From Nitrososphaeraceae archaeon (GTDB taxonomy: Archaea > Thermoproteota > Nitrososphaeria > Nitrososphaerales > Nitrososphaeraceae), in NCBI GenBank assembly GCA_035250975.1, contig DATFEP010000025.1, positions 1 to 64,000 of the forward strand: a stretch of DNA of 64,000 bases. The letters are read 5' to 3'. The position numbers and the translations under genes are program-made. Positions 1-64,000 of this stretch are shown piece after piece (the first letter of the stretch is position 1; the number at the start of each line of letters is the position of its first letter). Below the pieces are notes generated by a model. It did not search any database. It saw only the letters and a program-made list of their open reading frames with translations, and was not told the origin of the DNA.

Positions 1-274
1 TAAATTATATTCTTTCATCATCGTTATTTTCTGCATGATACTATAAAACAAAAAATGCTTTTTGTAATTATTTATATCTGTATTCAAACCTGGAAAAAAC
101 CATTATTTCATTAAATTTTTCCTATATGTGTTTAGATTTATTATATTAATGATTAAGAAAAATCATCGCAATTGTATTCGCCCATTATTATTATCTTACG
201 AAGAATCTTAAGAATGTACAAGATAAATGTAAATGAAAAGATAATAAATTCTTAAGAAAAATATAAAAGTAATC

Positions 275-324
275 GAGATTTGAACGCGAAACCTTTCGTA
301 TAAAGAGCGATGGACTGGGAGGGA
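275..324 (-). repeat. Distal att-like scar (tRNA-Ala 3' fragments)
   Basis: cgaaacctttcgtataaagagcgatggactgggaggga (287-324) vs cgaaacctttcaattcaagagcgatggactgggcggga (11202-11239); overlapping gagatttgaacgcgaaacctttcg (275-298) resembles the T-arm/variable region gggatttgaacccgcgacctttcg. Confidence 0.8.
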
Positions 325-382
325 TAAAATAAAAAAATTTATGCATATAAAGTTAAAAAAAATCAGCGCCAATCAGTTTTGA

Positions 383-430
383 TATCAATAAAATATGAAT
401 ACAATATTAATAAACTATGAATACAATATA
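383..430. repeat. 11-bp-phased TATNAATA array
   Basis: tatcaata (383), tatgaata (394), tattaata (405), tatgaata (416); tatgaatacaatat occurs at 394 and 416. Confidence 0.65.
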
Positions 431-728
431 GTGATATCTCTTATCGATAGATATTATTCTTTTCAATCGAGCACTGAAGATAAATGTCATTTCAAAATTT
501 TGTTATTTTACACGAGACATGCGTATTTTGTTGTTAATCGTAATTATTCTTCCTCATTTTAAAAATCAAATATAACAACGAGATTCCGTTGGCCATTGAC
601 TTCTACACAAAAAGGAGTATAAAATTAAACAAGTTGATGTTATTGTTGTTTTTACTTTGTGGTGAAGATCCCGCTAATCTAAAAAAGGAATAAAAAGAAG
701 AATAACGAATATCCAATGTTATCGAAAT

Positions 729-1301
729 ATGAGGCAAAAGTCAAAGACCGAGTCAAACGATATCGATAATGAAGATGAAAATTCTAAAGATAATGTAAGA
801 TTAAAAAATTATAAAAAACAAATAGAGTGGCGTCGCAATAAGGTTCGCCAACTTTTATTACGAGGAAATACTCAATCTGAAATTTCAAGAAATTTGCATA
901 TCAGCCAGCCAACAATATCTCGAGATATTGACTTTATTCGAAGCAATTATGTGACAGATTCAAAAAATACAATCAAACGATACACTGAAGAGTACATTAA
1001 TATCTCCTTAGGTATAGATGAAATGATTAGAAATTCTTGGAAAATTGTAGATGATAATAGGGCAAATATTAGAAGTAGATTGAAGGCAATGACAGTAATA
1101 AAAGAGTGTTACAAGTATAAAATGGAAAAAATGTTCAGAACAGAGGAGACAATAAGACAAATGAAATCTATATATCAAGAATTGCTTCTAAAGGAAAAAG
1201 ATCTAAGAAGAAGAGAAAAATCACTCCAGGCATTTCTGGAAGAAAGAAAACTAACTCAACAAGAGATAGATCATGCCACCGATCCGGAAGCAGTTTTCTA
1301 A
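729..1301 (+). CDS. Helix-turn-helix DNA-binding protein with helical/coiled-coil C-terminus
   Basis: HTH pattern GNTQSEISRNLHISQPTISRDIDFI. Confidence 0.75.
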   Translation: MRQKSKTESNDIDNEDENSKDNVRLKNYKKQIEWRRNKVRQLLLRGNTQSEISRNLHISQPTISRDIDFIRSNYVTDSKNTIKRYTEEYINISLGIDEMIRNSWKIVDDNRANIRSRLKAMTVIKECYKYKMEKMFRTEETIRQMKSIYQELLLKEKDLRRREKSLQAFLEERKLTQQEIDHATDPEAVF

Positions 1302-1573
1302 CTATTCGCGACTACTCATAACCAATTAAGTAATGTGTGACCAGTTACTTTCTAAATTTTATACAAGTTCTTACAAATTTTGATTTTTAATTGTGATATT
1401 AACAAATATTTTCTCATTCTCTTTTCTCTCTTTCCATTAACTGTTATGATATATTTAATTTACAAAAATAATAACAAAAAAAATACATTATATAAAAATT
1501 TCAATGAACTATATCGATCATGCAAATTAAAGAAAGGATTATTATCAAGGTTTTACTATACCTAAAATAATAA

Positions 1574-2083
1574 ATGAGTTTAGAATCTATACCTATTTCT
1601 AGCTGTATGACTAAAAATATAAAAACAATTCAGTCAGATAAACAATTATTCAATGTATGTAGAGTTATGAAAGAAAATAGAATAGGATCTGTTATAGTAA
1701 TAGATCAATCCAATAATAATAATCCAGTTGGAATAATAACAGAAAGAGACATTGTCAATTATTTATCTTCACCAGATGCTAATTTAATAATGCAGGTAAA
1801 TGAGATAATGAGTAAACCTCTTGTCACTGCTAGAGAAACCCAATCTTTAATTGATGCATTACAAACTATGCAAAAAAATGATTTTCGTAGACTTCCTATA
1901 GTCAATAAAGAAGGAAAGTTAGTAGGAATTGTTACAGATAAAGATATATTTAAAACAATCATTAACAATAAAGACCTGTTATCTAATATTTACAACAATA
2001 GGAATTTTCAATTTTGTCAGTCTATATTAGAGGAGTATAGAGAACATCTTTTCAAAAATATTTTCCAACCAGAAGTAAAATAA
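1574..2083 (+). CDS. CBS-domain pair protein
   Basis: Two CBS motifs (PVGIITERDIV; LPIVNKEGKLVGIVTDKDI). Confidence 0.9.
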   Translation: MSLESIPISSCMTKNIKTIQSDKQLFNVCRVMKENRIGSVIVIDQSNNNNPVGIITERDIVNYLSSPDANLIMQVNEIMSKPLVTARETQSLIDALQTMQKNDFRRLPIVNKEGKLVGIVTDKDIFKTIINNKDLLSNIYNNRNFQFCQSILEEYREHLFKNIFQPEVK

Positions 2084-2153
2084 AATTTTTTGTAAAACTA
2101 GAATATATAAAGGAAATTAAAAAGAGTCTTATTTGGAGATTATATTATTAATA

Positions 2154-2172
2154 CGAGATTTGAACCCTTCGA
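2154..2172 (-). repeat. Short tRNA T-loop-like remnant (possible att scar)
   Basis: cgagatttgaacccttcga shares cgagatttgaac with 274-285 and gatttgaaccc with tRNA-Ala. Confidence 0.4.
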
Positions 2173-2257
2173 TAAAGTAGAACAGGTTACTTTTGAATAA
2201 ATTGTTTTCAAACTGTAAAAATTATTGTTTTCTATATACTTATTTGTATATAGATAT

Positions 2258-3202
2258 TTAATTTTTTGATTCAAGATAGTTTATGACATCCAAAGCAGCT
2301 TTGCAGCCAGAGCCTGCAGCTGTAACAGCTTGTCTATATCTATAATCATATACATCTCCTGCAACAAAAACCCCATCAATGTTAGTTTTACTTTCTTCAT
2401 ACTTTTTTACATAACCTCTTTCATCAAGTTCTATTTGTCCTTTGAACAAATCTGTATTGGGTTTATGGCCAATTGCAACAAATACTCCATCAATTTTGAT
2501 ATCCGATGTTTGTTCTGTAATTACATTTTTAACTCGTACACTTTCTACCTTATTATCACCAATTATATCCTCAATTATGGTATTCCAAAGAAAAGATATT
2601 TTCTCATTTCTAAATGCTTTCTGTTGCATTATCGCTGATGCATTTAATTTATTTCGTCTATGTATAACCATAACACTCTTTGTAAATTTTACCAAGAATA
2701 ATGCTTCTTCAATAGCAGTATCTCCACCACCAACTACTATAACATCTTTTCCTTTGAAGAAGAAACCATCACATGTAGCACATGACGAAACTCCTCTTCC
2801 TCTTAATCTTTGTTCGGATTCTAATCCCAGCCACACAGCTGAAGCTCCTGTAGCAATAATGACACAATCTGCGAAATATTCTTCAGTATTGTTATCAGTA
2901 CTATAGGAACATTTTATGCGAAATGGTTTTGATGAAAAATCAACAGATGAAATTGTATTATCTACAAACCGAGTTCCAAATCGCTCAGCCTGTTTTCTCA
3001 TTTTTTCCATTAAAATAGGACCTAGTATAGGTTCATCAAAACCTGGAAAATTCTCAACTTCTGTAGTATACATTAGCTGGCCACCTGGTTCACTCCCAGA
3101 AATAACTAAAGGTTCTACTCCGCCTCTTGCAGCATATATAGAAGCTGTTAATCCGGCAGGTCCAGAACCAATTCTTATGAGTTTATTATAGATACTCCTC
3201 AT
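2258..3202 (-). CDS. trxB: Thioredoxin-disulfide reductase
   Basis: IGSGPAG FAD motif, GGQL..TTEVENFPG, CATCDG active site, VVGGGDTA NADPH motif, GDV..RQAVTAAGSGC. Confidence 0.95.
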   Translation of the reverse strand: MRSIYNKLIRIGSGPAGLTASIYAARGGVEPLVISGSEPGGQLMYTTEVENFPGFDEPILGPILMEKMRKQAERFGTRFVDNTISSVDFSSKPFRIKCSYSTDNNTEEYFADCVIIATGASAVWLGLESEQRLRGRGVSSCATCDGFFFKGKDVIVVGGGDTAIEEALFLVKFTKSVMVIHRRNKLNASAIMQQKAFRNEKISFLWNTIIEDIIGDNKVESVRVKNVITEQTSDIKIDGVFVAIGHKPNTDLFKGQIELDERGYVKKYEESKTNIDGVFVAGDVYDYRYRQAVTAAGSGCKAALDVINYLESKN

Positions 3203-3470
3203 TACTATTAGTCCTCCTTTTGTTTTTGTTTTTAATTGTTATGAATATTTAAAATATTTGTAACAAGATTTTACATTTTATTTCTAATTGATTAGGTAAA
3301 GAAAGATTTGCAAGGTCATTGTTGTATTTGAATAAGTGAAATTATAAACACTGTATAGGACAAATATCAGTTATTTAATTTTATTGAGCAAATCTGAAAT
3401 GTGATACTACATTAATATGTATAAGCATATTGAAATAAAGAAATAAATAGAATCTATTTAAGAAAACATT

Positions 3471-4487
3471 ATGCAAAATAAAAAGACTACTGTAGTATTA
3501 ATTCAAAGTTATTTTCTATATATTTTTATGCTAATTGTAATTTCAGCTATTACCATAAATAATGTATTTGCTCAGCCACCTCAGAAAGTTATAAATGATA
3601 TAACAGAAGTTACAAATGACTCCATATTTACTACATTAAGAAAAGATGGAACAATATATAATTTAAAAGAGAATATAACTTTGCCTGCAGGAAAGGATAT
3701 GACATATGTTGATACAACAAAAGATGGGAAAGTTGTTGTTGCTACAAGTAGTGGAGAAAATCAAACCTTTATCTTTAATACTATTGATAATAGTCTAATT
3801 GCTAAAATAAAAGTTGGCGATGTTCCAAAAGGTATAAAGATATCACCTAATCAAAATTATGTCTTTGTTGCTAATGAGTTACCTGGAACTGTCAGCATAA
3901 TTAACTTCGAAAATTTAAGTATCATTAAGGAGATCCCTGTTGGTAAAGTACCTCATAATATTGTATTTTCACCTGATGGCTTAAAGGGATATGTAACAGT
4001 TCAAGGAGAAGATAAAATTGTTGTCATAGATACTGATAGTTTAGAAATAATAAATGAAATTCAAGATAGCAAAGGACCACACAATTTAGATATAACAAAT
4101 GATGGCAAACTGCTTTTTGTGGCCAATGCAGCATCAAATGATGTTGCAATTGTAAATACAACTTCATTTGAAATACTAAAGAAAATTCCAGTAAGTCTTG
4201 GACATCATGGTATAGATGTTTCACCCGATAATAAAAGAGTATATGTATCAGGGATAGGCTCAGACAAAGTAAATGTAATTGATGCAGAGAAACAACAACT
4301 TGTAAAACAAATAACTGTAGGTATTGGTCCTCATGGTATACGCACAAGTTCAAATGGAAATTATCTATTTGTAGATGTAACAACAACAAATGAGATTGTT
4401 GTGATAGATACTAATAGTTTAGAAATTATTTCTAGAATTCCAACTGGAAATGTTCCATTTTGGATGGCAGTATCTGGAAATAATTAA
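3471..4487 (+). CDS. Secreted YVTN/YncE-type beta-propeller protein
   Basis: Hydrophobic N-terminus ending VFA-Q; repeated ~42-aa blades (I.VG..P.GI.ISPD..YVFVAN..VSII). Confidence 0.9.
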   Translation: MQNKKTTVVLIQSYFLYIFMLIVISAITINNVFAQPPQKVINDITEVTNDSIFTTLRKDGTIYNLKENITLPAGKDMTYVDTTKDGKVVVATSSGENQTFIFNTIDNSLIAKIKVGDVPKGIKISPNQNYVFVANELPGTVSIINFENLSIIKEIPVGKVPHNIVFSPDGLKGYVTVQGEDKIVVIDTDSLEIINEIQDSKGPHNLDITNDGKLLFVANAASNDVAIVNTTSFEILKKIPVSLGHHGIDVSPDNKRVYVSGIGSDKVNVIDAEKQQLVKQITVGIGPHGIRTSSNGNYLFVDVTTTNEIVVIDTNSLEIISRIPTGNVPFWMAVSGNN

Positions 4488-4670
4488 TTTACCAAGTATT
4501 TTTGTTTCATAATCCATTTATTCATTTATTTTACTCTACATTGACCTTTATTACATGAGATACTATAATAGCAAAGATATATTTTCTATCATATTGAAAT
4601 CTGCTTTTACATCTATTTCAAAAAATTTACATAAATATTGAGATGGTATTAAATCTAACGAAATAACAAG

Positions 4671-5254
4671 ATGAAGAAGATCCTTATTTTAGGAGGAGGT
4701 ACTGCAGGTTTAATAGTTGCTAACAAATTAGCAAGAGAACTAAGAAAAGAAATAGCAAAGGATGAAATCGAAATTATCATTTTAGACAAATCAAATACTG
4801 CTATTAATAAAGCAGGTTTTACTTTTGTTCCTTTTGGTTATTTAACAGAACAGGATTTACTAAGAGATAAGAAGAGTCTGGTTAGTCCTAGAATAAAAAA
4901 AGCTATTTTTGGTGATGAAAAAGAGACGGTTAAACGAATTGATATAAAAAATAAAAAAGTTGTTACAGAAAACAATAATGAATTTTCATATGATTATTTA
5001 GTAATTGCAATGGGTTCTCGTCCTAATTTAACAAATGTAAATGGATTGTCAAAGAAGAAGGATTTTAATTCCTTTTATACTTCATATAATGATGCATTCA
5101 ATTTAGTACAAAAAATAAAGTCTTTTGAAAAAGGAGATATTATGATATTGGTAACAAATATGCCAATACCATGTCCTGGTGCACAAACAAAGTTTTCAAT
5201 TCTGCTTTCAGATTATCCAAAATATGTAAAAGATATTAAAATTAGAGAACAAAC
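4671..5254 (+). pseudogene. Sulfide:quinone oxidoreductase-like flavoprotein, 3'-truncated by IS6 (ORF runs to stop at 5270 inside the IS end)
   Basis: ILILGGGTAG FAD motif, YDYLVIAMG, PIPCPGA; about half the usual length; IS6 terminal repeat begins at 5255. Confidence 0.8.
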
Positions 5255-5985
5255 GGCTCTGTTAGTTTAAGCAGTAAAAGCTATAGCTAAAAACATCTTA
5301 TCTATTATAGCAAATTTTAAATTTGAAAGAAATAAAACATCTTCTTTTATTGTAATGTATTCTCTTTATTTGTACTCTCTTGGTCTCAGTCTACGAAATA
5401 CATCCAAGGCATTAGAACCTTTTAAGGACCAAAATAAAAGTCATGTTGCTGTTTGGAAATGGATTTAACGATTTGGTTCATTGCAGATCTATAACAAGGA
5501 TAGAAGAATTTGCGCATTCATAATCGATGATGAAACTATAATTCAGATTGGTAGTGAACATTTTTGGTTATGGATTTGTATTGAACCTGTTCATAAATGA
5601 TACTTGGAATCTATATTTCTGAAGAAAGAAACATGTTTGTAGCAGAAAATTTTATCAGATCGCTTGTATCAAGGTATGGAAAACACACAGTATACACAGA
5701 TGGTCGTACGTGGTATCCACAAGCATGTAACTTTTAAACCTAAAACACATATTGCATTCTCCTTTAGAGAAAAGTCGGATAGAAAGAGTAATGCAGTATT
5801 TCAAGGATAGAACAGAATGTTTTGATGATTACCATCCTTGTAATAATATTATACAAAATTGTCATATACAACATGTATACAATTGGATAAGATTATTCGT
5901 TTATCTATATAATGCAAAAATCAGAAACAAAATTATATTCGAAATTGGAGGTGAAATAATAGTCTTAACTTAACTTAACAGGACT
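5255..5985 (+). mobile_element. Degenerate IS6-family element (transposase pseudogene)
   Basis: Imperfect TIRs ggctctgttagtt (5255) and aacttaacaggact (5972-5985); broken frames give FERNKT..LGLSLRNTSKAL..SHVAVWKWI*, IIDDET..WLWICIEP, YTDG..WYPQAC, IERVMQYFKDRTECFDDY with stops and frameshifts. Confidence 0.88.
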
Positions 5986-6327
5986 CGTTTAATATACATT
6001 AAAATCACTAACTGCAAAGTATACTGGCATAACCTTTTATTTATTTTGTACCAACTGGATCCATCTGTATTTCCCTATGCTATCTGTGGCAAAAGATGAC
6101 AAAAAAAGAAATATTATAAATGGTTGAGATTCATATGCTAGTGATTTTAGGCTGGAATCAACTAGATAAATTAATTATGTATTACCAGTACTATTCTTGT
6201 AATTCAACATCTAATATGAACAACTACTATATTCTTTATCCATACTCTAATTATTAGGTATTTGTTGTTCTAGATCTATAATTTCACAATAATTCTTTTA
6301 TCAGGAAAAATAGTATATACTATATTT

Positions 6328-7110
6328 ATGTTTAAAATCAATAAATTTAGCAGAAATATCTTTGGTTTTCCTTATACAAAAGATTCTTTTATATTAAATA
6401 AAAATGTAGCAAGACAATACAAAGACAAAGAAGTTCTTGCTTATGTTAATCATCTTATTCCATCAAAAATTAAACAAGAGATAATAACAATAAGCAAAGA
6501 AAATAATAATAATATACAAATTTTAAAACCACTTCTTGATTGGTTTAAGCAAGATTATATGAAATGGATGGGTAGTAGCAACATCATCAGCAAAAACATC
6601 AAATGCCAAAATTGCAACATACCTTTGCATTTTAGGGTAATCAAAGGAAATTCCTGGAAGCTACGAATGAGTGAAGTTTATGAATGTCTGAATTGTAATT
6701 CAAAAATAGTATTTCCAAGATATGGCGAAATAAAAAGAATAGCAGATAGCAGAATAGGTAGATGCAGTGAATGGTCAATGCTGTTTGGGGCAATTTTAAA
6801 TTCACTTTTTGTGGAAACAAGAATTGTACAAGATTATCTAGATCATTGTTGGAATGAAACATTGATTGATGGCAAATGGATACATATTGATTCTACGTTA
6901 GCCTATCCTATCTCTTTAAACCATCCTCATTACTATGAGAAAAATTGGTCAAAGAAATACAAATACATTTTGGCTTTTTCCTATAATTCTGTAGATGATG
7001 TTACTTCTGCTTATACCAATGAATGGCAAGATGTACTAAAAAGAAGGAAACAAGATAATAAGAAGGAAATTATTATGGAATCTTTTAAAATTTTTTATAG
7101 AGAAATTTAA
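6328..7110 (+). CDS. Peptide:N-glycanase (Png1/NGLY1-like transglutaminase-fold protein)
   Basis: LLDWFKQDYMKW, two CxxC zinc motifs (CQNC, CLNC), FPRY, catalytic triad motifs GRCSEW / DHCWNE / WIHIDS, YILAF..DVTSAY. Confidence 0.88.
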   Translation: MFKINKFSRNIFGFPYTKDSFILNKNVARQYKDKEVLAYVNHLIPSKIKQEIITISKENNNNIQILKPLLDWFKQDYMKWMGSSNIISKNIKCQNCNIPLHFRVIKGNSWKLRMSEVYECLNCNSKIVFPRYGEIKRIADSRIGRCSEWSMLFGAILNSLFVETRIVQDYLDHCWNETLIDGKWIHIDSTLAYPISLNHPHYYEKNWSKKYKYILAFSYNSVDDVTSAYTNEWQDVLKRRKQDNKKEIIMESFKIFYREI

Positions 7111-7392
7111 ATGTTGGATATTGATTCTAAATTGTTGCAATCGAGCTATGTGTAACAGTAGATGTGGGTATGTTACGTTAATATATTTTTTATGATTGAA
7201 TACTTTAGTTAAAAACAACCAACGCATTTAAAGATAAAATTTGTAATTTTCCTTTTTTTATCGTAATTTTTATCCTTCATTAATCTCATTTCTCTTGTCT
7301 AAATAAATAAAATTGGGATCTGATTCTATTTTAAGATGGCGATATTTCAAATGGTTGACCATTAAATCTTTTTGTATATTAAATTCACCAAT

Positions 7393-7507
7393 ACCTTTCG
7401 CATTAAAAACGATGGACTGAACGGGTTCAATAGTAAAAAATTTTAAGCAATATAAAATAATAGAAAATTAAGCAAAAGTAATATTGAATATGAATAAAGT
7501 ATGAATA
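7393..7507 (-). repeat. Internal att-like scar plus TATGAATA repeats
   Basis: acctttcgcattaaaaacgatggactgaacggg aligns without gaps to 291-323 (26/33); similar A/T tract follows; tatgaata at 7489 and 7500. Confidence 0.7.
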
Positions 7508-7699
7508 ATATTAGACTAACATTAATTATTGTCTTCTGATAAATATAAAGATAGTAAAAGCATCCAGAATTTTTAATTGTAATAATAATATTAATAGTTA
7601 TTTTTACAGTTAAAGTATTTTTTCCTTCTTGTTCTTCACATTTTGAATGAAATTGAAAATTTTGACTGTTTAAGCTATTTTAAGAATTACTATTTTTCA

Positions 7700-9124
7700 T
7701 TATTGGACTAGATGACGCATTTCCTCATAAAAATCATCATCATCATTTTCATCAGAATCAGTGTGTCGAATCATGCTAATTTTATTTTTTTCCAAAGAGG
7801 GATCCAAATCTTCACTAATAAATTGATTTGTTGATATTGATGCTGAAGTTATATTGAATTCATTATTAGCTTCGATCATATTCTGAGATTTTGCTTGTGT
7901 GAGAGATGGTGAAACATCAAAGTTCTTCGCAGTGAGATTATTCTTTTCACTTTTATCTAAACTCATTTTGACCGAAATAATATCATTTTCATTTAAACCT
8001 TTATTGAGTAGATTTCTCAAGATAATTCCAGTTGAACCCTGTGATAAAAGTATTGATCTATTTTTCTGTACTTCATTTTCTAAATTAGATATCAAGTATT
8101 CGAGTGTTTCTATTTTGTTTTCCAAGGCTAAATTTTTTCCATAACTTGAAAGAATCTCAAAAAATCGTTGTTTTATTTCTAATGGACCAATTTTATATGC
8201 ATTTTCTGACCAAATTTTATTTAAAACCTGAATTAAAATTTCTAAGTCTTTACTATCAATACCCAATCTCTTGATTTTATCCAACGAATCTAAAAGCAAT
8301 GCTTCTGAACTCAATTTTTCTGAATATTGTGAATGTATATCTTTCATTGTCGCTATATCAGTCTTCAGAATAGCACGTGTCCTCTTGTTGGATTCAATTT
8401 CTTTGTCCAAATTTTCAAGTTCGTTAATCTTTTGTAAAGCTTCAAAAACCTCTTTATCAGTATGCTTTTTTATTGTTGCTACTGTTCTACATAGAAATGT
8501 TATATCATCTACCGGAAGTCCTTCCCTTTCTAAACCATCTTTAATATTTGCGTACCAATTTAATTCTGCAGATGTTACATCAATTTTTTTCTTCGTTAAA
8601 GCAAAATTTTGTTCAGCAGTATATTTAGCTTCTTCCTCTTTATGAATTTCCTCTTTAATTTTTTCAAGTCGATCTTCTAATGCCTCTTTCTCTTCGATTT
8701 TTCTCTGCAGATGTGATTTCATCTGTGATGGCAAAATATCTTTTGAGATCTTGATCATCTCCATGAGGATATCTTGAATAATGTGTGGGCTGATATCTAA
8801 CCGTGTACAAAAGTCATGGGCATCCTTGAGGAAAATTTGCAGTTTTTTTTCATCTTCGGAAATGCCTAAAGCATTAACAATGTTATGGATTCTATAGCCA
8901 AGTGCACATTCCTCCACACTAATTTTTTGTTTTCTTAAGTGTACAACAAATTCTCTAATGGATTCAATATCATAACTAGCCAAAGAATCTAAAAAAGTTT
9001 TCATTATGTTCGAGACGGAACCTGTGCTAATACCGCAATCGATTGCATTTTCGGTCCTACTCATTCCTTTGAGCCAATTCTGTCTTACTTTGAATGCGGT
9101 ATATGATTCGATTTTTTCTGTCAA
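7700..9124 (-). CDS. N-terminal HTH plus long coiled-coil protein (likely TTG start at 9124)
   Basis: WLKGMSRTENAIDCGISTGSVSNIMK HTH; E/K-rich heptads; TATA-like tttatatac ~25 nt upstream of the TTG. Confidence 0.75.
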   Translation of the reverse strand: MTEKIESYTAFKVRQNWLKGMSRTENAIDCGISTGSVSNIMKTFLDSLASYDIESIREFVVHLRKQKISVEECALGYRIHNIVNALGISEDEKKLQIFLKDAHDFCTRLDISPHIIQDILMEMIKISKDILPSQMKSHLQRKIEEKEALEDRLEKIKEEIHKEEEAKYTAEQNFALTKKKIDVTSAELNWYANIKDGLEREGLPVDDITFLCRTVATIKKHTDKEVFEALQKINELENLDKEIESNKRTRAILKTDIATMKDIHSQYSEKLSSEALLLDSLDKIKRLGIDSKDLEILIQVLNKIWSENAYKIGPLEIKQRFFEILSSYGKNLALENKIETLEYLISNLENEVQKNRSILLSQGSTGIILRNLLNKGLNENDIISVKMSLDKSEKNNLTAKNFDVSPSLTQAKSQNMIEANNEFNITSASISTNQFISEDLDPSLEKNKISMIRHTDSDENDDDDFYEEMRHLVQ

Positions 9125-9169
9125 ATCATAAACGTTATGTGAAAAAAAAGTATATAAAGCTCTGAGTGA

Positions 9170-9230
9170 GGTCAAGACAGCCACCAAGTGGTCATCTGAA
9201 AAGTCACTGTCGTCAAGTAATTGGTCAAGT
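9170..9230. promoter_or_regulatory. Cluster of GTCA(AG) motifs upstream of the HTH-coiled-coil gene
   Basis: gtca at 9171, 9191, 9203, 9212, 9224 (ggtcaag, tggtca, aagtca, cgtcaagt, tggtcaagt). Confidence 0.45.
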
Positions 9231-9440
9231 AGTATTATGCTTACTATAAAGGGGTATGTACAAAATATTTTAACAAATTTATTTTGAATCTAGGAAAGTC
9301 TGAAAATAGAACTATTAAAAATGATGATCCTTTTTGAAATTACTATTAATTTCAGTTATAGGAACTAAATAACATCTACTATTTGACATTACTTATAAAC
9401 TATATAACAATGGGACTAAATAAAGACACAGATCTGTAAT

Positions 9441-9466
9441 TGGACCAGTGGGATTTGAACCCTCGA
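9441..9466 (-). repeat. tRNA 3'-end fragment (att-like) downstream of the integrase
   Basis: tggaccagtgggatttgaaccctcga vs tRNA-Ala tggactgggcgggatttgaacccgcga. Confidence 0.7.
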
Positions 9467-9667
9467 TCAAAAGAAACAACATTATTACACATTCAAAAAA
9501 TATATCCTTTATTAAAATAATATAAGACAAAACAATACCAATAATTACAGAAAATATATTAAATAGAATGGACACTAAATCTTTTAAAGTTTAATAAACT
9601 ATATACATGATGTTTATAATTTTCTTAAAGTTGATTAATGTTAATCCCAAAATTATTCAATGCATTT

Positions 9668-10741
9668 TCATATTTTTCTGCTAACTTTTTTTGGATCATG
9701 TAATACATAATGTCTTCCAGACACTGAATTAAATCTTCCAGCGAGTACTTCTGCCTCATCTACACTTAACGTATCTCTGAACCGCATTACATTATAATGA
9801 ATTTTTCTCATTGCAATATATGCAATGCCAACGTCTCTTTTCATTATTTTATGTGTTGCAGAGATATCATTATAATCAAATTTTTGCAATGCTCTGAACT
9901 TTTTCCAATATGTTGTTGGAATGATTGTTGCTAATGCCTTTTTATTTCCTCTTGTCCAACCTATTGCTATTATTGTTAATCCATTTCTACAGTCAACTTT
10001 ATGAAGGCTATCACAATCACAACCATAACCATTGTCACAGATCTTTTTTTCTTTAATGTAAATTATCTCTCGTTCTCTTAGACCACATAATAAACCGAAT
10101 CTAGCTATAAAACCAATATCGCCAGGCATTTCAAAAATCCTTTTTACCTTTTCTTCAATAAAATTAGGACTTACAAGATAGATCTTATCTTTCATATCAA
10201 GATTTTTGTGTAGATCATACCTTTCAATAATTTGTCTTATTAATTGAATTACTTCTCTGTTGTTATATTTTCTAAGATAAAAATCACCAAATCTTTTTAC
10301 TGCTTGTAATATCCAAGATCTTTTATGAGGTTTTAGTTTGAACAATTCTACATCTGGATTTAAACTAAAAAATACATGGGCATATCGTTCAAAATAGCTA
10401 AGATAACATTTTGCAGTATGTTCATGATATTTACTTTTTAAATAGTTTAAAAAATCTTCAATATCAATTTGTTTGTAAAAATCATAAGGCTTGCCCGCTA
10501 GACCAGTAATTTGACCATTTGCTTGAAGGTTAGTTTTCATAATATCTATTTGTTGTTCATCTGTCAATCGTGTAATTTTTCCGGCAATAAGATCTTTAAC
10601 TAAATCACCTAATGTTGTATAACCAAGTCTATCTAGTTGTCTGTTTAAGTTAGATAATTCTGAGAATCTTACTTTTACACCTATAGTCTTCCATTCAGAC
10701 TTGATAATTTGTAAATCTTTGAAATTTATTTTGTTTGACAA
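9668..10741 (-). CDS. Tyrosine recombinase/integrase (SSV1-like catalytic domain) with N-terminal ribbon-helix-helix-like domain
   Basis: GLREREII (Arg), RGNKK (Lys), MRKIHY, LAGR..VSGRHY (Tyr); N-terminus KTIGVKV-helix-GYTTLGDLVKDLI; next to a tRNA. Confidence 0.8.
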   Translation of the reverse strand: MSNKINFKDLQIIKSEWKTIGVKVRFSELSNLNRQLDRLGYTTLGDLVKDLIAGKITRLTDEQQIDIMKTNLQANGQITGLAGKPYDFYKQIDIEDFLNYLKSKYHEHTAKCYLSYFERYAHVFFSLNPDVELFKLKPHKRSWILQAVKRFGDFYLRKYNNREVIQLIRQIIERYDLHKNLDMKDKIYLVSPNFIEEKVKRIFEMPGDIGFIARFGLLCGLREREIIYIKEKKICDNGYGCDCDSLHKVDCRNGLTIIAIGWTRGNKKALATIIPTTYWKKFRALQKFDYNDISATHKIMKRDVGIAYIAMRKIHYNVMRFRDTLSVDEAEVLAGRFNSVSGRHYVLHDPKKVSRKI

Positions 10742-10805
10742 CGATAATCTTGTTATTGTTGTTATCTATATTAAAATCTATATTTTAATATATATTTAAA
10801 TTTAT

Positions 10806-10994
10806 ATGTTAAAGAGATATGATAATAATATGTCTGCAATCTTTGAGGGAAAACTTGTCAAATGGGGTACATCAGTAGGAATAGCTATTCCAAAACCAAT
10901 TAGAGATGGAATGAAATTAAATGCTGGTGATAAAATTAGATTAATTTTGAATGAAAATAAATTATGTATAGAAAAAATAGAAAAAGAAGTCTGA
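10806..10994 (+). CDS. AbrB/MazE/SpoVT-family DNA-binding protein
   Basis: KLVKWGTSVGIAIPKPIRDGMKLNAGDKI swapped-hairpin signature. Confidence 0.88.
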   Translation: MLKRYDNNMSAIFEGKLVKWGTSVGIAIPKPIRDGMKLNAGDKIRLILNENKLCIEKIEKEV

Positions 10995-11025
10995 TTTCAT
11001 TTATTAACTAATTATCAATTACTTT

Positions 11026-11175
11026 ATGTTAACATGAAAAATATCCATGTTACCATACTCTTTGGAATGTTAACATTTTTGCAACTTTTTTAATAGCTAA
11101 ATATTAATTATGTTAACAAAAATGTTACCATAAATTGTAATTTAGCAATAATTAGATTAAAAAATTTGTTAACAT
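11026..11175. repeat. Six copies of near-palindromic ATGTTA(A/C)CAT
   Basis: Copies start at 11026, 11047, 11067, 11110, 11122, 11166. Confidence 0.8.
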
Positions 11176-11225
11176 CCTTCATTTTTGAGAACAAAATCTA
11201 TCGAAACCTTTCAATTCAAGAGCGA

Positions 11226-11298
11226 TGGACTGGGCGGGATTTGAACCCGCGACCTTTCGGATGCGAACCGAACATTACTACCACTGAACTACCAGCCC
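11226..11298 (-). tRNA. tRNA-Ala(CGC)
   Basis: GGGCTGG/CCAGTCC acceptor stem with G3:U70, A73, anticodon arm TTCGG-TTCGCAT-CCGAA, T-loop TTCAAAT. Confidence 0.95.
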
Positions 11299-11516
11299 TT
11301 GGGTTCCTTATTAATTTTTAAAGAATAATAAGTATTACCAGAGCTAAATATAGTTTAAATAAAAGTTCAATTTTATTTTATTTCGCAAAAAACAGAAAAT
11401 AGATATATATATAATAAAAAAATATTTCTATTTTTTTTATAAAATGATTATGGAAAATAAATTCCTTTTATTTATTATATCTTGATACTGGGATTTCTTC
11501 AATAATAAAATCTGGG

Positions 11517-11530
11517 AAAAACATTATATA
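11517..11530 (+). promoter_or_regulatory. Putative BRE/TATA box of nirK
   Basis: aaaaacattatata ending ~24 nt before the ATG at 11554. Confidence 0.5.
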
Positions 11531-11553
11531 GGAATAATTGAACTTGTCAAACA

Positions 11554-13155
11554 ATGAAACTACTCTTAACCGGGATACTGATGGGTGTTCTAGTAGCTGG
11601 GCTTTTCATAGGCCCAATGTCTATTGGGATACCATTAGTTCAAAAAGTGATGGCTCAGGAAGAGGATGAGGATCAAGGACCAGTAAAACAAGTATTATTG
11701 ATTGCAAATGAACATCCACTAAAAATTGCTCCAGATAACATATTACATCCAGGCGGAATTGAATATGCCGCAATGACGTTCAACGGAACAATTCCAGCAC
11801 CAATGATTGCTGGTGATGTAGGAGATGTTCTAAATATTACTATTAGAAATGACGGTAAAGTTATACATAGTCTAGACTTTCATGCAGGAATAGGACCAAG
11901 CAACGTTTTGTCAGGAAATATTCAACCAGGTCAATCTAAACATGTAACCCTACATGCCAATACTCCAGGTGCATTCATGTACCATTGTGGTGCTGATGCA
12001 TTGAATGGTGTGTGGGAACACATTGCTAATGGAATGTACGGTGCTGTAGTAATACATCCAGAGGAAGAAGAGCCAGCGAAAGAATTCTATGTATCATTTG
12101 GTGAAAACTATAATTCCGCAGATCAAGGTTTATTTAAGGGAACTGGTGGAAAAGTTGGGACTTTTGACATTGGTAAATTTGCTACTGAACAACCAGACCT
12201 TATATTGACAAACGGAATGGCTCACAAATATGTACCAAGTGTAGGTGAAACAGCAAAAATAGTACTTAACGAAAATCCTGAAATATTTAAAGTCACACCA
12301 GGAGATCTAACTAGATGGTATATTTTGAATCCAGGTCCAAATGGGGGCGTAGCTTTCCACTTTATAGCAGGTCAGATGACTGTAAGAGATGGTCAAAATG
12401 AAGCAGGTGATAACTATGGAACACAAGATATAATGGATGAAACATGGTGGGTACCTCCAGGTTCTGCATCTGTATTTGAGGCAACATTCCCAGAAGCAGG
12501 TACTTATGTAGCTGTTGACCACAACATGAATCATGTAGTAAGAGGGGCTGCATTTGCAGTAGTAGCAGATGCCAATTCAACAGAGACCGATCATCCAGTT
12601 GGAACAGCAGTTGCTCCACAGGGAAGTGAGAGTGCAGTTGCATCGTGGAATCAACCATACGTAATGAAAGAAGCAGCGAAACTTACACAAGCTAGTACAA
12701 CTTCCGAAGCAGCTACAGCAGCTAATGCAACCACAGCAGCTATACAAAATGCTACACTAGTCCCAGAAGCATTTGCACAGGATATGATGGGAAACGAGAC
12801 TGGTATGATGGGAAATGATACTACTATGATGATGAATGCAACACTTGCATTTGCACAAGAAGAAGCAAAACAAGTAATATCCATCGTACAAGGTTCTTCT
12901 AACCCAAGCAATGCAGAATTCTTTTCTCCGACTACCGTAACGGTAAGTCCGGGAACAGAAGTGGAATGGACGAATGATGACGCAACTATTCATACTGTCG
13001 TACAAGGTAGCGCTGAGGCTCCAGTAGAAGGAGGATTTGATTCTTCAATCATAAATGCAGGAGACTCTTGGGAACACACATTTGACACTGCAGGCACATT
13101 TGACTACTACTGTAATCTACATCCCTTCATGAAGGGTACGGTAACAGTAGCCTAA
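11554..13155 (+). CDS. nirK: Copper-containing nitrite reductase with fused C-terminal cupredoxin (plastocyanin-like) domain
   Basis: Signal peptide; HSLDFH, YHC..EHIANGM, FHFIAG, VDHNMNH copper/catalytic motifs; C-terminal WTNDDATIHTV..YYCNLHPFMKG type-1 Cu site. Confidence 0.92.
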   Translation: MKLLLTGILMGVLVAGLFIGPMSIGIPLVQKVMAQEEDEDQGPVKQVLLIANEHPLKIAPDNILHPGGIEYAAMTFNGTIPAPMIAGDVGDVLNITIRNDGKVIHSLDFHAGIGPSNVLSGNIQPGQSKHVTLHANTPGAFMYHCGADALNGVWEHIANGMYGAVVIHPEEEEPAKEFYVSFGENYNSADQGLFKGTGGKVGTFDIGKFATEQPDLILTNGMAHKYVPSVGETAKIVLNENPEIFKVTPGDLTRWYILNPGPNGGVAFHFIAGQMTVRDGQNEAGDNYGTQDIMDETWWVPPGSASVFEATFPEAGTYVAVDHNMNHVVRGAAFAVVADANSTETDHPVGTAVAPQGSESAVASWNQPYVMKEAAKLTQASTTSEAATAANATTAAIQNATLVPEAFAQDMMGNETGMMGNDTTMMMNATLAFAQEEAKQVISIVQGSSNPSNAEFFSPTTVTVSPGTEVEWTNDDATIHTVVQGSAEAPVEGGFDSSIINAGDSWEHTFDTAGTFDYYCNLHPFMKGTVTVA

Positions 13156-13173
13156 CTCTTTTTTCTTTTTTTT
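13156..13173 (+). terminator. Oligo-T terminator after nirK
   Basis: ctcttttttctttttttt immediately after the stop codon. Confidence 0.55.
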
Positions 13174-13346
13174 AAAATAAATAACGTTTTTTGAAAATCA
13201 CCTGCATTTTATATCTGAGTAAATTTTCTATTTACTAATATTTAAAAAGCTAAAAAATTTAGTTTTATTTCGTATCGCACTTTCAATGATATGTGATAGT
13301 AAGATAATTATTGTTATTTGAATCTCATGCATTTCATAGATACTAA

Positions 13347-14849
13347 ATGCAAAATTCTTGTGATCTAGTGATAAAAAATGGGAATGTTGTTATACCAAAA
13401 GTTGGGATTATTCAAACAAATATACTTATTGAGAATGGAAAGATAAAGAATCTTTCAAAAAATATTGACGATATTTCTAGTGACAAAATTCTGGACGCAT
13501 CAAAGAAATTCATACTTCCAGGATTGATAGACCCTCATGTCCATTACGGGGTTTACACGCCTATTGAAAATGCTGCAACAACAGAGTCAAGGTCAGCAGC
13601 AATAGGTGGAATTACTACAGTTATCAGGATGCTTAGATTAGATTCGCAATATCGAGAGAGCATATCAGAACAGTTAGAGGCGAGTGCTAAAAGTCACTAC
13701 ATAGATTATACAGTACATCCCTCGATTCTAATGACCGATCATCTTGATGATGTCTCGTATCTGTACAAAAAAGTTGGAATAAATTCCTTTAAATTATATA
13801 TGAATTTGGGGTCAGGTCTTAATCATATTCACATGGATTTAAATCCTAACGAGGAAAATGTTAGAAGTGGACACGTAAATATAACAGACGAATTTCTTGA
13901 AAAGATCGTGAAAACTACAACACATGATTTCAATGGGACTTTATTGGTGCATGCAGAAGACCCACAGATATGTTATAATTTGATAAAAAACAATATAGTC
14001 AATAAAAAACAGCAGGGTAGGAAGAAGAAGAAGGAAACAAAAAATTATACTAACAAGACTAATGAAAATATAACCAGTATAAAAGAAAATAAAAAACCAA
14101 ATCTTCTTGAGATCTGGTCTAAATGTAGACCTTATGAATCTGAGGTAAAGAGCATAAAAAAGATATCAAGCCTTGCTAGGAAATATAAATCGAACATATA
14201 TTTTGTTCATATTGGTTCCAGTACTGCAATCGATGCTATACTAGAGGAAAGAGAGTTGGGTGGTTGTAATCTTTACATGGAAACCTGTCCTCACTATTTA
14301 ACACATAGTTATGAATATGCCAATTTAAGGGGAAAGGTTGTACCGCCACTAAGATCCAAACATGATGTTCAAAGTGTATGGTATGCATTAAGAAATGGAA
14401 TTATAGACACAATAGGAACCGATCATGTTGCAAACAGATTATCACTAAAAATCGTTGATGATGACTTGTTAAACTCGCTGGCAGGTTTCCCGGGACTTGC
14501 TACAATGCTTCCTGTATTGTTAAGTGAAGGTGTAAATAAGGGAAGGATTAATTTGGAAAGGGTTTGTGAAGTCACAAGCTATAATACCTCAAGAATCTTC
14601 AATATTTTTCCACAGAAAGGGTCAATTCAAGCAGGCTCTGATGCTGACCTTGTGATAGTTGATCTGGATCTAAGGAAGAAGGTTACTCCTGAACTGTTGC
14701 AGTCATACTCTGACTATACAATATATGATGGATGGGAATTTCAAGGATGGCCAGTAGCCACAATATGTAGGGGAAAAGTTATTGCAGAAAATTCTGTCGT
14801 GAATGATGACTGTCATGGACATGGAAAGTTCATAGCGCGTTTTATGTGA
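13347..14849 (+). CDS. Cyclic amidohydrolase (dihydroorotase/allantoinase/dihydropyrimidinase family)
   Basis: PGLIDPHVH, SAAIGGITT, VHAED, ETCPHYL, IGTDH, GSDADLVI. Confidence 0.88.
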   Translation: MQNSCDLVIKNGNVVIPKVGIIQTNILIENGKIKNLSKNIDDISSDKILDASKKFILPGLIDPHVHYGVYTPIENAATTESRSAAIGGITTVIRMLRLDSQYRESISEQLEASAKSHYIDYTVHPSILMTDHLDDVSYLYKKVGINSFKLYMNLGSGLNHIHMDLNPNEENVRSGHVNITDEFLEKIVKTTTHDFNGTLLVHAEDPQICYNLIKNNIVNKKQQGRKKKKETKNYTNKTNENITSIKENKKPNLLEIWSKCRPYESEVKSIKKISSLARKYKSNIYFVHIGSSTAIDAILEERELGGCNLYMETCPHYLTHSYEYANLRGKVVPPLRSKHDVQSVWYALRNGIIDTIGTDHVANRLSLKIVDDDLLNSLAGFPGLATMLPVLLSEGVNKGRINLERVCEVTSYNTSRIFNIFPQKGSIQAGSDADLVIVDLDLRKKVTPELLQSYSDYTIYDGWEFQGWPVATICRGKVIAENSVVNDDCHGHGKFIARFM

Positions 14850-14948
14850 CTAGCTGGTGGTAAATTCTTTCAATAATTTCTTTTAATTGTTTACTAATTT
14901 GATATTCAATTTTTTTACTGTATTTCATGCGAACACATTTATTCTGGT

Positions 14949-15833
14949 TCAACTTGTTCTGGTAGAAAAAGATCCATCAGAGTTTACACAGTAATAAGTA
15001 GTATTTTTAGTACTAGAAAATATTCCGACCTCAATCACTCCTGGGATGCTCTTAATTTTATTTTCAAGTGCTGCAATATCGTATTTTTTCATCAAATTTT
15101 TAAATTCTGTGTCAAGGATAAAGTTTCCATTTTCTGTGATGAATGGATATCCTTTTTTCAAAAACCTTATTTTGGGATACCCACCAATCTCGTCAAGTTT
15201 TTTTGTAACCTCAACCCTGCCAAAAGGATGAACCTCTATTGGTATTGGTAAGGAAAAAGTGGGAACAAATTTCTGTGAATCTGCAAGTATTACCTTTTGC
15301 TTTGCTGAATACATTAGTATCTTTTCTTTAAACAATGCTCCACCTCCACCCTTTATCATATTTAGTTTTTCATCTATTTGATCTGCGCCATCAATTACAA
15401 GGTCTATTTCATTGATTCTCGATTCGTCTAAAAATCTTAAACCGCATTGTTCCGCAACCATTTTTATTTGATAGGAAGTGGGTATCCATCCAAATTTCTC
15501 TTTTCCATCAAGTTCTGCAATCCTTTCAACAAGTAACGCTACCGTACTCCCACTTCCTAAACCAATGACTACATCTTCTTTATCGTTATCATCAACACTT
15601 TCGTAATTGTCTTTTTCTTTCGATTTGAGATATTCATTTCGTTTTATAAAATTGATGAAAAACTTTTCAATGATGTCATCTAGCGCTAAATTATAGTAAC
15701 TATTTCTGATATTGGTTTCCTCCGTTCGATTGCTGTTTAAACGGTTAATATCGTTACCAGAATTGTCAATATTAGTATACATATCACCATCTTTATCGTT
15801 ATCCTTTTTAATTTGTTCATAACTATCTTTCAA
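14949..15833 (-). CDS. rpiA: Ribose-5-phosphate isomerase A
   Basis: GLGSGST, DGADQID, IKGGGGALFKEK, TENGNFILD, IPGVIEVGIF. Confidence 0.95.
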   Translation of the reverse strand: MKDSYEQIKKDNDKDGDMYTNIDNSGNDINRLNSNRTEETNIRNSYYNLALDDIIEKFFINFIKRNEYLKSKEKDNYESVDDNDKEDVVIGLGSGSTVALLVERIAELDGKEKFGWIPTSYQIKMVAEQCGLRFLDESRINEIDLVIDGADQIDEKLNMIKGGGGALFKEKILMYSAKQKVILADSQKFVPTFSLPIPIEVHPFGRVEVTKKLDEIGGYPKIRFLKKGYPFITENGNFILDTEFKNLMKKYDIAALENKIKSIPGVIEVGIFSSTKNTTYYCVNSDGSFSTRTS

Positions 15834-15971
15834 TATCTTTAAGATTCGCTAAATTGCTATTAGATATATAACGTTTTATCGACTATCCATATATTTTGAT
15901 TTAAGTCGTTTAATAGTCAAAATAATCGAATTCTTTTAATAAGTAACATTTTCATACTAATTTGTAACGCA

Positions 15972-16385
15972 ATGTTCAGTAAAATCGGATCTGTTATTTT
16001 ATTGGTGGAAGACATGGAACGTTCTTTTGAATTCTATTCTAAAGTACTGGGGTTAAAAACAAAGACAAAGTCCCCCGATTGGATCGAGTTTTTCGATAAA
16101 GGAACTACTCTTGCTCTGCATCCAAGAAAAAGAAAGCTGGAAAAGGAAAATTATCAATATTCTAATATTAATATCTTGGTCGGATTTATGGTAGGTGACC
16201 TAGACAATCTGGTATCGGATCTTCGTACAAAAAACATCAGCTTTTTTAAAGAACCTAAACAAGAACCATTTGGTAAACATACCATAATAACTGATCCTGA
16301 TGGATATTTGATTTCTATTGCTGAAATAACATCTAAAGAAACAACCGAAGAATTTGACTTGATAGGTTTCTTAGGTGCAGAATAA
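15972..16385 (+). CDS. VOC/glyoxalase family protein
   Basis: LLVEDMERSFEFYSKVLG, EPFGK..ITDPDGYLI. Confidence 0.88.
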   Translation: MFSKIGSVILLVEDMERSFEFYSKVLGLKTKTKSPDWIEFFDKGTTLALHPRKRKLEKENYQYSNINILVGFMVGDLDNLVSDLRTKNISFFKEPKQEPFGKHTIITDPDGYLISIAEITSKETTEEFDLIGFLGAE

Positions 16386-16540
16386 TAAATAATAAATAAT
16401 AAGTAGATCACTCTTTTTCTATTTAGCCTAATACGATATTTACTAGTTATCTAATTTTTGTGATCTGATATAACAAAAAGTTACACATTATGTTTTCGTT
16501 TCTGTATCTTCTCTTTATCTGACAGACTTTTTTTAGAAAA

Positions 16541-17800
16541 TTACTTTTTATGAAGTATTTTTAATATGTTTCCCAATGGATTTCGGCTTTCTTTTGTCTC
16601 TTTCTCTTTCTGTTTTACTTGTTGATTGGTCTCTTTTTTCAATTCCTTTACACTTTCTGCCTCTTGTGTTGAGAAAAACGACGCTAAAGGAAATCTGTTT
16701 TTGCCACTTTCTTGGCCTCTTTTATAGCCTTCCTTATCCGGTTCATTTGTACTTACCAAGTCAGTTGATACTTTAATATCTTGATTTTTGGCATTTTCAT
16801 ATGTATCCAATAAAACATCTTCATCTTTTTTAGCATCATTTGATCTGTTGACATCAATATTGAACAATCCATAATGCGCTGTTTTTTGTTCATGGATTTC
16901 TTGTCTGTTATTACTATCATTGATCTTGTTATAAGATTCTATGTTATTATCCATTTGATCTTCTATTGGTTTTGTATAGTCAAGCCGATCTAAAGCAACC
17001 ATGACCTTCTCTTTTATTTCCTCAATCCTTTTTTTGTCGTCAGAGTCTTCGATGTTGCTGCCATCATATCTGGTTCTAATTGTTTTATCTGATATGTAAT
17101 CTACTAATTCTCTAGATCCTAAGATACCATCATCGATTCGGTCGTTTGGATATCTTGAATTTTGTGAGGTTTTGTCATTTTCTTTTGTATTAGTTTTGTC
17201 AGCTGAAGTGGTGCTGTAGTTGCTGTTATTTTTCGTGATGTTAAACTGGTTGTTTTCATCGATCTTTATGCCAGTTACAGGTCCAAATTTTTTATTGATC
17301 TCTATTATCTTGTCGTCTATCTGACCGATTTTTGTTTCTAGCAAGTTCATAAAATCGTTTCTGAGGTTGACTAATTTTGTGATATCTATCTCCGATTGCA
17401 TCCTTTCCATGTTTTCATTAAGAGATCTTAATTGATCTTTGTATTTTATAAGCAACCTATCTCTTTCAAAATGATCTATATTGTTCTCTCTAGATGAAAC
17501 CAAAATATTTTCAATAGCGCGTGTAACAAGGTCTTTTTCAAACTGATACAATTTTACCTCATCTTCTAATACCTGTTCGTTCTTTTTCAATATGGTTTGG
17601 CCATCATTAGCATTATTTTCTAATTGTTGTAATTGTTTTTTGTTACCGAAGCTGTTACTACTCTGAGAAAAAATATGAGTAAGGGATCTAGAGGTTCTCA
17701 ATCTTTGTTTTATCTGGCTAAAAAAAATTCCGAAAACAGTTCCAAAAATAATTGATAATCCAGCTATGATTATAAGATATAGATCAACTGCAATTAACAT
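16541..17800 (-). CDS. Membrane-anchored coiled-coil hypothetical protein
   Basis: N-terminal TM helix, heptad region, low-complexity tail; 419-aa ORF. Confidence 0.7.
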   Translation of the reverse strand: MLIAVDLYLIIIAGLSIIFGTVFGIFFSQIKQRLRTSRSLTHIFSQSSNSFGNKKQLQQLENNANDGQTILKKNEQVLEDEVKLYQFEKDLVTRAIENILVSSRENNIDHFERDRLLIKYKDQLRSLNENMERMQSEIDITKLVNLRNDFMNLLETKIGQIDDKIIEINKKFGPVTGIKIDENNQFNITKNNSNYSTTSADKTNTKENDKTSQNSRYPNDRIDDGILGSRELVDYISDKTIRTRYDGSNIEDSDDKKRIEEIKEKVMVALDRLDYTKPIEDQMDNNIESYNKINDSNNRQEIHEQKTAHYGLFNIDVNRSNDAKKDEDVLLDTYENAKNQDIKVSTDLVSTNEPDKEGYKRGQESGKNRFPLASFFSTQEAESVKELKKETNQQVKQKEKETKESRNPLGNILKILHKK

Positions 17801-17922
17801 ACTATCGACACTACTCTTACAGATCTATAATGATATGTTTATTTAAAATAATCCATTCAATATAGCCTATCTGATTTATGTATTTACTAAAATTTATAAT
17901 TAAAAATTATAAAATGAATATA

Positions 17923-18093
17923 TTAAAGAACCTGTCTTTTAATCCAGTTATACTTTCTCATTTTTGGATCAGGATACCCACACTTTGAACATTCTTTTCC
18001 TCGCTTATGAAATGAGTTATGACCGCATCTTCTACATCTAATATGGACTTTCTTTCGGGTATATTTTCCCATTGAAGTTGTTCCTTTTGTCAT
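17923..18093 (-). CDS. rpl37e: 50S ribosomal protein L37e (not in ORF track)
   Basis: Translates to [56 protein letters not shown]; follows Lsm as is typical in archaea. Confidence 0.95.
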
Positions 18094-18152
18094 TCCTTAA
18101 TTTTACCCCCTTTATTGTGTAAAATATAATTTATAATATTTATACCACTCTA

Positions 18153-18383
18153 TTATGATGGTGGTGGAGAAATAATGACTACATTATCTCCTCTTACAAC
18201 TATAGTACCTAAATCTACCGATTTTCCTTCGTCTAAAATCTCAACGGAGTCATCGAGCAACAAATTCATATGTTGATCGAATCCATGAAGGACCCCTCGA
18301 ATTACCTTTCCTCCCTTTAATTTTATCAATACAATCTTTCCAAAACTTTCATCCAAAACCTTAACGGCCATATCAATTGACAA
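18153..18383 (-). CDS. Sm-like archaeal protein (Lsm)
   Basis: Sm1 GVLHGFDQHMNLLL and Sm2 VVRGDNV motifs. Confidence 0.95.
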   Translation of the reverse strand: MSIDMAVKVLDESFGKIVLIKLKGGKVIRGVLHGFDQHMNLLLDDSVEILDEGKSVDLGTIVVRGDNVVIISPPPS

Positions 18384-18530
18384 TACTAAATCTACCTGTT
18401 ACTAAGGAATGAATCATAGTTATATATTAAAATTTCACTAGGTTGCTTTTTAGTTTAAATCAATCATGAAAACTTATTTTTTTCAAAAATACTGAAATTC
18501 ATAAGTAATATTGTTTATTTTTTCGCCAGA

Positions 18531-19346
18531 TTATATCTTTTTTTTAAAATCATTAATTGTTTCTTCTATCTTGAAAACGAGATCTCTCAATGCCTCTTTT
18601 CCTTTCTCTGCCGATGCCATAGTGGGATCTCCCCATACACCATCTCCAGTTATTTTTGGAAAGGAACCTGGAGTATTAGTAATACTTGCATAAGCTATTT
18701 TTGATTTCTCGACAATTTTGTTTCCTTTTGCACTTGTATTATTATTATTGCCGTTGCTATTGTGCAATTTACTCGATAGCTGTGATCGTTGAGAAATAAT
18801 ATGATTATTCAAATGTACAAGATCTGGATTTATAGCCATTATAAGTGAAGTCTCTATCTCTCCTGCATGGTCCAATCCTTGCATCAAATGCCAATAATTA
18901 ATGAAATTTATTGATACGTTCTCTGAAATATCCCTATCTTGAGTAAATATGCTAGCATGATTTATTTCATTGAAAACGTCTTGGGATACATAGTGGAGTG
19001 CACCCATATTTCCATGGTGCCCATTCAATATTAGGATGTCTTTTACTCCAAATTTTATCAATGAAATGCAGATCTCCTTCAGTACTCGTGAAAAAGTCTG
19101 ATGCGTCAATGAAACATTGAACATGGGTTCATGTTCAAAAGATATGCCAATAGATAAGACCGGAAGACATATTGCATGAATATTCTCTGAGACATGTTCT
19201 GCAAGGTATTCTGCTATGATGGAATCAGTTGAGACTGGAAGGTGGTCTCCATGCTGTTCAAGCGATCCTACGGGAATGATGGCAAATATTGGATCTTTCT
19301 TAATTTTCTCTAAGTCATGATTTGTCATGATGTCTACTCTAACCAT
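18531..19346 (-). CDS. Creatininase/creatinine amidohydrolase family protein (possibly ArfB-like deformylase)
   Basis: GSLEQHGDHLP, NGHHGN, DHAGEIETS, GVWGDP..ASAEKG. Confidence 0.9.
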   Translation of the reverse strand: MVRVDIMTNHDLEKIKKDPIFAIIPVGSLEQHGDHLPVSTDSIIAEYLAEHVSENIHAICLPVLSIGISFEHEPMFNVSLTHQTFSRVLKEICISLIKFGVKDILILNGHHGNMGALHYVSQDVFNEINHASIFTQDRDISENVSINFINYWHLMQGLDHAGEIETSLIMAINPDLVHLNNHIISQRSQLSSKLHNSNGNNNNTSAKGNKIVEKSKIAYASITNTPGSFPKITGDGVWGDPTMASAEKGKEALRDLVFKIEETINDFKKKI

Positions 19347-19490
19347 TTTGGTAATTGTTATCTGACACTTGTATTATTTAGATTTAGTATATTCTAATCG
19401 AATAATTTTGTTATGTAACTCTGATATCCTATCTGTCATTAAATGCGAGAAATATGATAATTTTTCTTTTTATGTTTTTTGTGATTTTTT

Positions 19491-20558
19491 CTATCTCTTT
19501 CCTTCCTTCTTGATGTGAACTTTTCTCCAATATACTTCCAGTTTCCCTTCTAGGGATAGTTTTAAAGCCTGTAAAAGTACCGAACTTTCTAGTCTTCTAC
19601 CTTTACTTTTAATAGAATCGATATCGTCATTTTCAAGAACTTTAAAAGAATTCTGACAGATTATTGGTCCTTGGTCAAGGTCTTCAGTGACGAAATGTGC
19701 AGTACATCCTACAATTTTTGCCCCTCTTTCATAAGCTTGTGTATATGCAAATGCTCCAGGAAAAGCAGGTAATAGTGAAGGATGAATGTTTATTATTTTG
19801 TTGGGATATCTCCAGACGAAATTTGGAGTCAAAATTCGCATATATCGAGCCAATATCACAAGGTCAATATTGTAATCTTCGAAAATTTGAAGTATTGCTC
19901 TCTCAGCTTCTGTTTGGTCTTTGTGATCTATTACCACAAATGGTATATTGTATTTTTTTCCAATAGATTCTAGAATTCCCAAACTTCCTATTATTATTGG
20001 AATCTTTGCCTTCAGTTCATTTTTTCTATATGATTCTAAAATTTTAAGTAAACAATGATCTTCGTTGCTGACCAATATTGCAATATTTGTAGGTCTATTT
20101 GGTTCTTGATAGTGAACTTTGATCTCCATCTTTAACTCTTTTGCAAGTGCCTGTAAACCAGAATTTAGTTTGTCTTGCATAATATTATTAACAGATGCCT
20201 CCATCTGCATACCAAAAAGACCCTTCACAACGTTCTGATTTATTTTTTCTATATTTGCTCCATTTTTAAAGATAAAATTCGTAATCTCAGCAACTACTCC
20301 TTTTCTATCTTTTCCTACAACCGTGATTTCTATGATTGTTTTTTTGTTACTTTTTTTTCTTTGTAATTTGTGACTAGCTGGACTTGTCTTGTGAACGAAT
20401 ATTGATGATGGTTTTGAATTTTTTTCATTCGAACTGTTAGCAGGAGAATGTATTGGCGAGGCATCACCGTCTGACTTTGATGATGACGACGATGATGTAG
20501 GTGAGATGTGTAAATCTATATCTACATCTTTCTTGACCTTTTTTCTTTGGATATCCAA
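19491..20558 (-). CDS. purU: Formyltetrahydrofolate deformylase
   Basis: ACT domain (GKDRKGVVA), LARYMRIL, INIHPSLLPAFPGA, TAHFVTEDLDQGPII. Confidence 0.92.
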   Translation of the reverse strand: MDIQRKKVKKDVDIDLHISPTSSSSSSKSDGDASPIHSPANSSNEKNSKPSSIFVHKTSPASHKLQRKKSNKKTIIEITVVGKDRKGVVAEITNFIFKNGANIEKINQNVVKGLFGMQMEASVNNIMQDKLNSGLQALAKELKMEIKVHYQEPNRPTNIAILVSNEDHCLLKILESYRKNELKAKIPIIIGSLGILESIGKKYNIPFVVIDHKDQTEAERAILQIFEDYNIDLVILARYMRILTPNFVWRYPNKIINIHPSLLPAFPGAFAYTQAYERGAKIVGCTAHFVTEDLDQGPIICQNSFKVLENDDIDSIKSKGRRLESSVLLQALKLSLEGKLEVYWRKVHIKKEGKR

Positions 20559-20756
20559 ATTTATGAAATTTCAGTACGTCCCTAAATTAAATTCTATCTT
20601 TAGATCTTGAGAGTTTAAAATTTTAAAAGTTCCTGAAATTTTTTGGGTAAAAATAGAAAAGAAAATGATAACAAAGAGATCTATATAAAAGAAAGAATTA
20701 TCATTATTATTTTTCTTGTTTTATGCTGCCATTTTCCTGTATTTTCTTCCTCTTAT

Positions 20757-22190
20757 TTACAAAAAAGTTTCGATGATGCGAGTATATTCTCTTATCTTTG
20801 AATTGAGTAAAGTTTCCGAGGTTGACTCACCATACATTCTAACCAGTGGTTCAGTTCCACTTGGCCTTATCATTATCCATGTTTCTTCATCGATCCATAA
20901 CTTTGCTCCGTCCAATGTATCAATTTTCATGGGATTTCCATGTTCTATACATTTGGTAACTATTTTATCTGCAACTTCCTTTGAGGCACAGTTGAACTTT
21001 GTTTTATATTGTGAAATATTTCTCAAAGAACCTATTAGATCAGAAAATGTTTTGAGATTTATTTTCCTGTTATTTTGTCTACCAATACCAGAGGTATTGA
21101 CCTTAGAATCAAAAGAAATATTGTTTGCTAGCATCTCTAGAATCAATGTAGTTGTCATTGCGCCGTCTCTTACGTGATTCATTTTTCCGTACATGAAACC
21201 TCCATTTTCTTCTAACCCGATTATAGCATTCCTTTTTAACATCTCTCTTGATACCTCTACACTTCCAACCTTTGTGTATATAACTTTGGAACCAAGTTCT
21301 TCAGCTACAAAGGAAACATTCATTGAAGTATTTATTGGACAGATAATTTCTGCTCCTTGGTGCTTACTACTTAAGAGATATTTTACTAATATTGCAGCGG
21401 TTCTGTCACCAGTATGAACGATCCCCTTCTCATCACAGAAGATACTTCTGTCTCCGTCGCCATCATACGCTACTCCCAAGTCCGCATTTGTATCTGTTAC
21501 CATATTCGATAGACTACCTAGATTTTCAACTGTAGGTTCGGGACCTCTTCCTGGAAAATCTCCATCGATATCACTATGAATGGTAGTAACCTCACAACCA
21601 AGGTTTTCCAAAAGATATGGCGCTACGAGAGACTGGACGCCATTTCCTAGGTCAAGGACAACTTTAAATGATCTAGATCGTATTTTTTCAGCATCAACCA
21701 ATGCAAGAACTGCGTCCATATACTCCTTTGTAACGTTATTGTCTATGTAGGTCTTATGTGTACCATTAATCTTTGCAAATTTTTTCGAATAAAAAATTTC
21801 TTCAACCTTTAGTTCATCCTCCCTTGATATTTCTACACCTTCTTTTGAACAGGGCTTAATCCCATTGTACTCTTGAGGATTGTGAGAAGCTGTGATCATT
21901 ATTCCACCGTTACATTTCTTACTCTTTATTGCATATTGAAGACATGGGGTCGGAACCTGTCCTGCAAAGATGACATCCAAACCTCCCGAGTTTAAAGTGG
22001 CCGTAACAACATTTGAAAGGATGTGACCTGAATTTCTTCCATCATATCCAACCATTATTGGTCCCTTGACAAAATAGGTCGATAGTGCATAGGTCAAATC
22101 CATTGCCAGTTCAAATGTCAATTCCTTTCCATATATTCCTCTAACTCCATTTGTTCCAAATAGCCTTTTTCTAGGGACGTCTTGTGTCAA
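20757..22190 (-). CDS. glmM: Phosphohexomutase (phosphoglucosamine mutase / PMM-PGM family)
   Basis: FGTNGVRG, ITASHNP, DGDGDR, RPSGTEP. Confidence 0.85.
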   Translation of the reverse strand: MTQDVPRKRLFGTNGVRGIYGKELTFELAMDLTYALSTYFVKGPIMVGYDGRNSGHILSNVVTATLNSGGLDVIFAGQVPTPCLQYAIKSKKCNGGIMITASHNPQEYNGIKPCSKEGVEISREDELKVEEIFYSKKFAKINGTHKTYIDNNVTKEYMDAVLALVDAEKIRSRSFKVVLDLGNGVQSLVAPYLLENLGCEVTTIHSDIDGDFPGRGPEPTVENLGSLSNMVTDTNADLGVAYDGDGDRSIFCDEKGIVHTGDRTAAILVKYLLSSKHQGAEIICPINTSMNVSFVAEELGSKVIYTKVGSVEVSREMLKRNAIIGLEENGGFMYGKMNHVRDGAMTTTLILEMLANNISFDSKVNTSGIGRQNNRKINLKTFSDLIGSLRNISQYKTKFNCASKEVADKIVTKCIEHGNPMKIDTLDGAKLWIDEETWIMIRPSGTEPLVRMYGESTSETLLNSKIREYTRIIETFL

Positions 22191-22259
22191 TTAAATTCCA
22201 ATATCTAATTAATTTAAGAATAGATAAATTTGGCTGTTTTAAATTGAAATTTAATTGCT

Positions 22260-22418
22260 GCGGGGATTGCCAAGCCTGGCCAACGGCGCAGGTCTATCAA
22301 TCGTCATTCCATGGTTGGTGGTGCGAAGCTTAGAATGAATTGGTCAGCGTATTATCAATGATCATATCCTATAACCCTGTTCCTCAGGGATTCGTGGGTT
22401 CAAATCCCACTCCCCGCA
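22260..22418 (+). tRNA. tRNA-Leu(TAG) with two introns (22293-22327 at 30/31; 39 nt at 37/38 or 38/39, ~22335-22374)
   Basis: GCGGGGA/TCCCCGC-A acceptor stem, long variable arm; removing both introns gives an 85-nt tRNA with CAGGG-CTTAGAA-CCCTG; intron 1 has a full BHB (CGCA/TGCG helix, GG|T and AA|G bulges). Confidence 0.88.
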
Positions 22419-22798
22419 CTTTATTCTTCAATACTGAAATGTTCCATTAATGGATAAACACATAATTGCGAATGACATATATATTTGCAATTTCCATTCC
22501 AAGGCAAATAATAATTTTCATAGATTTCATAAATGGATGTTTGTTTTGTTTTATTCTCTGGATATATAATGAATACCTTGTAATAAAGTACCTCCAAAAT
22601 GGCAACGATTACAACGAACTTAAACCTTTTAAAACACCAGTCCAAATGAGTTCTTTCAGATGAAAAACGCTTGATATACGAAAACCAGAATAGTAAAATT
22701 TACTATAACATTCAAGGAAAAATAGTGATAATAACATTTTACTCTCCCAATCCAATGATTTTTTTTGATGTAAAAAAATCAGAACATGAAAACTCTCA

Positions 22799-23302
22799 TC
22801 AACTATTTAGTTTTATCCTTAAATTTTCTAACTTTATTCCGATATCCTTGATAGTGTTTCCAAAATTACCTAATATCTCTCTTGTATCGATATTCATAGA
22901 TGTCGAGTTCATTCCTGATAATTCGATAAATTCATTACCAATTCCAATTATTTCGTTACTTGAATTTTTCCATGCGTCATTGGCTTTATCTAATTCATTA
23001 ACACCCTCGTCTATCTTGCCCTGAATGAAATACTGAGAGCCTAATGATAAATGCGAGGAAACAGAATCAAAATCGATCCTATTCTTTATTTCGTTACTTA
23101 ACTGGTTAAAATTTTCTTGCAGGTCTAGTCGAACAGATTCCATTCCTCTTATGAAGTCTTGAAGTTTTTCTTTTCCGTCCTTGAGAGTCATAGATTGTGC
23201 ATAAACACCTTCAAAATAAAGGATTAAAGTTGATGATATGAGGGTTAATGCTATCAGAAAAATTGTATATATATTTTTATACACTTTCAAAGAAATCACC
23301 AC
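22799..23302 (-). CDS. Secreted/membrane-anchored helical hypothetical protein
   Basis: N-terminal hydrophobic helix ending VYA-Q; 167 aa. Confidence 0.65.
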   Translation of the reverse strand: MVISLKVYKNIYTIFLIALTLISSTLILYFEGVYAQSMTLKDGKEKLQDFIRGMESVRLDLQENFNQLSNEIKNRIDFDSVSSHLSLGSQYFIQGKIDEGVNELDKANDAWKNSSNEIIGIGNEFIELSGMNSTSMNIDTREILGNFGNTIKDIGIKLENLRIKLNS

Positions 23303-23603
23303 CTATTACTATTTAAGATTATATAATACTACGGCGTTTGAAATCAATTATTGCTTGATTGGTAGGATCAACGTAAATTTTAATGTTCATAAAATGTTGT
23401 CGTATCATATATTTAAATAAATCTGTGCGAGTTAACTTGATCTGGGCTAAAGAGTAGAATTAAACTAACTCTGTCCAAACATCAAATATATTCATTAATA
23501 TCTGTGCTTATTTTCTGAATAATCTTCTTTTATTGGAATCATTTTGTTTTAAGCGGAACTCCGCTAAATTACAATATCTGACCTCAGTAATATTACAATG
23601 TCT

Positions 23604-23801
23604 CTATTTACATTGATTGTTATCTTTGTGTGCTTGATAATGTTGACCACAATAATCTTTACCGCAGTCATAACAATGCCAACCTGATAAAGTATAACAA
23701 ACACTACATCTTCTAACTGGATTGTTATGGTCGTAATCTTTTCTGCCTTTTTTTGGACTCGGCTTTAGTTTAGCGCTATTACCCCCTGATCCACGTTTCA
23801 T
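23604..23801 (-). CDS. Small Cys/His-rich zinc-finger protein (B-box-like)
   Basis: CSVC..HCYDC..YCGQHYQAH. Confidence 0.65.
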   Translation of the reverse strand: MKRGSGGNSAKLKPSPKKGRKDYDHNNPVRRCSVCYTLSGWHCYDCGKDYCGQHYQAHKDNNQCK

Positions 23802-24263
23802 CTAAATCTTCTCCTTACTCAAAATAAATAACCGATTGTAGTTTCAAATAATACACATCCTTGTCTATACATGAGGATATTTCGAGGGTTTTCCATATTC
23901 TGGATACAACTTTATAGTTTGATTCAAATTTCTTTAAATATTAACCAATCTATTATATTAGTTTTAGCTTAAATGATCATATACTACAAAAATATTCTTA
24001 TTTTTATGATGTGCGTTGAAATTTTATTTTAACTATATATCATTTTTTGATAAGTAAATTATTATTTCGAATTAGTTTATAAAATAGGAATTAATGTCTA
24101 GAGGAAAAGAATCTGATTTATAGAAAATGCAATGAATGATTTAAAAAATATCTAATGTTTTGTATCTATAAACGATTCCTCAAAAGAATTCTGACGTGAG
24201 GTAACGTTTTAATATGCTATATTTTGTAGAAAGATGGATGATCCCAAAGGGTGATATTAACTA

Positions 24264-24668
24264 ATGAGTAAACCGTATTATGTTAAATTTCAAGTTCCAA
24301 AGGATTTAGTAACAGCTATTTACGAGGCAGTTAGAGTTTCTAAAGAAAGTGGAAAAGTAAGAAAAGGAACAAATGAAACAACTAAAGCTATTGAACGTGG
24401 AGTAAGCAAATTGGCCGTCATAGCAGAGGATGTCGAACCACCAGAAGTTGTTGCTCATCTTCCAATTATATGTGAAGAAAGAAACACACCTTATGTTTTT
24501 GTGCCGAGTAAACAGCAACTAGGTGAATCTCTTGGCATTTCTGTAGGTTCTGCTGCAGCTACGATAATAGATGCGGGTGATTCTCAACATATTGTTGACG
24601 AAATAATTAACGCTTTAAAGAATCAGAATCCAAAATCAGATAAACAACAACAACAAAAACAACAATAG
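24264..24668 (+). CDS. rpl7ae: 50S ribosomal protein L7Ae
   Basis: [28 protein letters not shown]. Confidence 0.97.
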
Positions 24669-24692
24669 TTAGTTGTGAGGTGAAAATGATCT

Positions 24693-24908
24693 ATGAGTAA
24701 GACTGTGGATGAAAAGATAGTTCCTGCCGAAGTTATTCAGATTGTTGGTAGGACAGGAATTGCTGGAGAGGTTATTCAGGTCAGAGTAAAGGTATTAGAC
24801 GGAAAAGACAAGGGAAGGATACTCACGAGAAATGTAAAAGGCGCTGTTCGCATGAATGATATTCTTATACTTCGAGAAACAGAACGCGAGGCAAGAAAGA
24901 TCAAGTAA
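24693..24908 (+). CDS. rps28e: 30S ribosomal protein S28e
   Basis: [28 protein letters not shown]. Confidence 0.96.
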
Positions 24909-24977
24909 TAACAAAAGTGGTGGAACCGTAACGTTATTAAATTATAAACAGCTACAATGTGTTTTAGGTAACTAAAA

Positions 24978-25193
24978 ATGAGTAGAACAGCTGCATCTTT
25001 ACGTAATTGTTTCTTCTGTGGTGAACGTATTCAGTCTGGAACTGGTATTATGCTAGTCAAAAATGATGGCTCCATTCAATGGACCTGTTCAAATAAATGT
25101 AAAAAAAATCTTAGAATCCTAAAAAGAGATCCTAGGAAATTCAAATGGACAAAGAAATACGTAAAAGGCGGGTTAAAAGCCTCTAAAGGATAA
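24978..25193 (+). CDS. rpl24e: 50S ribosomal protein L24e
   Basis: CFFCG..GTG..VKNDG..CSNKC..RDPRKFKWT. Confidence 0.96.
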   Translation: MSRTAASLRNCFFCGERIQSGTGIMLVKNDGSIQWTCSNKCKKNLRILKRDPRKFKWTKKYVKGGLKASKG

Positions 25194-25277
25194 AGCGTAT
25201 AGCTAAATAAATAACTATAATCATTAAAGGAAAAAATAAAGCTTAGTTTCGAAAAAATAATAATAATCAAAATAGAG

Positions 25278-25703
25278 ATGAATTTGATGTCTGAACAAAC
25301 GTTAATTGTTATTAAACCAGATGCGTTTTCCAGAAAATTGACTGGAAAAATCCTGGCACGATTTGAAGATAAGGGTTTTGTTATAAAGCAACTAAAAACT
25401 TTTAATTTTACAAAAGATGTAGCAGAAGCGTTTTATTCTGCACACAAAAATAAACCATTTTTCCGCGACCTTGTCGCTTTTATTTCATCATCTACGGTGG
25501 TATCTTGCATTTTAGAAGGTGAAAACGTTATAAACACTGTTAGACTTATGATCGGTTCTACTAGATCTTTTGATGCCCAACCAGGTACTATTCGTGGCGA
25601 TTATGGTCTGGGAGTAACCGATAATATTATACACGCGTCAGACTCTTATGAAAGCTTCATAAAAGAGTCGCAAGTCATTTTTGATAGTAGTATACCCAAG
25701 TGA
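25278..25703 (+). CDS. ndk: Nucleoside diphosphate kinase
   Basis: IKPDA, PGTIRGDY, NIIHASDS. Confidence 0.96.
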   Translation: MNLMSEQTLIVIKPDAFSRKLTGKILARFEDKGFVIKQLKTFNFTKDVAEAFYSAHKNKPFFRDLVAFISSSTVVSCILEGENVINTVRLMIGSTRSFDAQPGTIRGDYGLGVTDNIIHASDSYESFIKESQVIFDSSIPK

Positions 25704-27553
25704 ATTTAAGGCAGCCCGTTGTTGTAGTTTTGGGTCACGTAGACTCAGGAAAGACCTCATTGCTAGATAAAATTAGAGGAACAGGAGTCCAAGCTAGAGA
25801 GGCAGGGGGAATCACACAACACATCGGTGCGAGTTTTTTTCCAATTGAAACGATAAAAAAAATAACAGGAGTTCTATATGAGAAACTTGCCAAAGCAGAT
25901 GAAAAGATTCCTGGTCTATTGTTTATCGATACTCCTGGACATGAAGTCTTTGCAAATCTTCGAAGTAGAGGAGGTTCTGCTGCAGATATAGCTATTGTCG
26001 TAGCAGATGTGAACAAAGGATTTGAACCTCAAACGCTTGAAAGTATTGAGATTTTAAAGAAAAGAAAAGTTCCGTTCGTTGTAGCGCTAAATAAAATCGA
26101 CATGATCTCAGGCTGGAGAACATTAGGAGTGACAGGAAAAAAAAGTTCAAAAAAAACAATCGCTAGCACCCGTTATAGTAATAAAGATATCAAATTACCA
26201 TTCATTACTGAAGAGATAAAAGATCAAGACGCGAACATTCTTACACAATTAGATGAAAAAATTTACACAGTTGTGGGATCTCTTTCGAGATTAGGATATA
26301 CCTCTGAAGCATTCTGGAGAGTAAAAGAGTTTGATAAGGAACTTGCAATAGTTCCTATAAGTGCTGTTACTGGGGTTGGGATACCAGAACTCTTGACGGT
26401 ATTAGTTGGACTAACCCAGCAATATATGAAAAAAAGATTAGAACGACGATCTGATCAAGTAAGGGGAATAGTTCTTGAAGTCAACGAAGAACCAGGCTTA
26501 GGACAATCTGCCAACATAATTCTGTTGGATGGTACTTTAAGACAGGGTGACATGGTTATGGTTTCTAAACGAGATGAGATTGTAGTAACAAAATTAAAAG
26601 CATTACTTCTTCCAAAACTATTAGATGAAATGAGGGACCCTCGTGATAAATTTAGATCGGTCGACGAAGTTGTATCAGCGGCAGGATTAAAAATTGTCTC
26701 TCCAGACCTTGATGGAGTTCTTGCAGGTACTCCTATATATGTTGTAAATAGTAAAAGCGAGGAGGAAACAATAAGGTCATTAATAGAATCTGAGGTCAAG
26801 GGAACATTCATTAGCAATACAGACTCTAATGGCGTGATTTTAAAATGCGATACACTTGGTTCTCTTGAAGCTATAATTGATATGCTTAAAAAGGAACATA
26901 TTCCAATCCAGACTGCAGATATTGGTAATATTACGAGGAGAGATGTTCTTGCATCCTATGCGGTTAAAGAAAAGGATCGATATCTAGGTGTGATCTTGGG
27001 GTTCAATGTTAAAGTTCTGGAAGATGCGAGTAAGGAGGCTTTTGAAAGAAATGTTACCATTTTTAATGAAAATATAATATATAATCTAATTAGGTCGTAT
27101 GCTGACTGGGTTCAGTACCAGCGAGATCATGCTGATTCAATAATATTTAATGAAATACCACCAATATGTAAATTCCAATTCATGAAAGGATTTGTATTCC
27201 GACGAAACGATCCTGCAGTATTTGGAGCTGAAATTCTCGTTGGGAAATTAAGACAAAAAGTTAACGTTATAAACGAAGATGGTGCAAAAATCGGGACGAT
27301 TCACCAAATCCAAGATAAGGGAAAGAATCTTGAAGAGGCTACAAAGGGAATGCAGGTTGCGGTTTCGATTCGTGGACCTACTATAGGAAGACAGGTAAAC
27401 GAAGGTGAAATATTTTTAACTGATCTTTCAAGTAAACAGGCTAAACTTTTGTCGGAGAGGTTTGAACACAGGTTGAACGAAGAGGAAAAGGATATCTTTG
27501 AAACCATTCTCAGACTCAAAAGAGCAAAAGATCAGGCTTTTGGTTATCTTTAA
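25700..27553 (+). CDS. infB: Translation initiation factor aIF5B (IF-2)
   Basis: LGHVDSGKT, GGITQHIGA, DTPGHE, NKID, DTLGSLEA. Confidence 0.97.
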   Translation: MNLRQPVVVVLGHVDSGKTSLLDKIRGTGVQAREAGGITQHIGASFFPIETIKKITGVLYEKLAKADEKIPGLLFIDTPGHEVFANLRSRGGSAADIAIVVADVNKGFEPQTLESIEILKKRKVPFVVALNKIDMISGWRTLGVTGKKSSKKTIASTRYSNKDIKLPFITEEIKDQDANILTQLDEKIYTVVGSLSRLGYTSEAFWRVKEFDKELAIVPISAVTGVGIPELLTVLVGLTQQYMKKRLERRSDQVRGIVLEVNEEPGLGQSANIILLDGTLRQGDMVMVSKRDEIVVTKLKALLLPKLLDEMRDPRDKFRSVDEVVSAAGLKIVSPDLDGVLAGTPIYVVNSKSEEETIRSLIESEVKGTFISNTDSNGVILKCDTLGSLEAIIDMLKKEHIPIQTADIGNITRRDVLASYAVKEKDRYLGVILGFNVKVLEDASKEAFERNVTIFNENIIYNLIRSYADWVQYQRDHADSIIFNEIPPICKFQFMKGFVFRRNDPAVFGAEILVGKLRQKVNVINEDGAKIGTIHQIQDKGKNLEEATKGMQVAVSIRGPTIGRQVNEGEIFLTDLSSKQAKLLSERFEHRLNEEEKDIFETILRLKRAKDQAFGYL

Positions 27554-27897
27554 TATAATAACTAACCGTACACAATATAATTAACTGATGTAAATGCTAT
27601 GTTTATTTAATGCTGATCTAAATTAAAATGAATTTAATATAATAATTTTTATCATATCAGTATTATTATCAATGTCCAAATAAATATTACATGAAACCAA
27701 GAAAAACATCATTTGAGGAATAGTTGAAGGAACAAAAGATCCAGTAGTTCACTAGAATGTTAAAAAAATTTAAATGTTATTGACAGGACTTCAATTTCAT
27801 TATGTTATACCAGAGAATCAAATACCATTGATATAGTGGTATTTTGTTATGTTTTATTTATACCCAGATGTTAAAGTTAGAAATTATGGGCACTCCA

Positions 27898-28107
27898 TTA
27901 TTTAGACAACCTTCTAAGAATCTCATTATTTATTTCTTCCAGTTTTATTTGTTCACCCTTTCGTCCTGGAGTTTTCATGATTTGTTGTTTAACCCTTCTA
28001 AATTCTTCTTCCAATTTATCTTCATACAAAGAGTGTTTGCTACGTAATTCGTTAATATACAATATTCTAAATTCTTCTTCTTTTATTTCGTCTAAATTTT
28101 CTGACAT
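27898..28107 (-). CDS. Small hypothetical protein
   Basis: 69-aa charged helical ORF, TATA-like sequence upstream. Confidence 0.55.
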   Translation of the reverse strand: MSENLDEIKEEEFRILYINELRSKHSLYEDKLEEEFRRVKQQIMKTPGRKGEQIKLEEINNEILRRLSK

Positions 28108-28708
28108 AATATATATATTATATTTGATACTATATTTAAAGTATCTATTTTTTAGAAATTTATTTATTTTAGCTTGATTAATCTTATAAGATTTACAAAG
28201 GCAGTTATAAATAATTCAATTTTAACTTTTGATCCATTTCTTCTATAACTTTTTTTATTTTTATCCTACTTGCCTATATTATATTTCCCCACTTTATTAT
28301 AATTGAAGTAGTTGTAAAAGTAATTATCTATACAAATCACAGCAGAGTTGTTACAATTTGTCTAGTAATTTGTTATTAATATATCAAATTGGCATCCGGA
28401 TACTATTAATATTATCAAGCCTTTCGACGAATATAATTTTTCTTTATATATAATCTAAATTGATTGTATGAGACATACTTAAATCTGCTGATTTGACCTT
28501 TTGAGTTTACCAGAGCTGTGTTAACTTAAGGGAACCTACTAGCTAAAAATAAAAAATTCGTTTAAAATCGAGTAATAAACAAATTTAAAAATAATATCTT
28601 ATTTATAATTTCAAAGTTATCATAGTCATTCCAAGGATATGATTAAAAATATAAAAAGAAATTGAAATAAATACAGTAATATATATACAATAGGACAAAT
28701 TATATATT

Positions 28709-28912
28709 ATGTCAAGTCTTATCATCGAATCATATCAAAATTCAACTGTAAACACAATTCTGGATGACATCGGTAAAAAATACACCATTGATACTTCAAA
28801 AGATCGACTAAGCAAAGATGCATCTATTCAAGAGATCAAATTTAAGTATAGGACATACTCTGAATGTGTAAAAATGTTGTATAAAAAAGTACAAGATTTG
28901 CAGGAAATTTAG
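28709..28912 (+). CDS. Small hypothetical protein
   Basis: 67-aa ORF, ATG start, upstream TATA-like aatatata. Confidence 0.5.
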   Translation: MSSLIIESYQNSTVNTILDDIGKKYTIDTSKDRLSKDASIQEIKFKYRTYSECVKMLYKKVQDLQEI

Positions 28913-29067
28913 GTTCGTACCTTCATTAGTTCAATGTCACCTGAGGTACAGTTTTGTGAACCGCCAATGTGAGCATGTAAAAGTTCTTTTGCTTTTTCCT
29001 TAGATAGCTTTTCCATAGAAATATGGCCACATTTTTTGCATGTAATAATATAACTCCACTTAATCAA
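28909..29067 (-). CDS. Small zinc-binding protein (likely TTG start at 29067)
   Basis: ITCKKCGH..HAH..C pattern. Confidence 0.5.
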   Translation of the reverse strand: MIKWSYIITCKKCGHISMEKLSKEKAKELLHAHIGGSQNCTSGDIELMKVRT

Positions 29068-30167
29068 ATGTCTAACACTAAGAATGTTTTGTATTATCCT
29101 TATAACTGTTATAGAAATATTTGAATAATAGAGATACATTTTCTCTGAACATATGAAAATGTATCTGCATAATGTTACTTTCATTTTCTCTATTAGCCTT
29201 CTTCAGCTATATTCTCTGACATTCTCTTTATAACACGGTCTGCTAGAAACCGATATCAATAATCCTTTTGACGTTGACATTGTTTGTTATCTGCCAGTCA
29301 ACTTTTGACATTCAATCTCGGATTCCTTGTTCTTGTTTATCGTATTCTCCTGGCTGGAACCTGAGAGTGTTACATTAGATCATTCAAAAAATTGCTGTTT
29401 TTTTATTATTGTACTCATCTGAATTGAGTTTGTATTTTCTGCAAGGTTCAATAATTGTAATATTTATAGTAAGTGATTTAGTCACAATCCCTTTCTTGCC
29501 TCGTGCTGCTTGTACAACCCTCTATAATTGCAGTAACAGTAGTGAAAACAACCTATTTCAGAGTTCTAATTACAAAGGATTCATACCCAGATAACATCAT
29601 GTTGGGATAAATCATTATCTACTCTTAAAATGTTCCTAATAAAATGAATATTAAATAATTCTCTACCTTTCAGGGATTCAAGCAGATAGAAATTATATTT
29701 ATATTGATAGGTAATTTGTTTTTTATAGGAAGTAATACAATACCAATTTTGGATATCTTTCATATACTATTTATTTTCTTATATCGTGAACTTATTCCTT
29801 CACAGTCATTGAATATGGAAAACTAAGAGAAGATATTCTAAACCAGTATGGTTTATAATCTAGAATGGTCATCATATATAGCATTTGAAACGAGACCTTT
29901 ACTTATGAATTCAATCCTCATATTTAATCTAAAAAATTCATTTTTGGAATATTATTTCAATTAAACAAACCAGAAAATATATTGAGAAATATCTTCTTCT
30001 AGCGATCAGGTGTGACTGTTGAAGGCATTTTATCAGAAAACATGGTTAATTGATGCATTTATTTAAATTCAGCTCGTGTATATAATTTCCTATTTTCAGG
30101 TAATGTATCTTGATATAAGTATAATAATGCGGAACGCCTATTATAAGGTATAGGATAGCGAAAAAAA

Positions 30168-30344
30168 ATGCCGATGCTTATGTTAAAATGCAAAACCTGT
30201 GGCCAGGTTTTTCCAGGACTTTATGTCCCTGAAGGAAGTACTGATTCTTACAAATCAGCTAATACAAATACTGATACTCTTTATACCTGTTCAAGGGGAC
30301 ATCAGAATAAATATAATTCCCCAGATTATACGGATTTGTCATAA
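30168..30344 (+). CDS. 58-aa zinc-ribbon-like protein upstream of hflX (not in ORF track)
   Basis: MPMLMLKCKTCGQVFPG..YTCSRGHQNKY..DLS*; TATA-like ttataa upstream; stop 3 nt before hflX. Confidence 0.65.
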   Translation: MPMLMLKCKTCGQVFPGLYVPEGSTDSYKSANTNTDTLYTCSRGHQNKYNSPDYTDLS

Positions 30345-30347
30345 TTT

Positions 30348-31427
30348 TTGAGCCTTACCAAAGTAGTACTAGTATCGTATCCAGATAATTTTAGATTACA
30401 GGAAGCTAAAAGTCTAATAGAATCATCATTTGTAGAAAAAAAATATAAAATTGTGAAAGTGGTTACTCATAAATTTTTAAACCACTCTAAATTTGGTCTG
30501 GGTTCTGGTAAAGCAGATGAAATTAAAAATTTAGTCAAGGAATCCGGAGCGGATCAGATAATTGTTGATGAGCGATTGACTTCTAAACAGACATACAATC
30601 TAGAGGACCATACCAATACAAATGTAATCGATAGAGAGCGATTAATACTTAACATATTTTATTCTAAAGCTACTACGAATGAATCAAAATTGCAGATTCA
30701 ACTTGCTGAAATTAAATACGAAATGCCTCGGGTCCGAGAAAGCGCAAGGATTGCTTCAGGAACTGAACGAGCGGGAAAAGGCGGAATGGGTGAGTACGTA
30801 GTCGATGTAAAATTTAGAGATCTAAAAAGACGGGCTTCGTTTATCAAAGAAAAATTAGATAATGCACAACGAAAAAGAGAACTTTATCATCAACAAAGAT
30901 TGAAAAGTGAAATGCCAGTTATTTCTCTGGTAGGATATACTAGTTCTGGAAAAACTTCATTATTCAATCTGTTAACAGATCAAAACAAGGAAATATCAAA
31001 TAATTTATTCACAACACTAACAACTACGACAAGATCATTTAAAATAAACGATAAAGGAATGTTGCTTACAGACACAATTGGCTTTATTAGCAGATTGCCT
31101 CATTATATGATCGACGCGTTTAAATCAACATTAGAGGAATCCATCGCCGCGGACTTGATTTTACTCTTGATTGATTCGTCAGAGCAAATAGAAGATATCA
31201 GAATAAAATATAATAGCTGTCGTGAAGTTCTAAATGAGCTAAATGTGGATAAATCAAAAGTTCTAATAGTGTTAAGTAAAATAGACAAGGTTAATTCAGA
31301 TAAAATTGAGGATATTATAAAAGATTTAAGAATTTCAAATCCAATAGCAATATCTTCCATGAGTGGATATGGAATACATAAATTAAGGACAATAATAGAC
31401 AAGTATTCAAATAACCACGTAAAGTAA
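30348..31427 (+). CDS. hflX: GTPase HflX
   Basis: GSGKADE, VIDR..LILNIF, GYTSSGKTSLFN, LFTTL, LTDTIGFI..LP, FKSTLEE. Confidence 0.95.
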   Translation: MSLTKVVLVSYPDNFRLQEAKSLIESSFVEKKYKIVKVVTHKFLNHSKFGLGSGKADEIKNLVKESGADQIIVDERLTSKQTYNLEDHTNTNVIDRERLILNIFYSKATTNESKLQIQLAEIKYEMPRVRESARIASGTERAGKGGMGEYVVDVKFRDLKRRASFIKEKLDNAQRKRELYHQQRLKSEMPVISLVGYTSSGKTSLFNLLTDQNKEISNNLFTTLTTTTRSFKINDKGMLLTDTIGFISRLPHYMIDAFKSTLEESIAADLILLLIDSSEQIEDIRIKYNSCREVLNELNVDKSKVLIVLSKIDKVNSDKIEDIIKDLRISNPIAISSMSGYGIHKLRTIIDKYSNNHVK

Positions 31428-31770
31428 CAATCTTGATATTAATTTTTTATATTTGGATTCTTAAAATATACTTTTAAAAAAATATTATGAGAAATTGTAG
31501 GAATCTGATTTCATTAGAATTGAGTGCTCACATTCCTGGCAAGGTTTTAGAATCAGAACTTGAAGCAACACTCTAATTGGTATCGAGTCAATTGCAATTA
31601 AATATAATGTAATTGGTGATGTATTAAAAACAGGGTTTGAATCTGTTTCTGATAGAATCGTTGAAGGAAAAATACTATTAAGAAAGTATGATCAATAGTC
31701 GCAAAAACAAAAATAGTCCCATCAACAATCATTTCTTTCAATATTTGATTATTTAATAGCAAACTTCACC

Positions 31771-31783
31771 AACTTGACAGAGC
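31771..31783 (-). repeat. Orphan IS6-like terminal repeat
   Basis: aacttgacagagc is the reverse complement of gctctgtcaagtt, similar to the IS6 ends at 5255 and 5985. Confidence 0.3.
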
Positions 31784-31909
31784 AAGTATAAAATCTTAAT
31801 ATATTTGATTGGATTATATATAAACGTAGTAATTAGAAATAGAAAAATTCCAAATGTTTGTAATTAATTTATTGCTTATTACCTATAAAATTAATGAAGA
31901 GAAGAAAAA

Positions 31910-33124
31910 ATGAAAAATGAAAATAATTTAAAAATACTGATGGTTTCCACCGAATATCCTCCGATGCAAGGGGGAATAGGAAGATATACAAATAATTTAG
32001 TGAACGCCCTAAGAAATATTGACATTGATGTCTATGTGTGTTCTGGAAGTGAAGGAATGGGAGAATACAAAGGACTATCCCCACACAATACAAATAATTC
32101 TCGATTTTTACTTAAAGTTGTAAATCAATTGCACCCAGATATTGTACATATTCAAATGGAACATGGACTATATGGATTGGAACTTAATTCCTTGCTACCA
32201 GGTGCGATAACTACTTCGCTAGATTATTTTTATTCGAAATGTGTTCAACCCATAATTACTACTTTCCATTCTTCATATGACTTTATACAATGGTTAAATT
32301 TAGTGTCTATTAACCAACATAAATTCAATATTAAAAAAATAACTGAATATTGGCAACGAATTATAAACTATAAAGCCTTTCATGACTTAAATAAGCGAAT
32401 TTTCCATCAAAGTAGGGCCAATATAGTATGTTCTGATTATTTATCAAAGTTGATACCAGGATGTAAAGTGATATATCATGGTGCAAATTCGTATTTGTCT
32501 CAAAATGTTTCTAAACAAGAAGCAAGGACAAAATTGTCTTTACCAACCAGTTCAAAAATTGCTTTAGCGCAAGGATTTTTTACTTCTACTAAGGGATGGG
32601 ATATTATTAACAAGATGAAAATTCCGGATGATTGGGTGATAGTTTTAAATCATTCAAAAAATCACTACAGTCAACAAAATTTTGATATCGATATTGTTAA
32701 CAGTAAAAATAAGAACAGAATAATCAATCTCGACAAAAAGTATCTTTCTGAATCTGAACTATCATTATTATTCTATGCATCAGATGTTGTAATTTTGCCG
32801 TATAAAGTATGTTCTGGTTCAGGAGTAATGTTTGATGCATTAGCACATGGAACGCCATTTATTGCCTCTGACTTGGATTTTTTTAAAGAATTCAAAGAAA
32901 TGAACTTGGGAATAGTAGTAAAAAGAAAACCAGATGAATTTGTAAAAGCATTAAAACAGATGGATGAAAATTATTTATCTTATATATCTGCTATAGAGAA
33001 ATTTAAAGTGAGATTAGATTGGAATACTATTGCCATTCAACATATGAAAATATATGTTGATACAATAATGAGAACACATTCACCTATTGAAGAAAAAGAC
33101 GAACAGGTAATAATTCAAAGATAG
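31910..33124 (+). CDS. GT4-family glycosyltransferase
   Basis: ILMVSTEYPPMQGGIGRYT, KGWD, SDVVILPY..SGVMFDALAHGTPFIASD. Confidence 0.9.
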   Translation: MKNENNLKILMVSTEYPPMQGGIGRYTNNLVNALRNIDIDVYVCSGSEGMGEYKGLSPHNTNNSRFLLKVVNQLHPDIVHIQMEHGLYGLELNSLLPGAITTSLDYFYSKCVQPIITTFHSSYDFIQWLNLVSINQHKFNIKKITEYWQRIINYKAFHDLNKRIFHQSRANIVCSDYLSKLIPGCKVIYHGANSYLSQNVSKQEARTKLSLPTSSKIALAQGFFTSTKGWDIINKMKIPDDWVIVLNHSKNHYSQQNFDIDIVNSKNKNRIINLDKKYLSESELSLLFYASDVVILPYKVCSGSGVMFDALAHGTPFIASDLDFFKEFKEMNLGIVVKRKPDEFVKALKQMDENYLSYISAIEKFKVRLDWNTIAIQHMKIYVDTIMRTHSPIEEKDEQVIIQR

Positions 33125-34015
33125 GAAATTTTAGAGAAGGTAATCTAAAAACCTTCTATTTTTTTTAGCTTGGCATATATACAATTTTTTTTACATATGA
33201 TAGCAAAATGTTTTTTAATTGTATCAAAGTGTACAAAAGTAATACATTACTTGAGTAAAATTTTACATGTTGATAAGTAATTGTGTCATGATAGTGTTCG
33301 TACTTATTTGTCTTTAATAATAGTTAAATTATGTGTATTTTCCATTATGAAAACATATAAAATATTATTCAAATTTTACAATTCCATCTATTAGTCATCA
33401 ATGATAATGAAATACTGAATTTTATTCTGTTTTATATATATTGTTCGAATCCAGAGATAGTTTATTCCACTTCGTCGTTAAAATTTTTTATAGATAGATT
33501 ATGTAGAGTTAATTATGGATATTAAACCTGTCATCTTTATTGGAATGTTTTGGGTTTGAAAAAATATATATTGATTATCATAATTATACTAACAAGCGTT
33601 GTCATAATTGAAGTAATAATGCATATAATTTCGTCACTGACCTTTTGCTAATCGGTATAGATCTTGCAAGCGAATACAAAGATATTCTAGGAAATATGAT
33701 ATTTTTACCACCCAACATAAAACAAAATTAAATGATCCTTTAGAAATTCGAACAAAATTTCTTTCGTATTTTCAAGATCTGGGTGAATATTTTGTTAAAC
33801 GTAAAAAATCTATATATGTTTTTAATTTTTGTAAAACTTTAAAAAAAACGGAATTCATCTTTTTGGAAATATTACCTTTCCAGATGAATAGCTATTGGAA
33901 ACAACAGTTAGATAAATACCGTTTTTTGTTTAGAACAATTCCAATATAAAAATTTTTTTTTATTGGTAAACAATATATGATAGTATGGTAGTACAAACGA
34001 TAAGAATCATTTATC

Positions 34016-34309
34016 ATGTCTTCACTTAAAGTATATAAGAGAAATTCAAATTTCGTAGATTTATCTGATCTGGTTGCAGATATTAGTAGTCTTGGTCTAA
34101 GTAGTGCCCTTGAAAAGTATTATGATAAACCACTTGAAAAAGAAGCCAAAAGTATAGTAGCAGGCCCTAGTTTTTTAATGTTCTTGAACAAATTATTTCA
34201 TATCCATATAACTACTGGCGATATAATAAAATTGGAATGTGGAAATGAAAGCAAATACTATATGCTATCCTTAACTGGGACATGGGATGAGATAATCAAA
34301 TTACAATAA
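34016..34309 (+). CDS. Hypothetical protein
   Basis: 97-aa ORF with globular composition. Confidence 0.6.
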   Translation: MSSLKVYKRNSNFVDLSDLVADISSLGLSSALEKYYDKPLEKEAKSIVAGPSFLMFLNKLFHIHITTGDIIKLECGNESKYYMLSLTGTWDEIIKLQ

Positions 34310-34718
34310 TACTAATCGGAATGAGTGAATTTATAGCTAACATAATCACTATAAAATTCTGATTTATTGAAAAGATCATTTCATAATTAACAGGTATTTA
34401 AAACCCCCCACAAATGTGACTACGTTCAATTATAAAAATTAAATTAAATTAAAATTGTAAGTGTGATATTTTCAGTTTTTGTCCTAGCTTTTATAAGTTT
34501 TGATCTTGTTGAATTATTGAATTAAAGTAGAAATTGTGTAGAGAGGTTATATCAAAAAACTGTCCATTTGTCAACAGAACAAAATTATCTATTGAAGGTT
34601 TGCTGTGATGTGTTATTTTAAGACACTAGAACAGTAATATGCCATAAGATAAGAACATTATAACATAAATTATTTGAAATAAATTATTGAATACTGAATT
34701 TATTGAAACAGTTCATCA

Positions 34719-34907
34719 TTATTTTAATTCCTTCCATCCTTCTTCCTTAGTCATCATTTCAAAATCTGGAACTATAAGTACATCTTCATCTAATAACTGA
34801 TCTCCATCTTTTTTATAAAATCTTACAAAATCTCCCTCATATATTGCTAAGATTTCGTTCTTTCCATCTTTATCCTCATATGTTTTCTCTGTTTGTTCTC
34901 TATACAT
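34719..34907 (-). CDS. Small acidic hypothetical protein
   Basis: 62-aa ORF, ATG start. Confidence 0.55.
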   Translation of the reverse strand: MYREQTEKTYEDKDGKNEILAIYEGDFVRFYKKDGDQLLDEDVLIVPDFEMMTKEEGWKELK

Positions 34908-35069
34908 AATATATATAATACATTGCCTTTAATCTATATGTTTCTATGGGTTTGGTGAATATTTAGATAATAGACTGAATAACCAAGAATATCTCCCAAA
35001 AATAGATGGGAATATAGCTATTTAGTTTCTTTATCTTAGTCATAATTGAATCAGAACAATAAGACAAGA

Positions 35070-35399
35070 GGAGATGTTGGAGCAATTATGCATATGCGAG
35101 ATGATCTGTGTAATGACATTAAAAATTTTTTAGCCGATGAGCAACTAGAAAACACATTACACACGAAAGTCATTCATTGTGGAATAGTCATTGATGGTAT
35201 CATTTTGATTTGAGAACTGGACGTCGGTAGAAAATGATACCAGGCTGATATGGGTCTAGTTCCAGCTTCGTAGAAGGTTTCCCGAATCAGGACAATCAGA
35301 TAAGCAGAAAAGAAAATAAGGAATCTCGGAAGAAACATCATGCAGGAAAAAGGTCGGTTAGAAAGAGAACAAATTCATGGCTAGAATTCACTATCCTAA
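35070..35399 (+). mobile_element. Internally deleted, decayed IS5-family transposase remnant (ends approximate)
   Basis: Broken frames give DDLCNDIKNFL..VIDGI / LRTGRR*KMIPG*YGSSS / RRRFPE (cf. LRTGCQWKMLPxEYGS..RRFQEW), then KRSVRKRTNSWL (cf. RWVVERTNSW). Confidence 0.65.
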
Positions 35400-35413
35400 T
35401 GTAATCAAATTTA

Positions 35414-36388
35414 TTACTTTTGAATTCCATTGATTCCTTGTGCAACTAGGATTGAATAACAACCGAGACCACATTTTTCGCATATGGGTTTTAATCCTTT
35501 ATTTTCTGCACTTCCTATACAACAGGGCTGTTTGACTCTTCCCATGTGATCTAGAGAAATAATAGCCCATGAAGGACATTGAACAGGGGTGGTTTCGACT
35601 CCTCCCCAGTTACCTTTCATCAAAGATATCTGTTTCTCAGAATTCACTACATAATCAGGATATAATCGTTTAATTGATATAATTTCATCTACGACACTGT
35701 CACGAATATCCCCAAAAGGCAGCCAAAGAGGATCATCTTTTATAAATGGAGTATGAAATTGAAATCCTATTTTGTTTACTTTACCTCTCCATTCTTGTGC
35801 TAAAGGAATTGCGGTTGTATAATTAAGTGCATTGATGGTCATAGTAATCCATATGTCCTTCCACGCAGGTTTTCCTTTCCTATCTGCTTCTTTTTCGATA
35901 TATTCTAATATGTTGTTTCTTGTCTTTGAATAGGATCCTTTTCCCCTGATACTATCATGAACTTCTTCTGTTCCATCAAGTGAGACCCAATAAAAATATA
36001 GATTCTCAAACTTCTTTAAAGGAAACGTACCATTGGTGACTACACAAACCCTTCTAGGCATTTCATTACAGAATAATTGTATGATGTCCGGCCTTAACAA
36101 TGGTTCACCGCCAACGAGGGTAACCACAAAGATATTTTGCTTTTTAAATATATTATCAATTATCTTTTTCCAATCTTCAACACCTAGATCATGCTCTTCC
36201 TTTCTATTAAGCCACCAGTAGCAATGAGAGCAATGTAAATTGCAAACATTATTGATATCAACCGAACCATATAATGCTTTTTTAGAATGAAATACCTTTA
36301 TTCCTATAATTTTTTTTATGAAATTAAGATAATATGGCATCTCATGTATTAAATCAGTTATTCCTCGGCCATAGATTAGATCTACCAT
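35414..36388 (-). CDS. Radical SAM protein with Cys-rich C-terminal domain
   Basis: CNLHCSHC, VGGEPLLR, TNG, VSLDG..HDSIRGKGSY; C-terminal C..PCC..CEKCGLGC. Confidence 0.9.
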   Translation of the reverse strand: MVDLIYGRGITDLIHEMPYYLNFIKKIIGIKVFHSKKALYGSVDINNVCNLHCSHCYWWLNRKEEHDLGVEDWKKIIDNIFKKQNIFVVTLVGGEPLLRPDIIQLFCNEMPRRVCVVTNGTFPLKKFENLYFYWVSLDGTEEVHDSIRGKGSYSKTRNNILEYIEKEADRKGKPAWKDIWITMTINALNYTTAIPLAQEWRGKVNKIGFQFHTPFIKDDPLWLPFGDIRDSVVDEIISIKRLYPDYVVNSEKQISLMKGNWGGVETTPVQCPSWAIISLDHMGRVKQPCCIGSAENKGLKPICEKCGLGCYSILVAQGINGIQK

Positions 36389-36790
36389 AAATTTGTTAGT
36401 CTTTACAAATAAATAAAGATAGTTATAAAGAAAATAGATAACTATTAGGTTTTATTTTAATGATCAATTTAGTTCTAGTAATAAAATAAGGAATTAGATA
36501 ATCATTTTAATCTTACAGTATTGGGTATTGAATATTGTTATTTTCTAAATATTACTATATCATATGGAATTTGATATCTTATTCATTATTAGTTTTGTTA
36601 ATTTAAAGAAAAAACCTAATGCCTATTTTCCTTTCAAAATCCATGTTCAATTTTCGTCAAATTTGATAATTATATAATGTATTTTATTGAAAATTAAATC
36701 ATTCATGAATTTAATGATTTAACTTTAGAAAATTAGATCATTATATATATCAGTTTAACGTATAATATATTACTAGATCTAGGATAAAAA

Positions 36791-37099
36791 ATGTCATTTT
36801 TTCCACTTAGAGATTGGCATCTCAAACATATGGAAAATACAGTAGTCAAATTTGTAAAGGGACTATCTGAAAACTCCACTAATTATGAAAGGAGAATGTA
36901 TAGAAAATATGGTACTATTTATAATATTCGAAGACAAATAAATCATGATATTGTACACGGTGTAACAAACCATGAGGTCATTTCATTTTTGCAAAAAATT
37001 GAAGGAGATCCGACATTTTCTGATTTACTAAAAAATAATGGTGCCGTTGACCGAGTATGCGAAATAAAAAAATATTTTGGATTAAATAACGAAATTTAG
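36791..37099 (+). CDS. Hypothetical protein
   Basis: 102-aa ORF, ATG start, TATA-like upstream. Confidence 0.6.
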   Translation: MSFFPLRDWHLKHMENTVVKFVKGLSENSTNYERRMYRKYGTIYNIRRQINHDIVHGVTNHEVISFLQKIEGDPTFSDLLKNNGAVDRVCEIKKYFGLNNEI

Positions 37100-37350
37100 C
37101 TTTAATACCTTCTCTTCTTTTTCTAACGGTGGTTAGTAATCTCTTCTATGTAAAGTTAAAATTTATTCTACAATAAAATATTAGATTGATATCCATTCTA
37201 GTAGAAAATAAAGATCTCTAACGCTGCGATATCTAAATAACAATCCAAGTAACTTCTCCTATAGTATCTTGTGACTCATTATAATACATAAATTTCATTT
37301 TTCACTACCTGAAAGATGAGTTTCTAAAGTCTTTCAATTTCTAATTCTCT

Positions 37351-37725
37351 TTATTTGTATTTTTCTAGTATTTCTTCTAATCCTTTTTCACCAACTGCAC
37401 CTACGGCCCTTTCGGCAACTTTTCCATTTAAAAAAACTATGAAAGTTGGAATCGCATAAACATCATATTTTACAGCAATTGATTGGTTATCATCCACATT
37501 GAGCCTTCCAAAATTTATTTTATCTGAATATTTACTCGAGAGCTTATCAAATACAGGCAGCATAAATTTACATGGACCGCACCACGTAGCCCAAAAGTCA
37601 ATTAATAAAGGCTTATTACTTTTTATTGCATAATCAAAATTTTTTTCGGATAACTCTATAATCTTAGCCTTGTTTTCATCCATATCATTAGGGTATTTTC
37701 CAATATCTTCATTCTCTTCATACAT
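37351..37725 (-). CDS. trxA: Thioredoxin
   Basis: DFWATWCGPCK, NVDDN..AIPT. Confidence 0.95.
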   Translation of the reverse strand: MYEENEDIGKYPNDMDENKAKIIELSEKNFDYAIKSNKPLLIDFWATWCGPCKFMLPVFDKLSSKYSDKINFGRLNVDDNQSIAVKYDVYAIPTFIVFLNGKVAERAVGAVGEKGLEEILEKYK

Positions 37726-38440
37726 AGATTCTTTTTTAAAAAATGATATTTAAAATTTATTGTAGAAAGACAGTAACTCAACCAAATACATTAAAATCAT
37801 CACTGTTGATTTAAAAATAAAAGAACTCGTGATATAAAAGCATTTAATGGAGATAAAATTCTGTAAAAAGTACCTAAATTTGCCTTATGAAATGTACATC
37901 TAATAAAAAGTCGATAATAGTTTCAATAAATGTATATTTTATGAAGTATTTTAAGGGTCACTACAATTGGTAGATCGATAAGAGATAAAAATAAAATATT
38001 TTTCATAATATTTCCCAAAAAACTTGCAAAATATAATAAAGAGATAATAATTATAGTGATTTATGGTTATTACTTCCATTTCCACATTTTAAAGAAATAA
38101 TTTCCAGAATTGTCCACCGCTTAGTCAAAACATTATTATCCAAATAAAAAACCGAATATTGGGAAATTAAATTTATCTTTTATATTCTATTATTAAAGAT
38201 AATAAAGCTGATCTACTTTTGGTTCTGAAATTTTTTATTAGATTCTTTTATGATAATTATCAATTCCTTATTTCTCCAAGGCTATTCTTTTTTCGAAAAT
38301 ATCCTCTTTATTATATTCCTTTATTTATATAAAGGTAAAGAAATCAAATAAAATAATTCAAATATCTCGCAACATATTTGGAGTATCTTGGTATTTATAA
38401 ATATCAAGATTTTTACTCTTCATTATTTAGCTAAATATTT

Positions 38441-39620
38441 GAGGCTGGGTCATAATTCAGTTAACAAATATTGTAATGTTAACAATAGCATATAGTCAAG
38501 CTTTATGTTCCTATCAGGTATTTGATTACCATAGGATTATTTCTTTCTGTTTTACAGTTGTAGTATACGAGTATCTGATATAGCAAAACTGATAGTAGTG
38601 CTATTGCACAAGCTCTATCATATACTCTGACATGTAATGGATCTATCCTGAACGCAGATTTGATATACCCTATCAACGGTTCTATAGATGTACTTCTCAA
38701 TGAATAGATAGCCTGTCCAACATTAGATTCATAAAATTCTATCAGTTTTATCCTATCAGCAGGTGTATTTTTATATCTCTGTACAGGACACACCAATCTA
38801 AATCCCATATCTGTACTGAGATCGTACAATTCATGATCATCATATCTAGGATCTGCAGACATGAATAATGTTCTTCTGATTATTGCAACAGGTAAACTTG
38901 CTGTCAATACACTGTACATCTGATTGTCAGGTATGATGTTGGCAGTTGTAAAATCTGCTGCCAATGGTACTATGATCGAACCTGTACTTGCTACCAGATG
39001 CAACTTGTATCCAAATATCCAGCCTTTTGTATGGCTGAATCCCCACATTGCATCTGTATCAATACCAGAATGTGGTACTACTCCCTCTTCCATAGATGAT
39101 TTGTGCCAGACATATCCTCTAGCCTTGATAAGGTTACTGTCTGCTGAGAGGATAGATGTATCAATTATTTTATCAAGAACAAAAAGTTCACCCATTGTAG
39201 TAATCCCATTTTTTATATCATTAGATATTGTGATAAGGCGTCTATCAAATGTTCTTCTGCTTGGTATTCTGGATAGTCCACATCCCTTCATTATTACCTT
39301 TCTGTTATATGATAGGTCCATTGCAAGGTATTCGTGTAATGCTCTGTTAGAATCTAATCTAAACCATATACGTACTATAAAACATCTCAAAATAACAGTA
39401 GGAGAATAGACATATGGTCTACCTCGTCTTCCTCTACTATTATTATTTTTATGTGGCCAAAGAATCAAACCAATCAAATACAAAATACTAATTAGAATAG
39501 ATGTTGATCTCTTCTGCTGTGCTAGTTTGTTGGTCTGTATGGTTTTTCACCAAAACATCATACACCAACAAACTAGCTTTACTCGTTATGAAATTGGAAT
39601 AATAATTATGACCCAGCCTC
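38441..39620 (-). mobile_element. 1180-bp insertion sequence (DDE transposase, IS4/IS5-like superfamily)
   Basis: Perfect 17-bp TIRs GAGGCTGGGTCATAATT (38441-38457 and 39604-39620) flanked by AAATATTT on both sides (38433-38440, 39621-39628). Confidence 0.93.
38503..39483 (-). CDS. DDE transposase (probable true GTG start at 39550 is out of frame by 1 nt)
   Basis: RGRPYVY, PSRRTFDRR, ADSNLI, GYKLHL, ADPRYD, R.SIEP. Confidence 0.85.
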   Translation of the reverse strand: MYLIGLILWPHKNNNSRGRRGRPYVYSPTVILRCFIVRIWFRLDSNRALHEYLAMDLSYNRKVIMKGCGLSRIPSRRTFDRRLITISNDIKNGITTMGELFVLDKIIDTSILSADSNLIKARGYVWHKSSMEEGVVPHSGIDTDAMWGFSHTKGWIFGYKLHLVASTGSIIVPLAADFTTANIIPDNQMYSVLTASLPVAIIRRTLFMSADPRYDDHELYDLSTDMGFRLVCPVQRYKNTPADRIKLIEFYESNVGQAIYSLRSTSIEPLIGYIKSAFRIDPLHVRVYDRACAIALLSVLLYQILVYYNCKTERNNPMVIKYLIGT

Positions 39621-39661
39621 AAATATTTGTAACATTCAGTAAATGACACTAAGATTTCAAA

Positions 39662-40405
39662 TTAAAGGTCAAGCAAAAATTTTACTCTATATTTCTTTTT
39701 ATTTTTATCATAATCAATTTCCATCTCATGGTAGGTAACAGACTTTATTTCCAATTTATAATTGTGTTTAGAAATATTAGGAGATTCTCCCGAACCCACA
39801 CATTCAATTTCATAAGTGACAGATGCTCTTCGTTCCAAATCTATTTTTTTTTCTTCAAGAATTAAATTCATATCTTCTTTGTCTCGGTTTTTATTATTGT
39901 TCTTAAAAATAGAAACAATCTGACTTTTAATTCTGTTACCGTTACTATCTTTTATGACCATCCGGGATTCCAAATATTCAAAGTGATTTATAATTATTTT
40001 ATCAATATAAATTGCCAAGAGTATCTTTTCGATCCAATCGTATAACAAACTTTTCAGATCATGACCTTGTGCCACTATTTTTATGCTGGTTTTTGATTCA
40101 ACCTTTTCTACATCAAACATAGCGTTCAATGTACCTATTGCTGCATTGAGAAAGGCTTCTGTTAAAGTTTTGCCGTGTGCTTCAACTATCAAATCAGTCA
40201 TATGATCCAGATATCTATACCCTCTTTTCTTAAACGAATCTTCATCTTCTTCTTCTCTTTCATTGTCAAATTTTCTCTCATTATTTTTACCATTAAGGTA
40301 TTGGTTTTCATTGATGCCATTTTCCTTTTCATTTTTAAAATCACGCCTGAAAACATTACTACTATCGTTGTTGTCTAATGATCCTTGATAACTTTCTCCC
40401 AGCAT
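39662..40405 (-). CDS. Archease (tRNA-splicing ligase cofactor)
   Basis: YRYLDHMTDL, EIKSVTYHEM, C-terminal LLDL. Confidence 0.9.
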   Translation of the reverse strand: MLGESYQGSLDNNDSSNVFRRDFKNEKENGINENQYLNGKNNERKFDNEREEEDEDSFKKRGYRYLDHMTDLIVEAHGKTLTEAFLNAAIGTLNAMFDVEKVESKTSIKIVAQGHDLKSLLYDWIEKILLAIYIDKIIINHFEYLESRMVIKDSNGNRIKSQIVSIFKNNNKNRDKEDMNLILEEKKIDLERRASVTYEIECVGSGESPNISKHNYKLEIKSVTYHEMEIDYDKNKKKYRVKFLLDL

Positions 40406-40500
40406 TATGTTAAATACTAGAAAAAGATACCGTATACTCTATATAATATTTTAATAAATCGGAAAATCTAAATCCCAAACTTTTCATCCCTTATCATACT

Positions 40501-41790
40501 TTGAAAGTAGATCTTCCAAGAGGAATGAGGGATTTAACTAGTAACGATTCATACTATATTGATTACATAAAGAGAAAATTTTTTGAGGTTGTATCAACTT
40601 ACAATTTTCAGATACTAGTACCATCTCCACTAGAACTTTTGTCTACACTCGAGGTAAAGAGTGGATCTTCGATAATAAATGAGATTTATGGATTCACTGA
40701 TAAAGGCGGAAGAAGTATAGCACTTCGCTATGACCTTACAGTTGGAATGACAAGGTTTGCAACCTCAAGACGTGATATGCGTCTTCCAATAAAGCTAGCA
40801 TCCTTTGGTGGAGTCTGGAGATATGATGAACCTCAAGCAGGGCGATATAGATATTTCCATCAATGGGATATTGAGCTTTACGATACCTTCGACATCGATT
40901 CAGATGCAGAAATAATAGAATTTGTTTCCAATTTTTTTGACAAGCTTGGCATTGGTAATAGTATTATAATAGAAGTAAGTGATAGAAGGATACTTGAAGA
41001 ATACATTAAATTAAACTTCAAGATAGAAAATGAGACTCTTTTATCTGAAATCTTTAGGGCTATAGATAAAGTACCCAAAAAGGGCATACAAGTAGTCTGT
41101 CACGAATACAAAGAAGTAATAGATGAAACGTTATTAAAAGATCTTTTACAAGTTTTCTCATTTAAAGGAGATCTGGAAGATTTAAAATCCAATCCAAAAA
41201 TAAATAATTTAGAATGTATAAAATACCTTGAAAAACTGCTTTTATCCTTAAAATATAGAAATGTTACAAACGTCAGAATAAATTTGGGAATAGTTAGAGG
41301 TCTGGACTATTATTCTGGAATGGTTTTCGAAGTATTGGATACCAAATCTGATGTAGGTTCTCTAGTTGGTGGAGGTCGTTACGACAAACTTACGAGCGTA
41401 TTTGGAAGACCGGATATTGGAGCAGCTGGTGCTGCTGGAGGAGTAGAAAGGATCATTTTAGCATTGCAATCTCGCGAAAATATTCTACCATCTGAGGAAA
41501 AAAATATAATTTATCTTGCAAATTCAGGAGACGAGGTTCGCAATCATTTATTACGTCTGGTAAATTTTCTGAGAAAAAAAGGGTTTATTATAGAATATGA
41601 TATCTCCAATAGGACACTAAAAAAGCAATTAAGTGATGCCTCATCAAAAAATGCAAAAATTGCGATTATAGTGGCACCAGAAGAAATAAGCCGTCAAAAG
41701 CTAAAGTTACGCAATATGAAAACAGGTTCAGAATCAATGGAGAAAATAAACGGAATAGAAAAAAGGATAGCTGAACTTCTTTTATTATAG
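40501..41790 (+). CDS. hisS: Histidine--tRNA ligase
   Basis: PRGMRD, LRYDLT, WRYDEPQAGRYRYFHQ, VRGLDYYSG, GGGRYD. Confidence 0.97.
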   Translation: MKVDLPRGMRDLTSNDSYYIDYIKRKFFEVVSTYNFQILVPSPLELLSTLEVKSGSSIINEIYGFTDKGGRSIALRYDLTVGMTRFATSRRDMRLPIKLASFGGVWRYDEPQAGRYRYFHQWDIELYDTFDIDSDAEIIEFVSNFFDKLGIGNSIIIEVSDRRILEEYIKLNFKIENETLLSEIFRAIDKVPKKGIQVVCHEYKEVIDETLLKDLLQVFSFKGDLEDLKSNPKINNLECIKYLEKLLLSLKYRNVTNVRINLGIVRGLDYYSGMVFEVLDTKSDVGSLVGGGRYDKLTSVFGRPDIGAAGAAGGVERIILALQSRENILPSEEKNIIYLANSGDEVRNHLLRLVNFLRKKGFIIEYDISNRTLKKQLSDASSKNAKIAIIVAPEEISRQKLKLRNMKTGSESMEKINGIEKRIAELLLL

Positions 41791-42057
41791 TCTTAACATT
41801 TGGATACTTTTCATTTTTATGATTCCACTTTGTTTTTTCTCGTATACATTTCTGATAACAAGGTCAGGTGGGTCATAACTTATGAATAAATCTCCTTCTT
41901 CTAATTCATTGATGTTATAGCTAATCAGGATATCATCCTGATCAATGCCATTGTAGACAAGTAAATTTTTGGCCCTTTGTATTATCTCTTCATCGGATGT
42001 GTTTGGAGCTAGAAAGACTCTCTTTGAGTAATTTATTACCATAATTATTAACAACAA
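41785..42057 (-). CDS. Hypothetical protein
   Basis: ~86-90-aa ORF convergent with hisS. Confidence 0.55.
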   Translation of the reverse strand: MLLIIMVINYSKRVFLAPNTSDEEIIQRAKNLLVYNGIDQDDILISYNINELEEGDLFISYDPPDLVIRNVYEKKQSGIIKMKSIQMLRL

Positions 42058-42410
42058 GATACTTGAATAACCAATAATTAAATGTAAAAAATAACACTAT
42101 ATTCTTTTATCCATCTGGTTGTCTTTTTCTTGAGATTACTAGAATCAAATTTTGGTGACTTCTCGTGATGGTCTGATTTGTTTTATTCCTTCCATCTTTT
42201 TCTTCTTATGGATGATTCCTCTTCTCTTCCCGCTTTCCACTTGATTCTTCGAATAAATGATTTTATCTTTATATGTTATAAACTAACCTCTCTTATTCTC
42301 AGCTGCAAATTTTTTTATAATTTGTCATTACAAGAACTAAAAATACTTACCAATCAAGCAAAAGGTATATTTGTATTACCTATCTATTCGTTTTTGGTAT
42401 AATATTTACT

Positions 42411-44138
42411 GTGACAGATTCGATTCATCATGATGTTGTTATAATAGGTTCGGGGTTAGCAGGTCTTAGAGCTGCTATCGCTGCTGCATCTACAGGAAAA
42501 AACAAGACTAGCATCGGTGTCTTCTCCAAGGTACAGGTGATGCGATCACACTCAGTTTCTGCGGAGGGAGGTACTGCAGCAGTAATCTTTGAAGATGAAG
42601 GAGATAACCAAGAGTCTCATATTTACGATACAATCAAAGGAAGTGACTTTCTTGCAGATCAAGACGTTGCTGAAAGACTAGCAAGCAATATCCCTCATGA
42701 AATATACCAACTTGATCATTGGGGTATGCCTTGGTCTAGGCGAGAAGATGGTAGAATAGGACAAAGGAAATTTGGAGGATATTCTTTTCCGAGGGCAACA
42801 TTTGCCCAAGACAAGGTTGGATTCTACCTGATGCAAACTCTATACGATACCTGTCTTAAGTTTGATAATATTCATTTTTACAATGAATGGTTCTGTACAA
42901 GTATTTTAAAAGACAACAGTAAATTCAGAGGTCTTACTGCAATAGAGCTGAAAAACGGTAACTTCATCACTGTGAAATCACCAGCAGGAATCATCTGTAC
43001 TGGAGGAGCAGGTCGAATTTACAGTTTCTCGACTTATGCATATTCTTCTACTCCTGATGGTATTGATATGGCATTTCGAGCTGGACTTGCTTTGAAGGAC
43101 ATGGAATTTGTTCAGTTCCATCCTACCGGTATCCTTCCTTCAGGTATTTTAATAACAGAAGGAGCTAGAGGCGAGGGCGGTTATTTGATAAATAATACTG
43201 GAGAAAGATTCATGAAAAATTATGCTCCAGAAAAATTGGAACTCGCGCCAAGAGATGTGGTCTCTAGATCGATGATAAAGGAGATAGAGGCTGGTCGTGG
43301 ATTCAAACATGAATCTGGTTACGATTGTTTAAAATTGGATCTAACGCATCTTGGAGATGAAAAGATAAAAGAACGATTAGCTGGAATAAGAGAAATTGGA
43401 ATCAAATTTTCTGGTGTAGATGTAATAGATGAACCTATAGAAATAAGACCTGTCTGTCACTACATGATGGGAGGAATTCATACTGATGTCGATGGTAGGA
43501 CAGAATTGGCTGGTTTGTGGGCAGCTGGTGAAGCCGCATGTAACAGCACCCACGGTGCCAATCGTCTAGGGGCAAACTCTACCTCCGAATGTATCGTATG
43601 GGGACGAATAACTGGCGAACTTGCTGCCAGTTTTGCACTCTCGAGTAAAGAAAAAAATAGAACTGATGATTCTTCAACAGAACAGGTTCAGACAGAGGAA
43701 AAAAGGATCTATGATGGCATTTTCAGAGGAAAAGGAGAAGTAAATCCATACCAGGCCAGAAAAGAACTAACTGATACTATGGATGCTAAGTCCTTTGTTT
43801 TTAGAAATGAAGAATCTCTTGTTGAAGGACTGAAAAAAGTAAGAGAATTAAAGAGTCAAACATGGAAGCACGCAGATGATAAATCAAAAGAATATAATAC
43901 TAATTTTGTAAACGTCATGGAGATTGATGCAATGATGAGAACTGCAGAAGTAGTCTTATTAGGTGCAATAAATAGAAGAGAATCTAGAGGAGCTCATTCC
44001 AGATTAGATTTTCCTAATCGTGATGATGTTAACTTTTTAAAACATACTCTTGCCTATTACAGTACAGATGGGGAACCTAAAATGACTTGGCATCCTGTGA
44101 TAATTACTAGATATGCCCCTGTGGAGAGGAAATACTGA
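42411..44138 (+). CDS. sdhA: Succinate dehydrogenase flavoprotein subunit
   Basis: IGSGLAG, RSHSVSAEGG, QFHPTG, LAPRDVVSR, HYMMGG, HGANRLG, ESRGAH. Confidence 0.97.
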   Translation: MTDSIHHDVVIIGSGLAGLRAAIAAASTGKNKTSIGVFSKVQVMRSHSVSAEGGTAAVIFEDEGDNQESHIYDTIKGSDFLADQDVAERLASNIPHEIYQLDHWGMPWSRREDGRIGQRKFGGYSFPRATFAQDKVGFYLMQTLYDTCLKFDNIHFYNEWFCTSILKDNSKFRGLTAIELKNGNFITVKSPAGIICTGGAGRIYSFSTYAYSSTPDGIDMAFRAGLALKDMEFVQFHPTGILPSGILITEGARGEGGYLINNTGERFMKNYAPEKLELAPRDVVSRSMIKEIEAGRGFKHESGYDCLKLDLTHLGDEKIKERLAGIREIGIKFSGVDVIDEPIEIRPVCHYMMGGIHTDVDGRTELAGLWAAGEAACNSTHGANRLGANSTSECIVWGRITGELAASFALSSKEKNRTDDSSTEQVQTEEKRIYDGIFRGKGEVNPYQARKELTDTMDAKSFVFRNEESLVEGLKKVRELKSQTWKHADDKSKEYNTNFVNVMEIDAMMRTAEVVLLGAINRRESRGAHSRLDFPNRDDVNFLKHTLAYYSTDGEPKMTWHPVIITRYAPVERKY

Positions 44139-44639
44139 ATGACTGTATCTGAGAATTTAGATTCATCATCGTCTGACTCTAATGTCAACAAAAATAGCAT
44201 TGAAGCAAATCTTAGAACAAACAGGGAGGGGTTGAAAGGATGGCTAAACCCTTCACGATATGGGTGGGAAAGAGTATCTTATTGGTTGCAGCGTCTGACA
44301 GGCGTATTTCTTCTAGTGTACTTTGTGGGACATGTTTATGAGACTAGCTCTCTTGTTAGTGGTCCTGATGCATGGGCTACAATGCTCGAAATGACCCAGA
44401 CAATATGGGGACATCTCTTCTTGATGACTGTCATAGGTGCAAGTACCTTTCATACTATAAACGGTATACGACTGATCTTTACACACGTGGGAATGGGTTT
44501 AGGCAAACCCGGTAGACCAGATTATCCATACGATCCTACTTCTATCAATACAAAAGAGCGGTCTGGAATATGGATAGCTCTTGTATTGGCAGCGGTAGCT
44601 ATGCTGTACGGTGCAAGCGTCTTGTTTGGAGGCGAATAA
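44139..44639 (+). CDS. sdhC: Succinate dehydrogenase cytochrome b subunit
   Basis: LQRLTG..GH, FHTINGIR; three TM helices; operon position. Confidence 0.9.
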   Translation: MTVSENLDSSSSDSNVNKNSIEANLRTNREGLKGWLNPSRYGWERVSYWLQRLTGVFLLVYFVGHVYETSSLVSGPDAWATMLEMTQTIWGHLFLMTVIGASTFHTINGIRLIFTHVGMGLGKPGRPDYPYDPTSINTKERSGIWIALVLAAVAMLYGASVLFGGE

Positions 44640-44642
44640 AAA

Positions 44643-45032
44643 TTGAAGAACGATTCATCAAGTAGCGGAATTAGCACATCTCTTTTAAAAGAAAGCCAAA
44701 TCATGAAGATCCATTATATCACTGGAGTTTGTGCACTAGTTGTTGTAGCAATACATATCATGATGCGTTTAATAATGCCATACAATATGTCTTTGGAATT
44801 TGAAAATGTTATTTTAAACTACAAGAACATATTTTATGCTATTTTGCTAGAAACAATTTTAGTACTTATTGCTATACATGGGTTTAACGGCCTCAGGATT
44901 ATATTATTGGAGTTTAGGCAGAATGAACTATGGGAGAAGAGTGTAAACATTTTTGTAATAATTGCGATGATAGGAATAATTGCCTTTGGAACTAGAACGA
45001 TAATAGTTGCAAATGGCTTATCTTTAGGTTAA
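44643..45032 (+). CDS. sdhD: Succinate dehydrogenase membrane anchor subunit
   Basis: HYITG..IH, IHGFNGLRIILLE; three TM helices. Confidence 0.88.
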   Translation: MKNDSSSSGISTSLLKESQIMKIHYITGVCALVVVAIHIMMRLIMPYNMSLEFENVILNYKNIFYAILLETILVLIAIHGFNGLRIILLEFRQNELWEKSVNIFVIIAMIGIIAFGTRTIIVANGLSLG

Positions 45033-45060
45033 AAGAATGGGAAAGATGAAGTGAAATAGA

Positions 45061-45972
45061 ATGGAAAATAATAAAAACAAAAAAAGTGTTAATAATGAGA
45101 ACAAAAGTAATATTGAAAAGGAAATCAGTTTCAAGAATAAAAAAGAAAATATGAAAAATGAAGGGAATGGCAATGAACATTTTAAAGAAAGCATCAAGCT
45201 TAAAGTATTCAGGATAAATGCTGTCAGAGACACAAAGAAGGATTCACCACATTACGATGAATTCCAAGTACCTGTTAAAAGATGGACAACTGTACTTGAT
45301 GCTTTATTGCATGCAAAAAGCTATCAAGATAGTAGTATTGGTATAAGATATTCATGTAGGATGGCTACATGTGGATCCTGTGGAATGAAAATAAATGGAA
45401 AACCAAGACTGGCATGTTATACTAAAATATCTGAATTAGAAGGAGATACTATTACTTGTGAACCCTTGGCAAACTTTCCCTATATCAGAGACCTTGTTAC
45501 TGATTTTTCACAGTTCTTTCAACACCATAAAAATATCATGCCATACATACAGAATGAAAATGCAGACATGAAAGATAATAGTGAACTATCTGAATATTTG
45601 CAGACTCCTGAAGATGTAGACAAATTCTTACAATTCTCATATTGTATTAAATGTGGATTGTGTTATTCGGCATGTCCAACAGTTGCAACAGACACAAAAT
45701 TTCCTGGTCCGCAAGCACTATCACAGGCATATAGGTATTTTTCCGATTCGAGGGATTCAGATAAAAAGAATCGACTGAATGTCATTGATGATAGACATGG
45801 TATATGGAGGTGTCATTTTGCAGGTTCCTGCAGTCATGTATGTCCAAAAGGAGTTGATCCAGCTTTAGGAATACAACTACTAAGAAACCACTTGCTAGGA
45901 TTTTCAAAAAATGACAAAAAGATATCTTCCTTGCAAGATAGATCCTCTAAAGACAAAACAAAAAACGATTAA
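45061..45972 (+). CDS. sdhB: Succinate dehydrogenase iron-sulfur subunit
   Basis: SCRMATCGSC..LAC, CIKCGLCYSACP, CHFAGSCSHVCP. Confidence 0.96.
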   Translation: MENNKNKKSVNNENKSNIEKEISFKNKKENMKNEGNGNEHFKESIKLKVFRINAVRDTKKDSPHYDEFQVPVKRWTTVLDALLHAKSYQDSSIGIRYSCRMATCGSCGMKINGKPRLACYTKISELEGDTITCEPLANFPYIRDLVTDFSQFFQHHKNIMPYIQNENADMKDNSELSEYLQTPEDVDKFLQFSYCIKCGLCYSACPTVATDTKFPGPQALSQAYRYFSDSRDSDKKNRLNVIDDRHGIWRCHFAGSCSHVCPKGVDPALGIQLLRNHLLGFSKNDKKISSLQDRSSKDKTKND

Positions 45973-46435
45973 TAAAATACGATTAATAATATTTTATTTT
46001 TTCAAACTTTTGTTATCAAATTTTTAATCTATCTCCTTGTTTAAACCAAATGATTTTAGGTTTCGGATTTATTTCAATATAGTATATTTAATACTACGCA
46101 TTTTCTGTACACGGCGCTTGATTTTAGATTGTCTTCGGTATATATCTCAAATCTATGGGATTGGTATTAGAATGAGAGTCCACCATCTCCTTCTTCCATC
46201 CTGTTAACGATATAAAATAAAAAAATAAAAAAATTTTTAGATTGACTTTACCATCTATATCTTTGAAATAAAAAATATTAATGAAGTGAATATCTCTATT
46301 TTTTCATTTTTCTAAATTTTAAATCCACATGTTTCGATAAATAATAAAATAAGTCTTATAAAGAAATTCTATTTAGAACGTCCTTTCCTTTCAACAACTT
46401 GATTTATATCACGAATAAGACTTGAATTTAATATC

Positions 46436-46834
46436 TTACTTTTCATCTGCTTTGTCCTTTTCAGGCAATTTACTTTCGTTTACCTGCTTGTTTATTGCCT
46501 CTGCCATAAAGTGATTACTCACATTTACCTTTACTTGTTCGATGCTTCCTATTTTGTAAATGTTATCTCTGACATCCTGAGCAATTTTAAAACCAAATAC
46601 TGCTGGACAAAAGGGACTTGTTAAATGTAAATCGACATTTACTTGATTATCATTAATATCTACCTTATCTACCAATTCCAATTCCATTATCGAGACTCCG
46701 ATTTCAGGATCTACTATTTTCGACAATTCATCAAAGATTAATCTACGGGTCTGTTGAATATCTTGAGACATCATACATATTTTATCAAAAACCATATTTA
46801 ATGATTGATATAGATTAAAGACAATCCAATACAA
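46436..46834 (-). CDS. DUF59/MIP18-family Fe-S cluster assembly protein (true start probably ~46770)
   Basis: IVDPEIGVSIMELELV, LTSPFCP. Confidence 0.88.
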   Translation of the reverse strand: MYWIVFNLYQSLNMVFDKICMMSQDIQQTRRLIFDELSKIVDPEIGVSIMELELVDKVDINDNQVNVDLHLTSPFCPAVFGFKIAQDVRDNIYKIGSIEQVKVNVSNHFMAEAINKQVNESKLPEKDKADEK

Positions 46835-46941
46835 TAACGGATTATTTATGAATTTAGTTTAGATTACTAACGGAATATACCATCTTGTGAGAATAGATAA
46901 ATATATTATATTGAAATCCTGTTTAATATTGATAAATATTC

Positions 46942-48450
46942 TTGTATAGATCTAGACAGACCGAAAATCTAGATAAAAATGTTCTTGATTATCTTTCTTC
47001 CCTAGATGATGATATTAACTTATTTTATTATGATATTGTTGGAACTCAAGCACATTGTATCATGTTAAACAAAATTGGAATTTTAGACCATCAAGAATTA
47101 TCAAGACTTCTCTCTTCATTAAGTGAACTAAAGGATAATCACATGGATCAGGCGAAGGTTACAAAGATACTATCATCAGATTCCTCTGAAGATATTCATG
47201 AACAGATTGAAGCCCTAGTAACCCAAAGTATAGGTATAGAAGTGGGTGGTAAGATGCATACAGGACGTTCCAGAAATGATCAGGTAGCATTAGATATTAT
47301 AATGAAAACAAGGGACGATCTCCTATTTATATCCAACCTCATAACTAACCTACTAAGATCCTTAATAGCAAGATCAAAAGAATATCAAACAACGATTGTC
47401 TTTCTATATACTCATTTACAGCAGGCACAAATAGGCACGTTTTCTCACTATCTACTATCATATTCTTACAGTCTGTTAAGAGATCTCGAACGCTTTAATA
47501 TGATCTTTGATAGGATAAATAAATCTCCTTTGGGTGCATGTGCAATCGGTGGTACTAATATACCCATAGACAGAAAATACACCGCTTCTCTGCTAGGATT
47601 TGATGGACTGGTAGAAAATTCCATTGATGCTACTAGTTCTAGAGATGTAATTATCGAATTTTTATCTTCCCAGACAATCTTAATGAACTCCTTAAGTCGA
47701 ATTGCCGAAGATTTTATTCTCTGGTCTACTTCAGAATTTAATTATATCGAACTTGCAGACAAATATAGTTCGACATCGAGTGTAATGCCACAAAAGAAAA
47801 ATCCAGATCCCTTGGAAATTTTACGTTCACATTCATCTATTGTTACTGGAAATCTTCTTTCAGCATTGACAATAATAAGGAGCCTTCCAACTGGTTATAG
47901 TAGAGACCTGCAGGATCTCAAACCCTTATTGTGGAAATCTACTGCTATAGTAACAAATTCTCTGATAATAATGGTAGGGATAATAGATACATTTAAAGTG
48001 AATAAAAACATCGCATTAGAGCAAGCTAATAAGAGCTATGCTGTCTCTTTGGATATTGCTGAACAGTTGGTGATCAAATACAATATCCCATTTCGTCAAG
48101 CTCACAAATTGGTAGGACGTCTTGTACAATATGCGATAAAAAATAACCATAGTATTAGTTTAAAGGACATTACAAAGGAAGAACTTTCAAGGATTCTTGA
48201 TTCTATTAATATGCATATAGATACATATGATTTACATAGGATCATTAGAGACACAACTTCAGAAAATTCTATATACTTAAGAAAATCAGCAGGATCTCCG
48301 AATCCGAATGAACAGAAAAAAATGCTGGAATCAATAGAAAATTTACTTATAGATACAGAAAATATCTTATCTAAAAGAATTACTATGGTAGATCAGGCTT
48401 TTAAAAATCTCCAACAACTTGTAATTGAAAAATGTAAATTCGATAAATAA
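46942..48450 (+). CDS. argH: Argininosuccinate lyase
   Basis: EDIH, HTGRSRNDQ, YTHLQQAQ, SSVMPQKKNPD, PFRQAH. Confidence 0.96.
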   Translation: MYRSRQTENLDKNVLDYLSSLDDDINLFYYDIVGTQAHCIMLNKIGILDHQELSRLLSSLSELKDNHMDQAKVTKILSSDSSEDIHEQIEALVTQSIGIEVGGKMHTGRSRNDQVALDIIMKTRDDLLFISNLITNLLRSLIARSKEYQTTIVFLYTHLQQAQIGTFSHYLLSYSYSLLRDLERFNMIFDRINKSPLGACAIGGTNIPIDRKYTASLLGFDGLVENSIDATSSRDVIIEFLSSQTILMNSLSRIAEDFILWSTSEFNYIELADKYSSTSSVMPQKKNPDPLEILRSHSSIVTGNLLSALTIIRSLPTGYSRDLQDLKPLLWKSTAIVTNSLIIMVGIIDTFKVNKNIALEQANKSYAVSLDIAEQLVIKYNIPFRQAHKLVGRLVQYAIKNNHSISLKDITKEELSRILDSINMHIDTYDLHRIIRDTTSENSIYLRKSAGSPNPNEQKKMLESIENLLIDTENILSKRITMVDQAFKNLQQLVIEKCKFDK

Positions 48451-48573
48451 TATTTTTTATTAATAGTGTCTTTGAAATGAGAAAGAAATATATTTTTTTT
48501 GGGTTTTATTAATAATAGGTCATTCATATATTAGTTCTAAAAAAACGGAAACGTTGTTTGCAATACATAAAAG

Positions 48574-48674
48574 TAGCCCGGCCCAGATTCGAACTGGGGT
48601 CAAAGGCTCCAAAGGCCTTTATGCTTGGCCGCTACACTCAGCGGGAAAATATATTTTTTTCCCTCCACCGGGCT
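48574..48674 (-). tRNA. tRNA-Gln(TTG) with a 28-nt non-canonical intron at position 10/11 (48637-48664)
   Basis: AGCCCGG/CCGGGCT-A acceptor stem; AAGGC-CTTTGGA-GCCTT; BHB with CGGT/GCTG helix, GG|A and AG|T bulges, intron stem GGGAAAA/TTTTCCC; mature length 73 nt. Confidence 0.92.
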
Positions 48675-48722
48675 TCCGGGCATTATTTCGTATTAATAAC
48701 TTGAATTATAATGTTATGAATT

Positions 48723-49877
48723 TCAAATAAATTTCTTAAATTGTACTATTGGATCTTCCATGCTATCTATAAATTTCAAAGATTTTTCAAACAATCTTTT
48801 TTGAAATTCTGATACTTTGTATTTTTTTAGTATATCATTATTTTTAAAATCTTTTTTCTCGTTTTTAATTTTAGAGAAAATGTTTTGCGTATATCTGGTT
48901 AACTCTTTTTCATTTCTTATTTTCTTTACAAATCCACATCTTATAAGAAAGTTTTCCACGTAAAAGCTAATAGGTGCAATAGAAATGACTGGTTTACCAA
49001 GTAATGCTGCCTCCGCGCTCATAGTACCTCCAGCACCAATAAACAGATCTATCTTTCTTAATAAAGAGATTCCATCCACTACATTTTCGAGGATTTGAAC
49101 CTTATTTTCATATCTCTGTTTGAAAAAATCTATTTGATCTTGGTATCTTCCCAGAATCAATACATGAGAGTACAAAGAAAAATTTTTAACAATACTGTCA
49201 ATCAATGCTAAGGAATTTTTCAGATTCTTGTTATCTGTTATATATGATGCCTTTGCCTCTTCCGGCCTAATTAAGATAGTAAATTGGTTTTTTTTATTTT
49301 TTTTCGATCTTGTAGTTGACCATCCTCTACATTCTTTAATTTTTTCCATCTCTCTTTTTACCCAGACAACAGGGTCAATTGCTCTATATCTAGTAATTTT
49401 TTCTCTATTAATTCCTAGATATAACCATGCCTTATATGGTATAATCCATGGACAAAAAAGCCGGTCACAAATTGGGACACTTAGTTTCGCCACAGCCAAT
49501 GCATGTGGAGAATCATTGAAGATGTAATGTTTTACACCTAATCCAAATGACACTCTTGAAGCTTCTGGCGAGGAAAAGGAGACAGTTAGATCAGGTTCAA
49601 AGGAATTAACAATATCTGCAAGTTTTCGAATTCTTTCACTGCTAGCTATTAATTTTTCATATCTGTCATTTCCTCCATGTTTACCAACTATTTTTATTCT
49701 TACTTTTTTTATTTTTGCTAACTCTATTGCCTCTCGGTAGTCTCGCCCAGTACAGAATATTTCATGTCCAGATTCTTCCAGATCTTCGACAAAATATTTG
49801 AAGAACATTACTTGTTTGGGAGTAAGAATATCGAACCAGATTCTCAAGTTATTGTGATAGTTACCATTACTTATCAA
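48723..49877 (-). CDS. DUF354 family (GT-B fold) protein
   Basis: IWFDILTPKQ, GKHGG, IGAGGTMSAEAALLGKP. Confidence 0.85.
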   Translation of the reverse strand: MISNGNYHNNLRIWFDILTPKQVMFFKYFVEDLEESGHEIFCTGRDYREAIELAKIKKVRIKIVGKHGGNDRYEKLIASSERIRKLADIVNSFEPDLTVSFSSPEASRVSFGLGVKHYIFNDSPHALAVAKLSVPICDRLFCPWIIPYKAWLYLGINREKITRYRAIDPVVWVKREMEKIKECRGWSTTRSKKNKKNQFTILIRPEEAKASYITDNKNLKNSLALIDSIVKNFSLYSHVLILGRYQDQIDFFKQRYENKVQILENVVDGISLLRKIDLFIGAGGTMSAEAALLGKPVISIAPISFYVENFLIRCGFVKKIRNEKELTRYTQNIFSKIKNEKKDFKNNDILKKYKVSEFQKRLFEKSLKFIDSMEDPIVQFKKFI

Positions 49878-50012
49878 TGAATACTTTTCTCTTGATCTTG
49901 AGAATAAGAAGATGAATCTGAACGAAAATTATTTTATGCATTCATCGTCTACTATAAAAAAATTAGGTAAACAAAATGAATAGCTTTAGTAAGGAGGAAA
50001 TTTCATAGTTTA

Positions 50013-51194
50013 TTGTCAAAATTGCCCTCGTCCCCAGAATTAGCTATATTTGGATTAAGTACTGAGGGCTATAATTTTGCTACATCACTTGTCAGTGTTG
50101 GCTATAAAGTTTCTATTATAGATGAAGCATCAAAGATGGGAATAACTTTAAACAATGATATTGCAAGAACATATGCTACCGTATGTGATCTTATAGAAGA
50201 CGAGCCGTTACTCCCAATTCAACCTTCAAACGATATCATTGGTAATGCTTCTTACCTTTTCTTTTCTCCAAAAATAAGAAAAATAGGTCAAGATGTAAAA
50301 ATCGATATTTCTTCTAAATTTATAGATGCCATTAGATCGATCGATAGGGATACCTCAGTTATATATACACTTCCAACTGGGATTAGTGGTAATGATGAAA
50401 ATATCAATATATTGGAACATACTACCGGAATGATGGTTGGAGAGAATATATCTTATTATTACATGCCAATTAACTCTGGACCGATTCTCTCATCTAATAC
50501 AGTAGTAGGAAGTTTTAATACAAGAAAAGATTCATTCCTTGAAAAGATACTCCAGATTATTAACAATCAACCGATACATCTGACAAATATTGTATCTGCC
50601 GAATTGACTTATGTTTCCAGGATACTAAGACATTATTCTGGTATTGCCAGTGTATTGGAAGTTTGTAAATATGCAAATGGCTACCAAGATGATAACCAAA
50701 TAATCGATAATTTTTACAAGGATCTATATCTAGATGATATTACAAATGGATTACATGATCTAAGAATAATTCAACATTCCTTGCAAGGTAATAATCCATT
50801 GATATATCTGGTTAACGGCACTATCAAGAGCATAGAAAGCTACCTTAAAAATTTGATAGACAAAATCCGTTACCTGCTAAAAAAGAAGGAATTGAAAGCA
50901 AGCAAAACCAGAATTTCAATTTTTTGGGCATTAGATCTTTTTGAAATGCGAGGTGATAAAATCGATATATCCTTATTATTAGAATCTCGACTAAGAGATT
51001 ATATAGGTGAGGTTGAGCATGGCGGAGGGAATAGTCTTGACAATTATCCTAGTGATAAGACTACAATCTTTGTTGCCTGCTCTAAATCGGATTATCATCT
51101 CATAACTAAAGCCAATAATGCCGATTCAATAATCATAAAGGCAAATCCTATTTGTGAGGTTAAATCTGATCTAATAAATGTGGAGAGGTATTGA
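50013..51194 (+). CDS. Divergent NDP-sugar dehydrogenase-like protein
   Basis: Rossmann-like start LAIFGLSTEG, TLPTG, SAEL helix; canonical catalytic motifs not evident. Confidence 0.55.
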   Translation: MSKLPSSPELAIFGLSTEGYNFATSLVSVGYKVSIIDEASKMGITLNNDIARTYATVCDLIEDEPLLPIQPSNDIIGNASYLFFSPKIRKIGQDVKIDISSKFIDAIRSIDRDTSVIYTLPTGISGNDENINILEHTTGMMVGENISYYYMPINSGPILSSNTVVGSFNTRKDSFLEKILQIINNQPIHLTNIVSAELTYVSRILRHYSGIASVLEVCKYANGYQDDNQIIDNFYKDLYLDDITNGLHDLRIIQHSLQGNNPLIYLVNGTIKSIESYLKNLIDKIRYLLKKKELKASKTRISIFWALDLFEMRGDKIDISLLLESRLRDYIGEVEHGGGNSLDNYPSDKTTIFVACSKSDYHLITKANNADSIIIKANPICEVKSDLINVERY

Positions 51195-51328
51195 TATCAT
51201 CTTAACAACTCAAGTGTGCTAAAAAATTAACAATAACAGATGCTGTAATTTTTCAATAAAGAATATATAAATACCTGATAAAATCCAATGTGATGTTTTT
51301 GTTTTATACTTTTTAGTTTTCTTTTTAT

Positions 51329-51931
51329 TTACTTCTTTGATTCCCATTCTGATTTTTTCTTATCATATTCTTTTCTAGAATAAACAACTTTAGCGGGATG
51401 TCCTATCACCACAGTATCTTCAGGTACGTCCTTGGTAACAATAGAACCCATTCCTACAACAGAATTTTTTCCTATTATGATTCCCGGTTTTATTACTGCT
51501 CTGGCAGCAATTATTGCCCCATCATTCACTAAGGTTCCAATCATCTTAGGACTCATTGGATAAGGATCATTAGTAAATGTAGCTCCAGGACCTATGAATA
51601 CATTCTTTCCTATAACAGTCAGTGGAGGAATATATACAGAACCTTCAATCCTAGTATTATCACCTATTTTCACGTTGTAATCTATATGTACAAGAGAACC
51701 AATCATAACATTTTTTCCAATTTCTGTATTATCTCCAACATATGTATAATGCCAAATCTTTACATTCTTTCCTATTTTTGCTGTATCGGAAATGTAATGA
51801 GTAACAAATCTTTTTTCTTCTTGAAATACTTCATGCTTCTTTTTAGTATTTTTTTCGGTTATATTTTCTGAGATACTATCCCTCTTCTTTGATTTTATTT
51901 TATTTTTCTTTTCTTTATTATTCTTACTCAT
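51329..51931 (-). CDS. Hexapeptide-repeat N-acetyltransferase (WbpD-like)
   Basis: IGKNVKIWH repeats, VFIGPGATFTND.YP, GSIVTKDVP..VIGHPA. Confidence 0.88.
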   Translation of the reverse strand: MSKNNKEKKNKIKSKKRDSISENITEKNTKKKHEVFQEEKRFVTHYISDTAKIGKNVKIWHYTYVGDNTEIGKNVMIGSLVHIDYNVKIGDNTRIEGSVYIPPLTVIGKNVFIGPGATFTNDPYPMSPKMIGTLVNDGAIIAARAVIKPGIIIGKNSVVGMGSIVTKDVPEDTVVIGHPAKVVYSRKEYDKKKSEWESKK

Positions 51932-52003
51932 TTTTAATATTTCATCTCTATACTTCTCTTTTCCTACCTTTTAAGTAACTCTTTTATTATTTTTATATCT
52001 TTA

Positions 52004-52411
52004 TTATAGGTGCCAAGGATTTGCATGTTTTAGAATCTTTTCAGGTATATTGTCTTTCCATTTTGCCAGAAACTCCAAATCTTTTTCTTTTTCTCTTAAC
52101 TCATCGGGTAACATAATAGGTATCTCGTCTATTATAGGATAGAAACGGACACATTTATCACAGTATAAAATACCATCAACAATTACAATAACCTTGTCTT
52201 GACGGGTGTACTCCTCAGATAATAGACCATCTTTAAAAGCAATATCATTCTTATTATTGTTTTTTTGAATATCGTTTTCATCGTTTTCGATTCCTTTTTT
52301 CTTATTTTCTCTAATTTCGTAAATTTCTACTTTAGTATCCAACTCTATCAATTCAAGAGGATAATGTTTGTCGATTGGACATGCCAAGATATCTAAGATT
52401 TTTCTTTTCAT
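52004..52411 (-). CDS. Trm112-family methyltransferase activator
   Basis: LDILACPIDKHYPL..GILYCDKCVRFYPIIDEIPIMLPDELR. Confidence 0.9.
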   Translation of the reverse strand: MKRKILDILACPIDKHYPLELIELDTKVEIYEIRENKKKGIENDENDIQKNNNKNDIAFKDGLLSEEYTRQDKVIVIVDGILYCDKCVRFYPIIDEIPIMLPDELREKEKDLEFLAKWKDNIPEKILKHANPWHL

Positions 52412-53421
52412 ACGTTTCTACCATCCTTCAAATTCAAATATATTGGTGATCCAGTTTTACTGGATAAAATTGCGGCTTCAGCTATTTTTGTTACGTTTGC
52501 TGCTTCCATTGGAGAAACCTCAGGCTCATTTTTCCTTCCCTCTATTACATTAACAAAACTTTTTAATTCCAGTGAAAGAGGTTCAACAAGATTTAATCTT
52601 CTTGGGGTAATGGAGGATCTTTCATCTTCTATTGTTATCTCCTGTTTTATGAAATCGCCATTAATTATTCCATCAGTACAAACAGCACTAAATTTTCTCA
52701 CTTTTTTGGGTGTAATCCAGTTAGATGATATTACTGCAACTTTATCAATCCCAAAGCCAAGAATTATTGTTGAAAAGTCCTCAAATGAATGAAATATTTT
52801 TCCAGAACGAGCAAAGACAACATGTGGTTTCATTCCAAAAAGGTATATTGCAGTATCGATGTCATGTACTGCTGTGTCGTAGATTATGCCTACATCCTTG
52901 ATATGTAATGGCATTCTGTTTTCCCTATGAAATTCCATCATTAATAAATCTCCATAAGTTTTTTCTATGAGTATTTTTTTCACGTCTTGTACTGCGGGAT
53001 TGAATCTTTCAATATATCCACAGGTCAGAACGACTTGATTTTTTTTTGCGATTTTTATCATCTCTTCACATTCTTTAAACGAGTAGGAAAGGGGTTTTTC
53101 AACGAATACATTTATCTTATTCTCCATTAATTTTTTTGAAACGATATGATGTGTTTTTGTTGGTGTGCAAACAAGGCATCCATCCAATTGTTCAGAATTT
53201 ATCATATCTTCTACTGAGTCAAAGTAATTCACATCATATTTTTCAGCAAGAAGCTTTGCTCTATTAATATCGGTATCGCAAATGCTTCTTAATACTCCAA
53301 TATCATGAAGGACTCTAACATGGTTTTTCCCCCATCCTCCAACTCCTATAATTGCTATCTTTGCTTTCTCTTCTATCTTTTTCTTTGGTAAACTTATTAC
53401 TTTTTCCTCTGTGAGTGTCAT
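52408..53421 (-). CDS. Gfo/Idh/MocA oxidoreductase (WbpB-like)
   Basis: IGVGGWGKNH, VFVEKP, GYIERFNPA, DTAVHDID. Confidence 0.9.
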   Translation of the reverse strand: MTLTEEKVISLPKKKIEEKAKIAIIGVGGWGKNHVRVLHDIGVLRSICDTDINRAKLLAEKYDVNYFDSVEDMINSEQLDGCLVCTPTKTHHIVSKKLMENKINVFVEKPLSYSFKECEEMIKIAKKNQVVLTCGYIERFNPAVQDVKKILIEKTYGDLLMMEFHRENRMPLHIKDVGIIYDTAVHDIDTAIYLFGMKPHVVFARSGKIFHSFEDFSTIILGFGIDKVAVISSNWITPKKVRKFSAVCTDGIINGDFIKQEITIEDERSSITPRRLNLVEPLSLELKSFVNVIEGRKNEPEVSPMEAANVTKIAEAAILSSKTGSPIYLNLKDGRNV

Positions 53422-53490
53422 TACGGTATCTTTTTTTTTATTTTTCTGAAATATGTTTTCTTGCTTTTATGTTATCATTTGTTAATCTTA

Positions 53491-54414
53491 TTACCATACT
53501 GGTGTTACCCATTGACGGTACTTTTCGTTTGCACTACTTGCTGAAACTATCTTTTGGTATAAATCCCGTATTGACCTTGTTATCTCTCCTTCTTTACCTT
53601 TGCTAATTTCTTTCCCATCTACGCTTATTACAGCTACTATCTCTGCCGCTGTTCCTGTGAGAAAGATTTCATCTGCAACATATAGTTCAGTACGAGATAT
53701 AGGTCTTTGAACTATTTCATAACCTAGATCTCTTGCTAGTGTTATGACAGTATCCCTTGTTATGCCTTCCAAAATTGATGAAGACATATCCGGGGTATAA
53801 ATGACGTTGTTTCTAAGAATAAATATATTCTCCCCAGGAGCTTCGCTTACATTTCCTTCTCTATCCAACATTATTGCTTCATCATATCCATTTCTCTTGC
53901 ATTCTTGTGTAGCCAATACCGAATTCAGATAATTTCCTCCTGCCTTTGCTATCGGTGGAGTGGAGCAATCATGGATTCTCCTCCAAGAAGAAACTCCTAC
54001 TTTAATCCCTTCAGCATTAAAGTATTTATCAAATGGAAAAACTATGATTACAGTATGAGTTGGAGATCTCAAGTTTACATTAAGATCTATACCATGTGTT
54101 CCAACAAACGTAATTGGTCTGATATAACAAGATTGTCTCATGTTACATTTTTGCAGTAATTCTATTATTCCATTCATTACCTCTTCTACGGAATGATTAA
54201 TAGTGATTGAATAGATTGAAGCAGACTGAAAAACCCTTTCAACATGTTCTCTTAATTTAAAAATATATAGATTATCCTGAGAACTATAAGCTCTAATCCC
54301 CTCAAAAACAGAAGTTCCATAATGTAATGCATGAGTTGTTATTGGAACTTGGGCCTTATCCCATTCAATAAATTCCCCATTAAACCATACATACTGAGCT
54401 CCTTTAGTTTTCAT
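53491..54414 (-). CDS. ilvE: Branched-chain amino acid aminotransferase
   Basis: HALHYGTSVFEGIR, AKAGGNY, SEAPGENIF, ILEGITR, TGTAAE. Confidence 0.96.
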   Translation of the reverse strand: MKTKGAQYVWFNGEFIEWDKAQVPITTHALHYGTSVFEGIRAYSSQDNLYIFKLREHVERVFQSASIYSITINHSVEEVMNGIIELLQKCNMRQSCYIRPITFVGTHGIDLNVNLRSPTHTVIIVFPFDKYFNAEGIKVGVSSWRRIHDCSTPPIAKAGGNYLNSVLATQECKRNGYDEAIMLDREGNVSEAPGENIFILRNNVIYTPDMSSSILEGITRDTVITLARDLGYEIVQRPISRTELYVADEIFLTGTAAEIVAVISVDGKEISKGKEGEITRSIRDLYQKIVSASSANEKYRQWVTPVW

Positions 54415-54462
54415 ATTTAAGAAACGTAAATTAGAGAATTAATAAAAGTTTTCTTTAGTTTG

Positions 54463-55125
54463 CTAAAAAAAACCTCTCCTCGGAAATTTTACTCCAAATA
54501 TTTTTATTGTTTCATCCTGTGCAGTTGCAAACTTGTCGATAATACTCCAATTTTCTTTGATTATCTTCACTACCCTAGCTGGTAATTTATCTTCCCACAT
54601 TTCACCCTTCTTTAAATTTTCTCTTATTCTGCTTTCAGTATTCTTGTTTCTGGATCTGACGCCAGTAGCTTCTTTATAGATTAGCTCCTTGATATGGCTT
54701 GCAGAAATAGGAAGCCTCTTTGCTTTGATTGGATTGAATCTATATAATCTAAGTGCATATCGTTCCACAGGGTCACCTGTGTATGAGATAAATTTTTTTT
54801 CAGAAATTGTATTTACGACTTGTTCTCTTATCTTCCATGAATAGGGTGAAAAAATTGGTGGAAAATATTTAATAAATGGTGAGTAAAACGTGTAATTTGG
54901 AGATATAAAAATATCATTATCATTAGGAAATACCTCACTGATCATCAATTTTCTTAACTCATACGAAAAAGGAAAACTTCTTGTGTTGATTTCTTTCCCA
55001 TTTAATAAAAATCTCACAGGGAAGATATATACCATGTATTTCTTTTTCAGCCTGTTTATTATTTCCTCATGAGCTTTTGTAAAAGGGTTAAGATGCGCAA
55101 GGTACAGTGCCGCAATTTTATCCAT
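54463..55125 (-). CDS. Cytidylyltransferase-like (HIGH superfamily) nucleotidyltransferase
   Basis: YLAHLNPFTKAH, PFSYELR, YTGD, ISASHIK. Confidence 0.7.
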   Translation of the reverse strand: MDKIAALYLAHLNPFTKAHEEIINRLKKKYMVYIFPVRFLLNGKEINTRSFPFSYELRKLMISEVFPNDNDIFISPNYTFYSPFIKYFPPIFSPYSWKIREQVVNTISEKKFISYTGDPVERYALRLYRFNPIKAKRLPISASHIKELIYKEATGVRSRNKNTESRIRENLKKGEMWEDKLPARVVKIIKENWSIIDKFATAQDETIKIFGVKFPRRGFF

Positions 55126-55202
55126 TTAAATCATTTTCAAATCACAATAAATACTGATAAGATATAAAGACATGCAAAATCCAAAAATTGATGTTAGTTT
55201 TA

Positions 55203-55238
55203 TTAACTAACTAACTAACTAACTATCTATCTATCTAT
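55203..55238. repeat. (CTAA)n(CTAT)n microsatellite downstream of alba
   Basis: ttaactaactaactaactaactatctatctatctat. Confidence 0.7.
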
Positions 55239-55246
55239 TGATTATC

Positions 55247-55570
55247 TTATGTCCTTTTGACTTCTATTTCTATGGTTGAAACATTTCTAGTTCTTCCGTC
55301 TTCAGATTGTACGGTTTCAGAACCAATCTTCACATCTCCTACCACATAACCAGCATTTTCCATTCTCTTCAATATGATTTGAGATACGTCTACTGCTCTT
55401 CCTATACTCAATCCTCTTGCCTTTATTGTTACTGTAGGTTGGTTCGCGAGTTGAATTAATGTTGATGTAACGTATGCCATTAATGGTTTTTTACCAATGT
55501 ATATTGCATCTCTCAAATGAACTTGGTTGGGTTGTGTTTCTGTAACATTTTCATGTGCTTCTTCAGACAT
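55247..55570 (-). CDS. albA: DNA/RNA-binding protein Alba (start at MSEEAH)
   Basis: IYIGKKPLMAYV, IKARGLSIGRAVDV, NVSTIEI. Confidence 0.95.
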   Translation of the reverse strand: MSEEAHENVTETQPNQVHLRDAIYIGKKPLMAYVTSTLIQLANQPTVTIKARGLSIGRAVDVSQIILKRMENAGYVVGDVKIGSETVQSEDGRTRNVSTIEIEVKRT

Positions 55571-55681
55571 AGTAGATGTATTTGAAAAGGATAATTTAAA
55601 TCTAAAAGTCATTTCCAGGTATTTTTCTAGATAAAGAAATAATCTCTTAATTAAAATAGCGTTGTACCTAAGGTCTAACTG

Positions 55682-56467
55682 ATGAAAAAAGAAAGAAACA
55701 AACAAGTCAATCGAGAACATTCTTTTAAAATTTTAACATCAAAATCACATATATCGAATTTATTTCAAACTGGTGAATTACGATTTTTTTTCAGCATTTT
55801 GATTGTGATTTCTATCTCATTTGCACTTTTTTTCATCCCAGATATTGAAACAGAAGGTTATGATCAAAAACATCCGAAAAGTGATACTGATTTTTTTAGA
55901 TTGGTATTTGCTGAAGAGATAAACGGAACAGAGAACGCAGATAATATTACTGGTACTATTAATCAGGATACTATTAAAGGACTTGGAGGAAATGATACTC
56001 TATATGGAAGAGAAGCAGGCGACGACGTAAGTGGTGGAAACGGATCTGATGTAATTTTTGGAGGAGATGGAAGAGATTTCTTACGTGGAAAAACTGGTGA
56101 CGATCAACTAGATGGTGGAAAAGGAAATGATAGATTATTTGGAGACAAGGGTAATGATGTATTAGTAGGTGGCAGCGGTAACGATACATTGATTGGAGGT
56201 CCTGGACAAGATAGATTTATTTGTAATAATGGAAGAGACACAATCATTGATTTTAATCAGACACAAGGTGATGTCATTCCGAATAAGGATTGTGAAATCA
56301 TAAACAATTCTAATAATTATCCGACAAAAGATACAAAGCCCTCAAACCAACAAAAAATCTCTGGATTAGAAAATCAAAAGATTGATGACGTATCTAAACA
56401 AAAAACTGAAGATAATGGTGGTCAAACAAACGATCCTGCCTCTAACATATTCGGATTCTTTAAATGA
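55682..56467 (+). CDS. Secreted/anchored RTX-like calcium-binding repeat protein
   Basis: TM helix followed by tandem GGxGxDxLx nonapeptides. Confidence 0.88.
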
Positions 56468-56597
56468 TCGAATATATAGACATAGAGGAATTTCAATTTT
56501 TTCTACGAAATTTAAAGAGATTAACCAAGGTTTGATCCAATTGGAAAAAATAAAATAAATAAAATAAATTTGGTTAGTCCAAATCTTTATAAAATAT

Positions 56598-56735
56598 TTA
56601 TTGATAAAATTTGAGATTTTTTAGATAGGGATCTTTCATACGTTCAAATAACTGTTCTCGATTATCGTCTGTCACTCTATCCATATCGGCATTTTGTTTC
56701 AAGTCATCTAGTGTCTGATCTGACAAATCATCCAC
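56598..56735 (-). CDS. 45-aa acidic micro-protein (not in ORF track)
   Basis: GTG-start MDDLSDQTLDDLKQNADMDRVTDDNREQLFERMKDPYLKNLKFYQ*; apparent paralog on the opposite strand. Confidence 0.5.
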   Translation of the reverse strand: MDDLSDQTLDDLKQNADMDRVTDDNREQLFERMKDPYLKNLKFYQ

Positions 56736-56793
56736 TTATCAATTTCTTTGACAAATGTAACCTGAGATACATAATATAAAAGAGATAGATAAA

Positions 56794-56904
56794 TAGGATG
56801 AGCTGGAAGATTACGTTTTAGACGCTATCAACGAGAACATCAATATTGATGCCTATGATGGATTAGATAAAGACCATATATTTGAAGCAAGTAGAAACTT
56901 GTAA
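56794..56904 (+). pseudogene. Paralogous acidic micro-ORF with lost start codon
   Basis: TAG where the start should be, then DELEDYVLDAINENINIDAYDGLDKDHIFEASRNL*; gapless similarity to 56598-56735. Confidence 0.4.
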
Positions 56905-57659
56905 AGAAGGCCATCTTAATTTTTATTCATTTTGTCTTCAAAATCTGCATAATAAAAATATCAAATTTTGCTAAAGTAACAATATTGTTAATTTTGTTTA
57001 TATCTCTTTTGGACATTCGCATGATATGAAGTAGTCATTTTCAAGGTACGTTAATAATATGGACAATTGTAATTATTTATCTTTAGTGTTATGGTGATTT
57101 CTGTTAGTCACACTATTGAAATTAGTGCAGAATAATATTATCTTTTTTTTATTGTTGAATTATTGCCTCAAGTATTTTGAGTATCGAGTATGTTGTAGTC
57201 TGTATCCTTGTAAGTGTTCTATCTTCAATAAATAACGCTTCATCATTTTTTATCTACTGCCTAAAATAAAAAGAATTGTTCTCCATGCATCCTGTAAATT
57301 TTTAAATCATTTGTGCCTGTTCAAAGTCTGAATGTAATAATAATTCTAAACTAAAACACAGAAAAGAAACAGCTTCTTTTCTAGATATATACCTTATTAC
57401 TTTCAGTTTTTTTCATTAAACTAACTACATGTCTCGTAATGCAAAGGATGTATAAAAATCTGCTGACTAGATGTGATATCCTTCTAAATGTCTTAGACTT
57501 GAATGAAGAATTATCTTTTCTCCAATTATGCTTGATATCATCTTGTCGGACCTATTTTGTTTTTATTGTAGGTAGATGAGCTATTTTTTGGTTTTGTTCT
57601 GAATAATTCTATAGTCTTCATAACACATAAATATAAAATATTTAAAGAAGATAATTACA

Positions 57660-58943
57660 ATGAATATTAAAATTTTGTTAATAGTTATATCTATTACTTT
57701 TCTAATTGGTGTATTATCATTTCTAGAACCTTTTTCTTATTATGGACCAGTATCCGGTCAAGAAATATCTGATTCAATTGAAAAATCTAAAGATGACTCA
57801 AATTTAAGTCTCGAAGATATATTTAATCGTACATCCAACTCTGTTGTTCAAATTACAATTATAGATCCATCATCCGGATTGGAAAAAGGCTTAGGTTCTG
57901 GTTTCGTTTTCGACAAAAACGGGCATATAATAACAAACAATCATGTAGTTCCTATTGATCAAAAATTAGCTCAATATATAGTAACTTTCCCAAACGGAAA
58001 TACATATAATGCAGAAATTGTAGGAAAAGATCAATTTAGCGACCTCGCTGTAGTAAAAATCTCCAATTTTTCGCCTTCTGATTTGATCCCACTTCCGTTA
58101 GGATATTCATCCACTCTTAAAGTTGGAAATACTGTAGTTGCGATTGGAAATCCATTTGGACTTTCTGGTTCCCTGACTGTAGGTGTAGTAAGTGGCTTGG
58201 GCAGATTGCTTCCATCATCAGAAGAAAATAGTGATGGTTCTCCTTTTGGACCATCGCCTGCAATGACCTTCAATATTCCTGATGTCATACAAACAGATGC
58301 TGCTATAAATCCTGGTAATTCTGGAGGACCTCTTTTGAATTTAAAGGGCGAAGTAATCGGGGTCAACTCTGCAATTTTTTCAAATACAGGTCTATATTCA
58401 GGAATTGGATTTGCAGTTCCATCTGATATTGTAAAGAAGGTCGCTCCTTCCATAATTGCAACGGGAAAATATTCTCATCCTTATCTTGGAGTGGTAGGGA
58501 TGGATGTCACGCCTTCTCTAGCAAAACTATTCGGATTAGAAAAGACGGCAGGATTTTTGGTGACTGGCCTAAGTGAAGATAGTCCAGCAGCAAAGTCAGG
58601 TCTGCGGGAGGGTACAATATCTTACAACAACAGAGGCGAGTTTATAGATGCACAAGGAGATATAATTGTTGGAATAGATGGAAATCCTGTTAGAAAAATA
58701 GATGATATACTTACTCATTTAGAAAAAGAGAAAAAAGTGGGCGATAAAGTTATTTTAACTTTAATTCGCGACAAGAAATTTATAAATGTGGAATTACAGC
58801 TGGGAGAAAGACCTACTCACTCTGATATTTCTAGATCTGGTACAGAATTGTTTGATGATTCACAATCCAAATCTTCAAACGGTGGTATGTATTCAGAATG
58901 TTTGAAGATTATGCCAAAGAGTTTATGCGATCTACTTCGATGA
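57660..58943 (+). CDS. htrA: HtrA/DegP-family serine protease with PDZ domain
   Basis: GSGF..ITNNHVV, DLAVVKI, IQTDAAINPGNSGGPL, PYLGV..SPAAKSGL. Confidence 0.93.
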   Translation: MNIKILLIVISITFLIGVLSFLEPFSYYGPVSGQEISDSIEKSKDDSNLSLEDIFNRTSNSVVQITIIDPSSGLEKGLGSGFVFDKNGHIITNNHVVPIDQKLAQYIVTFPNGNTYNAEIVGKDQFSDLAVVKISNFSPSDLIPLPLGYSSTLKVGNTVVAIGNPFGLSGSLTVGVVSGLGRLLPSSEENSDGSPFGPSPAMTFNIPDVIQTDAAINPGNSGGPLLNLKGEVIGVNSAIFSNTGLYSGIGFAVPSDIVKKVAPSIIATGKYSHPYLGVVGMDVTPSLAKLFGLEKTAGFLVTGLSEDSPAAKSGLREGTISYNNRGEFIDAQGDIIVGIDGNPVRKIDDILTHLEKEKKVGDKVILTLIRDKKFINVELQLGERPTHSDISRSGTELFDDSQSKSSNGGMYSECLKIMPKSLCDLLR

Positions 58944-59534
58944 TTTACACTATTCAGTAGTACGAATTTAAGTTATACAACTCACTAGATTTCAATTTTT
59001 GACAAATTTTCCATCAACCTAGGCAAATAACAAAATACGGTTCAATCAATAAATAAAATTCGTAGATTGCTCATGAAAATTCTGATAAAAATAAAATATA
59101 AAGATTAATATTCTATTCAATGATATGTTATTGATTCGCAACTATGTAATCCGATTACTCACTATTTGTACTCTTTGGTCGGATCTAATTAACAATATTT
59201 AATTGATAGATTTAACACAAGTTAAAATCAGATAAAGAGGAAAGTGAAAATTTTTAATTTTTACCTTTATCTAAAGATCTTTTTCTGTCTCTCCGGTTTC
59301 CGTCTAATCAAAACAGAAAGTCTACTAATACCTCAATTTCAACTCCCATTTTGGAGAATTGATCAAAATATTGATATTGATAAGAATGCTATTCAAGCTG
59401 AACATTTGGCAATATTCAGAAAACAATATTTCTTGAAAAAGATAAAGATAACTATTATGAAGATTCTTTTTGGGTTGCCAGAATCTAGTTAATAGAAAGA
59501 TAAGTTCACATAGGACAAACGATAAACAAAAGTA

Positions 59535-60245
59535 ATGAATTTTTTCCGTAATGTAAGGGTATTTTTTACTAAATTGGTAAAAGGTAATTCACATTTTTAT
59601 GATTCTACCGAAAATAAAATTAGCAATTCATACATAGATAGTGAATCTATCTCGTCCTTGTCTTCCGCATCACTAAAGCTAGAGAGTAATCTTGGAATAA
59701 AAAGTACAGGAAGGTGTGGAATATGTGTAAAAGATGTAAATTTAGAATCGTTTAATGATATGAAGAAATATGTTGAAAATTTTCTAGGCATAGCTTCCGA
59801 TGAAAAAAAAAATGAAAATCTATCCTTTTCCTTTAATTCCTTTCTTGATGAATATAATTATCTTTGGTTTATATTAAATGGACAAAAAATTGAAGATGTA
59901 GTGGCTGGAATTAATGCGGTGGGAGATACTATTCACGAAAAGGGATTCTCTCGACAATTGCTTGCTGCTGTTTTTGAGTTCACGAGTGGATATGAAAGTC
60001 GTAACGAAGAGGCACGGAATGTTGTTGAAGGTATGGACGATAATAATAAGGCCAGTCAATACCTTATCTATAATTATAAGCGTGACAATTTCTATCCTTT
60101 TGTTCCTACCGGTACTACATCGCAGAATGGAAAAAGAAAAAGGGATAACCAGATGGAAGTAAAAATAATGAAGGAGATTTCAAATGAAATACCATTTGAA
60201 GAAGACCTTTCTCGATGGTATCCCATATGGAATATACCCTTTTAA
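59535..60245 (+). CDS. PspA-associated protein PspAB-like
   Basis: STGRCGIC, DEYNYLW, QLLAAVFEF, YLIYNYKRDNFYPFVP, RDN..E, EEDLSRWYPIW; adjacent to pspA. Confidence 0.75.
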   Translation: MNFFRNVRVFFTKLVKGNSHFYDSTENKISNSYIDSESISSLSSASLKLESNLGIKSTGRCGICVKDVNLESFNDMKKYVENFLGIASDEKKNENLSFSFNSFLDEYNYLWFILNGQKIEDVVAGINAVGDTIHEKGFSRQLLAAVFEFTSGYESRNEEARNVVEGMDDNNKASQYLIYNYKRDNFYPFVPTGTTSQNGKRKRDNQMEVKIMKEISNEIPFEEDLSRWYPIWNIPF

Positions 60246-60419
60246 AATAGAAATATATTTAGTAGAATTTTAAATATGTGAATCTAGACAATAAAATATG
60301 AATGACGACATTCTGACTAAAATAAAAACAGAAAATGAAACATTCAGAGATCGTATCGATAAAAAAAAATAGATCTAATTAAAATATAAAAATAAAAAAA
60401 ATTTCCTTATTGATTGTTT

Positions 60420-60761
60420 TTAACTATCTGGAATTAAACCTTCTTCCTTGAAGATTTTTTTTAGGTCTCTCAAACCGAGATCCTGGTTGGGTATAATAAT
60501 ATCTGATGAGATTATCTCAGAGTTCTTAAGTTTTTCACCTTTTGAAGTAACTAGATCATTCATTTCTTCAATCTTTTCATGTATCTTCTTTTCGTTATCG
60601 ATAGGATATTCACCTTCAGAGCTACTATTTTTTTTGACCAAGTCTACTATCTCATTATCTAATGTATTGACTTTGTGAACTACTTCACTACTTACTTTAA
60701 ATTGACCTTTACCGGTTATTCTGATTATTTGAACTTGGCTTTCATAAGACATTAGTATCAC
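60420..60761 (-). CDS. PspA-associated protein PspAA-like
   Basis: IIRITGKGQF..NTLDN..G..SDIIIP..DL..EGLIP; directly downstream of pspA. Confidence 0.78.
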   Translation of the reverse strand: MILMSYESQVQIIRITGKGQFKVSSEVVHKVNTLDNEIVDLVKKNSSSEGEYPIDNEKKIHEKIEEMNDLVTSKGEKLKNSEIISSDIIIPNQDLGLRDLKKIFKEEGLIPDS

Positions 60762-60772
60762 TACTCTGAAGT

Positions 60773-61486
60773 CTATGGATTATTTGTTTCAGCCTTCAAT
60801 TTCGCTAGTTCTTCTTCGACTGCGCTATCTAGTGATACTTTCTTGAGTTCTTTTTCTATATCTGTGTCATTTGGCTCGTAGGATTGTGTATAGTCTGTAA
60901 GTACTCCTGACTCCATCATTTCATCAAGAGCTTCTGCTTTAGCCTTCATCCTATCCGTCTTTTCTTCAACCCTGTTGAGAATCATCCCGATGTCTCCCAT
61001 CTCTTCAGAGATTCCAGAAAGATTTTCTTTTATCTTGACCTGTGCTTCTGCGGCAGAATACTCTGCTTTTATCATCTCTTTTCTAGTTTTAAATTCATCA
61101 ATTTTCGTCGTAAGACGTCGTTCAGCATCCTCTAACTTTTCTTGGTCTCTCTGTATTCCCTCTATCTGTTTATCCAGGTTGTTTATCTGAATTGTGATAA
61201 TATTCTTTCTCTCTAGTGCCATTTTTGCCAGGTCCTCTCTGTTAGATTTCAGTGAGCGGCGAGCCTGATCTTCCAATGTGGCGATGTTAGCAGCAAGTTT
61301 TGCTCTTTGCATCTCAAGTCGTTTCTTTGAAGTTACAACTTCCGTAATATCTCGTCTTAACTTATTTATCAGCTCTTGTTGCTTCTCAAAAGAATAATTT
61401 AAAAGTTCTTCAGGATCTTCAAATTTTTCAGCAATATTATGAGCTTTTGCCTTAAAAATTGATGTAAATCTTTCTAATAAACCCAT
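60773..61486 (-). CDS. pspA: PspA/IM30 family protein
   Basis: MGLLERFTSIFKAK..EDPEELL, EDLAKMALERK, AAEAQVKI, VEEELAKLKAE. Confidence 0.93.
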   Translation of the reverse strand: MGLLERFTSIFKAKAHNIAEKFEDPEELLNYSFEKQQELINKLRRDITEVVTSKKRLEMQRAKLAANIATLEDQARRSLKSNREDLAKMALERKNIITIQINNLDKQIEGIQRDQEKLEDAERRLTTKIDEFKTRKEMIKAEYSAAEAQVKIKENLSGISEEMGDIGMILNRVEEKTDRMKAKAEALDEMMESGVLTDYTQSYEPNDTDIEKELKKVSLDSAVEEELAKLKAETNNP

Positions 61487-61767
61487 CTTATTAAATAAAA
61501 TACGAGAAGATTATATTAATGTTTATTGGTTCATATATTAGACAAGAATTGTTTTAGGTTTTTGAATGATATGTTAGTATCTAACAACTTAATACATAAT
61601 AATTCTTGAGATCTGATATCATTTTCAATTTTTTTCCAGTTTATCTTTTAATTTAATAAGATAAGTATACTATAATTTTATATTGGAAAAGATATGCTAT
61701 AAAATATGTATTTAAATTAATAATAATATTTTTAACAACTACTTCAATTACATTCGTATATAAAAAT

Positions 61768-62214
61768 ATGATAAATCAAGTTTTTATATCCTGTAAGCGT
61801 CATAAAGAGATAAATATCGTTATCTTTTTTAGAAAAATATTGACATTCAAGATTATTATTCTAGGGATACTTATGATATTGATTTTTCATGCCCCTACTA
61901 TTTTTGCTCTACCATATGGAAGCTATCAAAGCGAAAATTTCAAAATAACAAATATGACTGCAATATACAAGGGTAAATACATAGAAGACAATTATGAAAT
62001 TCTTGGGATAATTGAAAATATAGGAAATGAAACTTCCAGTGAAATCCATCTAATAGCAACTATCTTTGACAAAAACAATAATTTGATTGGCGTTTATGAA
62101 ACAATTCCTATTTTGGATATCAGCAAAAAAGGTAATGATTCGCCATTTAGAATTGATATCTCTACTAACAGTTCATCGTTTGATCATTTTAACATAGAGA
62201 TTGGTGGTAAATAA
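61768..62214 (+). CDS. Secreted FxLYD-like domain protein
   Basis: Signal helix; ILGIIENIG..IATIFDKNNNLIG..SPFRI. Confidence 0.7.
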   Translation: MINQVFISCKRHKEINIVIFFRKILTFKIIILGILMILIFHAPTIFALPYGSYQSENFKITNMTAIYKGKYIEDNYEILGIIENIGNETSSEIHLIATIFDKNNNLIGVYETIPILDISKKGNDSPFRIDISTNSSSFDHFNIEIGGK

Positions 62215-62630
62215 TACCTTTTATGATATATTTTGAAACCAAGAATATATTTTATCCCTGGAAAAGACATTTATCGATATTGAGTATGTAGAGTGCTATT
62301 GCCCTTGTGGCATAACAATTTTTATCTTCTATCAGAATTTTTTTCCTTGACAGTATCTTTAAGTTTGTTCTTCTTTCTTGTTATTATTCATTTTATTGTA
62401 ATGGTGACCTTGGATGCCTATCTATTTGGATTTAATAATTATTATTGTTTAACTATTCTATTATATGAAATGAATTGATGGTTTTAATTGTCAGAAAGTC
62501 TTTTATTCTATGGAAGTTTTTGTACTGTCGCTTAGAAAAATATTTTGATATTTGATATTATTGTGAATTGTGCTACGCTTTATTTTTCTTGTTTCCTTAA
62601 ATAACTATAGCCTTAAGGAATAATTTAATA

Positions 62631-63128
62631 TTGGAAAGGTGTGATTTAAAATGTCCTATCTTGCTTCGATCTTCGTCAAAACGCATAATAGTATTAGCAA
62701 CTCTTGTTATTCTTCTTGTAGTTGTAACCCTTGTAGTCATTGGCTTGATGTCAAGAGGTAACTATGTTCAATACAATCCTCTACAAACACCATACCCAAA
62801 TTCTCCATATCCTTTCCCTGTTCCTGCACCTTATCCTTATGGCTCGCCATTTCCAATCCCTTTTCCTCCTCCTATTCCATATGGAGGAGATGGTTTTGAT
62901 TTTGATTTTCCTAGGGAAGAAGAACATCCACTCACCCCAGAAGAGGACCTGCGTTCTTTTGATTCTCCATTCGAACGAGATGTTCCTTCATTTGGTGACC
63001 AATTTATCCCAGAAGAGGACCTGCGTTCTTTTGATTCTCCATTCGAACGAGACTTTCCGTCATTTGATGACCAGTCTCCACTTATCCCTGAAGATGACCT
63101 AAGATTCGCAGATGATCTCTATAGATAG
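62631..63128 (+). CDS. Single-TM protein with Pro/Tyr-rich linker and acidic 24-aa repeats
   Basis: TM helix; PYPNSPYPFPVPAPYPY; PEEDLRSFDSPFERD twice plus partial PEDDLRF. Confidence 0.65.
   Translation: MERCDLKCPILLRSSSKRIIVLATLVILLVVVTLVVIGLMSRGNYVQYNPLQTPYPNSPYPFPVPAPYPYGSPFPIPFPPPIPYGGDGFDFDFPREEEHPLTPEEDLRSFDSPFERDVPSFGDQFIPEEDLRSFDSPFERDFPSFDDQSPLIPEDDLRFADDLYR
62936..63052 (+). repeat. 45-nt identical direct repeat, 72-nt period (coding)
   Basis: cccagaagaggacctgcgttcttttgattctccattcgaacgaga at 62936-62980 and 63008-63052. Confidence 0.9.
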
Positions 63129-64000
63129 ATATTATTTATTAAACTGTCTTTTCTTTTTGGTTTTAAAATAGTCTGAGGCACAAATTTTTGACCTCAGTTT
63201 CGGCAACTGGTAATTACTTATACCGAAATATACTATTATTCACCATTTTATTAGATAGGGTTATTTATAGAATATTCAGTAAAAACCAAATTTTATAAAT
63301 GGAATAGAAATAATGATAAAATAATGTCAGGAATAAAAAAAGTACTCAATATCAAGGACATAATTATAATAATAATCTTGATTATTGTTGCAGCGATAAT
63401 AATAAAACTCTTCAGCTCGTTAATAATTATTTTAATTATTGCAATAGTTGGATATTTTATATATAAATGGTACATGCGTAATAGACTTAGGTAATTTATC
63501 TTAGATTTGTTATCACAAACAGACTTTATGAATCTCTTTAAAACAACTTTGAAGTTGTTTCCCTGTATTCTAACATCAAGAAAACTATTGGTTGTTGGAT
63601 ATATTAAGTTACTATATTAGTCAACATTGCGTCTTCGCTGTAAAAATGTAAAAAGCAAGTTTTCAAGCACCATCAAATCGCTGTATTCAAGAGAGTAAAT
63701 GGTTTTTGTTAATGTGTATAAAATTATATAATTTTTCTTCAAAATCATAAGAGAATCAATTGAGAAAAAATATATATATTAAGATATTACAATGAAAAGT
63801 AGTCAAGTTGGCAGCCTTTCGAGTCTACAAATTGGTTACATTATTAAACGAGATTCTATATTATATGTCTGTCGTTAGCGCAGCGGCTAAGTTGCGCCAA
63901 TATATCCCCACGTTATGCAATATATCGGCGAGTATTAAATACGAGTCGGTAGTACCCAAAACAGATAGTAAATATGATGACAAGCAATAATAACAGAAAG

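Follow-up and report, generated by a model that had tools for sequence, protein, structure and literature searches.

A putative arm-binding tyrosine integrase family with palindrome arrays at tRNA genes of Nitrososphaeraceae archaea

The tyrosine integrase encoded beside an intact tRNA-Ala(CGC) gene of a soil archaeon of the Nitrososphaeraceae appears, from sequence comparison and structure prediction, to be an archaeal integrase of the arm-binding type, with a putative ribbon-helix-helix (RHH) arm domain that would read an adjacent array of palindromic repeats. The notable part is this integrase family and not the element that carries it, which is itself ordinary, as ammonia-oxidising archaea are already known to carry small cryptic integrated elements at their tRNA genes. 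Within the window, i.e. the whole stretch of 64,000 nucleotides that was analysed, the tRNA stands at the head of a tandem array of mosaic build that extends over about 11 kb, since better att-type junctions than those first proposed are present at 7393–7427 and 283–325. We consider it probable that the array is a decaying series of cryptic integrated elements and that the span 9441–11252 represents its integration module, located at the tRNA-proximal (attL) end, and not a self-contained element of 1.8 kb as the initial annotation had described it. Reading from the tRNA, the module begins with an arm that carries six palindromic sites, followed by an AbrB-fold gene and the unsplit gene of a tyrosine integrase with three domains.

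Results

Structure of the integrase

The integrase is encoded by a 357-codon open reading frame (ORF) on the reverse strand (9668–10741) and comprises an RHH-like domain (residues 14–52), a core-binding domain (about 90–185) and a catalytic domain (about 186–357) with the putative nucleophile Y345. In a structure search, 45 chains reached Z scores of at least 8 and, among the matches listed, all were tyrosine recombinases or relatives of these; tyrosine recombinases also ranked first in a second fold comparison. The best local structural match of the catalytic domain was the catalytic domain of SSV1 Int (Z 11.3, rmsd 2.9 Å, 135 aligned residues), which confirms the previously proposed tyrosine-recombinase fold, and archaeal XerA gave an equal match (Z 11.2). 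It is the structure that reveals this fold, since a profile of 36 family members compared with all PDB sequences returned no recombinase match at E ≤ 1. Furthermore, an NCBIfam search returned no family for the integrase, and PF16795 matched it with 25.1 bits, below the Pfam cut-off of 27; many homologues carry a precomputed PF16795 match. R222, K267, H297, R312, H315, R336 and Y345 are invariant in 36 family sequences and are candidates for the R-K-H-R-H/W pentad and the nucleophilic tyrosine, and the catalytic domain contains an invariant C-x5-C-x-C-x3-H insertion.

The earlier description of the gene as continuous holds in that it is unsplit and that no tRNA-Ala-like stretch was found inside the ORF 9668–10741, but not for its 3' end. 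One extra base in a 7-base run (9686–9692), absent from all five aligned relatives of type-A (the AbrB-bearing clade, see below), places the conserved C-terminal tail (..KKLAEKYENALNNFGININQL) in another frame (9625–9690; frameshift and tail together 9625–9692, reverse strand). An assembly error was considered as an explanation. The Logan contig of sequencing run X1 has the same 7-base run and no differences over 7000–9773; as X1 is probably the source sample, this contig is not an independent check. The copy of the element in the window is probably immobile, as the C-terminal tail of its integrase was lost by frameshift and its distal att copy has decayed.

The N-terminal domain of the integrase is predicted to form an RHH dimer. 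Its approximately 50 residues were modelled as strand-helix-helix (extended at 17–25, helices at 26–38 and 44–52) with a pLDDT of 78.6. Searching all PDB chains (48,161) with this model gave a best Z score of 4.0, in a range that the tool calls uninformative; the 21 best matching chains, for example RelB, ParD, NikR and DinJ, are ones that we take to have the RHH fold. Foldseek returned nothing below E 0.74 for the N-terminal model, and Pfam searches with seven N-terminal pieces (E ≤ 10) gave chance-level matches only, with neither an RHH nor an arm-binding family. The homodimer prediction reached a score of 0.52 compared with 0.00 for the best control; of 30 proteins with a solved structure of two identical chains, 20 reach the mark for a dimer, as does 1 of 23 whose solved structure is a single chain. 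The dimer runs, for which a custom alignment was used, agreed in at least 87% of contacts with a partner pLDDT of at least 73, and the strands pair antiparallel around residue G21 in the predicted dimer. This outcome may be due to the likeness of the domain to many solved RHH dimers. The predicted strand-helix-helix, the antiparallel ribbon dimer and the nearest folds, which are RHH at low Z, are in line with the RHH-like module that the initial annotation had placed here.

The palindrome array and its covariation with the N-terminal domain

Six 8-bp palindromic sites with the sequence TGTTAACA or TGGTAACA (11027–11174) are proposed as arm-type sites. They start at 11027, 11048, 11068, 11111, 11123 and 11167, and these positions are kept in five type-A loci from two genera. 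The motif ATGTTAMCA occurs at six places within 11026–11175, which make up 8 of the 10 matches in the window (palindromes were counted on both strands), compared with 2.11 expected for the whole window, and the six-copy array is therefore real. Other lineages have arrays that share this layout but are made up of different palindromes (TCTTAAGA, TGCTAGCA, GTTGAC). The tRNA-Ala lineages carry five to seven palindromes at offsets of about 52, 96, 108, 151, 171 and 192 from the tRNA end, and the tRNA-Gly clade carries about five, at offsets of about 26, 38, 70, 90 and 111.

The sequence of the palindrome changes together with three residues of the N-terminal strand, irrespective of whether AbrB is present or absent. 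Among 28 triplet–hexamer pairings, TG(K/R) was paired with GTTAAC nine times and with GGTAAC and TTACGT once each, while STR was paired with GTCAAC eight times in three clades; SGS occurred with CTTAAG three times, NAK with GCTAGC twice, and four pairings were singletons. With a tree from which the N-terminal domain had been left out, independent pairs were concordant in 4/4 and 5–6/6 cases and none was opposite; the respective sign tests are weak (p 0.125 and 0.03–0.06), and the reading positions 19, 21 and 23 were picked after the covariation data had been seen. One locus, L092, breaks the rule that connects residues and palindromes. Covariation could also arise without contact, by joint inheritance or by cassette exchange, the array and the N-terminal coding region being adjacent. 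As far as the sequences indicate, the covariation argues for the RHH domain as the binder of the arm sites, a role that had been proposed for it before.

The AbrB-type gene and the divergent region

The AbrB/MazE-fold gene lies on the forward strand in a 62-codon ORF (10806–10994) with a likely start at ATG 10830, where the matches of relatives begin. It matched PF04014 with 31.3 bits (cut-off 24.7) and TIGR01439 with 28.4 (cut-off 28.3), and a variant in the genomes G055 and G018 matched PF04014 with 25.4 and 27.6, respectively. A search for a toxin-sized gene 3' of AbrB found no ORF of at least 40 amino acids between 10994 and the tRNA, save one that overlaps the tRNA. The pair of an integrase gene (9668–10741, reverse) and a divergent AbrB gene (10806–10994, forward) without a toxin, as originally reported, is thus borne out, and the co-occurrence extends to homologues: the AbrB/MazE-fold gene is divergent beside the integrase in 8/8 type-A loci with available upstream DNA. 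The intergenic region (10742–10805) contains two copies of ATCTATAT 12 bp apart (10764–10771 and 10776–10783), a possible candidate operator, and relatives have similar TCTATA repeats. AbrB is confined to one clade (type-A) whereas arrays occur in all clades, also at loci too cramped to accommodate an AbrB gene, and AbrB is therefore unlikely to be the binder of the array. Identical TGTTAACA arrays accompany two very different AbrB variants.

att junctions and the tandem array

The intact tRNA-Ala(CGC) is located at 11226–11298 on the reverse strand (Rfam 61.4 bits). Its last 15 nt (11226–11240) form the att core, which recurs at 7413–7427 with three mismatches and at 311–325 with one. The first 33 nt of the tRNA-proximal arm (11193–11225, reverse strand; TCGCTCTT..GAAAGGTTTCG..) are common to type-A elements, type-B elements and the att copies. 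A decayed att junction at 7393–7513 (reverse strand) is composed of an arm start (7393–7412), the core (7413–7427) and a distal arm (7428–7513), and a third junction at 146–409 (reverse strand) contains a distal arm (326–409), the core (311–325) and a type-B arm remnant (146–310), the TCTTAAGA sites of which run towards the contig start. Both 283–325 and 7393–7427 align with the tRNA end plus arm start, and the distal flanks 326–409 and 7428–7513 are homologous, with a likeness of 72% over 123 nt. Another contig (C54) contains a fourth junction that is built in this way, and remnants of 17–23 nt of tRNA ends precede integrases in other genomes (loci L004, L053 and L013). Direct repeats flanking the integrase at the tRNA 3' end are present, as in thaumarchaeal cryptic integrated elements. 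Within 5–15 kb downstream, a second copy of the 15-nt core was not found in 9/10 loci of relatives; the sole match among the integrases of these ten relatives, in genome G026, is weak with two mismatches. Pairs of TATGAATA lie beside two att copies; with 10 occurrences in the window compared with 10.28 expected, this motif shows no enrichment.

On the basis of a decayed core with 3 mismatches in 15, the integrase-holding unit of the array would measure about 3.8 kb (7428–11225). Its second gene module is a 495-codon gene on the reverse strand (7700–9187) for an HTH and coiled-coil protein of a multi-copy Nitrososphaerota family, for which a protein atlas gave only ‘hypothetical’, with HTH_23 in 13–40% of members. 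TTGAC(C/G) repeats occur every ~11 bp at the start of this gene (about 9165–9230), and DNA likeness between its loci ends about 30–85 nt upstream of it. A tRNA-like piece as a regular upstream feature of the gene was dropped because only 2/9 usable upstream regions have one. The low-GC accessory DNA between the two att junctions (410–7392) is without an integrase and contains HTH, CBS, thioredoxin-reductase-like, beta-propeller and transglutaminase-like genes as well as a highly repeated element of 0.7 kb (5250–5975). Type-A loci differ in the gene that follows the integrase.

The initial annotation had bounded its element by two tRNA 3' copies. The distal one, a T-arm and acceptor fragment on the reverse strand (9441–9469), is indeed tRNA-derived, because 9450–9466 and 11236–11252 match at 16/17 positions and a 19-nt pattern occurs at 3 places in the window with 0 expected. 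It is not a copy of tRNA-Ala(CGC), as the match covers the T-arm core alone and the acceptor part differs. Scored against the 3' ends of the 32 tRNAs of the genome found by ARAGORN, its best partners were tRNA-Arg(GCG) (46) and tRNA-Ala(GGC) (44), whereas tRNA-Ala(CGC) scored 32 and was joint 11th, with ten other tRNAs scoring higher. With a distal repeat that is not from this tRNA and with better att junctions at 7427 and 325, the minimal element of 1.8 kb between two tRNA copies is not supported.

Contigs of sequencing runs were compared with the window; uncovered parts in the runs X2, X4 and X7 are uninformative. One contig of run X4, from another soil sample (depth 3.65, 54 letters on the shorter side) joins 9380 to 11193 and is without exactly 9381–11192 (1812 nt), so this module is a presence/absence unit. 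The joint lies 60 nt and 33 nt off the two tRNA-like repeats and has no shared letters. The X4 result favours the unit that was first described, yet this unit does not end at the tRNA-like repeats. The RNA-labelled runs had shares of 0.06–0.07.

The integrase family across genomes

Matches to the integrase family were found in 69/201 genomes, many of them fragments with stops and, in some genomes, in up to ten pieces. A homologue search returned 200 proteins at E ≤ 0.001, among the matches listed mostly of 370–385 amino acids, and more than 100 are full-length. Of 40 loci, 19 are beside tRNA-Ala(CGC), 10 beside tRNA-Gly(CCC) and 3 beside a tRNA 3' fragment, and 8 have none in the available DNA. 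The tRNA linkage foreseen for homologues thus applies to 32–33/40 loci, and in 32/40 the tRNA end lies 176–795 nt upstream of an unsplit integrase gene. Members of this widespread family are site-specific for tRNA-Ala(CGC), apart from a distant clade that uses tRNA-Gly(CCC), and have often become pseudogenes. It is usual for their integrase genes to be unsplit. The puzzle that had been seen in an unsplit SSV-type integrase disappears accordingly, as the gene was unsplit in every locus examined and att lies outside it, the arrangement that the available text of a review assigns to type II integrases (PMC8371274). A multicopper-oxidase gene of the host backbone adjoins tRNA-Ala(CGC) in 12/12 loci of the genus. 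The DNA 3' of the tRNA varies with the element type, and closely related strains differ there.

Discussion

We propose that the integrase would act like a heterobivalent (lambda-type) integrase. Its core-binding and catalytic domains would recombine a core of ~15–23 bp at the tRNA 3' end, while the N-terminal RHH dimer would read one 8-bp palindromic arm site via the strand residues 19, 21 and 23, and RHH dimers on the arm sites would help to build the intasome. In type-A elements, the AbrB-fold protein may provide additional regulation, by repressing the divergent promoters or by acting as a directionality factor. The wider reading, i.e. an archaeal family of heterobivalent integrases that gained an RHH arm-binding domain independently of bacteria, in which three residues set the palindrome, the palindrome switched repeatedly at fixed spacing and AbrB was added in one clade, stands in our view evenly between acceptance and doubt.

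RHH and AbrB proteins are classically repressors, and in lineages without AbrB the array is directly upstream of the integrase start. Both points would suit an array that is an operator without a part in the recombination complex, either with the RHH domain autoregulating the integrase promoter or with AbrB binding the array. We regard this as unlikely, as an entire gene lies between array and integrase promoter in type-A loci, the offsets are fixed to the tRNA end and not to the gene start, AbrB is missing in most array lineages, and two unlike AbrB variants share the same palindrome. Still less can be said for a chromosomal recombinase that was domesticated and serves the host from its place beside tRNA-Ala, the ‘att copies’ then being unrelated repeats. 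It would account for the same chromosomal place in many genera and for the relatives that mostly are without a second att copy within 5–15 kb downstream, but it is hardly credible in view of matches in only 69/201 genomes, the many fragments with stops in up to ten pieces, the frameshift in the copy of the window and the differences between closely related strains in the DNA 3' of the tRNA.

A self-contained element of 1.8 kb (array, AbrB and integrase) in tRNA-Ala, bounded by the tRNA 3' end and the 9441–9469 copy, has some observations on its side, namely a 16/17 repeat where chance expects none and an X4 contig that skips 1812 nt with exactly the array, AbrB and the integrase. Furthermore, homology of type-A elements stops just after the stop codon of the integrase, and the conserved module is therefore about 1.8 kb in size. 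We nevertheless judge this element to be rather improbable. The acceptor part of 9441–9469 mismatches tRNA-Ala(CGC) and ten tRNAs of the genome score higher, whereas the clear att remnants of the family all keep the last 15–23 nt of the tRNA exactly or nearly; the X4 joint, without shared letters, is 60 nt and 33 nt away from the repeats, and homology to the distal arm is absent beside 9441–9469 but present beside 7427 and 325.

An RHH-type arm domain would, if true, represent a convergent solution, and nature would have provided with it a legible table in which strand residues are matched to arm-site sequences. The specificity could then be tested directly by swapping three residues or eight base pairs. 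The arrays at tRNA-Ala(CGC) and tRNA-Gly(CCC) would also help to annotate integrated elements of Nitrososphaeraceae, because they mark att arms even without an integrase.

As regards known systems, MetJ is an RHH dimer that reads tandem 8-bp palindromic met-boxes. It resembles the predicted domain as an RHH dimer on 8-bp palindromes and differs in being a free-standing repressor and not a domain of a recombinase. Judged by the text available for Smyshlyaev et al. 2021 (PMC8138268), the family shares several features with lambda Int and Tn916 Int, which are heterobivalent integrases: an extra N-terminal domain for DNA binding (putative here) before the core-binding and catalytic domains, repeated accessory sites on the att arm, integration at tRNA 3' ends and, in one clade, a small partner gene beside int. 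The bacterial arm-binding domains described there consist of three strands and a helix (Pfam clan CL0081) and are regarded as the step from simple recombinases to regulated integrases in bacteria. In contrast to this fold, the domain described here is a predicted dimeric RHH with palindromic sites, and its binding is inferred; as the sites are palindromic, two protomers would occupy each of them. Literature searches and the accessible part of the review of archaeal tyrosine recombinases (PMC8371274) revealed no described archaeal counterpart of integrases with arm-binding domains; in that review, ‘arm’ is used once, for lambda Int, and the terms ‘RHH’ and ‘heterobivalent’ were not found.

The SSV1-type (type I, ‘suicidal’) integrases are similar in the catalytic fold (Z 11.3) and by the weak PF16795 match of 25.1 bits. 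They differ in that att lies outside the gene here and all loci examined have an unsplit gene; the PF16795 match is below 27 and XerA is structurally equal (Z 11.2). Type II integrases, for which pNOB8 is the paradigm in the same review as far as available (PMC8371274), likewise retain an intact gene after integration and target tRNA genes, a likeness of layout. The element itself is similar in kind to the thaumarchaeal cryptic integrated elements, such as NitUzo-E2 of 2.6 kb, which in the available parts of Krupovic et al. 2019 (PMC6563490) are small, integrase-bearing and located at tRNA 3' ends. Four supplementary text files of that study contain no tRNA-Ala and name tRNA-Gly once, as (GCC). 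The att sites there have a median of 17 bp compared with about 15 bp here. As here, those elements have few genes, among them one for an HTH protein with a possible role in replication or regulation, whereas the present unit is decayed and part of a tandem mosaic.

Components and setting of the integrase module

The window corresponds to positions 1-64,000 of contig C12; the genome comprises 91 contigs (2.49 Mb, 30.6% G+C). The genes and the six-copy motif listed in the initial annotation are present. The motif ATGTTAMCA occurs in six copies within positions 11026-11175, which hold 8 of its 10 matches in the window (whole-window expectation 2.11). This array lies between an intact tRNA-Ala(CGC) gene (11226-11298, minus strand) and a 62-codon AbrB/MazE-fold ORF (10806-10994, plus strand; PF04014 31.3 bits, cut-off 24.7; TIGR01439 28.4 bits, cut-off 28.3), downstream of which no toxin-sized ORF was found among the window's ORFs. 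Divergent from the latter is the 357-codon integrase ORF (9668-10741, minus strand), which matched a PHROG integrase (E 5.7e-08) and scored 25.1 bits against PF16795, under the cut-off of 27. Its close homologues carry Nitrososphaeraceae as source label in the database matches. G+C content is 27-30% in positions 1-11,400 compared to 31-37% across the adjoining 16 kb (11,400-28,000). In all 12 loci from the genus, the host backbone at tRNA-Ala(CGC) is a multicopper-oxidase gene; comparison of its linker (12768-12860) with locus L039 shows a tandem triplication in genome G012, indicating that linker length is variable.

The integrase family and the window copy

Integrase matches were detected in 69 of 201 genomes of the archaeal family and in 44 of the 114 good-quality ones, many as fragments with stops; three unpublished genomes are part of this tally. 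At E≤0.001, 200 proteins matched, and those listed were mostly 370-385 aa and unsplit. Among 40 integrase loci, 19 adjoined tRNA-Ala(CGC), ten tRNA-Gly(CCC) and three a tRNA 3' fragment, while eight had no tRNA within the fetched DNA (in one, it lay just beyond the fetched piece). Full-length, unsplit homologues beside tRNA genes indicate that the unsplit gene is the rule in this family, an arrangement termed type II in the available text of a review (PMC8371274). The apparent puzzle of an unsplit SSV-type gene is not supported. A distant clade (32-37% identity; L088-L091 and L097-L102, ten genomes) lies beside tRNA-Gly(CCC), not tRNA-Ala(CGC), and in eight of its ten loci the palindrome array is nearer the tRNA end.

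In the window integrase, a 7-base run (9686-9692) includes one additional base that all five aligned relatives of type A, the window's clade, lack, and the conserved tail (..KYxxAWxNFG..) is thereby shifted to another frame. Contigs shorter by one base are present in sequencing runs X1, X2 and X4. In a 79%-identical type-A integrase (L048; G055:C20, 3269-3424), the first ~38 residues lie in another frame; this copy is broken too, at the opposite gene end.

Predicted fold of the integrase and its N-terminal domain

In an AlphaFold model (36-row alignment, pLDDT 79.5), residues 186-357 matched the SSV1 Int catalytic domain (Z 11.3, rmsd 2.9 Å, 135 aligned) and residues 90-357 archaeal XerA (Z 11.2); the higher rows of the structural search were tyrosine recombinases throughout. 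Invariant residues in the alignment include R222, K267, R312, H315, R336 and Y345. Also invariant are C235, C241, C243 and H247, a C-x5-C-x-C-x3-H cluster inserted after R222 (window ~10001-10039) which may form a zinc knuckle (residues 235-247); the word 'zinc' does not occur in the available text of the archaeal recombinase review (PMC8371274).

The N-terminal 72 residues, modelled separately (pLDDT 78.6), form an extended strand followed by helices at 26-38 and 44-52 (full-length numbering). An all-against-all search of 48,161 chains placed RelB, MazE, KacA, ParD, PcfF, NikR, DinJ and MatP on top, all of which we take to be RHH-fold proteins, at a best Z of only 4.0, by itself uninformative. 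The predicted homodimer scored 0.52 compared to 0.00 for the best control, at least 87% of contacts agreed between runs and partner pLDDT was at least 73; the run used our own alignment, which includes one row from the unpublished genome G035. Among proteins of solved structure, 20 of 30 pairs of one chain and 1 of 23 single chains attained the pass mark. As many RHH dimers are already solved, this pass shows likeness in the model, not binding. The least-error contacts were in antiparallel strand pairing around G21.

Palindrome arrays covary with the predicted strand

In tRNA-Ala lineages, the stretch from tRNA end to integrase start contains five to seven copies of an 8-bp palindrome, at offsets of about 52, 96, 108, 151, 171 and 192; in the tRNA-Gly clade there are about five, at about 26, 38, 70, 90 and 111. 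Positions of the six sites are conserved across five type-A loci, drawn from two genera, while the intervening DNA drifts. The palindrome sequence varies by lineage and tracks strand residues 19, 21 and 23. In 28 rows, TG(K/R) was paired with GTTAAC nine times and once each with GGTAAC and TTACGT (the exception, L092), STR with GTCAAC eight times, SGS with CTTAAG three times and NAK with GCTAGC twice, next to the single pairs ANK-GGAACC, NNK-TGGAAG, VAR-GTAAAC and TSR-GTAGAC. Left out of this count were L005, L022, L093, L094, L091 and L100 (no tRNA or no clear array), L096 (strand unreadable), partial genes and the unpublished L008.

Linkage alone could produce such covariation, since the array physically adjoins the N-terminal coding region, and the three reading positions were chosen after the data had been seen, by analogy with RHH proteins. 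A quick-search tree of 35 rows, restricted to residues 60-357, has stars on 15 of its 32 inner branches. On it, the STR class occurs in at least three clades, as does TG(K/R), and independent pairs were concordant in 4 of 4 (p 0.125) and 5-6 of 6 cases (p 0.03-0.06), the reverse never being found. The initial observation is partly right: its proposal of arm-site binding by an RHH domain finds support from prediction and covariation, and predicted RHH arm-binding is the part of the observation worth following.

An AbrB-fold gene accompanies type-A integrases

A divergent AbrB/MazE-fold gene was found in all eight type-A loci with upstream DNA (the window, G012, G059, G031, G060, G138, where it is degenerate, G055 and G018). 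The proposed co-occurrence holds within type A only: in a 40-locus survey, no AbrB-type gene was found in the gap of other lineages, where tRNA and integrase are 176-430 nt apart except in L021 (629 nt) and L047, which has a type-C integrase in between. The variant in G055 and G018 is very different (PF04014 25.4 and 27.6 bits; 10 of 22 residues like the window's). Both variants accompany the identical TGTTAACA array, and arrays also occur without AbrB, which suggests that the integrase's own domain is the better candidate for the array reader. For AbrB, a possible target is the divergent promoter region, which contains two ATCTATAT copies 12 bp apart.

Junctions and proposed tandem organisation

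The initial annotation named two tRNA 3' copies, the second of which would be the fragment at 9441-9469. Positions 9450-9466 match 11236-11252 at 16 of 17 nt, and a 19-nt pattern (≤3 mismatches) occurs at three places in the window and at none in shuffles, which indicates that the fragment is tRNA-derived. The third place (22390-22408) is a T-arm match explained by an intron-bearing tRNA (22260-22419), detected by ARAGORN with introns allowed only and putatively assigned to tRNA-Tyr (anticodon ata). The fragment resembles the adjoining tRNA-Ala(CGC) in the T-arm only: against the last 40 nt of each of 32 genome tRNAs, it scored 46 with tRNA-Arg(GCG), 44 with tRNA-Ala(GGC) and 32 with tRNA-Ala(CGC), the joint 11th.

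Better junctions lie elsewhere, and the minimal 1.8-kb element is not supported. Alignment of post-tRNA-Ala DNA of relatives surfaced window 120-360, in which 311-325 equals the tRNA's last 15 nt (core, 11226-11240) with one mismatch and 283-310 copies 24-28 nt found directly after the tRNA. Decay is more advanced in the third copy, at 7393-7427, whose core (7413-7427) has three mismatches; the opposite flanks (326-409 and 7428-7513) are 72% alike across 123 nt. Contig C54 of this genome has a fourth junction of like build (26100-26420), made up of a distal arm (other flank), the 15-nt core without mismatch and a type-A arm in which the first TGTTAACA lies at +52. On C54, a pseudogenised integrase is also convergent with a pseudogenised 495-codon gene (49512-51526), ~23 kb from the junction. 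Integrases at L053, L004 and L013, in other genomes, are preceded by 17-23 nt tRNA-end remnants.

From the att-type junctions, shared flanks and low G+C, we interpret this part of the window as a tandem mosaic of integrated units starting at the tRNA. The unit next to the tRNA (7428-11225) would comprise array, AbrB gene, integrase and a 495-codon gene; the segment between junctions (326-7392) carries accessory genes and no integrase, and past the last junction a type-B arm remnant runs off the contig start. According to the available text of Krupovic et al. 2019 (PMC6563490), att sites of thaumarchaeal elements are short (median 17 bp), and tyrosine-recombinase elements of archaea and bacteria are noted to re-use a single site in tandem. 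The decayed core at 7413-7427 limits the mosaic reading. No shared sequence was found past the integrase stop among six type-A loci, nor a 495-codon gene downstream of the integrase in ten longer relatives' loci; compared by eye, the 495-codon family occurs within ~2 kb of integrase pieces at at least eight places in five genomes.

In this unnamed, Nitrososphaerota-specific HTH family, TTGAC(C/G) recurs as five to six direct repeats at ~11-bp intervals, at the gene start in the window (~9165-9230) and at homologue starts (C54, C80, C87, L024, L025, L027, L029), even in members only 25-30% identical; the repeats appear iteron- or operator-like. A ~0.6-0.7 kb stretch (5250-5975) is found dozens of times, with 70-90% identity, in the four related genomes G012, G026, G048 and G078 and looks like a non-autonomous repeat or IS-derived element. 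A transglutaminase-like gene (PF01841, 6189-7249) is 95% identical to two G078 copies, one adjoining a 495-codon-family gene and the other near integrase pieces, and seems to be mobile cargo.

Possible rearranged forms in other samples

Evidence from other samples came from assembled contigs only. Contigs of X1, probably the source sample, reproduce the window. In X4, soil from another study, each rearrangement rests on a single low-depth contig. One (depth 3.65) joins 9380 straight to 11193, 9381-11192 (1812 nt) being missing, and continues through the arm for only 33 nt and the tRNA end for 21 nt, beyond which it is unlike; it appears to be an att remnant beside upstream DNA of the 495-codon gene. 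The other (depth 4.34) runs from array position 11106 back to 7450 in the distal arm, as expected if the 3.8-kb unit formed a circle or a tandem junction. Both are leads only; together they suggest that the integrase module is a separable block ending away from the tRNA-like repeats, and that the arm at 7428-7513 belongs with the type-A array. An X7 contig (depth 10.1) jumps across 570 nt (10622-11193), from a point within the N-terminal region of the integrase to the beginning of the arm, and is another rearranged form of the module.

Comparison with known systems

The literature searched, mostly non-subscription journals, yielded no report of a Nitrososphaera integrase at tRNA-Ala and, in the text available, no description of an RHH-tyrosine recombinase fusion with arm binding. 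In the accessible text of the 2021 review of archaeal tyrosine recombinases (PMC8371274), 'RHH' and 'heterobivalent' do not appear, 'arm' is used only for lambda, and the helper proteins named are the SNJ2 cofactors only. Among known systems, heterobivalent integrases of bacteria are the nearest working analogue. Bacterial arm-binding domains share a single fold and a single origin, according to the available text of Smyshlyaev et al. 2021 (PMC8138268), whereas the predicted N-terminal fold of the window integrase differs from theirs.
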